Assembly: GCF_035084215.1 (NCBI RefSeq)
Contig: NW_027139272.1
Coordinates: 62,001 to 126,000 of the forward strand
Direction of reading: 5' to 3'
Origin: Heptranchias perlo
Taxonomy: Eukaryota
DNA length: 64,000 bases
Shown here in pieces: positions 1 to 64,000 of this stretch; position 1 is the first letter of the stretch; every line of letters begins with the position of its first letter. A program made the position numbers and the translations under genes. A model generated the notes under the pieces. The model worked only from the letters and a program-made list of their open reading frames with translations, was not told the origin of the DNA and did no database searches.

Positions 1-415
1 TAGGGGGCATAATCTTAGAATAAGGGGCTGCTCTTTCAAAACTGAGATGAGGAGAAACTTCTTCACTCAGAGGGTGGTCGGTCTGTGGAATTTGCTGCCC
101 CAGGAAGCTGTGGAAGCTACATCATTAGATAAATTTAAAACAGAAATAGACAGTTTCCTAGAAGTAAAGGGAATTAGGGGTTATGGGGAGCGGGCAGGAA
201 ATTGGACATGAAGCTGAGTTCGGATCGGTCAATGCCCTGTGGGTGGCGGAGAGGGCCCAGGGGCTATGTGGCCGGGTCCTGCTCCGACTTCTTGTGTTCT
301 TTAGATTTGTGGTTGGGATCAGATCAGCCATGATCTTATTGAATGGCGGAGCAGGCTCGAGGGGCCGATTGGCCTACTCCTGCTCCAATTTCTTATGTTC
401 TTATGTTCTTATGTA
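1..415 (+). mobile_element. CR1 LINE 3' end fragments
   Basis: Encodes the CR1 ORF2 C-terminal motif (RGHNL...MRRNFFTQRVVGLWNLLP) and ends in an 8-bp tail repeat (TTCTTATG)n at ~390-415. Confidence 0.85.
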
Positions 416-621
416 AGATACTGCAATAGGGAGGGAAGCACAGACTTCGAGGTACTGTGCGAGGAGAACTGGGCAACAGGAAGTGGGCAACAATCAATTT
501 CAAGAATTCGACCAAGGATTCTTTGAATTCGGGATCAAAGAACAAACCTGGATCATGGACTGGAAATCTGCCAACCTATTGAACCGATATAAAAGATGCG
601 CCCTGATCTGTAAGGAACCAC

Positions 622-1680
622 ATAATGATCCAGAGGAGGAAGAGAGTGGTAAGGAAAAGGTCCCTATGAGGCTAGTTTGAAATTGGAGGATTCGGTATTG
701 CGACTGGTTGGAATATCTCATCAGTTAAGGCTTTAGAAAGTCAGGTTGACAAATTTACAAAACATATCCAGATAGGTCTGCCTCTGGATGAAATTGAGAC
801 TATTATGGACTTAAAAACTCTGGCCAGAGTAGCCGACAAACAAGTAGATGTAATCAACCGATAGCCTTTAGACCAGGTACACCTACTATATATCCACAAC
901 AGATAGTAAACATCTTGAGCAGATCATTAGAACAAATAATACAGGGAGGCATCCGTGTCGATCTATTAAATACTAAAACCATCCGAGTCCAGTATGGCCA
1001 ACGTCACAATCTGGTTGGAAAGGATACGGACGAGTCAAAGTATAAAATTCCGTCAGCTATACTCTTATGATTTTGGGCAAGTTGTACCAGGTATACTGGA
1101 GTAGACTTATAAAGACATCCAAAAACAGGGCAGGTCCCTTCTCTGAAACTTGACTTGAGCAAGAAACCCTCCCCCCAACAAAGATGATCCTACATCTGTC
1201 CATTTAGAATTGAGAATGTTAGTGCGACGTTGAATCTCTGATGCTGAGAGGGGCGTGATTTATTACATCCACCCGATTGTGAACATTGGACGTGTTAAGA
1301 AAAGTGTAAGGGAAATGCACAGCCAGCCTATATTGTCTATACTGAAGTATCAGAAGGATGGAGGGGACTGTAAACAGTTAGGGTCCCACTTCCTTTGGCT
1401 CCTGTTCGGATATTAATGAATATATCACACAACAGAAACTATACATATATATATATATATATATATATATGTTTAGAGAGAGACTCTCGGTGGTCTCCAT
1501 GGTGATATATTGAGCACATACATGCAAATGTATGAACAACTGAGTGATTGCTATGAGCGATGTGAGTATGCTTTAAAAATGATGGGGATTAATATTTCAA
1601 AGAGAAAAACTCTTAGTTAACTGAACCACATCAATCAACAGCAGGACAACACTGGATGGACATTAACTCCCAATTTATCA
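622..1680 (+). pseudogene. Decayed viral/LTR-element envelope (class I fusion protein-like) remnant
   Basis: Manual translation from 622: IMIQRRKRVVRKR|SL*G*FEIGGFGIATGWNISSVKALESQVDKFTKHIQIGL. This reads as a polybasic furin-type site, a Gly-rich hydrophobic peptide and a heptad-like stretch. Further fragments downstream (QIVNILSRSLEQIIQGGI; VIYYIHPIVNIG). Multiple stops and frameshifts. Confidence 0.5.
1445..1470. repeat. (AT)n microsatellite
   Basis: Pure AT dinucleotide run. Confidence 0.95.
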
Positions 1681-2770
1681 GTCATCTAAGTTTGAACCAG
1701 ACAAGGATAATTAACTAACACGAACTTGTTTAACAGCTGTAAAAACACAATTAATACCATCATACAGTTAAGTTAGACTTTACAGTAAGAGCAAAGAGAT
1801 CAGAGAACCCAAACCACGACAGGTTCAACAGTATCTCAGCATTGTAGCAGTACAAGTTATAGATTTGGCAAGGTTAAGTTTACAGTCCATAGTCAATGCA
1901 TCACTGCTCAGTTTCCAGTGTTATGACTGTCCTTTCGGGATACAAGGTACACAACCTGTCCTTTTGTAGGAGGGTGGCTGCTGTGACATTGGGCAGTTCC
2001 ACCTTCCTCTGTGATGCTCAGGCTCCACCTCATGGTCATTGTCATCTTTCTTTCGTTGTTTTCTAGCTTTAGCAAAACCTGGTCAGTGCTAGAATTCTGT
2101 TCTATTTCACTGAACTTCATCACCTGTAGCAGTACATGTTGCATTATTTTGCTTCTGCTTAGCTGAAGACTACCATAAGACTTCCAAATTCTGCTTTTAA
2201 ACACCTTCTAGCTTTCAAAGAATGCTTCAAATCTCTTTACAACTTTCTCTCAACCTTCTAGCCTGTCTGAAAATTCTTGGCTTCTGAAACCCTTCTGATT
2301 GCAGAGGGGTGAAATGTGACTCCTTTAAATATCACTAAAAATTATATCTGTCTGACTCTTTTTGTTTGTGCCTGTCCCTCTTCTCCCCAGAGAGCAGAAG
2401 CATCTGTGCCTGTGTGTCTATCTTATCTGTGCCTGTTTTCTCTGTCTCTCTCCAGAGGATGGACGCATCACATCTGAAAGAGCATCTCCAAATTGTGGGG
2501 GAGATGCTCTTTCGTTAGTCACAGTATTTTTTAAAATTATATTATATCTTCCCCCAAGCCTTTTCTGTTCCAGTGGAAATAATCCTTGGTGTAGAAATCA
2601 GAACAGGATCTGTTCCATAGTCCAGGATATTACTGCAGAGAATATTAAATACTGGCAAAGTAAATAGAGATGATGTGTTAGTGTACAAACCAGTCACCAG
2701 CTGGCAGTGATCTGATTAGTCAAAACTGGGCATCTATTCAACCACAGGTAATAACTGACAAGTATGAGAT

Positions 2771-2824
2771 GTGTGTGTGAGAGAGAGAGAGAGAGCGAGA
2801 GAGTGCGAGCAAGAGAGAGAGAGA
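2771..2824. repeat. Compound (GT)n(GA)n microsatellite
   Basis: Seen directly. Confidence 0.9.
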
Positions 2825-3089
2825 TCAGGCCAGGCTTAGATGAAGATTGTGAATTCATGCTGAACACTCTATAAAGAACAGCTGAAAGAACTGGGGCTTT
2901 TCTTATTGGGAGATCTCAGCGATTTACAAAGTTCTGTGGGGGATTAGTGACAAGGAACGGTTACACTGGTCGGTGAGGCAGTAACAGGGGTGCATAGGCT
3001 CAGGACTGTCAGTGAACTGGGAGGGGAAAGTTGGAAAAAACTTTTCATTGAGATCATCGAATCTGACAGCACAGAAGGAGGCCAATCAG

Positions 3090-3410
3090 CCCATCATGCT
3101 CTTTGAAAGAGCTATCCAATTAATCTCACTCCCTTTTTCTTTCTCCACAGTCCTGCAAATTTTTGTTTTTCAAGTATATATCCAATTCCCGGTTGAAAGT
3201 TACTATTGAATCTGCTTCCACCGCCCTTTCAGGCAGTGTATTCTAGATAATTAACAACCCACTGCATAAAAACATTTCTCCTCATCTTGCCTTTGGTTCT
3301 TTTGCCAATTATCTTAAATCCGTGTCCTCTGAACACTTGGATTAAATGTCCCTTAACCTTCTCTGCTCTAAAGAGAACAATCCCAGCTTCTCTAATCTCT
3401 CCAAAGATAT
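3090..3410 (-). mobile_element. CR1 LINE 3' fragment
   Basis: Minus-strand translations LERLEKLGLFSLEQRRLRD and RGHGFKIIGKRTKGKMRRNVF. Confidence 0.8.
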
Positions 3411-3449
3411 GGAATGCTTTGCGAGGGGTGGCTGCTGGGGCAGAGATTC

Positions 3450-3856
3450 TAAAACATTGATATGGGGAATAGGACGTTTTTGGACACCGCACCTCAGGAA
3501 GGATATATTGGCCTTGAAGGGGCGCAGCACAGATTCATCAGAATTTACAGGGTTAAATTACGAGGGCAGAAGAGCATAAACTTGGATTATATTCCCTTGG
3601 GTTTAGAAGCTTTAGGGGTGATCTAACCGAAGTGTAAAAAATGATAATATATTCAATAGAGTAGATACAGGGAAGCCACAACATCGGAGCAAAATCTTAA
3701 AATTCGAGCAAGGTCATTCGGGAGTGAAATCAGGAAGCACTTTTTCACACAAAGGGGCATGGAAATCTGGGACTCTCTCCCCCCAACAGGCTGTGGATGC
3801 TGGGGGTCAATTGAAATTTTCAAGACTCAGATCAATAGATTTTCATTAGATAAGGA
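3450..3856 (+). mobile_element. Old CR1 LINE 3' fragment, interrupted by a younger CR1
   Basis: FWTPHLRKDILAL and RKHFFTQRG..WDSLP CR1 motifs, degenerate. Confidence 0.7.
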
Positions 3857-5688
3857 TAGAATCATAGAATCATAGAAGTTTACAACATGGAAACAGGCCC
3901 TTCGGCCCAACATGTCCATGTCGCCCAGTTTATACCACTAAGCTCGTCCCAATTGCCTGCACTTGGCCCATATCCCTCTATACCCATCTTACCCATGTAA
4001 CTGTCCAAATGCTTTTTAAAAGACAAAATTGTACCCGCCTCTACTACTGCCTCTGGCAGCTCGTTCCAGACACTCACCACCCTTTGAGTGAAAAAATTGC
4101 CCCTCTGGACCCTTTTGTATCTCTCCCCTCTCACCTTAAATCTATGCCCACTCGTTATAGACTCCCCTACCTTTGGGAAAAGATTTTGACTATCTACCTT
4201 ATCTATGCCCCTCATTATTTTATAGACTTCTATAAGATCACCCCTAAACCTCCTACTCTCCAGGGAAAAAAGTCTCAGTCTATCCAACCTCTCCCTATAA
4301 GTCAAACCATCAAGTCCCGGTAGCATCCTAGTAAATCTTTTCTGCACTCTTTCTCGTTTAATAATATCCTTTCTATAATAGGGTGACCAGAACTGTACAC
4401 AGTATTCCAAGTGTGGCCTTACTAATGTCTTGTACAACTTCAACAAGACATCCCAACTCCTGTATTCAATGTTCTGACCAATGAAACCAAGCATGCTGAA
4501 TGCCTTCTTCACCACCCTATCCACCTGTGACTCCACTTTCAAGGAGCTATGAACCTGTACTCCTAGATCTCTTTGTTCTATAACTCTCCCCAACGCCCTA
4601 CCATTAACGGAGTAGGTCCTGGCCCGATTCGATCTACCAAAATGCATCACCTCACATTTATCTAAATTAAACTCCATCTGCCATTCATCGGCCCATTGGC
4701 CCAATTTATCAAGATCCCGTTGCAATCCTAGATAACCTTCTTCACTGTCCACAATGCCACCAATCTTGGTGTCATCTGCAAACTTACTAACCATGCCTCC
4801 TAAATTCTCATCCAAATCATTAATATAAATAACAAATAACAGCGGACCCAGCACCGATCCCTGAGGCACACCGCTGGTCACAGGCCTCCAGTTTGAAAAA
4901 CAACCCTCTACAACCACCCTCTGTCTTCTGTCGTCAATCCAATTTTGTATCCAATTGGCTACCTCACCTTGGATCCCGTGAGATTTAACCTTATGTAACA
5001 ACCTACCATGCGGTACCTTGTCAAAGGCTTTGCTAAAGTCCATGTAGACCACGTCTACTGCACAGCCCTCATCTATCTTCTTGGTTACCCCTTCAAAAAA
5101 CTCAATCAAATTCGTGAGACATGACTTTCCTCTCACAAAACCATGCTGACTGTTCCGAATCAGTCCCTGCCTCTCCAAATGCCTGTAGATCCTGTCTCTC
5201 AGAATACCCTCTAACAACTTACCCACTACAGATGTCAGGCTCACCGGTCTGTAGTTCCCAGGCTTTTCCCTGCCGCCCTTCTTAAACAAAGGCACAACAT
5301 TTGCTACCCTCCAATCTTCAGGCACCTCACCTGTAGCTGTCGATGATTCAAATATCTCTGCTAGGGGACCCACAATTTCCTCCCTAACCTCCCATAACGT
5401 CCTGGGATACATTTCATCAGGTCCCGGAGATTTATCTACCTTGATGCGCGTTAAGACTTCCAGCACCTCCCTCTCTGTAATATGTACACTCCTCAAGACA
5501 TCACTATTTATTTCCCCAAGTTCCATAACATCCAGGCCTTTCTCAACCGTAAATACCGATGTGAAATATTCATTTAGGATCTCACCCATCTCTTGTGGTT
5601 CCGCACATAGATGACCTTATTGATCCTTAAAAGGACCTACTCTCTCCCTGGTTACTCTTTTGCCCTTTATGTATTTGTAGAAGCTTTG
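3857..5688 (-). mobile_element. Young 5'-truncated CR1 LINE with uninterrupted RT ORF (3880-5589)
   Basis: 569-aa ORF with RT motifs NYRPVSLTS, DFSKAFD, GVPQGSVLGP and FADD; (TAGAATCA)n tail at 3857-3877; no endonuclease domain. Confidence 0.95.
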
Positions 5689-6515
5689 GGATTGATACAG
5701 GGCTATGGAGAGAGTGGGTCAGTGAGATTAGTTGGGGATTGATACAGGGCAATGGGGAGAGAATGGGTCAGTGGGATTAGTTTGGGATTGATACAGGGCT
5801 ATGTGGAGAGAGTGGGGCAGTGGGATTAGTTTGGGATTGATATAGGGCTATGGGGAGAGAGTGGGTCAGTGGGATTAGTTTGGGATTGATACAGGGCTAT
5901 GGGGAGAGAGTGAGGCAGTGGGATTAGTTTAGGATTGATGCAGGGCTATGGGGAGAGAGCGGGACAGTGGGATTAGTTTACTATTGATACAGGGCTATGG
6001 GGATAGAGTGGGGCAGTGGGATTAGTTTGGGATTGATACAGGGCTCGGGGGGAGAGGGGGTCACTGGGATTAGTTTGGGATTGATGCAGGGCTGTGGGGA
6101 GAGAGTGGTGCAGTGGAATTCGTTTGGGATTGATACAGGGCTACGGGGAGAGAGTGGGTCAGTGGGATTAGTTTGGGATTGATACGGGGATATGGGGAGA
6201 GAGTGGGGCAGTGGGATTAGTTTGGGATTGATACGGGGATGTGGGGAGAGAATGGGGCAGTGGGATTAGTTTGGGATTGATACAGGGATATGGGGAGAGA
6301 GTGGGACAGTGGGATTAGTTTGGGATTGATACAGGGCTATGGGGAGAGAATGGGGCGGTGGGATTAGTTTCGGATTGATACAGGGCTATGGGGAGAGAGT
6401 GGGACAGTGGGATTAGTTTGGGATTGATGCAGGGCTATGCGGAGAGAGTGGGGCAGTGGGATTAGTGGGATTGATACAGGGCTATGGAGAGAGGGCGGGG
6501 CAGTGGGATTAGTTT
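5689..6515. repeat. 49-bp minisatellite derived from a CR1 3' end
   Basis: Unit GGGATTGATACAGGGCTATGGGGAGAGAGTGGGGCAGTGGGATTAGTTT, ~17 copies; resembles the CR1 end at ~17290-17335. Confidence 0.92.
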
Positions 6516-6804
6516 GTCAAAGGAGATTCCTTGCCTCAAATCCCTGGGGAATCTGACAGAACAATACTGGGGTGGGGAGGTTTTACCCTGAAATTCCACA
6601 GGTCTCTCTTCGCTTCTTAACCACGTCCAATATCAGCTGCAGCACCTTTCATTCCATGAGACCCATTTCCAATTTCCTTTTCCTCTTCAAATTCCTTGAA
6701 CGTGCTGTCTCCTCCTGAATCCGTGCCCATCTTTCCCACAACTCCAAGTTTGAACCTCTCCAATCAGGTTTCCACCCCTACTACAGATCCAAAACATCCC
6801 TAAA

Positions 6805-7258
6805 CGTCCACAAGTGACATCCTCTGTAACTGTGACTGTAGACATTGTCCCTCCTTGACCTCTCTGTGGCCTTTGACATGGTTGACCACACCTCCTTCTC
6901 CAATACCTCTCCTCCATTGTCCATCTCAGCAGGACTGCCCTCACCTGGTTCCACTCCTCCGCGTACAGTCATAGCCAGAAAATCTCCTGCAATGGTTCCT
7001 CTTCTCACCCTCGCCGTTACCTCTGGAGTCCCCCAAGGATCTGTCCTTGGCTGCCTCGTCGTCCTCATCTAGATGCTGCCTCTCTTGACGACGTTATCTG
7101 CAGCCATGGAGTCAGGTTCCACATGTATGCTGACGGCACCCAGCTCTACCTCACCACCACCTCCCTCGACCCCTCCGTCATCTTTCTGCTATCAGTCTGC
7201 TTGTCTAAAATCCAGTCCCGGATGAGCTGCAATTTCCTCCAGTTCAACACTGGGAACA
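6805..7258 (+). mobile_element. L2-clade LINE RT fragment
   Basis: LLDLSVAFDMVDH, SGVPQGSVLG and MYADGTQLYL motifs across frameshifts. Confidence 0.85.
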
Positions 7259-7529
7259 TTCCACCCTCTATTTGCCTGATCCCAAATCCTGGGAAGCAGA
7301 TCACCATTATTCGGTCACACATTGCTCGCTGTTGTCTGCCCTTAGAGGGCCAGAAATCAGGAGGAGCATCTCACTTCTCCACCCTGGGGAGGGGAGGGGA
7401 GGGAGGCTGCCCATTTCGGCTGAAGATTTTAATATTAAAAATTGCTGGCGATTCACCTGTGGCCCTTTCCTAATGTCTCTGCCACTGATTGCCATTCAGA
7501 GACCAGTATGAGGCTCACAACTCCATCCT

Positions 7530-7965
7530 AGTCCAGGACAAAGCAGTCCACTTGATCGGCATCCACGACCTTAAACTTCCTCCACCACCATGGCTGCAGT
7601 GTGTCCCATCCACAGGATGCTCTGCAGCAACTCGCCAAGGCTTCTTCGACAGCACCTCCCAAACCCGTGACCTCTACCACCTAGAAGGACAAGGGCAGCA
7701 GGTACATGGGAACAACACCACCTGCACGTTCCCCTCCAAGTCACACACCATCCCGACTTGGAAATATATCGCCGTTCCTTCATCGTCGCTGGGTCAAAAC
7801 CCTGGAACTCCCTTCCTAACAGCACTGTGGGAGAACCGTCACCACACGGACTGCAGCGGTTCAAGAAGACGGCTCACCACCCCCTTCTCAAGGGCAATTA
7901 GGGATGGGCAATAAATGCCGGCCTCGCCAGCGACGCCCACATCCCATGAATGAATTAAAAAAAAG
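7530..7965 (+). mobile_element. LINE (CR1/L2 group, family B) 3' fragment
   Basis: Near-identical to 28640-29095; ends GGGCAATAAATGCCGGCCTCGCCAGCGACGCCCACATCCCATGAATGAA followed by an A-rich tail. Confidence 0.88.
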
Positions 7966-8310
7966 AATATGGGGGTGATTTTAAAATGTTCGCCCGCTTC
8001 CTGCAGGTGTACTTTCTCCTGGCCTGCAGTACTGGTGGAACTGGTGGGATTTTTGGCAGGGGATGGGGTGGAGATGTGATCCTGCCAGTCTTTGTGATAT
8101 CACCATGGAAGGGGTGCAGCACAAGAGACCTCGCAGGAACAGGGTCCCAGTCCAAATTCCAGCCCTCCCCCCTCAGACTCAGGAATTTTGGGGCCATTGT
8201 GTTTTGCACGTTTGACATTCAAAGAAATAAAGATTTGCCAGACAGTTTTGTTTGCTGACAGTGTCCCTTTCAGAGGACAGATTGTGAAGTGAGTTTCACA
8301 ATAAACTGAG

Positions 8311-8328
8311 GGAAATGAAACTGAAAGT
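8311..8328 (+). promoter_or_regulatory. ISRE/IRF-binding element upstream of the TRIM gene
   Basis: GGAAATGAAACTGAAAGT has three GAAA cores and includes GAAA-NN-GAAA; it ends 35 bp before the ATG. Confidence 0.65.
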
Positions 8329-8362
8329 AAAGTGAGCGACAGAATAAGGAGCAGGAACTGAG

Positions 8363-8818
8363 ATGGCCGCCAGCAAACAGATCGTAACCCTGAGTGAGGA
8401 TTTAACCTGCTCCGTCTGCCTCTCTCTGTTTGTGGAGCCGGTGCGGCTGGACTGTGATCACAACTTCTGTAAATCCTGTATCGACAAGTGTTGGGACAAG
8501 CAGGGGGAGACCGTGTCCTGCCCGGAATGTCGGGTGGTTTTCCCCCGGAGAAACTACGGCAGGAACAGGGTGTTGGCCAATCTCTCCGAGAAAGCTCGGC
8601 AGCTGGACCTCAACCCAGACCCAGACCTGAACCTGAACCTGAACCCAGAGCTGATCCCGAACCCAGAGAAAGGTCGGTCTCACTGTGAGGAACATAATGA
8701 GAAACTGATGCTGTTCTGTGAGGAGGATGAGATCCTGATCTGTGCCAGTTGTGTAGATTCTCCCGCACATTCAGACCACAGGTTCCTGCCGGTCCAGAGG
8801 GCAGTTCAAAAGTACAAG
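8363..8818 (+). CDS. TRIM E3 ligase (RING-Bbox-CC-B30.2; TRIM39/TRIM69/A33-like), exon 1: RING + B-box2
   Basis: C3HC4 RING CSVC...CDHNFCKSC...CPEC; B-box2 CEEH...CEED...CASC...HSDH; donor AAG|GTGAGG at 8818/8819; phase 0. Confidence 0.95.
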
Positions 8819-8940
8819 GTGAGGGGTTTAAGTGAGCGACCCGTCTCCACGAAACGCAATAAGAGAAATATTGGTTAAGTGCCAGCATGAACTGATAGGG
8901 AGAGTGTCAGAAAGATTTGGCAGGGCCACGGGGGGAGAGA

Positions 8941-9586
8941 GTGTCTGTGTGAGAGGGTGGGGAGTTGGATGGGGTACAGTGTCTGTGTGAGAGGGTGGGG
9001 AGTTGGATGGGGTACAGTGTCTGTGTGAGAGGGTGGGGAGTTGGATGGGGTACAGTGTCTGTGTGAAAGGGTGGGGAGTTGGATGGGGTACAGTGTCTGT
9101 GTGAGAGGGTGGGGAGTTGGATGGGGTACAGTGTCTGTGTGAAAGGGTGGGGAGTTGGATGGGGTACAGTGTCTGTGTGTGAGAGGGTGGGGAGTTGGAT
9201 GGGGTCCAGTGTCTGTGTGAGAGGGTGGGGAGTTGGATGGGGTACAGTCTCTGTGTGAGAGGGTGGGGAGTTGGATGGGGTACAGTGTCTGTGTGAGAGG
9301 GTGGGGAGTTGGATGGGGTACAGTGTCTGTGTGAAAGGGTGGGGAGTTGGATGGGGTCCAGTGTCTGTGTGAGAGGGTGGGGAGTTGGATGGGGTACAGT
9401 GTCTGTGTGAGAGGGTGGGGAGTTGGATGGGGTACAGTGTCTGTGTGAGAGGGTGGGGAGTTGGATGGGGTACAGTGTCTGTGTGAGAGGGTGGGGAGTT
9501 GGATGGGGTACAGTGTCTGTGTGAAAGGGTGGGGAGTTGGATGGGGTACAGTGTCTGTGTGAGAGGGTGGGGAGTTGGATGGGGTA
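8941..9586. repeat. 38-bp G-rich minisatellite (TRIM intron 1)
   Basis: Unit GTGTCTGTGTGAGAGGGTGGGGAGTTGGATGGGGTACA, ~17 copies. Confidence 0.95.
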
Positions 9587-10349
9587 TATTGTCTCTGTTC
9601 TGGGTCTGGAGAGGGTAAAACTCCCTCGGTGAACTGAGACAGGGGGTTGGATGTTGGAGAATTACTGTTCAGGTAACTTTCGGTCTGGTTGGTCTGTTGA
9701 AAATACAAATGTCATTGTAGGAACTTGGTTTGTCCCAGTGTTGTTTGCGCTGATTTTTTAACATATAATATTTCTGCAATGTTAGATTCAGTTTATAAGG
9801 GACGAACTCCCAAGGTTGCACACACAATGATTTTGTTTACAATGAGCCAGTAGCCTTGAATTATTCTCAACCACAGTGACTTAAAATGTGAATGAACAAT
9901 TGGAGGGTCAATGTGTACAATGTCAAGCATGACGAGCCATTGTGTGAAGATCAGTCTGTGCAATACCTGAGGATCCAGGTATCCTCCCATTCCATTGTCC
10001 CAGCAGGGGGCTTAGCTGAAACCGACACATAAACGCTCTGCTGTTGCCTCATCAGTGGGTCGGTGTTCCACGGCAGGGGTCATAACATTGATTGACAGTT
10101 CAGTGGGCGGAATTCTCCATCTCATAGACTTACGGCAGGTGACAAATAAGTCTCTCTCTCTCTCTCTCCCAGACAGGGGGACTGAGCTGTGTTCTCACAT
10201 CAGCAGTGAGACGTTGTCCACAAATTCAAAGTCTGGACCAGCTCATTTGAAAAGCTTAGCGAGAGAAGGTTTGAAGAGTGTGTATCTTTATTGTATTTAA
10301 TAACTGGGGAGTGAGGGAACTGATTGTTTTCAGTGTGAAAGCCATATAG

Positions 10350-10715
10350 ACTTGCATGGAATTACATACAATGTACAGCAGAGAAACAGGCCATTCGGCC
10401 CAACAGGTCCATGCCGGCATTTATGCTCCACACAAGCCTCTTCCCACCCCTCTTCTAACTTTATCAGCACATCCTTGTGTCCCTTTCACCCTCATGTGAT
10501 TATCTCGCTTCCCCTTAAACGTATCTGTACTATTCGCCTCAACTACTCCTTGTGGTAGTGAGTTCCACATTCTAACTACTCTCTGGGTAAAGAAGCTTGT
10601 TCTGAATTCCTTATTAGATTAATTACTGACTATCTTATATTTATGGCCCCTAGTTCTGGTCTCCCCCACAAGTGGAAACATTTTCTCTCCGTCTACCCTA
10701 TCAAACCCTTTCATA
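10350..10715 (-). mobile_element. CR1 LINE 3' fragment
   Basis: Reverse complement resembles the CR1 3' ends at 12830-13150 and 61830-62130. Confidence 0.75.
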
Positions 10716-10912
10716 TATTTAATATAACATAAACCAGTTGTTGGTTTGAAGCTGTGCCTGGTTTGATTGGGTACTTTTCACTCTGCCTCTTGTAAAGAAA
10801 GGGGTACACACTAGTAACACATGTAATATTCCCTGAACGTCCGACCCCACTGTTTTGGAATACAATGGCTGACATTGAAATGGATTATGATGAGATCTGA
10901 TTCCATTTTTAG

Positions 10913-11008
10913 GACCAGCTGAAATTGTCCTTGGATTCCATGGAGGATGAAAAGAAAAGTAAAAGTGAATTAAAACGGCGGCAGGAGGAGAAGATTTCAG
11001 AACTGAAT
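10913..11008 (+). CDS. TRIM exon 2 (coiled-coil, 96 bp)
   Basis: TTTTTAG|GAC...AAT|GTAAGT; DQLKLSLDSMEDEKKSKSELKRRQEEKISELN; 96 bp is the typical size for this TRIM exon. Confidence 0.92.
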
Positions 11009-11088
11009 GTAAGTCCTACTTACGTCACCTTTAAACACTGCGGCCCTTTAACAACCTGCAGCTTAAATGATCTCTCTCACCATCTTAG

Positions 11089-11322
11089 GAGCTCACAGGA
11101 TCCCTGGAGCAAGACATCGCTGCACAATTTGCCAAAATTCATCAATATCTTGAAGACAAAGAGAAACATTTAATGGAAGAGCTGAGGAGGCAAAAGGAGG
11201 AAGATCTGCGACCAATGGAGAAGAACTTGAAAAGAATTGAGGAGGAACTGAGATCACTTGAGGAGAACATATTGAACCTTTGTGCAGACATCGAGCAGCA
11301 AGACAGTATCTCTTTTCTCAAG
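11089..11322 (+). CDS. TRIM exon 3 (coiled-coil, 234 bp)
   Basis: CTTAG|GAG...AAG|GTGATC; ELTGSLEQDIAAQFAKIHQYLEDKEKHLMEEL...DSISFLK. Confidence 0.92.
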
Positions 11323-11879
11323 GTGATCCTTTATAAACCAATCCCCAACCTGTTGGTGTAAGTGGAAACAGCACATTATAATAGGGCTCAAACCACATCA
11401 CAACATTGCACAACGTGCAGTATAACTGAGGACAAACAGGTATCAGTCCAGTTTGAGCTCTGACTGTGGAGGAGACTGTCTGAACCTGTCAGGTATAACA
11501 GTATCTTCCTGTATAACTGGAACCAGATGACAATGTCCAAAAAAGGACTGTTACAGAAGAAATGGGCTGCAGGAGGGGTAAAGAGACTTGTGGGGAACAT
11601 TGAGGCAGCAATCGGAAATCATTCAAAGTAGATAGGTGGAGGGAGGAAAGCAGATTCAGCCGAGACAAGTCGTAGATCAGAAGGTCGTTGGCAGCGGGTC
11701 GAGACACAGAAGGGTATAAATTCGCCAAAGACGGTCGTGCAAAACAGGCGATAACGAATCGACAGCCTGTTTTACATTGCACCCAATTTTCATTTGCAGT
11801 CAATGGACTGACTCGTCCATACAGGTCAGAGAAAGTTGTGATCACACTGTGCAGTTACTCTGATCAGACCCCACTTTGA

Positions 11880-13160
11880 ATGGAGGGATAGAATTCAAAA
11901 GCAGAGAGGTTATGTTAGACCTGGATCAAACCTTGGTTAGACCACAATTAGACTACTGTGAACAGTTGTGGTCTCCATAAACAAGATATAGAGGGACTGG
12001 AGAAGGTACAAAAAAGAATCACAAGGACGATAACAGAACTGAGAGGTTATAACTATCAGGAAACATTGAACAGGCTGGGGCTCATTTTTATTATTTGTTC
12101 ATGGGATGTGGGCGTCGCTGGCGAGGCCAGCATTTATTGCCCATCCCTAATTGCCCTTGAGAAGGTGGTGGTGAGCCGCCTTCTTGAACCGCTGCAGTCC
12201 TTGTGGTGAAGGTTCTCCCACAGTGCTGTCAGGAAGGGAGTTCCAGGATTTTGACCCAGCGACGATGAAGGAACGGCGATATATTTCCAAGTCGGGATGG
12301 TGTGTGACTTGGAGGGGAATGTGCAGGTTGTGTTGTTCCCATGTGCCTGCTGCCCTTGTCCTTCGAGGTGGTAGAGGTCGCGGGTTTGGGAGGTGCTGTC
12401 GACGAAGCCTTGGCGAGTTGCTGCAGTGCATCCTGTGGATGGTACACACTGCAGACACTGTGCACCGGTAGTGAAGGGAGTGAATGTTTAGGGTGGTGGA
12501 TGGGGTGCCAATCATGCTTTGTCCTGGATGGTGTCGAGCTTCTTGAGTGTTGTTGGAGCTGCACTCATCCAGGCAAGTGGAGAGTATTCCATCACACTCC
12601 TGACTTGTGGCTTGTAGATGGTGGAAAGGCTTTGGGGAGTCAGGAAGTGAGTCACTGGTCGCAGAATACCCAGCCTCTGACCTGCTCTTGTTGCCACAGT
12701 AATTATGTGGCTGGTCCAGTTAAGTTTCTGGTCAATGGTGACCCCCAGGATGTTGATGGTGGGGGATTCGGCGAAAAGAGAAGGCTGAGGGATGACCTGA
12801 TCGAGATCTTAAAAATTATGAAATTGTTTAATAGGGGAGACATAGAGAATATGTATCCACTTGTGGGGGTGTCCAAAACTAGGGGCCATAAGTGTAATAT
12901 AGTCACTATTTCAGGAGAAACTTATCTCCCCAGAGAGTGGTTAGAATGTGGAACTCGCGACCACATGGAGTGGTTGAGGTGAGTCGCACAGATACAATCA
13001 AGGGGAAGCTGGATAAACACATGAGGGAGAAAGGAGTAGAAGGATATGTTGATAGGGTTAGATGAAGAGGGGTGGGAGGAGGCTTGTGTGGAGCATAAAC
13101 ACTGGCATGGACCAGTTGGGCCGAATGGCCTGTTTCTGTGGTGTAGATTCTATGTAATTC
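11880..13160 (+). mobile_element. CR1 LINE 3' fragment split by a nested insertion
   Basis: LNRLGL (to ~12083) continues as EKRRLRDDLIE (from ~12772). Confidence 0.8.
12085..12770 (-). mobile_element. LINE family B 3' fragment nested in CR1
   Basis: Reverse complement of 28400-29095. Confidence 0.88.
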
Positions 13161-13291
13161 GATATAATACTGTGCCTAGTTCTGGTCACCGAGAAGTAAG
13201 GCAGGGCAGAGGAGAGCAGTGAGGCCTGGTATCAAGGGTCTCAGTTATTGGGACAGACTGGAGAGACTTGAACACTTCACTCTGGAAAGGA

Positions 13292-13468
13292 GTGGTGTAA
13301 TTTTGACACTGGACGACAGTGTAAAAGGACCGATATCAGCTCAGTCACCTATTAAACATCTCTCCAGATTTGAAGTCAATAGAAATAAAAATGGGGAGAG
13401 GTGTTTAACGAGAGACCGAGCCAATATCGTCCGTGCTACATTATCGCCCAAAGTCTAAATAATCCCCG
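13292..13468. mobile_element. Palindromic MITE-like element
   Basis: Long imperfect inverted repeat (TTAAACATCTCTCC/GGAGAGGTGTTTAA; CGATAT/ATATCG) inserted in degenerate CR1 sequence. Confidence 0.55.
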
Positions 13469-13867
13469 AGGTGTCCGAGAGGTGATTCTATCGCGGTATA
13501 AGGGATAGTAAACAGTATGGAAATGGTAAATCAAAATCATACTTTAATTGTTGGAGTCGGCCAAGGGGACACAGGGTCAAACGTGTAAATGTAATTTCGG
13601 GACTGATATCAGGAAGTTCCTCTCACACAACAGTAATGAGCAAATGGGCAGCGTTAGGACAGGAACCAATTAGATGATGCAATGTAGGGGGGCACCTTTA
13701 GTCGTTCTAGATGGAGGAATTGATGGGCCAAATGGCTTCCCTCACCTGTAAATATCCGATGAACTCACCATCTGAATATCTCCCACAGGTTACTGAGGAT
13801 TCTTCATTCAGGTTTTGAGAGTTTAGGCCCTATAGTTTGCTCCACTTTGCTTCTGTCCTGAGAACAG

Positions 13868-14330
13868 ATTCATGTTGGGGTACAGTCCCATGGGTACTAG
13901 CCCTGGGAACAGAGACATGTTGGGGTACAGTCCCATGGGTACTAGCCCTGGGAACAGAGACATGTTGGGGTACAGTCCCATGGGTACTAGCCCTGGGAAC
14001 AGAGACATGTTGGGGTACAGTCCCATGGGTACTAGCCCTGGGAACAGAGACATGTTGGGGTCCAGTCCCATGGGTACTAGCCCTGAGAACAGAGACATGT
14101 TGGGGTACAGTCCCATGGGTACTAGCCCTGGGAACAGAGACATGTTGGGGTACAGTCCCATGGGTACGAGCCCTGGGAACAGAGAAATGTTGGGGTACAG
14201 TCCCATGGGTACTAGCCCTGGGAACAGAGACATGTTGGGGTACAGTCCCATGGGTACTAGCCCTGAGAATAGAGACATGTTGGGGTACAGTCTCATGGGT
14301 ACTAGCCCTGGGAACAGCGATAGGCTGGGG
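13868..14330. repeat. 45-bp minisatellite
   Basis: Unit CATGTTGGGGTACAGTCCCATGGGTACTAGCCCTGGGAACAGAGA, ~10 copies. Confidence 0.95.
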
Positions 14331-14689
14331 TATATTTCTGTGGCTGCTGCACATCTATTACACAAACAGTGAGCAACAGGAGGCTATTTGACTGTGTGGG
14401 CATCACAATGAACCTATTCCTGTTCTGGTCTGATGTCTCCACAGCTGCATGTTTCCCCAGAGCTGCCTGGAAGTGTCCAGGAGCTGGTACATAGGCTGTT
14501 GTCTCCCTATCGAAGGGATACTGAGGTTAGGTGTAACACCACTGTCCCCAGCTCAGGGCTGCACAGACCAGAGACAAGCTCTGAGTTACTGGGAAAATAT
14601 AGACCATAAATAAAAGGAAAGGCTCAGTGAACCTTCAAAGTCTTCAGCAGCAGAGGAGACCCTGTCCAGTGTATTCCAGGGGGTAACGG

Positions 14690-17405
14690 ACACGGTGTCA
14701 CATCACTGGAGCCCGTCAGTGAAAACTCCCCAGATCACATCACATTTCACTAAAACAACTGATTATACATCGGGAAGGAAAGAAAATAGTGGTGTTGGTG
14801 GCAGTGTTGATGAAGGGGAATATTGCAGTGCTGGAGAGAGAGGATGTCCCTGTGGGGCCAAGGACAGACTCTATTTGGTTAGATAGAGTTAAGAAACAAT
14901 AGAGGTGCCAGTGCACTACTGCGTGTATTCGATAGGCCACCAAATAGTAGGATGGGTCTAGAGGAGCAAATTTGCAGGGAAATTACAGAGAGGTTCAAGA
15001 ACTGTAGAGTCGTGATAATAGGGGACTTCAACTATCCCAATATAGACTGGGATCGTAATAGTGTAAAGGGCAAAGAGGGGGAGGAATTTCTTGCTCAGTA
15101 TGTTTCCGGCCCAACGAGGAAGGAGGCATTGCTGGATCTGGTTCTGGAGAATGAGGTGGGTCAAGTGGAGCAAGTGTCAGTGGGGGAACATTTAGGGAAC
15201 AATGATCACAATATCATAAGGTTTAGATTAGTTATGGAAAAGGACAAGGAGCAAACTAGAGTAAAAATACTTAATTGGAGGAGGGCCAATTTCAGTGGGT
15301 TGAGAACGGATCTGGTCTGGGTAAATTGGAATCAAAGATTGTCAGGCAAAACTGTAATCGAACAATGGGTGGCCTTTAAAGAGGAGATGGTTCGGGTACA
15401 GTAGAGGTACATTCCCACGAGGGGGAAAGTTAGGGCAACTGAAGTCAGAGCTCCCTGGATGACGAAAGAGATAGAGAGTAAGATGAAGCAGAAAAAGGGT
15501 GTCTGACAGATGTCAGGTTGATAATACAAGTGAGAACCAGGCTGAATATAGAAAGTACAGAGGAGAAGTCAAAAGGAAATAAGAGGGGCAAAGAGAGAGT
15601 ATGAGAATAGACTGATGGCCAATGTAAAAGGGAATCCAAAAATTTCCTATAGGCATATATTGGAAAATGGGTAGAAAAAGGAGTGGTGGGGCCAATTAGG
15701 GACACATGGAGGCAGAGGGCATGGCTGAGGTACTAAATGAATATTTGCATCTGTCTTTACCAAGGAAGAAGATGCTGCCAAAGTCACAGTAAAAGAGGAA
15801 GTAGTTGAGATACTGGATGGGCTATAAATTGATAGAGGACACATGAGAAAGTATTTAAAGGAGATGAGTTACCCGGTCCGGATGGGATGCATCCTGGGTT
15901 GCTGAGGGAAGTAAGGGTGGAAATTGCGGAGGTACTGGCCAAAATCTTCCAAACATCCGTCGAGACGGGGGTGGTGCCAGAGGACTGGAGAACTGCAAAT
16001 GTTACACCCTTGTTCAAAAAAGGGTGTAAGGATAAACCCGACAACTACAGGCCAGTCAGTTTAACCTTGGTGGTGGGGAAGCTTTTAGAAACGATAATCT
16101 GGGACAAAATTAATAGTTACTTGGACAAGTGTGGATTAATAAAGGAAAGCCAGCACGGATTTCTTAAAGGCAAATCGTGTTTAACTAACTTGATTGAGTT
16201 TTTTAATGAGGTAACAGAGAAGGTTGATGTATATATGGACTTTCAAAAGGCGTTTGATAAAGTGCCACATAATAGGCTTGTCAGCAAAATTGAAGCCCAT
16301 GGAATAAAAGGGGCAGTGACAGCATGGATAGGAAATTGTAAAGTGACGGGAAACAGAGAGTAGTGGTGAACGGTTATTTTTCGGACTGGATGAAGGTGTG
16401 CAGTGGTGTTCCCCAGGGGTCAGTACAAGGACCATTGCTTTTTTTGATATATACTTAGACTTGGGTGTACAGGGCACAATTTCAAAATTTGCAGATGACA
16501 TAAAACTTGGAAGTGTAATAAACAGTGAGGAGGATAGTGATAGACTTCAAGAGAACATAGATAGGCTGGTGGAATGGGCGGACACATGTCAGATGAAATT
16601 TAACGCAGAGAAGTGTGAAGTGATACATTTTGGCAGGAAGAACGAGGAGAGGCAATATAAACTAAATGGTACAATTCTAAAGGGGGTGCAGGAACAGAGA
16701 GACCTGGGGTTATATGTGCCCAAATCTTTGAAGGTGGCAGGACAGGTTGAGAAAGCGGTTAAAAAAGCATGCAGGATCCTGGGCTTTATAAATAGAGGCA
16801 GAGAGTACAAAAGTAAGGAGGTCATGTTGAACCTTTAAAAAACACTGCTTCAGCCACAACTGGAGTATTGTGTCCAATTCTGGGAACCGCACTTTAGGAA
16901 GGATGTGAGGCCTTTGAGAGGGAACAGAAAAGATTGACTACAATGGTTCCAGGGGAGAGGGACTTCAGTTACCTGGATAGACTGGAGAAGTTGGGGTTGT
17001 TCTCCTGAGAGCAGAGAAGGTTGAGAGGAGATTTGATAGAAGTGTTCAAAATCATGAAGGATTTTGATAAAGTAAATAAGAGAAACTGTTCCCATTGGTC
17101 GAAGGGCCAAGAACCAGAGGACACAGATTCAGTGATTGGCAAAAGAACTAAAGGTGACATGAGGAAAAATGTTTTTACACAGCGAATAGTCATGATTTGG
17201 AATGCGCTGCCTGAAAGGTTGGTGGAGGCAGATTCAATCGTGGGCTTTCGAAAAGGAATTGGATAAATACTTGAAGGGGAAAAAAATTGCAGGGCTATGG
17301 GGAAAGAGTGGGGTGAATGGGACTAACTGGATTGTTCTTACAAAGAGCCGGCACGGGCTCGATGGGCCGAATGGCATCCTTCTGTGCTGTAACGATTCTA
17401 TGATT
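14690..17405 (+). mobile_element. CR1 LINE ORF2 (endonuclease part + RT), frameshifted
   Basis: IIGDFNYPNIDW and LLDLVL...HLGNNDH (APE endonuclease); NYRPVSLT, DFQKAFD and FADD (RT); ATTCTATG tail at ~17395. Confidence 0.92.
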
Positions 17406-17503
17406 AAAATGTACGATCCAAATAATACGGTATATTTATTAAAATGTACAATCCAAAGAGTACGGTATATTTATTAAAATGTTTCTGATTCTCTGTCCTG
17501 CAG

Positions 17504-17526
17504 GAACTGAAAAGATTGAGAGAAAG
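17504..17526 (+). CDS. TRIM exon 4 (23-bp micro-exon)
   Basis: CTGTCCTGCAG|GAACTGAAAAGATTGAGAGAAAG|GTGAGT; a 23-bp exon at this position is characteristic of B30.2 TRIMs. Confidence 0.9.
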
Positions 17527-17618
17527 GTGAGTACCCAATCCAAACCCAGACTCGGTCTTACACTGTGATCACAGATTGTATCCAGCAGTGAGTGAGTGAA
17601 TCAATCCCATTCAAACAG

Positions 17619-17854
17619 GGACCTGGACAAAGGGGAGGGAGGAGAAGGTGCAGAGAGAGGGGAAGATCAAGAGAGATCGTCAGAGGAAGGTGAAGATCAA
17701 GAGAGATCGTCAGAGGAAGGTGGAGATCAAGAGAGATCATCAGAGGAAGATGAAGATGAAGAGATACTGGTATCTGCAAGTCTGAAATACGCCGTGTTTC
17801 GAGGCCCTTTACTCTACGCAGTGTGGAAGGAAATGAAACAGATCATCTCTCCAG
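17619..17854 (+). CDS. TRIM exon 5 (linker with acidic repeat insert)
   Basis: AACAG|G GAC...CCA G|GTATGA; phases 2 and 1 fit the flanking exons; ends FRGPLLYAVWKEMKQIISP. Confidence 0.88.
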
Positions 17855-18081
17855 GTATGAAACGACTCCACAGGTTTGGGTGAACTTTCTGTAGAGTTTC
17901 CTGCTCTCTTCTCCCTCTCCTGAATGTACTGACTGTTGTTGTGTACCGATCACTGGGGCAGCAGTCTCTGGTACCTCACTCAAGGGGCCGTTCTTTTTGT
18001 GTGACCTCAGATTGAGCGATTCAAGTAGAGACAGAATCAGAACATTTTCTCATTTGAATCCAGACACTCGCACTTTCCAGT

Positions 18082-19590
18082 AGGGTTCACTGGACAGTGG
18101 TCAGACTGAGACCCCCCTGACCCAGGGTTCACTGGACAGTGATCAGACTGAGACCCCCCCTGACCCAGGGTTCACTGGACAGTGATCAGACTGAGACCCC
18201 CCCTGACCCAGGGTTCACTGGACAGTGATCAGACTGAGACCCCCCTGACCCAGGGTTCACTGGACAGTGAACAGACTGAGACCCCCCTGACCCAGGGTTC
18301 ACTGGACAGTGAACAGACTGAGACCCCCCTGACCCAGGGTTCACTGGACAGTGATCAGACTGAGACCCCACTGACCCAGGGTTCACTGGACAGTGATCAG
18401 ACTGAGACCCCCCTGACCCAGGGTTCACTGGACAGTGAACAGACTGAGACCCCTCTGACCCAGGGTTCACTGGACAGTGATCAGACTGAGACCCCCCTGA
18501 CCCAGGGTTTACTGGACAGTGATCAGACTGAGACCCCCCTGACCCAGGGTTCACTGGACAGTGATCAGACTGAGACCCCCTGACCCAGGACTCACTGGAC
18601 AGTGATCAGACTGAGACCCCTCTGACCCAGGGTTCACTGGACAGTGATCAGACTGAGACCCCTCTGACCCAGGGTTCACTGGACAGTGATCAGACTGAGA
18701 CCCCTCTGACCCAGGGTCCACTGGACAGTGATCAGACTGAGACACCCCTGACCCAGGGTTCACTGGACAGTGATCAGACTGAGACCCCTCTGACCCAGGG
18801 TTCACTGGACAGTGATCAGACTGAGACCCCTCTGACCCAGGGTCCACTGGACAGTGATCAGACTGAGACCCCCCTGACCCAGGGTTCACTGGACAGTGAT
18901 CAGACTGAGACCCCTCTGACCCAGGGTTCACTGGACAGTGATCAGACTGAGACCCCCCAGACCCAGGGTTCACTGGACAGTGACCAGACTGAGACCCCGT
19001 GACCCAGGTTTCACTGGACAGTGATCAGACTGAGACCCCTCTGACCCAGGGTTCACTGGACAGTGATCAGACTGAGAACCCTCTGACCCAGGGTTCACTG
19101 GACAGTGATCAGACTGAGACCCCTCTGACCCAGGGTTCACTGGACAGTGATCAGACTGAGACCCCCCTGACCCAGGGTTCACTGGACAGTGATCAGACTG
19201 AGACCCCGTGACCCAGGTTTCACTAGACAGTGGTCAGACTGAGACCCCCCTGACCCAGGGTTCACTGGACAGTGATCAGACTGAGACCCCCCCTGACCCA
19301 GGGTTCACTGGACAGTGATCAGACTGAGACCCCCCCTGACCCAGGGTTCACTGGACAGTGATCAGACTGAGACCCCCCTGACCCAGGGTTCACTGGACAG
19401 TGATCAGACTGAGAACCCTCTGACCCAGGGTTCACTGGACAGTGGTCAGACTGAGACCACCCTGACCCAGGGTTCACTGGACAGTGGTCAGACTGAGACC
19501 CCTCTGACCCAGGGTTCACTGGACAGTGATCAGACTGAGACCCCTCTGACCCAGGGTTCACTGGACAGTGATCAGACTGAGACCCCTGGC
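18082..19590. repeat. 42-bp minisatellite (TRIM intron 5)
   Basis: Unit GGGTTCACTGGACAGTGATCAGACTGAGACCCCCCTGACCCA, ~36 copies; internal hairpin TCACTG-GA-CAGTGA. Confidence 0.95.
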
Positions 19591-19610
19591 TGACTGTTTT
19601 CCTCTGCCTG

Positions 19611-19814
19611 GTCTGTAATATCTGTTCACTGAACACACTGGAGTCCAGGAATATATCGAACTCTACACTGTACCCAGTCTGTAATATCTGTTCACTGAAC
19701 ATACTGGAGTCCAGGAATATATCGAACTGTACACTGTACCCAGTCTGTAATATCTGTTCACTGAACACACTGGAGTCCAGGAATATATCGAACTGTACAC
19801 TGTACCCAGTCTGC
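19611..19814. repeat. 66-bp tandem repeat, 3 copies
   Basis: Units start at 19611, 19677 and 19743. Confidence 0.9.
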
Positions 19815-19943
19815 ACTATTTACTGATACAGAAATTATAGACTGGGGGCCGAGCCCAGTTTTCCAGATATCAGATATTAACCTGTGTCCGTCCATCTTCC
19901 TCTGTCTAAAATATTTAACATGATGTCATTTTTATTTCCCCAG

Positions 19944-20488
19944 TCCCAGCCTCACTGACCCTGGACCCAAACACAGCTCATCGTTCGCTCATCCTGTCTG
20001 AGGACTGGACCAGTGTGAGACTCGGTGACAGAGAATTACAGCTTCCCGATAACCCGGAGAGATTCGATTCAGGTCCTTGTGTCCTGGGATCACAGGGATT
20101 CACATCAGGGAAACATTACTGGGAGGTGGAGGTCGGGGACAAGACTCAGTGGGCCGTGGGTGTGGCCAGAGAGTCAGTTAACAGGAAGGGAACGATATCA
20201 CTGGGGCCTAAACGTGGATACTGGGCCGTGTTCCTGAGTAATGGGAATGAATATGAAGCTCTTGAAAGCCCATTTGTCCCACTGACCCTGAGTGTGAAAC
20301 TCAGGACCATCGGAGTTTACCTGGACTATGAGGGAGGACAGGTGTCATTTTACAATGCTGATGATATGTCCAATCTCTACACTTTCACTCACACATTCAC
20401 TGAGAAACTCTTTCCTTATTTCTATCCTGGATCGCACGATGAGGGTAAAAATACTGCTCCCCTCAAACTGCGTCATTTCAAACTGTAG
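19944..20488 (+). CDS. TRIM exon 6 (B30.2/PRY-SPRY domain)
   Basis: TTTCCCCAG|TC; [28 protein letters not shown] and [16 protein letters not shown] motifs; TAG stop. Spliced CDS is 1590 nt = 529 aa. Confidence 0.96.
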
Positions 20489-21155
20489 CTTCCTAAACTG
20501 ATGAGTCAGAGTACAGAGAGAATGGGGGCAATATTAAACCCCCACGATGGGCGGGAGAGGGCCGGGGTGGGGGGGTTAAAAATGTAAGATTGCAAAACGC
20601 GACCCGAACCCGCTGCATACACGCCGGCCGCCATTTTTACAGCGGCGGGTTGCGTGGTGAGCCTGTGTCCCGCTCTCGAGAGGTGAGACATCTCATTATT
20701 ACCGGTACGACCCCCTCCCCCACTTCAAACCCCGATCCCTCCTCCCTCCCGATCCCTTCCCCCAATCCCTCCCTCCCGATCCCACCCCCTTTCAACCTGC
20801 GATCTCTCCGTCTCTCCCTCCCGATCCCTTCCCCCCAATCCCTCTCTCCCGCTCCCTTCCCCCCAATCCCTTCCCCCCCAATTCCTCCCTCCTGATCCCA
20901 CCCCCTTTCAACCCGCGATCTCTCCGTCTCTCCCTCCCGATTGCCAGTCCAACTTTCCCTTCCTTCAACCCCTGATCTTTCCCGATTGCCGGGCTCTGTC
21001 CCCAGTTGTCCTCTGATGTGGTCTTCTACCGCAGGCTTTCCCACGGATAAGAGACTGGAATTCCAGAGAGGCTGTCAGACTCTCATTGTATATTGGGAGT
21101 AATGTATCACAATATGTGGAAGCTGTACTGTAATCACACAAAGACTTTCACAACA

Positions 21156-21161
21156 AATAAA
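21156..21161 (+). terminator. Candidate polyadenylation signal of the TRIM gene
   Basis: AATAAA about 670 bp after the stop codon. Confidence 0.4.
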
Positions 21162-21892
21162 GAGTTTTAAAAGGAACAGAAAAGGTGCAGAGTGAACCCA
21201 TCACAGGAGCAGGGGCTGAACTGGTCGGTCAAGGTCCTGATGTACTGTATTTGGACACAGGCAGCCTGCCATCATTGATGTGTTTCCATTCCCAGTAAAT
21301 TCCAGAGCTGAGCTCCCGGTCGATGGGCTGGGACCCATCGTGTGGGGTGAACGAGCGCAGGTCAAATCGGGCAGGGGGCCAATCCTTTACACACCCGGTC
21401 CCCACCGGATTCTGGCTGAGCGACATCTTTAACCAGGACTTCCATTCGATGCCACTTTGTCCTCCTGAGAAACGGGAGAGAGTCTCGAAAGTCCTGAATG
21501 TTTCTCAAGGGATGGGAATGTGCCACGTTCGGAGATTTCCCAGTGGCTGCTCGACCATGTAAACTGGGCATTGCCATCCTTCGAGGGATTAGTTCCTCAA
21601 AGGAGTTTTGCCCCCTGCAGTGCTTTTGATGCACTGTTATTTTCCCTTTACCTCTTCTGCACTTTTTTCTGTCATCAATATTCAGAAGTGGGGATTAATC
21701 GGGATGATTCCCTTTCGGTCTGTGGTGTTCTGCCCCGAGGGCAGCTCCGAACTCAAGTCTCACACAGGAGGCTCTTGAACTGCTCACCAGGCAAGAGAAG
21801 CTGAGAAGGTTTCCATTTGCCTTCCTCATGGTTCTTATCTGCGGAGAACCTTCTCCCAGGTGGGCAGCAACCAAGGCTACAGACCCCACAGG

Positions 21893-22610
21893 AAACAGAC
21901 ACATCTCTCAGGATAGAGTTACAGGGAACTGACTGACACATCTCTCAGGATAGAGTTACAGGGAACAGACACATCTCTCAGGATAGAGTTACAGGGAACT
22001 GACTGACACATCTCTCAGGATAGAGTTACAGGGAACTGACTGACACATCTCTCAGGATAGGGTGACAGGGAACTGACTGACACATCTCTCAGGATAGGGT
22101 TACAGGGAACTGACTGACACATCTCTCAGAATAGAGTTACAGGGAACAAACAGACACATCTCTCAGGATAGAGTTACAGGGAACTGACTGACACATCTCT
22201 CAGGATAGAGTTACAGGGAACTGACTGACACATCTCTCAGGATAGAGTTACAGGGAACTGACTGACACATCTCTCAGGATAGAGTTACAGGGAACTGACT
22301 GACACATCTCTCAGGATAGGGTGACAGGGAACTGACTGACACATCTCTCAGGATAGGGTTACAGGGAACTGACTGACACATCTCTCAGGATAGGGTTACA
22401 GGGAACTGACTGACACATCTCTCAGGATAGAGTTACAGGGAACTGACTGACACATCTCTCAGGATAGAGTTACAGGGAACTGACTGACACATCTCTCAGG
22501 ATAGGGTTACAGGGAACTGACTGACACATCTCTCAGGATAGAGTTACAGGGAACTGACTGACACATCTCTCAGGATAGAGTTACAGGGAACTGACTGACA
22601 CATCTCTCAG
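21893..22610. repeat. 37-bp minisatellite
   Basis: Unit GACACATCTCTCAGGATAGAGTTACAGGGAACTGACT, ~19 copies. Confidence 0.95.
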
Positions 22611-23459
22611 TCAATGGTGAAGATAATTGGACAGGATGTATATCTGCAGCTGATTCACTATTGCTCGATTGTTCACTACTGCCCCCAAGGCCAATTTCAC
22701 CCCCCTCCCCCACCCCGGACTCAATGACCTGACCCCCAGTCAGAGACTCTCACTGGGAATTTCCTCAGGGCTGCTCCTGAACGTCTGCCGTAACTTCTGT
22801 ACAATTTCCACTGATCTTACGCTCAAGTTACGTCAACCAATCGGGAGAATCCTCCAGGAAATCCGACCTCCGACCTGAAACGACTTCGAACTGGAGCAGA
22901 GACATTGGTCACACTGATAACATGACACAGTGTTACAGAGTCACCTACAGACTTCACAGGGTTAGTATGGACACATTTAGCAGGGCAGAAGTCCGTAGGA
23001 ACTGTTTACATTAGAGGTTTCAATGGGAGGACGTGACAGGTAGAGTGATTTAATAATACACTGGCAGATATCCCGTGGTATTGTACACGGTGAGTCACGG
23101 CCAAACGTAATCTTCAGGTGAAGCAGGGTTAGAGGGTGGAGGATAATGAGATCTGGGTGAGCAGTTGTAATTCAGAGCCTCTTTAAAATCAGAGACTCGG
23201 TTGTTATTTTTATAAATGACTTTGATTTGATATTATTACTTGGAGTTAAAGAGGAAAACAAGGGGGACTTGGGAAGCAGAGAAGTCGAGTTATTTGGAGT
23301 TCGGAGTTTCTTTGTATTGCAGGCTGAGATACTATAGCACCCCCACTGGTGGGAGGGTGAAATTACAGCGTGACTGTTTACATAGGCAGGTTCCATATCA
23401 TGGAAAACATTGACACAAAAGTGTGACAAAAATGTGACAACAGGAAGTAAGGCTTCCTT

Positions 23460-24435
23460 GACCCACCCTTGAACCTTCTGTCCTTGCAAATTACCGCCCC
23501 ATCTCCAACCTCCCTTTCCTCTCCAAAGTCCTTGAACGTGTTGTCGTCTCCCAAATCCAAGCCCACATTTCCCGCAACTCCATGTTTGAATCCCTCCAAT
23601 CAGGTTTCCGTCCCTGACACAGTACTGAAATGGCCCTTATCAGAGTCACAAATGACATCCTCTGTGACTGTGACCGTGGTAAACTATCCCTCCTCATCCT
23701 TCTTAAACTGCTGCATCCTTTGACATGGTTGACCACACCATCCTCCTCCAATGCCTCTCCTTCGTTGTCCAGTTGGATGGGATTGCCCTCATCTGGTTCC
23801 ATTCTTATCTATTCAACCTGCAATGGTTTCCTTTCCCACTCCCGCATCATTACTTCTGGAGTCCCCCAAGGATCTATCCTGGGACCCCGCCCATCTCTCA
23901 TCTACATGCTGCACCTCGGCGACATCATCCGAAAACACATCATCAGATTCCACATGTGCACTGAGGACACCCAGCTCGACCTCCCCATCACCTCTCAACT
24001 CCTCCACTGCCTCTGATTTGTCACGCTGCTTGTCTGACATCCAGTATTGGATGAGCAGAAATTTCCTCAAATTAAATATTGGGAAAACAGAAGTCATTGT
24101 CTTCGGTCTCCGCCACAAACTCCGTTCCCTAGACCCCCGACTCCATCCCTCTCCCTGGCCACTGTCTGAGGCTGAACCAGACCGTTCGCAACCTTGGCGT
24201 CCTATTTGACCCTGAGATGAGCTTCTCACCACATATCCGCTCCATCACCAAGACCGCCTACTTCCACCTCCGTAACATCGCCCGTCTCCGTCCCTGCCTC
24301 AGCCCATCTGCTGCTGAAACCCTCATTCATGCCTTTGTTACCTCCAGACTTGACTATTCCAATGCTCTCCTGGAGGACCTCCCACCTTCCACCCTCAATA
24401 TACTTGAGCTCATCCAGAACTCTGCTGCCCGTTCA
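23460..24435 (+). mobile_element. L2-clade LINE RT fragment
   Basis: NYRPISNLPFLSKVLE, SGVPQGSILG, LKLNIGKTE and HAFVTSRLDYSNALL motifs. Confidence 0.9.
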
Positions 24436-24439
24436 CCCG

Positions 24440-24745
24440 TCATCCCACATAAGGAGATAACAGCACAGGTGACCAATACCTCAAAGAGGTCGGTTTTAAG
24501 GAGCTCCTTGAAGGAGGAGAGAGAGGTAGAGCGGTGGAGAGGTTTAGGGAGGGAATTCCAGAGCTTAGGGCCTAGGCAGTTGAAGGCATGGGCGCCAATG
24601 GTGGAGCGATTAAAATCGGGGATGCGCAAGAGGCCAGAATTGGAGGAGTGTAGAGTTCTCGGTGGGTTGTCGGGCTGGAGGAGGTGATAGGGAGGGGTGA
24701 GGCCATGGAGGGATTTGAACACAAGGTTGAAAATGTTAAAACCGA
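24440..24745 (-). mobile_element. L2 LINE 3' fragment, inverted
   Basis: FKSLHGLTPPY...GPKLWNSLP on the minus strand. Confidence 0.85.
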
Positions 24746-25736
24746 AACTAACCCCTCTTTTTGCTTCTCTCTCCTGATTCTCCTTCTATCTTTCTTCCCT
24801 TTCCTTTTGGATGGGAGGTGGTTGGTGGCGTCGTGCGGTGACTGAAAGAGCCAGCAACATCTGCCCATTGCATTTGAGGTGGGGCCGACAGGGAAAATAT
24901 GGCCCTCAGCTGTTCCCTTCCCATCTCCACCCCAATCACTTGTGTTTCCCTCCCCCCCGCCATCACATCCTTCACCCTTTATCTTCCCACAATCCCCTCC
25001 CCTTCCAACCACCCCCACTCCCATAACTAACCCCACCTCTTCCCCTTTGAACTATCCACTCAACCTCTGCCTCCTGTGCCCCCTCCCTTCACTGACACTC
25101 ACCTCACCCTGAACCCTCCACCCACTCCCCTCCGTCCTTATTTGCTCCCCCAAAACCAGTTGGAGAGAGAGCCCAGGCCCCCCCCCCCCACTCTTCCTGT
25201 TTCCCTCCTCCCCTTCCCTCCCTTCCTCGCTGTTTCCCTCAAACAGACTTTGTTTGCTTTTAAAATTCAATAAATCTAATTAGAATGAGGAAAGACTCAC
25301 CTGTCTTCCTTTCTCTCTCACAGGTGTAAATAAATAGCATTTACCTTTTCTAACAACCAGCACAACAAAGGTAAGATAATATATAGGTTTTAAAATTCAA
25401 TTGGTGTATTATTTTATTATGTGGTCGGGTCCAGGCTGGTGTTTATGCTCCACACGAGCCTCCTCCCTCCTCACTTCCTCTACCCTCTCAGGATATCCCT
25501 CGATTACTTTCTCCCTCAAAGCTTCTGAAATCATCCTGTAGATTTCTGTAAATAATTTGAACACTAAAGCTGCTAGAAGCTAAAGGAAAACATCCCATCA
25601 CCACTGTTTATAGTGTCACAGCACAGGAGGAGGCTGCAAGAAAGACGCTTTCTAGACCAAATCATAGTCACGTATCCCATCCTGCAAAGCTTTAGGCGCT
25701 TGTCTGAAAAGCGAGGCTGTGGGCAGACCTTGCCTC

Positions 25737-26404
25737 TGTGAGAATACAAAGGGAGCCAACACTCCACAGGAAATGATATGCCTGACATCAGGCAAAGTGA
25801 TTGGGAATATTGCAAAGTCAAGAAAACTGTGAACTGACGCATTGAAGACCAAATTGTCAGGAACAGATAACAAAACATTCCAAGGCACAATCAAAGACCC
25901 AGGACCTGGGCACAGATTAAATACACAGAAAGATAAGGGGATGGCCCACCCCCATAGGATAGAATGGACAACAGTTAACACCATGGGATGGATATCTGAA
26001 AGATGTCTGGAACAATGGGCACCCTGGGGTGGGGGGGAAGAGACGTTCGAGACAGATGACATCACGGGATAACGTCGTTAAGCTACCAGAAGCAACTATG
26101 CTTCAGAAAGATGTATAAACTGGGACACTGGCCCACTACAGTTAGAAGCAGCTTCTGGGGCAATGAAGGCCAACACACCCTACGATACCAGGCCTGATCA
26201 GCTTGAAACTTCCAAGGGACAGGTTGTACCATCCTTGTTTATTTGATATAACTGTATTAGAACATTGTTTTGGTGTCGAAGCTTGCATCTTCGGTCACAC
26301 TCGGGCCCGAATCATGGTGGAAATTATTATTAAGAAGAATTAACAACCCTTTGGTAGCATTAATAATAACATATTTCCAACATTTCTGGCGTCCCTGGTT
26401 GGAA
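25737..26404 (+). mobile_element. Probable 5' LTR followed by a tRNA-Asn primer-binding site
   Basis: TATA-like TATAAA at ~26114; ends ...CCAACA at 26382; then TGGCGTCCCTGGTTGG at 26387, complementary to the vertebrate tRNA-Asn 3' end. The left boundary is a guess. Confidence 0.5.
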
Positions 26405-26552
26405 CCGAATCAGTGGGTCCCTGTCTCGAACCAGATCACTGGGACCCTGTCTAGAACCGGATCGTTGGGTCCCTGTCTAGAACCAGATCACGGGGTACCT
26501 GTCTGGAACTGGATCGTTGGGTCCCTGTCTAGAACCGGATCATTGGGTCCTC
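26387..26552. repeat. 26-bp tandem repeat starting at the PBS
   Basis: ~6 units like TGGGTCCCTGTCTAGAACCGGATCGT. Confidence 0.8.
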
Positions 26553-26667
26553 TTCACAATGTGGAGGGAGGAAAACCTCGCATTGAAATCAGGACGGAGC
26601 CTCATTATAATCTAATTAAGTCTAACTAGGGGAAATCACTTTAATTACAGTATTGAAATTAAATCCA

Positions 26668-27140
26668 ATTATAACAACAACTTGCATTGATATAATGCCT
26701 TTAACGTCACAAGGTGCTTCACACGAGCAATTATCAAACAAAATTGGACACAGAGACACATAAAGAGATATGAGGATAGGTGACCAAAAGCTTGGTCAGA
26801 GGTCGGTTTTAACGAGTGTCTTAAAGGAGGAGAGAAAGGTGGAGAGGCAAAGGGCTTTAGGAAGGGAATTCCAGAGCTTAGGGCCGAGGTAGCTGAAGGC
26901 ACGGCCAGCAATGGTGGAGCAAAGGAAATCAGGGATGGACAAAAGGCCAAAATCAGAGGAGTGCAGAGATTTCAGAGGGTTGTAGGGCTGGAGGAGGTTA
27001 CAGAGATAGGGAGGGGCGAGGCCATGGAGGGATTTGAAAACAAGGATGAGAATTTTAAAATCAAGGCGTTGGTGGACTGGAGCCAATGTAGGTCAGTGAG
27101 CACAGGGGGTGATGGGAGAACGGGACTTGGTGCGAGTCAG
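26668..27140 (-). mobile_element. L2 LINE 3' end
   Basis: QRLDFKILILVFKSLHGLAPPYL...GPKLWNSLP; (TTG)n tail. Confidence 0.88.
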
Positions 27141-29095
27141 GCGTACCGAAAAATGAGGTGCCAACCTGGTGAAGCGACAACTCAGGACTACATGCGTGTT
27201 AAACAGCAGAAGCAACATGCTATAGACAGAGCTAAGCGATTCCACAACCAACGGATCAGATCAAAATTCTGCAGTCCTGCCACATCCAGTCATGAATGGT
27301 GGTGGACAATTAAACAACTAACGGGAGGAGGAGGCTCTGCAAACATCCCCATCCTCAATGATGGCGGAGTCCAGCACGTGAGTGCAAAAGGCAAGTCTGA
27401 AGAGTTTCAGCCAGAAGTGCTGAGTGGATGATCCATCTCGGCCTCCTCCTGATATCCCCACCATCACAGAAGCCAGTCTTCAGCCAATTCGATTCACTCC
27501 ACGTGATATCAAGAAACGGCTGAGTGCACTGGATACAGCAAAGGCTATTGGCCCCGACAACATCCCGGCTGTAGTGCTGAACTCTTGTGCTCCAGAACTA
27601 GCCGTGCCTCGAGCCAAACTGTTCCAGTACAGCTACAACACTGGCATCTACCCGACAATGTGGAAAATTGCCCAGGTATGTCCTGTCCACAAAAAGCAGA
27701 ACAAATCCAATCCGGCCAATTACCGCCCCATCAGTCTACTCTCAATCATCAGCAAAGTGATGGAAGGTGTCATCGACAGTGCTATCAAGCAGCACGTATT
27801 CATCAATAACCTGCTCACCGATGATCAGTTTGGGTTCCGCCAGGACCACTCAGCTCCAGACCTCATTACAGCCTTCGTCCAAACATGGACAAAAGAGCTG
27901 AATTCCAGAGGTGAGGTGAGAGTGACTGACCTTGACATCAAGGCAGCATTTGACCGAGTGTGGCACCAAGGAGCCCAAGTAAAATTGAAGTCAATGGGAA
28001 TCAGGGGGAAAACTCTCCAGTGGCTGGTATCACACCTAGCACAAAGGAAGATGGTAGTGGTTGTTGGAGGACAATCATCTCAGCCCCAGGACATTGCTGC
28101 AGGAGTCCCTCAGGGTAGTGTCCTCGGCCCAACCATCTTCAGCTGCTTCATCAATGACCTTCCCTCCATCATAAGGTCAGAAATGGGGATGTTCGCTGAT
28201 GATTGCACAGTGTTCAGTTCCATTCGCAACCCGTCAGATAATGAGTCCGAGCCCGCATGCGGCAAGAACTGGACAACATCCAGCCTTGAGCTCATAAGTG
28301 GCAACTAACATTTGTGCCAGACAAGTGCCAGGCAATGACCATCTCCAACAAGAGAGAATCTAACCACCTCCACTTGACATTCAACGGCATTACCATCGCC
28401 GAATCCCCCACCATCAACATCCTGGGGGTCACCATTGACCAGAAACTTAACTGGATCAGCCATATAAATACTGTGGCTGCAAGACCAGGTCAGAGGCTGG
28501 GTATTCTGCGGTGACTGACTCATCTCCTGACTCCCCAAAGCCTTTCCACCATCTACAAGGCACAAGTCAGGAGTGTGATGGAATACTCTCCACTTGCCTG
28601 GATGAGTGCAGCTCCAACAACACTCAAGAAGCTCAACACCATCCAGGACAAAGCAGCCCGCTTAATTTGCACCCCATCCACCACCCTAAACATTCACTCC
28701 CTTCACCACCAGCGCACTGTGGCTGCAGTGTGTACCATCCACAGGATGCACTGCAGCAACTCTCCAAGGCTTCTTCGACAGCACCTCCCAAACCCGCAAC
28801 CTCTACCACCTGGAAGGACAAGAGCAGCAGGCGCATGGGAACAACACCACCTGCACGTTCCCCTCCAAGTCACACACCATCCCGACTTGGAAATATATCG
28901 CCGTTCCTTCATCGTCGCTGGGTCAAAATCCTGGAACTCCCTTCCTAACAGCACTGTGGGAGAACCGTCACCACACGGACTGCAGCGGTTCAAGAAGGCG
29001 GCTCATCACCACCTTCTCAAGAGCAATTAGGGATGGGCAATAAATGCCGGCCTCGCCAGCGACGCCCACATCCCATGAATGAATTTTTAAAAATA
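27141..29095 (+). mobile_element. LINE family B (CR1/L2 group), 5'-truncated, RT region
   Basis: NYRPISLLS, DIKAAFDRVWH, GVPQGSVLGP and MFADD; few frameshifts; same 3' UTR as the copies at 7530 and 12085. Confidence 0.92.
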
Positions 29096-29570
29096 ATCCT
29101 GCCCGCTTTACGATCCTGTCAATTTACGATCCTGCCCCAGACCAATTTCGAACCCTGAGTTTCTACAATAAAACAAACATGTCTGTTTGTATAATTAGCT
29201 TCATCTTCTCCCTCCCTTTGATAATGTGCTAACTGACATTGCAGTTCAGCTGTGGGCAGCCCTCCAGTTCTTTGCTGCAGGTGGCCAGTTTTTGTATGAG
29301 AGAATCAGTCGGCTATTCGACTGTAGAAGATATCACAGCTGATCCTCCTCCTGTAAACAGCTTCTCTACAGTCCAGGGCACTGAGCCCGATTGTTGCCTT
29401 GGGAGTGAAGAGCTGAGTGAGCAGAAAGCCGAGCCCACCAGGTCAGCATGGCGATGTCTTTATCCATGGCCTTCGGGGGAGGTGCGATTTTCGCTTTAAT
29501 GCAAAAGGCAGATTATGTGCAGTAAACGTGTTTACTAATCGTTATGTGTTGTGTTTCTAATTGTACGCAG

Positions 29571-29592
29571 GAGTTAAAGGACTGAAGCGGAG
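29571..29592 (+). pseudogene. TRIM paralog pseudogene, exon-4 remnant (22 bp)
   Basis: TTGTACGCAG|GAGTTAAAGGACTGAAGCGGAG|GTGAGG; one base shorter than the 23-bp exon, giving an in-frame TGA. Confidence 0.7.
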
Positions 29593-29704
29593 GTGAGGGT
29601 GAATTTTAAACCTTGTCTTCCACATTCTCACACTGTTTATTTATTTTTACACCCCCCCACGGCTTAATATTTCAAACAAACCTGTTAATGAACCATTTCC
29701 TCAG

Positions 29705-29824
29705 GTTCCAGGAAAAGAGAGGAAATGACAGACTGTGTGGTGAGCAGTGATCTGGAGTTGGGAGTGTTCAGGGAACCCCTGCAATACACAGTCTAGAAAG
29801 AAATGCGACAAATGCTCTCTCCCG
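29705..29824 (+). pseudogene. TRIM paralog pseudogene, exon-5 remnant
   Basis: TTTCCTCAG acceptor; encodes VSSDLELGVFREPLQYTV*KEMRQMLSP versus VSASLKYAVFRGPLLYAVWKEMKQIISP in the intact gene; TAG at 29794; donor G|GTAAGC. Confidence 0.85.
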
Positions 29825-32800
29825 GTAAGCACCGATAGATATACCGCAATACACTCTCCAGGTAAACACCAATAGATATACCGCAATACACTCTCCCGGT
29901 AAACACCGATAGATATACCGCAATACACTCTCCCGGTAAACACCGATAGATATACCGCAATACACTCTCCCGGTAAACACCGATAGATATACCGCAATAC
30001 ATTCTCCCGGTAAACACCGATAGATATACCGCAATACACTCTCCCGGTAAACACCGATAGATATACCGCAATACACTCTCCCGGTAAACACCGATAGATA
30101 TACCGCAATACACTCTCCCGGTAAACACCAATAGATATACACCGTTAGATTTACCCTAATCCCCTCTCTCGGTAAACACCGATAGATTTACCCCAATCCC
30201 CTCTCTCGGTAAACACCGATAGATTTACCCTAATCCCCTCTCTCCTGGTAAACACCGATAGATTTACCCTAATCCACTCTCTCGGTAAACACCAATAGAT
30301 TCTAATCCCTTCTCTCGGGAAACACCGATAGGTTTACCCTAATCCCCTCTCTCGGTAAACACCGATAGATTCTAATCCCCTCTCTCGGTAAACACCGATA
30401 GATTTACCCCAATCCCCTCTCTCGGTAAACACCATTAGATTTACCCTAATCCCCTCTCTCGGTAAACACCGATAGATTTACCCTAATCCACTCTCTCAGT
30501 AAACACCGATAGATTTACCCTAATCCCCTCTCTCGGTAAACACCGATAGATTTACCCTAATCCCCTCTCTCGGTGAACACCGATGGATTTACCCTAATCC
30601 CCTCTCCTGGTAAACACCGATAGATTTACCCTAATCCCCTCTCTCGGTGAACACCGATAGATTTACCCTAATCCCCTTTCTCGGTAAACACCGATAGATT
30701 TACCCTAATCCCCTCTCTCGGTGAACACCGGTAGATTTACCCCAATCCCCTCTCTCGGTGAACACCGATAGATTTACCCCAATCCACTCTCTCGGTGAAC
30801 ACCGGTAGATTTACCCCAATCCCCTCTCTCAGTAAACACCGATTGATTTACCCTGATCCCCTCACTCCTGGTAAACACTGATAGATTTACCCTAATCCCC
30901 TCTCTCCTGGTAAACACCGATAGATTTACCCTAATCCCCTCTCTCCTGGTGAACACCGATAGATTTACCCTAATCCCCTCTCTCCTGTTAAACACCGATT
31001 GATTTACCCTAATCCCCTCTCTCGGTGAACACCGATAGATTTACCCGAATCCCCTCTCTCAGTAAACATCGATTGATTTACCCTAATCCCCTCTCTCGGT
31101 AAACACCAATAGATTTACCCTAATCCCCTCTCTCGGTGAACACCGATAGATTCACCCTAATCCCCTCTCGCGGTGAACACCGATAGATTTACCCTTATCC
31201 CCTCTCTCGGTGAACACCGATAGATTTAACCTAATCCCCTCTCTCGGTAAACACCGATAGATTTACCCCAATCCCCTCTCTGGGTGAACACCGATAGATT
31301 TACCCTAACCCCTCTCTCTGTAAACACCGATAGATTTACCCTAATCCCCTCTCTCGGTAAACACCGATAGATTTACCCCAATCCCCTCTCTCCTGGTGAA
31401 CACCGATAGATTTACCCTAATCCCATCTCTCCTGGTAAACACCGATAGATTTACCCTAATCCCCTCTCTCGGTAAACACCGATAGATTTACCCTAATCCC
31501 CTCTCCTGGTAAACACTGATAGATTTACCCTAATCCCCTCTCTCGGGAAACACCGATAGATTTACCCTAATCCCCTCTCTCGGTGAACACCATTAGATTT
31601 ACCCTAATCCCCTCTCTCGGTAAACACCGATAGATTTACCCCAATCCCCTCTATCGGTGAACACCGGTAGATTTACCCCAATCCCCTCTCTCGGTGAACA
31701 CCGATAGATTTACCCTAATCCCCTCTCTCGGTGAACACCGATAGATTTACCCTAATCCCCTCTCTCAGTAAACACCGATTGATTTACCCTGATCCCCTCT
31801 CTCGGTAAACACTGATAGATTTACCCTAATCCCCTCTCTCCTGGTAAACACCGATAGATTTACCCTAATCCCCTCTCTCGGTAAACACTGATAGATTTAC
31901 CCTAATCCCCTCTCTCCTGGTAAACACCGATAGATTTACCCTAATCCCCTCTCTCCTGGTGAACACCGATAGATTTACCCTAATCCCCTCTCTCCTGGTA
32001 AACACCGATAGATTTACCCTAATCCCCTCTCTCGGTGAACACCGATAGATTTACCCTAATCCCCTCTCTCAGTAAACACCGATTGATTTACCCGAATCCC
32101 CTCTCTCGGTGAACACCATTAGATTTTCCCTAATCCCCTCTCTCGGTAAACACCGATAGATTTACCCAAATCCACTCTCTCGGTAAACACCAATAGATTT
32201 ACCCTAATCCCCTCTCTCGGTGAACACCGATAGATTTACCCTAATCCCCTCTCTCGGTGAACACCGATAGATTTACCCTTATCCCCTCTCTCGGTGAACA
32301 CCGATAGATTTACCCTAATCCCCTCTCTCGGTGAACACCGATAGATTTACCCAAATCCCCTCTCTCGGTAAACAGCAATAGATTTACCCTAATCCCCTCT
32401 CTCGGTGAACACCGATAGATTCACCCTAATCCCCTCTCTCGGTGAACACCGATAGATTTACCCTTATCCCCTCTCTCGGTGAACACCGATAGATTTAACC
32501 TAATCCCCTCTCTCGGTAAACACCGATAGATTTACCCCAATCCCCTCTCTGGGTGAACACCGATAGATTTACCCTAATCCCCTCTCTCGGTAAACACCGA
32601 TAGATTTACCCTAATCCCCTCTCTCGGTAAACACCGATAGATTTACCCCAATCCCCTCTCTCCTGGTGAACACCGATAGATTTATCCTAATCCCATCTCT
32701 CCTGGTAAACACCGATAGATTTACCCTAATCCCCTCTCTCGGTAAACACCGATAGATTTACCCTAATCCCCTCTCCTGGTAAACACTGATAGATTTACCC

Positions 32801-35800
32801 TAATCCCCTCTCTCGGTAAACACCGATAGATTTACCCTAATCCCCTCTCTCGGTGAACACCATTAGATTTACCCTAATCCCCTCTCTCGGTAAACACCGA
32901 TAGATTTACCCCAATCCCCTCTCTCGGTGAACACCGGTAGATTTACCCCAATCCCCTCTCTCGGTGAACACCGATAGATTTACCCTAATCCCCTCGCTCG
33001 GTGAACACCGATAGATTTACCCTAATCCCCTCTCTCAGTAAACACCGATTGATTTACCCTGATCCCCTCTCTCGGTAAACACTGATAGATTTACCCTAAT
33101 CCCCTCTCTCCTGGTAAACACCGATAGATTTACCCTAATCCCCTCTCTCGGTAAACACTGATAGATTTACCCTAATCCCCTCTCTCCTGGTAAACACCGA
33201 TAGATTTACCCTAATCCCCTCTCTCCTGGTGAACACCGATAGATTTACCCTAATCCCCTCTCTCCTGGTAAACACCGATAGATTTACCCTAATCCCCTCT
33301 CTCGGTGAACACCGATAGATTTACCCTAATCCCCTCTCTCAGTAAACACCGATTGATTTACCCGAATCCCCTCTCTCGGTGAACACCATTAGATTTACCC
33401 TAATCCCCTCTCTCGGTAAACACCGATAGATTTACCCAAATCCCCTCTCTCGGTAAACACCAATAGATTTACCCTAATCCCCTCTCTCGGTAAACACCGA
33501 TAGATTTACCCTAATCCCCTCTCTCGGTGAACACCGATAGATTTACCCTTATCCCCTCTCTCGGTGAACACCGATAGATTTACCCTAATCCCCTCTCTCG
33601 GTGAACACCGATAGATTTACCCTAATCCCCTCTCTGGGTGAACACCGATAGATTTACCCTAATCCCCTCTCTCGGTAAACACCGATAGATTTACCCCAAT
33701 CCCCTCTCTCGGTAAACACCGATAGATTTACCCCAATCCCCTCTCTCCTGGTGAACACCGATAGATTTACCCTAATCCCCTCTCCTGGTAAACACTGATA
33801 GATTTACCCTAATCCCCTCTCTCGGTAAACACCGATAGATTTACCCTAATCCCCTCTCTCGGTGAACACCATTAGATTTACCCTAATCCCCTCTCTCGGT
33901 AAAAAACGATAGATTTACCCAAATCCCCTCTCTCGGTAAACACCAATAGATTTACCCTAATCCCCTCTCTCGGTGAACACCGATAGATTTACCCTAATCC
34001 CCTCTCTCCTGGTAAACACCGATAGATTTACCCTAATCCCCTCTCTCGGTGAACACCGATAGATTTACCCTAATCCCCTCTCTCGGTGAACACCGATAGA
34101 TTTACCCTAATCCCCTCTCTCGGTGAACACCGATAGACTTACCCTAATCCCCTCTCTCGGTGAACACCGATAGATTTACCCTAATCCCCTCTCTCGGTAA
34201 ACACCGATAGATTTACCCTAATCCCCTCTCTCGGTAAACACCGATAGATTTACCCTAATCCCCTCTCTCGGTGAACACAGATAGATTTACCCTAATCCCC
34301 TCTCTCGGTAAACACCGATAGACTAACCCAAATCCCCTCTCTCGGTAAACACCGATAGATTTACCCCAATCCCCTCTCTCGGTGAACACCGATAGATTTA
34401 CCCTAATCCCCTCTCTCGGTAAACACTGATAGTTTTACCCTAATCCCCTCTCTCGGTAAACACTGATAGATTTACCCTAATCCCCTCTCTCGGTGAACAC
34501 CGGTAGATTTACTCCAATCCCCTCTCTCGGTAAACACTGATAGATTTACCCCATTCCCCTCTCTCGGTAAACATTGATAGATTTACCCTAATCCCCTCTC
34601 TCGGTAAACACCGATAGATTGACCCAAATTCCCTCTCTCCTGGTAAACACCGATAGATTTACCCCAATCCCCTCTCTCGGTAAACACCGATAGATTTACC
34701 CCAAACCCCTCTCTCGGTAAACACCGATAGATTTACCCTAATCCCCTCTCTCCAGGTGAACACCGATAGATTTTCCCTAATCCCCTCTTTCGGTGAACAC
34801 CAATAGATTTACCCTAATCCCCTCTCTCGGTAAACACCGATAGATTTACCCCAAACCCCTCTCTCGGTAAACACCGATAGATTTACCCTAATCCCCTCTG
34901 TCCTGGTGAACACCGATAGATTTACCCTAATCCCCTCTCTCGGTGAACACCGATAGATTTAACCGAATCCCCTCTCTCGGTAAACACCGATAGATTTACC
35001 CTAATCCCCTCTCTCCTGGTGAACACCGATAGATTTACCCCAATCCCCTCTCTCGGTAAACACCGATAGATTTACCCCAATCCCCTCTCTCTGTAAACAC
35101 CGATAGATTTACCCTAATCCCCTCTATCCTGGTGAACACCGATAGATTTACCCTAATCCCCTCTCTCGGTGAACACCGATAGATTTACCGTAATCCCCTC
35201 TCTCGGTAAACACCGACAGATTTACCCTAATCCCCTCTCTCGGTGAACACCGATAGATTTACCCTAATCCCCTCTCTCCTGGTAAACACCGATAGATTTA
35301 CCCTAATCCCCTCTCTCGGTAAACATCGATAGATTTACCCTAATCCCCTCTCCTGGTAAACACCGATAGATTTACCCTAATCCCCTCTCTCGGTAAACAC
35401 CGATAGATTTACCCTAATCCCCTCTCTCGGTAAACACCGATAGATTTACCCCAATCCCCTCTCTCGGTAAACACCGATAGATTTACCCTAATCCCCTCTC
35501 TCGGTAAACACCGATGGATTTACCCCAATCCCCTCTCTCGGTGAACACCGATAGATTTACCCCAATCCCCTCTCTCGGTAAACACCAATAGATTTACCCT
35601 AATCCCCTCTCTCGGTGAACACCGATAGATTTACCCTAATCCCCTCTCTCAGTAAACACCGCTGGATTTACCCTAATCCCCTCTCTCGGTAAACACCGAT
35701 AGATTTACCCTAATCCCCTCTCTCGGTGAACACTGATAGATTTACCCTAATCCCCTCTCTCGGTAAACACCGATAGATTTACCCTAAACCCTTCTCTCCT

Positions 35801-38800
35801 GGTAAACACCGATAGATTTACCCTAATCCCCTCTCTCGGTAAACACCGATAGATTTACCAGAATCCCCTCTCTCGGTAAACACCGATAGATTTACCCCAA
35901 TCCCCTCTCTCGGTAAACACTGATAGATTTATCCTAATCTCCTCTCTCGGTAAACACTGATAGTTTTACCCTAATCCCCTCTCTCGGTAAACACTGATAG
36001 ATTTACCCTAATCCCCTCTCTCGGTAAACACTGATAGTTTTACCCTAATCCCCTCTCTCGGTAAACACTGATAGATTTACCCTAATCCCCTCTCTCGGTG
36101 AACACCGGTAGATTTACCCCAATCCCCTCTCTCGGTAAACACTGATAGATTTACCCCATTCCCCTCTCTCGGTAAACATTGATAGATTTACCCTAATCCC
36201 CTCTCTCGGTAAACACCGATAGATTGACCAAAATCCCCTCTCTCCTGGTAAACACCGATAGATTTACCCCAATCCCCTCTCTCCTGGTAAACACCGATAG
36301 ATTTACCCTAATCCCCTCTCTCGTTAAACACCGATAGATTTACCCGAATCCCCTCTCTCGGTAAACACCGATAGATTTACCCTAATCCCCTCTCTCGGTA
36401 AGCACCGGTAGATTTACCCCAATCCCCTCTCTCGGTAAACACCGATAGATTTACCCCAATCCCCTCTCTCGGTAAACATTGATAGATTTACCCTAATCCC
36501 CTCTCTCGGTAAACACCGATAGATTGACCCTAATCCCCTCTCTCGGTAAACACCGATAGATTTACCCTAATCCCCTCTCTCCTGTTAAACACCGATAGAT
36601 TCACCCTAATCCCCTCTATCGGTAAACACCGATAGATTTACCCCAATCCCCTCTCTCGGTAAACACCGATAGATTTACCCTAATCCCCTCTCTCCTGGTA
36701 AACACCGATAGATTTACCCTAATCCCCTCTCTCCTGGTGAACACCGATAGATTTACCCTAATCCCCTCTCTCGGTGAACACCGATAGATTTACCGTAATC
36801 CCCTCTCTCGGTAAACACCGATAGATTTACCGTAATCCCCTCTCTCGGTAAACACCGACAGATTTACCCTAATCCCCTCTCTCGGTGAACACCGATAGAT
36901 TTACCCTAATCCCCTCTCCTGGTAAACACCGATAGATTTACCCGAATCCCCTCTCTCGGTAAACATCGATAGATTTACCCTAATCCCCTCTCCTGGTAAA
37001 CACCGATAGATTTACCCGAATCCCCTCTCTCGGTAAACACCGATAGATTTACCCTAATCCCCTCTCTCGGTAAACACTGATAGATTTACCCTAAACCCCT
37101 CTCTCAGTAAACATCGATAGATTTACCCTAATCCCCTCTCCTGGTAAACACCGATAGATTTACCCTAATCCCCTCTCTCGGTAAACATCGATAGATTTAC
37201 CCTAATCCCCTCTCCTGGTAAACATCGATAGATTTACCCTAATCCCCTCTCTCGGTAAACACCGATAGATTTACCCTAATCCCCTCTCTCGGTGAACACC
37301 GATAGATTTACCCCAATCCCGTCTCTCGGTAAACACCGATAGATTTACCCTAATCCCCTCTCTCGGTGAACACCGACAGATTTACCCTAATCCCCTCTCT
37401 CAGTAAACACCGATAGATTTACCCTAATCCCCTCTCGCGGTAAACACCGATAGATTTACCCTAATCCCCTCTCTCGGTGAACACTGATAGATTTACCCTA
37501 ATCCCCTCTCTCGGTAAACACCGATAGATTTACCCTAATCCCCTCTCTCGGTAAACACCGATAGATTTACCCTAATCCCCTCTCTCCTGGTAAACACCGA
37601 TAGATTTACCCCAATCCCCTCTCTCGGTAAACACCGATAGATTTACCCTAATCCCCTCTCTCCTGGTAAACACCGATAGATTTACCCTAATCCACTCTCT
37701 CGGTAAACACCAATAGATTCTAATCCCTTCTCTCGGGAAACACCGATAGGTTTACCCTAATCCCCTCTCTCGGTAAACACCGATAGATTCTAATCCCCTC
37801 TCTCGGTAAACACCGATAGATTTACCCCAATCCCCTCTCTCGGTAAACACCGATAGATTTACCCTAATCCCCTCTCTCCTGGTAAACACCGATAGATTTA
37901 CCCTAATCCCCTCTCTCGGTAAACACCGATAGATTTACCCTCATCCCCTCTCTCAGTAAACACCGATTGATTTACCCTAATCCCCTCTCTCCTGGTGAAC
38001 ACCGATGGATTTACCCCAATCCCCTCTCTCCTGGTGAACACCGATAGATTTACCCTAATCCCCTCTCCTGGTAAACACCGATAGATTTACCCTAATCCAC
38101 TCTCTCGGTGAACACCATTAGATTTACCCTAATACCCTCTCTCGGTAAACACCAATAGATTTACCCTAATCCCCTCTCTCGCTGAACACCGATAGATTTA
38201 CCCTAATCCCCTCTCTCAGTAAACACCGATAGATTTACCCTAATCCCCTCTCTCGGTAAACACCGATAGATTTACCCAAATCCCCTCTCTCGGTAAACAC
38301 CAATAGATTTACCCTAATCCCCTCTCTCGGTGAACACCGATAGATTCACCCTAATCCCCTCTCTCGGTGAACACCGATAGATTTACCCTTATCCCCTCTC
38401 TCGGTGAATACCGATAGATTTAACCTAATCCCCTCTCTCGGTAAACACCGATAGATTTACCCCAATCCCCTCTCTGGGTGAACACCGATCGATTTACCCT
38501 AATCCCCTCTCTCGGTAAACACCGATAGATTTACCCTAATCCCCTCTCTCGGTAAACACCGATAGATTTACCCCAATCCCCTCTCTCCTGGTGAACACCG
38601 ATAGATTTACCCTAATCCCATCTCTCCTGGTAAACACCGATAGATTTACCCTAATCCCCTCTCTCGGTAAACACCGATAGATTTACCCTAATCCCCTCTC
38701 CTGGTAAACACTGATAGATTTACCCTAATCCCCTCTCTCGGTAAACACCGATAGATTTACCCTAATCCCCTCTCTCGGTGAACACCGATAGATTTACCCT

Positions 38801-41800
38801 AATCCCCTCTCTCGGTGAACACCGATAGATTTACCCTAATCCCCTCTCTCGGTGAACACCGATAGATTTACCCTAATCCCCTCTCTCGGTGAACACCGAT
38901 AGAGTTACCCTAATCCCCTCTCTCGGTGAACACCGATAGATTTACCCTAATCCCCTCTCTCGGTAAACACCGATAGATTTAACCTAATCCCCTCTATCGG
39001 TGAACACCGATAGATTTACCCTAATCCCCTCTCTCAGTGAACACCGATAGATTTACCCCAATCCCCTCTCTCGGTGAACACCGATAGATTTACCCTAATC
39101 CCCTCTCTCGGTAAACACTGATAGTTTTACCCTAATCCCCTCTCTCGGTAAACACTGATAGATTTACCCTAATCCCCTCTCTCGGTGAACACCGGTAGAT
39201 TTACCCCAATCCCCTCTCTCGGTAAACACTGATAGATTTACCCCATTCCCCTCTCTCGGTAAACATTGATAGATTTACCCTAATCCCCTCTCTCGGTAAA
39301 CACCGATAGATTGACCCAAATCCCCTCTCTCCTGGTAAACACCGATAGATTTACCCCAATCCCCTCTCTCCTGGTAAACACTGATAGATTTACCCCAATC
39401 CCCTCTCTCGGTAAACACCGATAGATTTAACCGAATCCCCTCTCTCGGTAAACACCGATAGATTTACCCTAATACCCTCTCTCGTGGTAAACACCGATAG
39501 ATTTACCCCAATCCCCTCTCTCGGTAAACACCGATAGATTTACCCCAATCCCCTCTCTCGGTAAACACCGATAGATTTACCCTAATCCCCTCTCTCCTGG
39601 TGAACACCGATAGATTTACCCTAATCCCCTCTCTCGGTGAACACCGATAGATTTACCGTAATCCCCTCTCTCGGTAAACACCAACAGATTTACCCTAATC
39701 CCCTCTCTCGGTGAACACCGATAGATTTACCCTAATCCCCTCTCTCCTGGTAAACACCGATAGATTTACCCTAATCCCCTCTCTCGGTAAACACCGATAG
39801 ATTTACCCTAATCCCCTCTCCTGGTAAACACCGATAGATTTACCCTAATCCCCTCTCTCGGTAAACATCGATAGATTTACCCTAATCCCCTCTCCTGGTA
39901 AACACCGATAGATTTACCCTAATCCCCTCTCTCGGTAAACACCGATAGATTTACCCTAATCCCCTCTCTCGGTAAACACCGATAGATTTACCCCAATCCC
40001 CTCTCTCGGTAAACACCGATAGATTTACCCTAATCACCTCTCTCGGTAAACACCGATAGATTTACCCCAATCCCTTCTCTCGGTGAACACCGATAGATTT
40101 ACCCGAATCCCCTCTCTCGGTAAACACCGATAGATTCTAATCCCCTCTCTCGGTAAACACCGATAGATTTACCCTAATCCCCTCTCTCAGTAAACACCGA
40201 TAGATTTACCCTAATCCCCTCTCTCGGTAAACACCGATAGATTTACCCTAACCCCCTCTCTCGGTGAACACTGATAGATTTACCCTAATCCCCTCTCTCC
40301 TGGTAAACACCGATAGATTTACCCCAATCCCCTCTCTCGGTAAACACCGATAGATTTACCCTAATCCCCTCTCTCCTGGTAAACACCGATAGATTTACCC
40401 TAATCCCCTCTCTCGGTAAACACCGATAGATTTACCCTAATCCCCTCTCTCGGTAAACACCGATAGATTCTAATCCCCTCTCTCGGTAAACACCGATAGA
40501 TTTACCCCAATCCCCTCTCTCGGTAAACACCGATAGATTTACCCTAATCCCCTCTCTCCTGATAAACACCGATAGATTTACCCTAATCCCCTCTCTCGGT
40601 AAACACCGATAGATTTACCCTAATCCCCTCTCTCGGTAAACACCGATAGATTTACCCTAATCCCCTCTCTCGGTAAACACCGATAGATTCTAATCCCCTC
40701 TCTCGGTAAACACCGATAGATTTACCCCAATCCCCTCTCTCGGTAAACACCGATAGATTTACCCTAATCCCCTCTCTCCTGGTGAACACCGATAGATTTA
40801 CCCTAATCCCCTCTCTCGGTAAACAGCGATAGATTTACCCTAATCCCCTCTCTCGGTGAACTCCGATAGATTTACCCTAATCCCCTCTCTCGGTGAACAC
40901 CGATAGATTTACCCTAATCCCCTCTCTCAGTAAACACCGATTGATTTACCCTAATCCCCTCTCTCCTGGTGAACACCGATAGATTTACCCCAATCCCCTC
41001 TCTCCTGGTGAACACCGATAGATTTACCCTAATCCCCTCTCCTGGTAAACACCGATAGATTTACCCATTCCACTCTCTCGGTGAACACCATTAGATTTAC
41101 CCTAATCCCCTCTCTCGGTAAACACCAATAGATTTACCCTAATCCCCTCTCTCGCTGAACACCGATAGATTTACCCTAATCCCCTCTCTCGGTGAACACC
41201 GATAGATTTACCCTAATCCCCTCTCCTGGTAAACACCGATAGATTTACCCCAATCCCCTCTCTCGGTAAACACCGATAGATTTACCCCAATCCCCTCTCT
41301 CGGTAAACACCGATAGATTTAACCGAATCCCCTCTCTCGGTAAACACCGATAGATTTACCCTAATCCCCTCTCTCCTGGTAAACACCGATAGATTTACCC
41401 CAATCCCCTCTCTCGGTAAACACCGATAGATTTACCCCAATCCCCTCTCTCGGTAAACACCGATAGATTTACCCTAATCCCCTCTCTCCTGGTGAACACC
41501 GATAGATTTACCCTAATCCCCTCTCTCGGTGAACACCGATAGATTTACCGTAATCCCCTCTCTCGGTAAACACCGACAGATTTACCCTAATCCCCTCTCT
41601 CGGTGAACACCGATAGATTTACCCTAATCCCCTCTCTCCTGGTAAACACCGATAGATTTACCCTAATCCCCTCTCTCGGTAAACACCGATAGATTTACCT
41701 TAATCCCCTCTCCTGGTAAACACCGATAGATTTACCCTAATCCCCTCTCTCGGTAAACATCGATAGATTTACCCTAATCCCCTCTCCTGGTAAACACCGA

Positions 41801-44800
41801 TAGATTTACCCTAATCCCCTCTCTCGGTAAACACCGATAGATTTACCCTAATCCCCTCTCTCGGTAAACACCGATAGATTTACCCCAATCCCCTCTCTCG
41901 GTAAACACCGATAGATTTACCCTAATCACCTCTCTCGGTAAACACCGATAGATTTACCCCAATCCCTTCTCTCGGTGAACACCGATAGATTTACCCGAAT
42001 CCCCTCTCTCGGTAAACACCGATAGATTCTAATCCCCTCTCTCGGTAAACACCGATAGATTTACCCCAAACCCCTCTCTCGGTAAACACCGATAGATTTA
42101 CCCTAATCCCCTCTCTCGGTAAACACCGATAGATTTACCCTAACCCCTCTCTCGGTGAACACTGATAGATTTACCCGAATCCCCTCTCTCGGTAAACACC
42201 GATAGATTTACCCTAATCCCCTCTCTCGGTAAACACCGATAGATTTACCCTAATCCCCTCTCTCCTGGTAAACACCGATAGATTTACCCCAATCCCCTCT
42301 CTCGGTAAACACCGATAGATTTACCCTAATCCCCTCTCTCCTGGTAAACACCGATAGATTTACCCTAATCCCCTCTCTCGGTAAACACCGATAGATTTAC
42401 CCTAATCCCCTCTCTCGGTGAACACCGATAGATTTACCCTAATCCCCTCTCTCGGTAAACACCGATAGATTCTAATCCCCTCTCTCGGTAAACACCGATA
42501 GATTTACCCTGATCCCCTCTCTCGGCAAACACCGATAGATTCTAATCCCCTCTCTCGGTAAACACCGATAGATTTACCCCAATCCCCTCTCTCGGTAAAC
42601 ACCGATAGATTTACCCTAATCCCCTCTCTCCTGATAAACACCGATAGATTTACCCTAATCCCCTCTCTCGGTAAACACCGATAGATTTACACTAATTCCC
42701 TCTCTCCTGGTGAACACCGATAGATTTACCCTAATCCCCTCTCTCGGTAAACAGCGATAGATTTACCCTAATCCCCTCTCTCGGTGAACTCCGATAGATT
42801 TACCCTAATCCCCTCTCTCGGTGAACACCGATAGATTTACCCTAATCCCCTCTCTCAGTAAACACCGATTGATTTACCCTAATCCCCTCTCTCCTGGTGA
42901 ACACCGATAGATTTACCCCAATCCCCTCTCTCCTGGTGAACACCGATAGATTTACCCTAATCCCCTCTCCTGGTAAACACCGATAGATTTACCCATTCCA
43001 CTCTCTCGGTGAACACCATTAGATTTACCCTAATCCCCTCTCTCGGTAAACACCAATAGATTTACCCTAATCCCCTCTCTCGCTGAACACCGATAGATTT
43101 ACCCTCATCCCCTCTCTCGGTGAACACCGATAGATTTACCCTAATCCCCTCTCCTGGTAAACACCGATAGATTTACCCTAATCCACTCTCTCGGTAAACA
43201 CCAATAGATTTACCCTAATCCCCTCTCCTGGTAAACACCGATAGATTTACCCTAATCCACTCTCTCGGTAAACACCATTAGATTTACCCTAATCCCCTCT
43301 CTCGGTAAACACCAATAGATTTACCCTAATCCCCTCTCTCGCTGAACACCGATAGATTTACCCTAATTCCCTCTCTCGGTGAACACCGATAGATTTACCC
43401 TAATCCTCTCTCTCCTGTTAAACACCGATAGATTTACCCTAATCCCCTCTCTCGCTGAACACCGATAGATTTACCCTAATCCCCTCTCTCGGTGAACACC
43501 GATAGATTTACCCTAATCCCCTCTCTCGGTGAACACCGATAGATTTACCCTAATCCCCTCTCTCGGTGAACACCGATAGATTTACACTAATCCCCTCTCT
43601 CCTGGTAAACACCGATAGATTTACCCTAATCCCCTCTCTCGGTGAACACCGATAGATTGACCCTAATCCCCTCTCTCGGTGAACACCGATAGATTTACCC
43701 TAATCCCCTCTCTCGGTGAACACCGATAGATTTACCCTAATCCCCTCTCTCGGTGAACAACGATAGATTTACCCTAATCCCCTCTCTCGGTGAACACCGA
43801 TAGAGTTACCCTAATCCCCTCTCTCGGTGAACACCGATAGATTGACCCTAATCCCCTCTCTCGGTGAACACCGATAGATTTACCCTAATCCCCTCTCTCG
43901 GTGAACACCGATAGATTTACCCTAATCCCCTCTCTCGGTGAACACCGATAGATTTACCCTAATCCCCTCTCTCGGTGAACACCGATAGAGTTACCCTAAT
44001 CCCCTCTCTCGGTGAACACCGATAGATTTACCCTAATCCCCTCTCTCGGTAAACACCGATAGATTTAACCTAATCCCCTCTCTCGGTGAACACCGATAGA
44101 TTTACCCTAATCCCCTCTCTCAGTGAACACCGATAGATTTACCCCAATCCCCTCTCTCGGTGAACACCGATAGATTTACCCTAATCCCCTCTCTCGGTAA
44201 ACACTGATAGTTTTACCCTAATCCCCTCTCTCGGTAAACACTGATAGATTTACCCTAATCCCCTCTCTCGGTGAACACCGGTAGATTTACCCCAATCCCC
44301 TCTCTCGGTAAACACTGATAGATTTACCCCATTCCCCTCTCTCGGTAAACATTGATAGATTTACCCTAATCCCCTCTCTCGGTAAACACCGATAGATTGA
44401 CCCAAATCCCCTCTCTCCTGGTAAACACCGATAGATTTACCCCAATCCCCTCTCTCCTGGTAAACACCGATAGATTTACCCTAATCCCCTCTCTCGGTAA
44501 ACACCGATAGATTTAACCGAATCCCCTCTCTCGGTAAACACCGATAGATTTACCCTAATCCCCTCTCTCCTGGTAAACACCGATAGATTTACCCAAATCC
44601 CCTCTCTCGGTAAACACCGATAGATTTACCCCAATCCCCTCTCTCGGTAAACACCGATAGATTTACCCTAATCCCCTCTCTCCTGGTGAACACCGATAGA
44701 TTTACCCTAATCCCCTCTCTCGGTGAACACCGATAGATTTACCGTAATCCCCTCTCTCGGTAAACACCGACAGATTTACCCTAATCCCCTCTCTCGGTGA

Positions 44801-46894
44801 ACACCGATAGATTTACCCTAATCCCCTCTCTCCTGGTAAACACCGATAGATTTACCCTAATCCCCTCTCTCGGTAAACACCGATAGATTTACCCTAATCC
44901 CCTCTCCTGGTAAACACCGATAGATTAACACTAATCCCCTCTCTCGGTAAACATCGATAGATTTACCCTAATCCCCTCTCCTGGTAAACACCGATAGATT
45001 TACCCTAATCCCCTCTCTCGGTAAACACCGATAGATTTACCCTAATCCCCTCTCTCGGTAAACACCGATAGATTTACCCCAATCCCCTCTCTCGGTAAAC
45101 ACCGATAGATTTACCCTAATCACCTCTCTCGGTAAACACCGATAGATTTACCCCAATCCCTTCTCTCGGTGAACACCGATAGATTTACCCCAATCCCCTC
45201 TCTCGGTAAACACCGATAGATTCTAATCCCCTCTCTCGGTAAACACCGATAGATTTACCCTAATCCCCTCTCTCAGTAAACACCGATAGATTTACCCTAA
45301 TCCCCTCTCTCGGTAAACACCGATAGATTTACCCTAATCCCCTCTCTCGGTAAACACCGATAGATTTACCCTAATCCCCTCTCTCGGTAAACACCGATAG
45401 ATTTACCCTAATCCCCTCTCTCCTGATAAACACCGATAGATTTACCCTAATCCCCTCTCTCGGTAAACACCGATAGATTTACCCTAATCCCCTCTCTCGG
45501 TAAACACCGATAGATTTACCCCAATCCCCTCTCTCGGTGAACACCGATAGATTTACCCTAATCCCCTCTCTCGGTAAACACCGATAGATTTACCCTAATC
45601 CCCTCTCTCAGTAAACACCGATAGATTTACCCTAATCCCCTCTCTCGGTCAACACCGATAGATTTACCCCAATCCCCTCTCTCGGTAAACACCGATAGAT
45701 TTACCCTAATCCCCTCTCTCCTGATAAACACCGATAGATTTACCCTAATCCCCTCTCTCGGTAAACACCGATAGATTCTAATCCCCTCTCTCGGTAAACA
45801 CCGATAGATTTACACTAATCCCCTCTCCTGGTGAACACCGATAGATTTACCCTAATCCCCTCTCTCGGTAAACAGCGATAGATTTACCCTAATCCCCTCT
45901 CTCGGTGAACTCCGATAGATTTACCCTAATCCCCTCTCTCGGTGAACACCGATAGATTTACCCTAATCCCCTCTCTCAGTAAACACCGATTGATTTACCC
46001 TAATCCCCTCTCTCCTGGTGAACACCGATAGATTTACCCCAATCCCCTCTCTCCTGGTGAACACCGATAGATTTACCCTAATCCCCTCTCCTGGTAAACA
46101 CCGATAGATTTACCCATTCCACTCTCTCGGTGAACACCATTAGATTTACCCTAATCCCCTCTCTCGGTAAACACCAATAGATTTACCCTCATCCCCTCTC
46201 TCGCTGAACACCGATAGATTTACCCTAATCCCCTCTCTCGGTGAACACCGATAGATTTACCCTAATCCCCTCTCCTGGTAAACACCGATAGATTTACCCT
46301 AATCCACTCTCTCGGTAAACACCAATAGATTTACCCTAATCCCCTCTCTCGCTGAACACCGATAGATTTACCCTAATCCCCTCTCTCGGTGAACACCGAT
46401 AGATTTACCCTAATCCTCTCTCTCCTGTTAAACACCGATAGATTTACCCTAATCCCCTCTCTCGCTGAACACCGATAGATTTACCCGAATCCCCTCTCTC
46501 GGTGAACACCGATAGATTTACCCTAATCCCCTCTCTCGGTGAACACCGATAGATTTACCCTAATCCCCTCTCTCGGTGAACACCGATAGATTTACACTAA
46601 TCCCCTCTCTCCTGGTAAACACCGATAGATTTACCCTAATCCCCTCTCTCGGTGAACACCGATAGATTGACCCTAATCCCCTCTCTCGGTGAACACCGAT
46701 AGATTTACCCTAATCCCCTCTCTCGGTGAACACCGATAGATTTACCCTAATCCCCTCTCTCGGTGAACACCGATAGATTTACCCCAATCCCCTCTCTCCG
46801 TGTACACCGATAGATTTACCCTAATCCCCTCTCTCGGTGAACACCGATAGATTTACCCTAATCCCCTCTCTCGGTGAACACCGATAGATTTACC
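29816..46894. repeat. ~17 kb, 37-bp satellite array (~460 units)
   Basis: Main unit GGTAAACACCGATAGATTTACCCTAATCCCCTCTCTC; the first ~8 units (to ~30140) are the variant GGTAAACACCGATAGATATACCGCAATACACTCTCCC. Confidence 0.98.
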
Positions 46895-47175
46895 ATGTGA
46901 GGTTTGATGTTATCTCTGTTGTCTGTAGCTGTTCTGATGACACAGTGAGTTTATGAAATAGGTGGTTGAGCCCCAGAGGAAGATTGCAGGTTCCATCCTT
47001 GGTCTGTTTTAATCAGCTGGTCATCCCCATACCTATTACTGAGGAGTCAGGGCCGTCTGGGGCAGCTCCATTAGCAATGGGAAGGACTGCGAGCAGTCTC
47101 TGGATTTCTCCCTACGCCCTGCAATATGGTATTCACTTCATGAACCTCAGACAGTTGAAAGGCTGAGTGGACGTT

Positions 47176-47240
47176 GTTGGGATTCAAACCTGGGACCCTT
47201 AACCCCTTCGTCCAGCTCTCGACCAGCTGAGCTACCCAAC
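47176..47240 (-). mobile_element. tRNA-derived SINE head / pseudo-tRNA
   Basis: A-box TAGCTCAGCTGG and B-box GGTTTGAATCC; no intact cloverleaf. Confidence 0.45.
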
Positions 47241-47657
47241 GCTCTGAAGGAACGTAGACCTGTTGAGCTGAGATTATCGGGGCCCTGGGCCACTGGCAGA
47301 GCCTTGCACACAGCGTGTGGATCATCGGAGGTGTCCACAATTCTTGGTCCATTGCCATTAACGAATGGAAAATCACGGGCAGTGGGCCGACTATTTACTG
47401 ATAAACTGCCCTCTGGGGGTGAGGTCCCATCGCTGGAGCAGGGACTCCGAAAATACCACCGCCCCCACCCCCCTTCAATGCCGCAACCAACTGGAGAGAC
47501 ATGCACAAGGATCAAACTTCGATAAACTCTGCACACGGAGACTCATTTGTATTTTTATTATAAAGCCGGACATGATCTCCTTTAAGGATGAAGTGAAATC
47601 ATTCATTCAATGTGTATCTAATACGTGAGGTCATTACAGTGAACAGAAAAACAAGTC

Positions 47658-48726
47658 TCCCACTCTGACCCGACTGAGCCCCACTCCCCACTCTGACCCG
47701 ACTGAGTCCCACTCCCCACTCTGACCCGACTGAGCCCCACTCCCCACTCAGACCCGACTGAGCCCCACTCCCCACTCTGACCCGACTGAGTCCCACTCTC
47801 CACTCTGACCCGACTGAGTCCCACTCCCCACTCTGACCCGACTGAGTCCCACTCCCCACTCTGACCCGACTGAGCCCCACTCTCCACTCTGACCCGACTG
47901 AGTCCCACTCCCCACTCTGACCCGACTGAGTCCCACTCCCCACTCTGACCCGACTGAGCCCCACTCCCCACTCTGACCCGACTGAGCCCCACTCCCCACT
48001 CTGACCCGACTGAGCCCCACTCCCCACTCTGACCCGACAGAGCCCCACTCCCCACTCTGACCCGACTGAGACCCACTCCCCACTCTGACCCGACTGAGAC
48101 CCACTCCCCACTCTGACCCGACTGAGTCCCACTCCCCACTCTGACCCGACTGAATCCCACTCCCCACTCTGACCCGACTGAATCCCACTCCCCACTCTGA
48201 CCCGACTGAGTCCCACTCCCCACTCTGACCCGACTGAGTCCCACTCCCCACTCAGACCCGACTGAATCCCACTCCCCACTCTGACCCGACTGAGCCCCAC
48301 TCCCCACTCTGACCCGACTGAATCCCACTCCCCACTCTGACCCGACTGAGCCCCACTCCCCACTCTGACCCGACTGAATCCCACTCCCCACTCTGACCCG
48401 ACTGAGGCCCACTCCCCACTCTGACCCGACTGAGCCCCACTCCCCACTCTGACCCGACTGAATCCCACTCCCCACTCTAACCCGACTGAGGCCCACTCCC
48501 CACTCTGACCCGACTGAGGCCCACTCCCCACTCTGACCCGACTGAGCCCCACTCCCCACTCTGACCCGACTGAATCCCACTCCCCACTCTAACCCGACTG
48601 AGGCCCACTCCCCACTCTGACCCGACTGAATCCCACTCCCCATTCAGACCCGACTGAATCCCACTCCCCACTCAGACCCGACTGAATCCCACTCCCCACT
48701 CTAACCCGACTGAGGCCCACTCCCCA
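47658..48726. repeat. 28-bp C-rich minisatellite
   Basis: Unit CTCTGACCCGACTGAGCCCCACTCCCCA, ~38 copies. Confidence 0.95.
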
Positions 48727-49519
48727 ATTAATTCCTATCCCCTATGGACCCACAAATAACAAGAATTGCTTGAGACGGCCCTAAACTCTCCTCACATGAA
48801 ACCTTTATCGACCTTTCATCTGGGTTGTATTTGAACTCAGGTGAAAGACAGATTTTCTTATAAACCTCCCCAGTTTAGTAATAGAAGAATCTTTCTGTAA
48901 CTTTACGCACAGAGGAAAATATTCCCCAATTGATGTGATTTTCTTTATGGATCCTCTATCTCCTGTGGCATTTCTAGCCTGGGCCAAGTTAGCTGACCTG
49001 AGCACCAATCATTCTCGGCTCTCCCTGGGCTGGGGGTGAGTCAGACTCTGAGCTACGGTTCCTGGTCCTGATCCCTCGCCCGTGTGGGAATCCGGTGGGG
49101 CCCAGGTCAGGCTGAGCTGTGATGCCTTCCACAGTCGAATAATAGCTTGCCAGCTGTCCCCGTGCAGGTTGATATCTGAAGGTCGGCCATGTGGGTAAGA
49201 TTCTGAAGGTACTAGGGCTCCATTGGAATCAGATCAGAGCAAGGTATCAATACCCCTGTATCAAGAGAAGGGGAAATGTTGATAAAGGTGAACGATTCCC
49301 CTGCGGGATTGTGGAGGGGGCGAGTCAGAGGATATACTGTTTCGTAAAGAGGGGTGTTATCGGCAAGATATGAGGGGGGAACGTGTCCCCAGAAGGAATT
49401 GTGTACTGTATGCAAAGCCGATAACACCTTCTCGATATATCACCTTGGATTTCAGTATTTTCATGTTCCAGTTATAATTGTCGAATGTTTATAACGTTCT
49501 CCCTGTCTATTATTAAAAG

Positions 49520-50057
49520 TGCTGGCTCTGATCACTCTCGATCCCAGAACCGGGCAGTCCAGGCTTGTAGTACCTGAGGACCTGACCATGGTGGACGCCA
49601 ATGATCTGAGCCAATAACCTAAACAACGTCTGCCAGGGGTATGAGCAGTGCACCTGCGTTCTGAGCAGCCAGGGATTCACCTCAGGGAATCACTACTGGG
49701 AGATGGAGGCGGCCAACAAGACCGACTGGGACTTGGGACTGGCCCAGGAGACGGCCAACAGGAAGGGGCAGATCACGCTGACCCTCGATGGGTAGTGGAC
49801 CATCTGTCAGAGGTACGAGCACATCGAAGGGGCTCTGACCTCACCCTCCACTGTCCTCAAACTAACAACCAAGCCCAGGAAGATCAGGATCTATGAGGGA
49901 GGACAGGTGTCCTTTTACAATGCTGATGACATGTTCCATCTCTGCACTTTTTCACTCACATGTTCAAAGACAAACTGTTCCCTTTCTTTAATCCTTGGTT
50001 GAACAAAAGTAGGAGAAACACGGAACCTCTTTTAAACGGCGTCATTTGAAACTGTAA
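49520..50057 (+). pseudogene. TRIM paralog pseudogene, B30.2/PRY-SPRY exon
   Basis: AAAAG|TG acceptor in the same phase as 19944; ITLDPRTG, CVLSSQGFTSGNHYWEME, TDWDLGLAQETANRKG and [14 protein letters not shown]; stops at 49615 and 49793, frameshifts, loss of LDY; ends AAACTGTAA like the intact gene. Confidence 0.9.
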
Positions 50058-51359
50058 TGAGTTAACGGGGCCGAATTCTCCTGGAGAGGTAACGGGGGGC
50101 TCACGACACACGTCGTTATTAATGCACAAATCGGCCAGCAAGGTCAGGGGATTAAGAGACACACCGTGAGATGCAAATCTCCGGAATTTGCTGGTCGATT
50201 TACGCCGTTCCGCCATTTGCTTCTCACGACCTCAACCTCCGTTATTTTTAAGAACTTGCTGGATTTGCACATTAATCGCCCGTTAAACTCGCCTCAAAGT
50301 CAGGGCTGGAACTTAACATCGTAAATACCCTCTTAACAATATGAGAATTGTTAATGCCAATCAATCTCTCCTGCCCAGAAAGGGGACGATTTAAACTGGT
50401 GAATCTCACCCGGCAGGTAGTAAATTCTTCTTCGAGATTTTTAAAATTTAAAATTTAACTTCTTTTTCCTTACTTTTCCTTTCTGTCTCTTTTTAATCCA
50501 ATCTTTTCTTCCCTCTTTATTTCTCTTTCAGTACCTGATTTGACACTAATTCACTCTGTCGTTCCTCTGATTCTTTCTCAATCCTTAAATCTCAATGGTT
50601 AAGGAGATGGACTTTTGGTCTCGACGGTCACTGAGGTCCCAGATTCCCCATTGCCCTCTCCGTGCCCGTTATCAGCTCGCACTTCCAGAAAGTTGACTGT
50701 ACACGAGGTGATATCCAGTATGGGGTTATCGTTAAGCCTTTTCACACTAGGCCTCTGTAACCATCTCCCATCACCATAAGCATCAGTAATAAGGTGCCCA
50801 CTTAAACTGTATTAAGTAGGCCGACTATTTCGGGCAGTTCAAACAGCTGTTCGCACATCTGTAAAGGGCGATCACCTGTCATTATGTCCTTCCAGGCAGC
50901 CCCCTGCTGCCATCTGTCACCCCCCCATCCCGCCCCCCTCCATGGCCGCTACAACTCCTGCGATTACTTCTCACAAATATTGACCTGCTGTGGTGGTGGA
51001 GTGGGCCGGAGGTGAAACTGGCCAGGACCGCTGCGTGTTTCAGCCCGAACTCCAGAACCTCTTTAGCAGAACGCTCCCCGTGTCCCCACTCGGAGCAGTA
51101 GATACGCAGAGTAAACTCTCATCACGAGTAATGAATCTTACATTAATCGGCTACTTTAGAAACTTCACCAGGAAACCCACCCCGGCTGCAATGGCGAGAG
51201 TAGAGTAAAGGGTCACACTCACAGCATGGCAACGGCCAATCACAAACCAACAATTGATGCTGTCGCCAGTGTTTAAATCTAAACTTGAGTGAAGTGAGTT
51301 TACAAAATATATCTCGAAAATACCAACAGGTTTCAAGAGGCCTGACCCTGATCAGTGTG

Positions 51360-53450
51360 AGGATACAGCACAAACCCTCGCCATGCTTCCCACCACCTCC
51401 AGGGGCTCGGCCATCAGGTCACATCGTCCACCGCGAATAGCAGGTGAATCCCCCTCGCACGAACCCGTCTATTATAAGTGGTGGGGACTCGACCACCACC
51501 CAACGGTGTCAGCTATGGCTCAGTGGGTAGCACTCTCCTCTCTCAGTCACAAGGTCATGGGATCAAGTCCCACTTCAGAGACTTGAGCACAAAATCTAGC
51601 CTGACACACCGAGTGCAGTAGTGAGGGAGCTCTGCACTGTCGGAGGGACAGTACTGAGGGAGCACTGCACTGTCGGAGGGGCAGTACTGAGGGAGTGCTG
51701 CACTGTCAGAGGGGCAGTACTGAGGGAGTGCTGCACTGTCAGAGGGGCAGTACTGAGAGAGTGCTGCACTGTCGGAGGGGCAGTACTGAGGGAGTGCTGC
51801 ACTGTCAGAGGGGCAGTACTGAGAGAGTGCTGCACAGTCGGAGGGGCAGTACTGAGAGAGTGCTGCACAGTCGGAGGGGCAGTGCTGAGGGAGCACTGCG
51901 CTGTCAGAGGGTCAGTACTGAGAGAGTGCTGCACAGTCGGAGGGGCAGTGCTGAGGGAGCACTGCGCTGTCGGAGGGTCAGTACTGAGAGAGCACTGCGC
52001 TGTCGCAGGGGCAGTACTGAGGGAGCACTGCGCTGTCGGAGGGGCAGTACTGAGGGAGCACTGCGCTGTCGGAGGGGCAGTACTGAGGGAGTGCTGCACA
52101 GTCGGAGGGGCAGTACTGAGGGAGCACTGCGCTGTCGGAGGGGCAGTACTGAGGGAGCACTGCGCTGTCGCAGGGGCAGTACTGAGAGAGCACTGCGCTG
52201 TCGCAGGGGCAGTACTGAGAGAGCACTGCGGTGTCGGAGGGTCAGTGCTGAGAGAGCACTGCGGTGTCGGAGGGTCAGTGCTGAGGGAGCACTGCGCTGT
52301 CGCAGGGGCAGTACTGAGAGAGCACTGCGGTGTCGGAGGGTCAGTGCTGAGAGAGCACTGCGGTGTCGGAGGGTCAGTGCTGAGAGAGTGCTGCACATTC
52401 GGAGGGGCAGTACTGAGAGAGCACTGCACTGTCAGAGGGGCAGTACTGAGGGAGTGCTGCGCTGTCGGAGGGGCAGTACTGAGGGAGCACTGCGCTGTCG
52501 CAGGGGCAGTACTGAGAGAGCACTGCGCTGTCGCAGGGGCAGTACTGAGAGAGTGCTGCACAGTCGGAGGGGCAGTACTGAGAGAGTGCTGCACAGTCGG
52601 AGGGGCAGGACTGAGAGAGTGCTGCACAGTCGGAGGGTCAGGACTGAGAGAGTGCTGCACAGTCGGAGGGGCAGTACTGAGAGAGCACTGCACTGTCAGA
52701 GGGGCAGTACTGAGGGAGTGCTGCACAGTCGGAGGGGCAGTACTGAGGGAGTGCTGCGCTGTCGGAGGGGCAGTACTGAGGGAGTGCTGCACAGTCGGAG
52801 GGGCAGTACTGAGGGAGCACTGCGCTGTCGCAGGGACAGTACTGAGGGAGCACTGCACTGTCGGAGGGACAGTACTGAGGGAGCGCTGCACTGTCGGAGG
52901 GGCAGCACTGAGGGAGTGCTGCACTGTCGGAGGGTCAGCACTGAGGGAGCGCTGTGCTGTGGGAGGGACAGTACTGAGGGAGCGCTGCACTGTCAGAGGG
53001 ACAGGACTGAGGGAGCGCTGCACTGTCGGAGGGTCAGCACTGAGGGAGCGCTGCACTGTCGGAGGGTCAGTACTGAGGGAGCGCTGCACTGTCGGAGGGT
53101 CAGTACTGAGGGAGTGCTGTACTATCTGAGGGTCAGTACTGAGGGAGTGCTGTACTATCTGAGGGACAGTACTGAGGGAGTGCTGCACTGACGGGGTGCC
53201 ATCTTTCGGATGAGATGTTGAACCAAGGCCCTGTCTAACGTCTCTGGCAGACGTAAAAGATCCCATAACACTATTTCGACCACCCACTGAGATATAGCTG
53301 ACACCGTTGGGTGGTGGTAGAGTCCCCACCACTTATAATGGACGGGTTCGTGCGAGGGGGATTCACCTGCTATTCGCGGTGGACGATGTGACCTGATGGC
53401 CGAGCCCCTGGAGGTGGTGGGAAGCATGGCGAGGGTTTGTGCTGTATCCT
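51360..53450. repeat. ~170-bp inverted duplication (51360-51528 vs 53282-53450)
   Basis: Near-perfect reverse complement; the same peptide appears in ORFs 51383+ and 53155-. Confidence 0.93.
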
Positions 53451-53680
53451 GTTCTCCCTGGTGTCCTGGCCAATATTTATCCCTCAACCAACATCACTGA
53501 AAAACAGATGATCTGCTCATTATCACGTTGCTGTTTGTGGGATCTTGCTGAGTGTAAATCGGCTGCCATGTTTACTACATGACAACAGTGACTACACTTC
53601 AAAAGTACTTCATTGGCTGTAAAGGTTTGGGACGACCTATGGTCGTGAAAGGCGCTATGTAAATGCAAGTACTTTCTTTC
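51511..53680 (+). mobile_element. tRNA-headed Deu-type SINE with internal minisatellite expansion
   Basis: Head GGCTCAGTGGGTAGCAC...GGATCAAGTCCC; core TCTTTCGGATGAGATGTTGAACC...AAAAGATCCC...GTCCTGGCCAATATTTATCCCTCAACC; L2-like tail ending AAATGCAAGT. Family name is from memory of Deu-SINEs. Confidence 0.75.
51615..53190. repeat. 33-bp minisatellite inside the SINE
   Basis: Unit GCAGTACTGAGGGAGTGCTGCACTGTCGGAGGG, ~47 copies. Confidence 0.95.
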
Positions 53681-53911
53681 AATCCAATTGTCCCCTCTCG
53701 GTGGGAGCGAACCTTTGGCTTAACTGTAGAATTCTTGCCCCTGAGTCAGAAAGGGCAGGGTTTGATCCCCAGTCCCAGCGAGTGGAGACTCACACTGAAT
53801 TCTGGGTTGACATCTAGCGGAATAGTTGCCTCTGGTGTGTGGGTGTGGGTTGTGGGAACTTTTGCTGTACAGGACAAACCACAGCTGGTATAAACATGGG
53901 TATGGCCAGGT

Positions 53912-54766
53912 ACACCATGGGCTAGATAGAGTAAATCTCCCTCTACACTGTCCCATCAAACACTCCCAGGGCAGGTACAGCATGGGTTAGATACAGAGTA
54001 AAGCTTCCTCTACACTGTCCCATCAAACACTCCCAGAGCAGGTACAGCACGGGTTAGATACAGAGTAAAGCTCCCTCTACACTGTCCCATCAAACACTCC
54101 CAGGGCAGGTACAGCATGGGTTAGATACAGAGTAAAGCTCCATCTAAACTGTCCCATCAAACACTCCCAGGGCAGGTACAGCACGGGTTAGATACAGAGT
54201 AAAGCTCCATCTAAACTGTCCCATCAAACACTCCCAGGGCAGGTACAGCATGGGTTAGATACAGAGTAAATCTCCCTCTACACTGTCCCATCAAACACTC
54301 CCAGAGCAGGTACAGCATGGGTTAGATACAGAGTAAAGCTCCATCTAAACTGTCCCATCAAACACTCCCAGGGCAGGTACAGCATGGGTTAGATACAGAG
54401 TAAAGCTTCCTCTACACTGTCCCATCAAACACTCCCAGGGCAGGTACAGCATGGGTTAGATACAGAGTAAAGCTCACTCTACACTGTCCCATCAAACACT
54501 CCCAGGGCAGGTACAGCATGGGTTAGATTGAGAGTAAATCTCCCTCTACACTGTCCCATCAAACACTCCCAGGGCAGATACAGCATGGGTTAGATGCAGA
54601 GTAAAGCTCCCTCTACACTGTCCCATCAAACACTCCCAGGGCAGGTACAGCACGGGTTAGATACAGAGTAAAGCTTCCTCTACACTGTCCCATCAAACAC
54701 TCCCAGGGCAGGTACAGCATGGGTTAGATACAGGGTAAAGCTCCCTCTACACTGTCCCATCAAACA
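53912..54766. repeat. 67-bp minisatellite
   Basis: Unit GGGTTAGATACAGAGTAAAGCTCCCTCTACACTGTCCCATCAAACACTCCCAGGGCAGGTACAGCAT, ~12.5 copies. Confidence 0.95.
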
Positions 54767-55097
54767 TCTGAAGATGGAGCACGGGTGATATTATGGGTGG
54801 TCCTGGCACGTACACCAGTTAAGAGTTTGCAACTTCAGGAGAATATGGGAGGAGAATGGAAGAAAATATATCGTTCGTGGAATTAACTACTGAAAATGGA
54901 TCTTGTTGGTCAGCAGGTGAGGAACCTGCTGTTCTCTGCTCGTCTCTGACATTGTCTGTCTCTGCTGGACTCTGTCGCTTTCTGCTGGTCTCTGCCAGTC
55001 CCTTCTGGTCTCTGATGTTCTCTGCTGGTCACTGCAGAACTCTGCTGGTCTTACTGATCTCTGCCGGTCACTGCAGGACTCTGCCGGTCTCTGCTCA

Positions 55098-55288
55098 TCA
55101 CGGCAGGACTCTGCCAGTTTCTACTGGTCTCTGATGGGTTTTGCTGGTCTCTGATGGGCTCTGCTGGTCTCTCCTGTTTTGCCTCTTGCTCCAGAAGCCA
55201 ATTCCGACGATGATGCCAAGAAGAGTGAGTGAGACGGCTGCTGCTCCAGTCCCAATCCCGACATTCGTGCCTCCTTCTGTCGCCCTCT
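55098..55288 (-). CDS. MHC class I-like gene, transmembrane + cytoplasmic exon
   Basis: CAATAG| acceptor; phase 1 matches the alpha3 donor; ERATEGGTNVGIGTGAAAVSLTLLGIIVGIGFWSKRQNRRDQQSPSETSKTHQRPVETGRVLP* (hydrophobic span followed by a basic stop-transfer stretch). Confidence 0.78.
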
Positions 55289-55749
55289 CTATTGAATTTT
55301 AAAATGATGTTGATCAATAATTATTTCCTAATGATTTCATTAGGTGCTTCATTAAGCTGCACACTGGTACAGTACATGTCTGATAGGGTAATGAACAATT
55401 AAAAATGGATTGAAACATGCCTAACTGGCTCCATTACAAATAATAAGCAGAATACAACTAGTTACCATTCATTAATCTCAGAAACAGGGCAGTTCCTGAC
55501 TAGTTACAGAGTTTAAAGTGCAATTCCTGTACTCTGCAGATTAAATCAACACACGAACCACCTGATATCAGGGATAGAGGCTGCAGAATTACACACTGTA
55601 AAATAACAGTGCAATGCCAAGGAGGGGAAACTATTGGCCATTTCTTTTGACAGATGATGGTTGCAGATTGCAATGTTTGGCCACAGGGAGTGGTTGAGAC
55701 AGAGACCATTGTATGTTTTAAGGGAAGGGTGGCTAAACATTCGAAGCTC

Positions 55750-56440
55750 AGGGAGATACAGAGCAGTGAGGTTAGTTTGGGATTGATACAGGACGATGGG
55801 GAGAGAGTGGGGCAGTGGGATTAGTTTGGGATTGATGCAGGGCTATGGGGAGAGAGTAGGGCAGTGGGATTAGTTTGGGATTGATACAGGGCTATGGGGA
55901 GATACAGAGCAGTGGGTTTAGTTTGGGATTGATACAGGGCTATGGGGAGAGAGTGGGACAGTGGGATTAGTTTGGGATTGATACAGGGCTATGGGGAGAG
56001 AGTGGGGCAGTGGGATTAGTTTGGGATTGATACAGGGCTATGGGGAGGGCGCGGGGCAGTGGGATTAGTTTGGGATTGATACAGGGCTATGGGGAGAGAG
56101 TGGGGCAGTGGGGTTAGTTTGGATTGAGACAGGGCTATGGGGAGGGCGCGGGGCAGTGGGATTAGTTTGGGATTGATACAGGGCTCTGGGGAGAGAGTGG
56201 GGCAGTGGGGTTAGTTTGGATTGTGACAGGGCGATGGGGAGAGAGTGGGACGGGGGATTAGTTTGGGATTGATACAGGGCTATGGAGGGAGAGTGGGGCA
56301 GTGGGATTAGTTTGGGATTGATACAGGGCTATGGGGAGAGAGTGGGGCAGTGGGATTAGTTTGGGATTGATACAGGGCTATGGGGAGAGAGTGGGGCAGT
56401 GGGGTTAGTTTGGATTGTGACAGGGCTATGGGGAAAGGGC
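55750..56440. repeat. 49-bp CR1-derived minisatellite, second locus
   Basis: Same unit as 5689-6515; directly preceded by degenerate CR1 3' sequence (55640-55750). Confidence 0.92.
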
Positions 56441-56624
56441 AGTCTCTCCAATTGAAATCCTCCCACTCAGCAGAGGCCAGGGGTTAAATCTGGGACCCTC
56501 TGGTCTGTCCGTCTTTGTTCCAGATTGGGCAGGTCATTTACCAATTGTGCTATTGGGTAAATTGAAGGGGATTTTGCTCAGTGTAACACCGTGAAAGGTG
56601 GGCATGTGCTATTGAAAGAGAAAA

Positions 56625-58153
56625 GGAAGAGGTGTATTTATATAACACCTTTCATGAGCTCAGGATGTCTCAAAGCACTTTACAGCCAATTAAACTATTT
56701 TGAAGTGTCGTCACTGTTGTGATGTGGAAAACCCGGCAGCCAATTTGCGCACAGCAAGATCCCATGACCAGCAATGTGATAATGATCAGATCACTTTTTT
56801 TATATTCATGTTTATTGAGGGATAAATATTGGCCAGGACACCGGGGATAACTCTCCTGCTCATCCTCGAAATAATGTCATGGGATGTTTCACCTCCACCT
56901 GAGATGGCAGTTGGGGCCTTGACTTAACATCTCATCCGAAAGCTGGCACCTCCCACAGTGCAGCTCTCCCTCAGTACTGACCCTCCGACAGTGCAGCTCT
57001 CCCTCAGTACTGACCCTCCGACAGTGCAGCTCTCCCTCAGTACTGACCCTCCGACAGTATCGCACTCCCTCAGTACTGCCCCTCCGACAGTGCAGCTCTC
57101 CCTCAGTACTGCCCCTCCGACAGTGCAGCTCTCCCTCAGTACTGACCCTCCGACAGTGCAGCTCTCCCTCAGTACTGACCCTCCGACAGTGCAGCTCTCC
57201 CTCAGTACTGACCCTCCGACAGTGCAGCTCTCCCTCAGTACTGACCCTCCGACAGTGCAGCTCTCCCTCAGTACTGACCCTCCGACAGTGCCGCTCTCCC
57301 TCAGTACTGACCCTCCGACAGTGCCGCACTCCCTCAGTACTGACCCTCCGACAGTGCAGCTCTCCCTCAGTACTGACCCTCCGACAGTGCAGCTCTCCCT
57401 CAGTACTGACCCTCCGACAGTATCGCACTCCCTCAGTACTGCCCCTCCGACAGTGCAGCTCTCCCTCAGTACTGCCCCTCCGACAGTGCAGCTCTCCCTC
57501 AGTACTGACCCTCCGACAGTATCGCACTCCCTCAGTACTGCCCCTCCGACAGTGCAGCTCTCCCTCAGTACTGACCCTCCGACAGTACCGCACTCCCTCA
57601 GTACTGACCCTCAGACAGTGCAGCTCTCCCTCAGTACTGACCCTCCGACAGTACCGCACTCCCTCAGTACTGACCCTCCGACAGTGCCGCTCTCCCTCAG
57701 TACTGACCCTCCGACAGTGCCGCTCTCCCTCAGTACTGACCCTCCGACAGTGCCGCTCTCCCTCAGTACTGACCCTCCGACAGTGCCGCTCTCCCTCAGT
57801 ACTGACCCTCCGACAGTGCAGCTCTCCCTCAGTACTGACCCTCCGACAGTGCCGCACTCCCTCAGTACTGACCCTCCGACAGTGCAGCACTCCCTCAGTA
57901 CTGACCCTCCGACAGTGCCGCACTCCCTCAGTACTGACCCTCCGACAGTGCCGCTCTCCCTCAGTACTGACCCTCCGACAGTGCCGCACTCCCTCAGTAC
58001 TGCCTCTTTGACAGTGCAGCTCTCCCTCAGTACTGCCTCTTTGACAGTGCAGCTCTCCCTCAGTACTGACCGTTCGACAGTGCAGCTCTCCCTCAGTACT
58101 GACCCTCCGACAGTGCCGCTCTCCCTCAGTACTGCCCCTTTGACAGTGCAGCG
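56625..58153 (-). mobile_element. Second Deu-type SINE copy with 33-bp minisatellite (56955-58153)
   Basis: Reverse complement of the 53190-53680 core and tail; same 33-bp unit, ~36 copies. Confidence 0.8.
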
Positions 58154-58159
58154 CTCCCC

Positions 58160-59570
58160 CGAAGGATGCAGAGACACGGGGAAGGACCCTGCGGCGCAGG
58201 GAATGACCTTGAGGCACAGGGAATGACCTCGAGTCACAGGGAATGATCTAGAGTCACAGGGGAGGATCCAGAGAAGTGGGGAAGGACGCAGAGACACAAG
58301 GAAGGACCTTGAGGCACGGCAATGACCCAGAGGCACAGGGAAGGATGCAGAGGCACAGGGAATGACCCTGAGACACAGGGAAGGACCCAGAGGCACGAGG
58401 AAGGACCCAGAGGCACGAGGAAGGACCCAGAGGCACAGGGAAGGATGCAGAGGTACGAGGAAGGACCCAGAGGCACAGGGAAGGATGCAGAGGAACGGGG
58501 AATGATCCAGAGGCACGGGGAAGGACCCTGAGACACGGGGAATGATGCAGAGGCACAGGGAATGACCGAGAGGCACGGGGAAGGACCCAGAGGCACGGGG
58601 AAGGATCCAGAGGCACAGGGAAGGATGCAGAGGCACGGGGAAGGACCCAGAGGCACGGGGAAGGACGCAGAGGCACGGGGAGGGACCCAGAGGCACGGGG
58701 AATGACCCAGAGGCACGGGGAATGACCCAGAGGCACGGGGAATGACCCAGAGGCACAGGGAATGATCCAGAGGCACATGGAATGACCCAGAGGCACAGGG
58801 AATGACCCAGAGGCACAGGGAATGACCCAGAGGCACAGGGAAGGATGCAGAGACAGGAGGAAGGATGCAGAGGAACGGGGAATGATCCAGAGGCACAGGG
58901 AATGACCCAGAGGCACAGGGAAGGACCCAGAGGCACAGGGAAGGACCCAGAGGCACAGGGAAGGACCCAGAGGCACAGGGAAGGACGCAGAGGCACAGGG
59001 AAGGACCCAGAGGCACGGGGAATGACCCAGAGGCACAGGGAAGGACGCAGAGGCACGGGGAATGACCCAGAGGCACAGGGAAGGACGCAGAGGCACGGGG
59101 AATGACCCAGAGGCACAGGGAAGGACCCAGAGGCACAGGGAAGGACCCAGAGGCACAGGGAAGGACCCAGAGGCACAGGGAAGGACGCAGAGGCACGGGG
59201 AATGACCCAGAGGCACAGGGAAGGACGCAGAGGCACAGGGAATGACCCAGAGGCACGGGGAATGACCCAGAGGCACAGGGAAGGACCCAGAGGCACGGGG
59301 AATGACCCAGAGGCACAGGGAATGACCCAGAGGCACAGGGAATGACCCAGAGGCACAGGGAATGACCCAGAGGCATGGGGAATGACCCAGAGGCACGGGG
59401 AATGACCCAGAGGCACAGGGAATGACCCAGAGGCACGGGGAATGACCCAGAGGCACAGGGAATGACCCAGAGGCACGGGGAATGACCCAGAGGCACAGGG
59501 AATGACCCAGAGGCACGGGGAATGACCCAGAGGCATGGGGAAGGACCCTGTGAGCCCCCAAGACACGGGG
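58160..59570. repeat. 20-bp minisatellite (class I intron after alpha3)
   Basis: Unit AATGACCCAGAGGCACAGGG and variants, ~65-70 copies. Confidence 0.95.
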
Positions 59571-59686
59571 AAAAGCCCTGCGGCCCTCCCGAGAATCGGG
59601 GAAGGACCCAGAGTTCCAGGAAGTACCTTGAGGCCCCCCCGAGACACAGGGAAAGACCCTGAGCCCCCCCCCGATTTGCCACTCAC

Positions 59687-59959
59687 CCCAGGGTACGTTG
59701 ATCCCCCGCAGGAGGCTGGCGTGCTCGATATGACAGGAGTAGCTCTTCCTGTCGTCTCCACTCAGCTCGATCGTTTTCAGTGCCCGATAGGTCATATCCT
59801 GGTTGGGCAGCACGTCACTGGATTCAATGTCAGCGACCTCCTCGCCATTCCCCAACCAAGTCACCTCGATGGCCCAGGGGTAGAACCCCGACACAAGGCA
59901 GGAGACCCTTAGCACTCTGTCCCCGTCACTCCTCTTCCCAATAAACACCTCAGGGGCGA
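59687..59959 (-). CDS. MHC class I-like gene, alpha3 (Ig C1-set) exon
   Basis: CTCTCAG|TC...TGG G|GTGAGT, 273 bp; VSCLVSGFYPWAIEVTW, VLPNQDMTY and YSCHIEHASL C1-set motifs. Confidence 0.93.
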
Positions 59960-60094
59960 CTGAGAGATTTAAACAAAGAGTACAATCGGTGACAAGTTCT
60001 CTTCTTTTGCCTTCATTTCTTCCCCGCCCACCACCATCAATTTTCTCGGCCTGAAGGCAGATGACTGATGCTGAGAGACAGCTGGAGTTCACCG

Positions 60095-62130
60095 GAGTTC
60101 AGCTGAGGGGTCACCTGATAGAGGTCGTTAAGATTATGAAAGGGTTTGATAGGATAGACGGAGGGAAGATGGGCGCTAAATAGGGCCGTGTAGCGCCCGT
60201 TGTTTCGGCGCTAGACGGCCTCTCTGACATCCAAGATCGCATCTCGGATGCGCACGCACATTTCCTGCGTGACGTGTGCCGGACGCCATCTTGGTGTAGG
60301 AGTTCGTGCAGGCGCAGATAACGAACACTGGAATCATGTAAAGTAGGGAGAAAATGGCTTCAATCAGTGTGCAACGCTGATTTAAAGTGATAGACACCAT
60401 TTCGGGACTTAACGCTCAACTCAACGCACAGTCTTAACCCTGACCATCTGAACGTGTCTTACAGTTCCTGGAGGACCCCCCACCGGCACTATTTAAAGGG
60501 ACCATGCAGGATTTACAGGTTAGTGGCTGGATTATTGCTTCTGGCTGCCAAGACATTCAAAACTGTTTTCGGAGGTCTCCTACATTTGAATACTGGGACA
60601 CAGGGATATAGCCTAACATTTAGATCCATGACGTGCAGGAGTGAAGTTAGGAAATGCTTCTTCACACAAAGGGTGGGAGATGTTTGGAATGCTCTTCTAC
60701 AGACAGCAGTTGATGCTCGCTCACTTGTGAATGTTAAATCTGAGATTGATAGATTTCTGTGAACCAAGGGTATTAAGGGATATGGGGCTAAGGTGGGTAT
60801 ATGGAGTTAGGTCACAGGTCCACCATGATCTCATTGAATGGTGGAACAGGCTCGAGGGGCTGAATGCCACTGTCACTTGCTGCCTCTTGATATGCACCAC
60901 CTTCTCCTGTGTCTGGGTGATGTTCCTGTCATGGTTGAATAGCTGCCAGTGTGTGTGGCCTGTGAGTTGTGGGTGGGCGGCTTGAAACAGTGGTAATGTG
61001 TAAGGGTGAGAGGAAGCATCTGATGGGAAGAGTTGAGTACTGATGGAAAGAGTTTGTTGGTATGTGGGTGATGGGGGTGTAGTGTGTGGAGCAGTTGGTT
61101 GGAGACAACACCTGACAGTTGACCTCACTCACCTTGACCACTCATGTCAAAGCATTGAACTTCTTCCTGCAATACATCCATGTTCATGATGCTGTGAGCC
61201 TGGCATTGACTTCGTCCCCTGCTGCCTCCCACTGCCTTTTGGATATCTGTCTGGAGGGCCTCTTGCCCCCCTCCCCCCACCAACTGTGGATATAGGCTGT
61301 CCCTCCTTCTGTCCACCTCTTGCACCAAGGTCTCTAGTGCATCAGCAGAGAACCTTGGTGCATGCACTCTCACAGGGCTGGTACCAACTCAGATCGGCAG
61401 ATTGGTGAGGTCTGTTGTGCAGATTGGAGGATGTGGGATTTAGTATTGCGCAACCTTTATTCAATGTTTTAACATAACTCATCAGTGTGTAAACATAGGG
61501 ATGGGACCTGCATCGTGTTTTACATATGTGATGTCTGATCTCCGTTCAGACTCCGTGCAGACTGTTATTTTCAGCAAATAACAGGTACCAGCTCCCTTTA
61601 AGAGATTTCCAACAAACATCCTCCCTTTAAGAGATTGGACTCCCTCTGGTGGTGGAAAGTGTGAATTGCATTGATTCCAGGTGCAAGGCCTGGGATGGAA
61701 CGCTGATCGCAGGTCGGTCCTCGGGTGGGTCGAAACTTGCATCCTGCCTGCGCCGGGACCATTGGACACGGGGTAAAGCACATCACGCTGCCCCCGCCCA
61801 AAAACGGCCACATCCAAATTTTTCCCCCGATGTTTCCACTTGTGGCAGAGGCCAGAACGCGGGGCCATAAATATAAGAGAGTCACTAATAAATCCAATGG
61901 GGAATTCAGGAGAAACTCAGAGAGTGGTTTGAATGTGGAGCTCGCTCTCACAAGGAGTAGTTGAGGCGAATAGCACAGATGCCTTTAAGGGGAAGCTGGA
62001 TAAACACATGAGGGAGAAAGGAATAGAAGGATATGCTGATCGGGGGAGATGAAGTAGGGAGGGTGCAGCAATAACACTGGCATAGACCTGTTGGGCCGAA
62101 TGGCCTGTTTCTGTGTTGTAAATTCCATGT
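60095..62130 (+). mobile_element. CR1 3' fragment split by a DNA transposon insertion
   Basis: ...GGAGGGAAGAT (60170) resumes as GATGTTTCCACTTGTGG (61829). Confidence 0.75.
60171..61828 (-). mobile_element. PIF/Harbinger-type DNA transposon remnant with a Myb/SANT-like exon
   Basis: 3-bp duplication GAT on both sides; GGG...CCC ends; minus strand APRFSADALETLVQEVDRRRDSLYP then (frameshifted) KRQWEAAGDEVNAR..TWMYCRKKFNAL, with a GTGAG donor at ~61132; contains another CR1 fragment at ~60570-60870. Confidence 0.7.
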
Positions 62131-62480
62131 AACGGGTCACGTTCCGGTAACGCACACAAGCACCCAGTGTTCACGAGTGAGCCTTCACAGTGAGGACCAG
62201 GAAGCTATTCAACCATGGGGGTATTACAATTTAGTTGAACCCCGTCCTCACCCGATGTCAACACGCACGGGCTTTCCAGCCGGGGAGACTGAGTAGGTCA
62301 TCGGATTTAGGTCACCTGCCCGATTATCTCCCCCATCCCCACCCCACCCACCCCAAGGGGTACTGAGGCCAGGTGCAGCACCCCTCACTGCTACCCTGTC
62401 CGGGAACAGCTGGCTCAGGACAGACTGGGAATATAAACTTTGCCTGTACGGCACCTCCAGTTCCCGCTCGCTCGAGGTAC

Positions 62481-62756
62481 CTTTCCTCTGTAGTGCTTCT
62501 CGCCCAGCCCGAAGGTATATCAGCAGCCACTTCACACAGTCCTTTTCCAACAGGGTCTTGAAGTATTTGTTCATGAAGGTGTTCGCATTCCACCGGTCTG
62601 CTAAAGTCTGGAACTCTGGATTCACCGCAATCCAACTCAATCTGTCCTTGTCAAAAACATACGCGTCCTCCCCGTCATATCCAAACTTTATAAACCCCTC
62701 TGTGGAATTGTCGCTGTTCAGTTCGCAGCCACACATTCCCTGGACAAAGAAAACAC
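62481..62756 (-). CDS. MHC class I-like gene, alpha2 exon (nonclassical)
   Basis: TTTCTCCAG|GT...AAA G|GTACCT, 276 bp (canonical size); GVFFVQGMCGCEL, FGYDGED, SW, RW and LEKDCVKWLLIYL. Confidence 0.93.
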
Positions 62757-62809
62757 CTGGAGAAACAACTCAAGTCAATTGAAAATGTGAAAAGGGTTCG
62801 ATCGGGTAC

Positions 62810-63010
62810 ATACAACAACAACAACTTGCATTTATATAGCGCCTTTCACGGAGTAAAACATCACAAGGCACTTGACAAACAAAATTTGACACCGAGCCAC
62901 ATGAGGAGATATCAGGACAGGTGACCAAAAGCTTGGACAAAGAGGTAGGTTTGAAGGAGCATCTTAAAGGAGGAGAGAGAGGTGGAGAGGTTTAGGGAGG
63001 GAATTCCAGA
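62810..63010 (-). mobile_element. L2 LINE 3' end
   Basis: Matches 26670-26880, including the (ACA)n/CTTGCATTT tail. Confidence 0.8.
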
Positions 63011-63330
63011 GGGACTATTTCCTCAGGTGGGGGAATCAAGATCTTAGATTTAGAGCCAGGCCATTTAGGAGTGAAATCAGGAAGCACTTTATCACACAAA
63101 GGGGAGTGGGAATCAGGAACTCTCTCCCCCAAAAGGCTGTGGGATGCTGGGGACCCATTGGAGCTTTCAAGACTGAGATTGTTAAATTTTTGTTCGGTTA
63201 GGGTATCGATGGATAGGAAGCAAAGGCTGGAAAATGGAGTTACGGTGCAGATTAGCCATGATATAAATGAATGGTGGAGCAGGCTCGAGGGGCTGAATGG
63301 CCTCTTCCTCTTTCGATGCTCCTGAGCAGC
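63010..63330 (+). mobile_element. CR1 3' fragment
   Basis: Similar to 3690-3856 and 310-390. Confidence 0.7.
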
Positions 63331-63419
63331 TGTGTTACGTTGAGGTTCCATTTATGCCCTGCTGTCTTGGACTTTAACCTTAGCAATAGGTTAGATTGTC
63401 ACAGAGAGTCATCGATCTC

Positions 63420-64000
63420 TGGAATTTCAGTGGGATGAGAACAGATCTGGTCCCGGGTAAATTGGAATCAAAGATTGTCAGGCAAAACTGTAATTGAACA
63501 GCGGGCGGCCTTTAAAGAGGAGATGGTTCGGGTACAGTCGAGGTACATTCCCAAGAGGGAGAAAGGTCGGGCAACTAAAGCCAGAGCTCCCTGGATGACA
63601 AAAGAGATAGAGAGTAAGATGAAACAGAAAAAAGGAGCATATTACAGATGTCAGGTTGATAACACAAGTGAGAACCAGGCAGAATATAGAAAGTTCAGAG
63701 GGGAAGTGAAAAAGGAAATAAGAGGGGCAAAGAGAGAGTCTGAGAATAGACTGGCGGCCAACATAAAAGGGAATCCAAAAGTCTTCTGCAGGCATCTAAA
63801 CAGTAAACAGGTAGTAAGAGGAGGGGTGGGGCCGATTAGGGACCATAAAGGAGATCTACTCATGGAGGCAGAAGAGATGGCCAAAGTACTAAATGAGTAA
63901 TTTGCATCTATTTTTACCAAGGAAGAAGATGCTGCCAGAGTCTCAGTAAAGGAAGATATAGTTAAGATACTGGATGGGCTAAAAATTGATATAGAAGAGG
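63420..64000 (+). mobile_element. CR1 LINE ORF2 fragment
   Basis: Highly similar to 15290-15840 (APWMTKEI, NIKGNPK). Confidence 0.9.

What the first reader, a model, noticed from the sequence alone, without database searches (positions are those of the whole stretch)
29812..46894. A 17-kb satellite born from a splice donor
Pseudo-exon 5 ends CTCTCTCCCG|GTAAGCACCGATAGAT. Every satellite unit contains CTCTC(C/T)CG|GT(A/G)AACACCGATAGAT, so the array starts at the exon/intron junction and repeats it ~460 times. The first variant block also has GCAATACAC, which occurs inside the exon (29781). The intron is 19.7 kb versus 2.1 kb in the intact gene. Inference: this captures de novo satellite birth from genic sequence, creating hundreds of weakened donor-like sites that may have caused or followed pseudogenisation.
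Basis: partly seen in the sequence, partly recalled or inferred. Interest (0 to 1): 0.7.

Follow-up and report, generated by a model that had tools for sequence, protein, structure and literature searches.

The report
Splice-donor minisatellite in dead shark gene
A 37-base piece spanning the end of an exon and its splice signal in a broken shark immune (TRIM) gene is repeated about 460 times into the next intron, and in this genome assembly occurs only at the same spot in 12 duplicated copies of that gene; it is likely a harmless, unusually large example of a repeat type already known from human and chicken genes, and probably not what killed the gene.

Summary
Real. A 37-bp tandem array (about 459 units, 29817-46894) starts at the donor of a TRIM pseudo-exon. 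All 2,976 genome-wide matches to the unit lie in 12 arrays (105-701 units, 3.9-26 kb), each at this donor in a copy of a ~155-kb TRIM/MHC-class-I-like duplication. The unit is exon end plus the first 21 intron bases, so local birth from genic sequence is supported. It is not a fresh birth: three unit subtypes differ by 16-27%, the 12 flanks by 1.4%. GTAAGC is a variant of 2 of 12 copies; 10 have CAG|GTAAAC. The gene lacks its RING/B-box/coiled-coil exons and shares frameshifts across copies. One contig from a probable RNA run joins the first donor across the whole array to an acceptor 68 bases beyond it. A causal role in gene death is unsupported, not excluded. The type is published (human F7, ABCA7 up to ~427 units; chicken exon stuttering), and this scan noted several other cases on other DNA of this genome (unchecked notes).

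The parts
29817..46894 (+). 37-bp minisatellite, about 459 units: 8 A-type units, a 51-nt deletion junction, then about 450 B-type units (37-, 39- and 33-nt variants)
29705..29824 (+). TRIM pseudo-exon 5 (120 nt; frameshifted against shark orthologues; TAG at 29794-29796 in 6 of 12 copies); source of the exonic part of the unit
29781..29789 (+). exonic 9-mer also present in A-type units (positions -44 to -36 from the donor)
29822..29830 (+). first (authentic) splice donor, CCG|GTAAGC here and in C1097a; CAG|GTAAAC in the other 10 copies
29571..29592 (+). pseudo-exon 4 remnant, 22 nt (23 nt in the intact paralogue), in-frame TGA
46960..47077 (+). cryptic acceptor (AG 46960-46961) and following sequence to which one X5 contig joins the end of pseudo-exon 5; only the first 30 of 114 loose letters were shown, so the right end is inferred
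49520..50057 (+). PRY/SPRY (B30.2) last pseudo-exon with frameshifts, a 9-nt deletion and a stop; about 70% aa to shark A33-like TRIM proteins
8363..20488 (+). intact six-exon TRIM paralogue (530 codons; RING, B-box, PRY, SPRY); context, not the source of the array

Best explanation
This is a locus-specific minisatellite that repeats the end of a TRIM exon with the first 21 intron bases, likely born once by a short tandem duplication across the splice donor and likely neutral. Shown: it is confined to this junction in 12 copies of a ~155-kb duplication, has three unit subtypes in a 5'-A, C, B-3' order with fixed ends, and changes length by blocks of tens of units. Inferred: the first event duplicated either -16..+21 directly (units then drifting to 11/16 identity with the exon end) or -44..+21 followed by a 28-nt deletion (which gives the A unit at 15/16; favoured about 60:40); unequal exchange or slippage then expanded it, the whole TRIM/MHC block was duplicated with gene already broken and array already in place, and each copy has since grown or shrunk on its own. 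Splicing likely keeps to the first donor because it is first and strongest, as in human F7; the gene was likely killed by loss of its 5' exons and frameshifts.
For: Genome-wide counts 360+/370- and 1515+/1461- are matched exactly by the 12 arrays. Exon and downstream flank each have 12 full-length matches. Exon end matches paralogous coding exons ending CCAG|GT, so the direction is exon to repeat. Unit tail against exon end 11/16 for A and B; 11/16 or better occurs in 0.04-0.05% of 5,692 flank positions; sequence after the array matches 2-3/16. Flanks differ by 0.09-1.96% (mean 1.38%, 2,248 columns), subtypes by 6, 8 and 10 of 37. Window against C1097a: flanks 0.09% apart, arrays 459 against 701 units through insertions of 77 and 167 units. 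25 of 4,384 GT-bearing pseudo-sites match the consensus as well as the first donor (7 of 9), none better. One X5 contig joins 29824 to 46962, a GT-AG intron of 17,137 bp. Precedent: PMC1557585, PMC12954441, PMC5954066.
Against: No array-free orthologous junction could be seen: the nearest array-free exons in this genome are at 60% aa or less and orthologues were available only as proteins. The splice evidence is one contig at depth 2.7 in a run only guessed to be RNA; use of internal donors was not tested. The contig goes to a cryptic acceptor, not to the old last exon. The exon-derived 16 bases vary more between subtypes (8 of 16) than the donor-side 21 (3 of 21; Fisher p 0.03, post hoc), which strict neutrality does not predict, though slippage in the CT tract may explain it. 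No 65-nt intermediate unit was found among 4,563 units. Array age and gene death are of the same rough order, so their order is open.
Confidence: 0.8

Rival explanations
1. The array grew while the gene still worked and disabled it by disturbing splicing (internal donors, or a switch to the cryptic acceptor 68 bases past the array), after which the other lesions accumulated.
For: Subtype divergence (8-14% per lineage) is of the same order as a rough estimate of decay since gene death (pseudogene branch 0.28 aa changes per site against 0.07-0.10 for two intact orthologues). The X5 contig uses a cryptic acceptor. In human ABCA7 a donor-starting VNTR raises skipping of the next exon with length (PMC5954066, passages). 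No intact orthologue was found among the 89 matches scored in this genome.
Against: The 5' exons are absent wherever the interval up to the intact paralogue was in view and frameshifts are shared, which is enough to kill the gene. The first donor is used. Pseudo-donors are weaker. F7 pseudo-sites do not compete even when strengthened.
Confidence: 0.1
2. The repeat arose from intron sequence next to the donor, or was inserted there, and resembles the exon end by chance or by later conversion.
For: Only 11 of 16 bases match in the simple register. The window is rich in unrelated arrays: 26% tandem repeat without this one. In the window copy an internal-type unit sits at the exon boundary, so exchange reaches into the exon.
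Against: No copy anywhere else in the assembly; the exon end agrees with array-free paralogues; register test 0.04-0.05%; 9-mer test 0 of 622.
Confidence: 0.07
3. The length, or several of the 12 copies, are assembly artefacts (haplotype duplicates, expanded repeats).
For: All 12 lie on small contigs (76-464 kb); pairs such as window/C1097a (0.09%), C1097c/C1406 (0.27%) and C1105c/C1424 (0.31%) may be alleles; C1097a holds near-perfect blocks of 70-85 units.
Against: Arrays contain no N and 140 distinct units in the window alone; three copies lie on one contig twice over (C1105, C1097); unit contigs in DNA run X1 are some 200-300 times deeper than the flank (rough, and possibly the same sample).
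Confidence: 0.03

Closest known systems
Human F7 intron 7 37-bp VNTR and the cases listed with it (6-16 intron 2, CBS intron 13, lamin B2, PDGF intron 4); Borensztajn et al. 2006, PMC1557585 (abstract and 12 passages seen)
   Same: First monomer spans the exon-intron boundary; donor reiterated through the intron; the most upstream site is the one used.
   Different: 5-25 copies there, 105-701 here; pseudo-sites identical to the real donor in F7, weaker here; working genes there, a truncated pseudogene here.
Human ABCA7 intron 18 25-bp VNTR; De Roeck et al. 2018 (author name recalled), PMC5954066 (12 passages seen)
   Same: Array begins at the donor GT; up to about 427 units and 10.7 kb; highly variable length.
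   Different: Unit starts at +1 with no stated exon part; functional gene with length-linked exon skipping; single locus.
Avian 'exon stuttering'; Hron et al. 2026, PMC12954441 (abstract, section 7 whole, first part of the Discussion seen)
   Same: Local expansion of an exon edge with its splice site into the next intron; spans up to 23.6 kb; repeat-rich surroundings.
   Different: [quoted passage not shown] Here a shark, 47% GC, a regular 37-bp period, a pseudogene, 12 paralogous arrays.
Shark zinc-binding protein A33-like / TRIM39-like TRIM genes (Scyliorhinus torazame, Chiloscyllium punctatum, Stegostoma tigrinum, Hemiscyllium ocellatum)
   Same: Host pseudogene's last exons are 73-78% aa identical over the 61-aa query and about 70% over the last exon.
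   Different: Those proteins are full length; here only broken exons 4-6 remain.

Membership tests
Junction-reiterating minisatellite (F7 IVS7 type) | First monomer spans an exon-intron boundary | tested here: met
   unit = exon end + intron +1..+21 in 12 of 12 copies
Junction-reiterating minisatellite (F7 IVS7 type) | Head-to-tail units of minisatellite size that reiterate the donor | tested here: met
   37-bp period; 437 of 458 downstream units keep GT, mostly weaker than the first donor
Junction-reiterating minisatellite (F7 IVS7 type) | Variable copy number between alleles | tested here: inconclusive
   105-701 units among 12 copies in one assembly; alleles and paralogues cannot be told apart
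Junction-reiterating minisatellite (F7 IVS7 type) | Only or mainly the most upstream donor is used | tested here: inconclusive
   one contig of a probable RNA run uses the first donor; internal donors not tested
Exon stuttering (Hron et al. 2026) | Local origin, confined to the intron next to the source exon, copying the exon edge and splice site | tested here: met
   exon part is 16 nt, under their 20-bp minimum hit
Exon stuttering (Hron et al. 2026) | Coding region stays intact | tested here: not met
   host is a truncated pseudogene; works like exon stuttering but is not filed as a strict member
Exon stuttering (Hron et al. 2026) | Length varies among individuals; located on dot-like chromosomes | not testable with these tools
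   one assembly, unplaced contigs
Dispersed or chromosomal satellite DNA family | Arrays at several unrelated loci | tested here: not met
   all 730 and all 2,976 exact pattern matches lie in the 12 paralogous arrays
Functional RING-B-box-coiled-coil-PRY/SPRY TRIM gene | RING, B-box and coiled-coil exons and an open frame | tested here: not met
   no such exons between the intact paralogue and pseudo-exon 4 in the window or C1105b; frameshifts in the last exon of all 12

The most novel reading that the evidence does not exclude
Exon stuttering, so far described for bird dot chromosomes, also acts in shark MHC-type regions, and here it killed a gene: the array expanded while this conserved shark TRIM gene still worked, pushed splicing onto a cryptic acceptor just past the array, and the 12 duplicated arrays of 105-701 donors are a natural dose series in which that effect can be measured.
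Probability: 0.1. Interest if true: 0.6.

Novelty: new member of a known kind. Interest (0 to 1): 0.27.

Why it matters
As an ordinary member of a known type it adds a shark case at the upper end of the size range. Its one special value is that the same array exists in 12 copies with flanks 0.1-2% apart, which gives a readable history of subtype turnover, block duplication and exchange at the exon boundary, and a natural test of first-donor dominance against 100-660 downstream GT sites. It would matter more if sharks prove to show exon stuttering region-wide, since Hron et al. report it only in birds and gerbils, or if the array preceded and caused gene loss.

Tried and rejected
Dispersed shark repeat family inserted at the donor: rejected. 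Array-free genomic copy as source of the X5 joint: the downstream flank has 12 full-length matches, each just behind an array, plus 2 weak partial ones, so none in this assembly. Array-free close paralogue as pre-array state: none; next hits 60% aa or less among 53 matches, 69% or less over long DNA stretches of the last exon. 65-nt intermediate unit: none among 4,563 units. Purging or protection of the donor GT inside the array: per-position variation at GT is like that of other positions; nothing to report. Regular higher-order repeat in the window array: only scattered identical runs of 9-10 units (shuffles: 4 at most). Run search: no listed holder is on record as RNA; X5-X8 are guessed RNA. 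X5, X7, X8 and X9 contigs stop at 29478-29483 near a possible donor at 29481, and X6, X7, X8, X9 do not cover pseudo-exon 5: a weak hint at most, and a known base difference at 29479 may explain the stops. Sequence look-up among earlier notes found nothing. Paper searches: among listed papers only Hron et al. carries the stuttering terms, with 0 mentions of shark (top 10 listed of a very loose search); I found no paper on this locus, which does not show that none exists. A search on giant satellite introns failed on a character and was not run. Supplements of the papers were not read; those of Hron et al. list their 115 genes and could bear on the size comparison.

Full report
The observation. 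Tandem Repeats Finder gives one array at 29817-46894, period 37, 458.8 copies, 90% matches. Splitting on the conserved core gives 459 units in 140 distinct sequences, 370 of 37 nt, 71 of 39 nt, 12 of 33 nt. The first 8 units are type A, then after a 51-nt deletion junction the rest are type B. The array begins at the end of a 120-nt exon-like stretch (29705-29824) and ends exactly after base 21 of the last unit, where unique sequence resumes.

The host. The window is C1105:62001-126000 of a 3.25-Gb genome. A 61-aa open piece of the exon at 49520 finds only cartilaginous-fish proteins: 6 of 12 candidates, A33-like TRIMs of four sharks at 70-78% and a sawfish TRIM39-like at 57%. Against these the window holds an intact TRIM paralogue (8363-20488, about 59% in the last exon) and a pseudogene (about 70%) of which only exons 4-6 remain. 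Exon 4 is 22 nt instead of 23, exon 5 is frameshifted, and the last exon has frameshifts and a 9-nt deletion at the same spacing in the 12 copies (single anchors failed in two copies through a point change and an insertion, and the exon-4 pattern failed in four through point changes, with no gap in the alignment). No RING, B-box or coiled-coil exon for it was found in the window or in C1105b, and no intact orthologue among 89 matches scored of 951 candidates in the genome. That the organism is a shark is inferred from these hits and agrees with earlier notes.

Where else the unit occurs. A 30-base B pattern has 360 + 370 exact matches in the genome, a looser 21-base pattern 1515 + 1461. The exon has 12 full-length matches at 96-100% on 7 contigs, the downstream flank also 12. 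Counting in the fetched stretches around these 12 places gives exactly 360/370 and 1515/1461. So every match lies in an array that starts at this donor. The arrays hold 105, 133, 173, 265, 353 (split by an insertion), 389, 436, 459, 468, 524, 570 and 701 units (3.9-26 kb). They lie in a repeated block: on C1105 the offset is 153-161 kb at 95-99.5% identity, containing the intact TRIM, the pseudogene and an MHC class I-like C1 exon. Some of the 12 may be alleles.

How the unit was made. Array-free TRIM paralogues end this exon in CCAG|GT, so the exon end is ancestral and the repeat copies it. In the 37-base register the last 16 bases of A and B each match the exon end at 11 of 16; such a match occurs at 0.04-0.05% of 5,692 flank positions. 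The A tail can also be read as exon -44..-36 joined to -7..-1 (15 of 16); 0 of 622 overlapping control windows share a 9-mer with the A unit, though a uniform model would expect about 1% (my estimate). Two routes fit: a direct 37-bp duplication with later drift, or a 65-bp duplication with a 28-nt deletion. No 65-nt unit survives among 4,563. Both are inference.

Age and turnover. The 12 flanks differ by 0.09-1.96% (mean 1.38%); subtypes A, B, C differ at 6, 8 and 10 of 37 positions. The simplest arrays run A, then 5-7 C, then B; others repeat A-C-B blocks internally; the window and C1097a have lost all C and most A. Window and C1097a, 0.09% apart in flanks, differ by insertions of 77 and 167 units and some 30 small replacements. 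All 12 start with A and end with B at the same base. The array is therefore much older than the duplication. A run of a second organism label (X9, another study) holds a 67-nt A-type contig and a 262-nt flank contig with 6 differences. The window's junction CCG|GTAAGC is shared only with C1097a, the majority junction sits one unit downstream, and CCG|GTAAGC occurs as an internal unit in C1406; I infer that an internal unit was placed at the exon boundary by unequal exchange. The tree is unrooted, so this polarity rests on the paralogues' CCAG. The TAG in exon 5 is in 6 of 12 copies, so it may be younger than the array, but the older shared lesions cannot be ordered against it: a rough three-way estimate gives 0.28 aa changes per site on the pseudogene branch against 0.07 and 0.10 on two intact ones, the same order of age as the subtypes.

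Splicing. By a plain count of matches to the CAG|GTAAGT consensus (general knowledge), the first donor scores 7 of 9 in all 12 copies; 25 of 4,384 GT-bearing pseudo-sites score 7, none more; in the window 1 of 437. In run X5, guessed to be RNA, one 215-nt contig at depth 2.7 matches 29726-29826 without a difference and goes on with letters found at 46964. That is a GT-AG intron 29825-46961 of 17,137 bp. The exon letters fit only the window and C1097a, and no array-free genomic copy is in the assembly. So a transcript likely uses the first donor and skips the whole array, landing on a cryptic acceptor 68 bases past it rather than on the old last exon. This is one contig; array contigs also occur in X5 and X6 at depth 23-29, and internal donor use was not tested.

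What is known. Borensztajn et al. (PMC1557585; abstract and passages) describe minisatellites whose first unit spans an exon-intron boundary in F7, 6-16, CBS, lamin B2 and PDGF, and show that the most upstream donor wins. The ABCA7 VNTR starts at a donor, reaches about 427 units, and raises skipping of the next exon (PMC5954066; passages). Hron et al. (PMC12954441; abstract, section 7, part of the Discussion) found exon stuttering in 236 chicken introns, spans up to 23,555 bp, and not in other vertebrates except gerbils. Small elasmobranch chromosomes are reported rich in short tandem repeats (10.1101/2025.06.08.657570; passages); this window is 26% tandem repeat without the array. Earlier notes of this scan list several donor-repeating arrays elsewhere in this genome, one of about 700 copies (unchecked; they led me to the Hron and ABCA7 papers).

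Verdict. A real, locally born, old splice-junction minisatellite in a truncated shark TRIM pseudogene, multiplied with its duplicated block. New member of a known kind; interest 0.27. The reading that it killed the gene is not excluded (0.1).

Noticed in passing
G000 C1105, C1097, C1101, C1406, C1424, C1486, C1772; window 1-64000: The window is part of a ~155-kb block (intact TRIM, TRIM pseudogene, MHC class I-like gene) present up to 12 times at 98-99% identity on small unplaced contigs; a large TRIM cluster lies on C42.
   Followed up: partly
window 59700-59960, minus strand: Open C1-set exon, best hits MR1, CD1 and MHC class I alpha3; likely a non-classical class I gene.
   Followed up: partly
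G000:C1101:about 402025-408195 (L084): A 6.2-kb LTR-bounded element inside one array: 673-bp LTRs 99.7% identical, TG...CA ends, 4-base target duplication, no frame of 150 aa or more; likely a young non-autonomous element.
   Followed up: partly
C1105b and C1424 arrays (units 38 and 48): A shared 121-base unrelated insertion in one unit, absent from the related C1105c array.
   Followed up: no
window 17651-17764 and 8603-8668: Coding tandem repeats in the intact TRIM: a 30-bp acidic repeat in exon 5 whose length differs among copies, and an NPD/NLN repeat between RING and B-box.
   Followed up: no
window 29100-29483: Contigs of probable RNA runs cover this stretch behind a LINE 3' end at depth 5-94 and stop near a possible donor at 29481; perhaps an exon of a non-coding transcript through the pseudogene.
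   Followed up: partly
window 5685-6516, 55763-56434, 51615-53194, 56949-58158, 53907-54766: 49-, 33- and 67-bp minisatellites; the 49- and 33-bp ones recur at separate sites in this window and in C1097, unlike the locus-specific 37-bp array.
   Followed up: no
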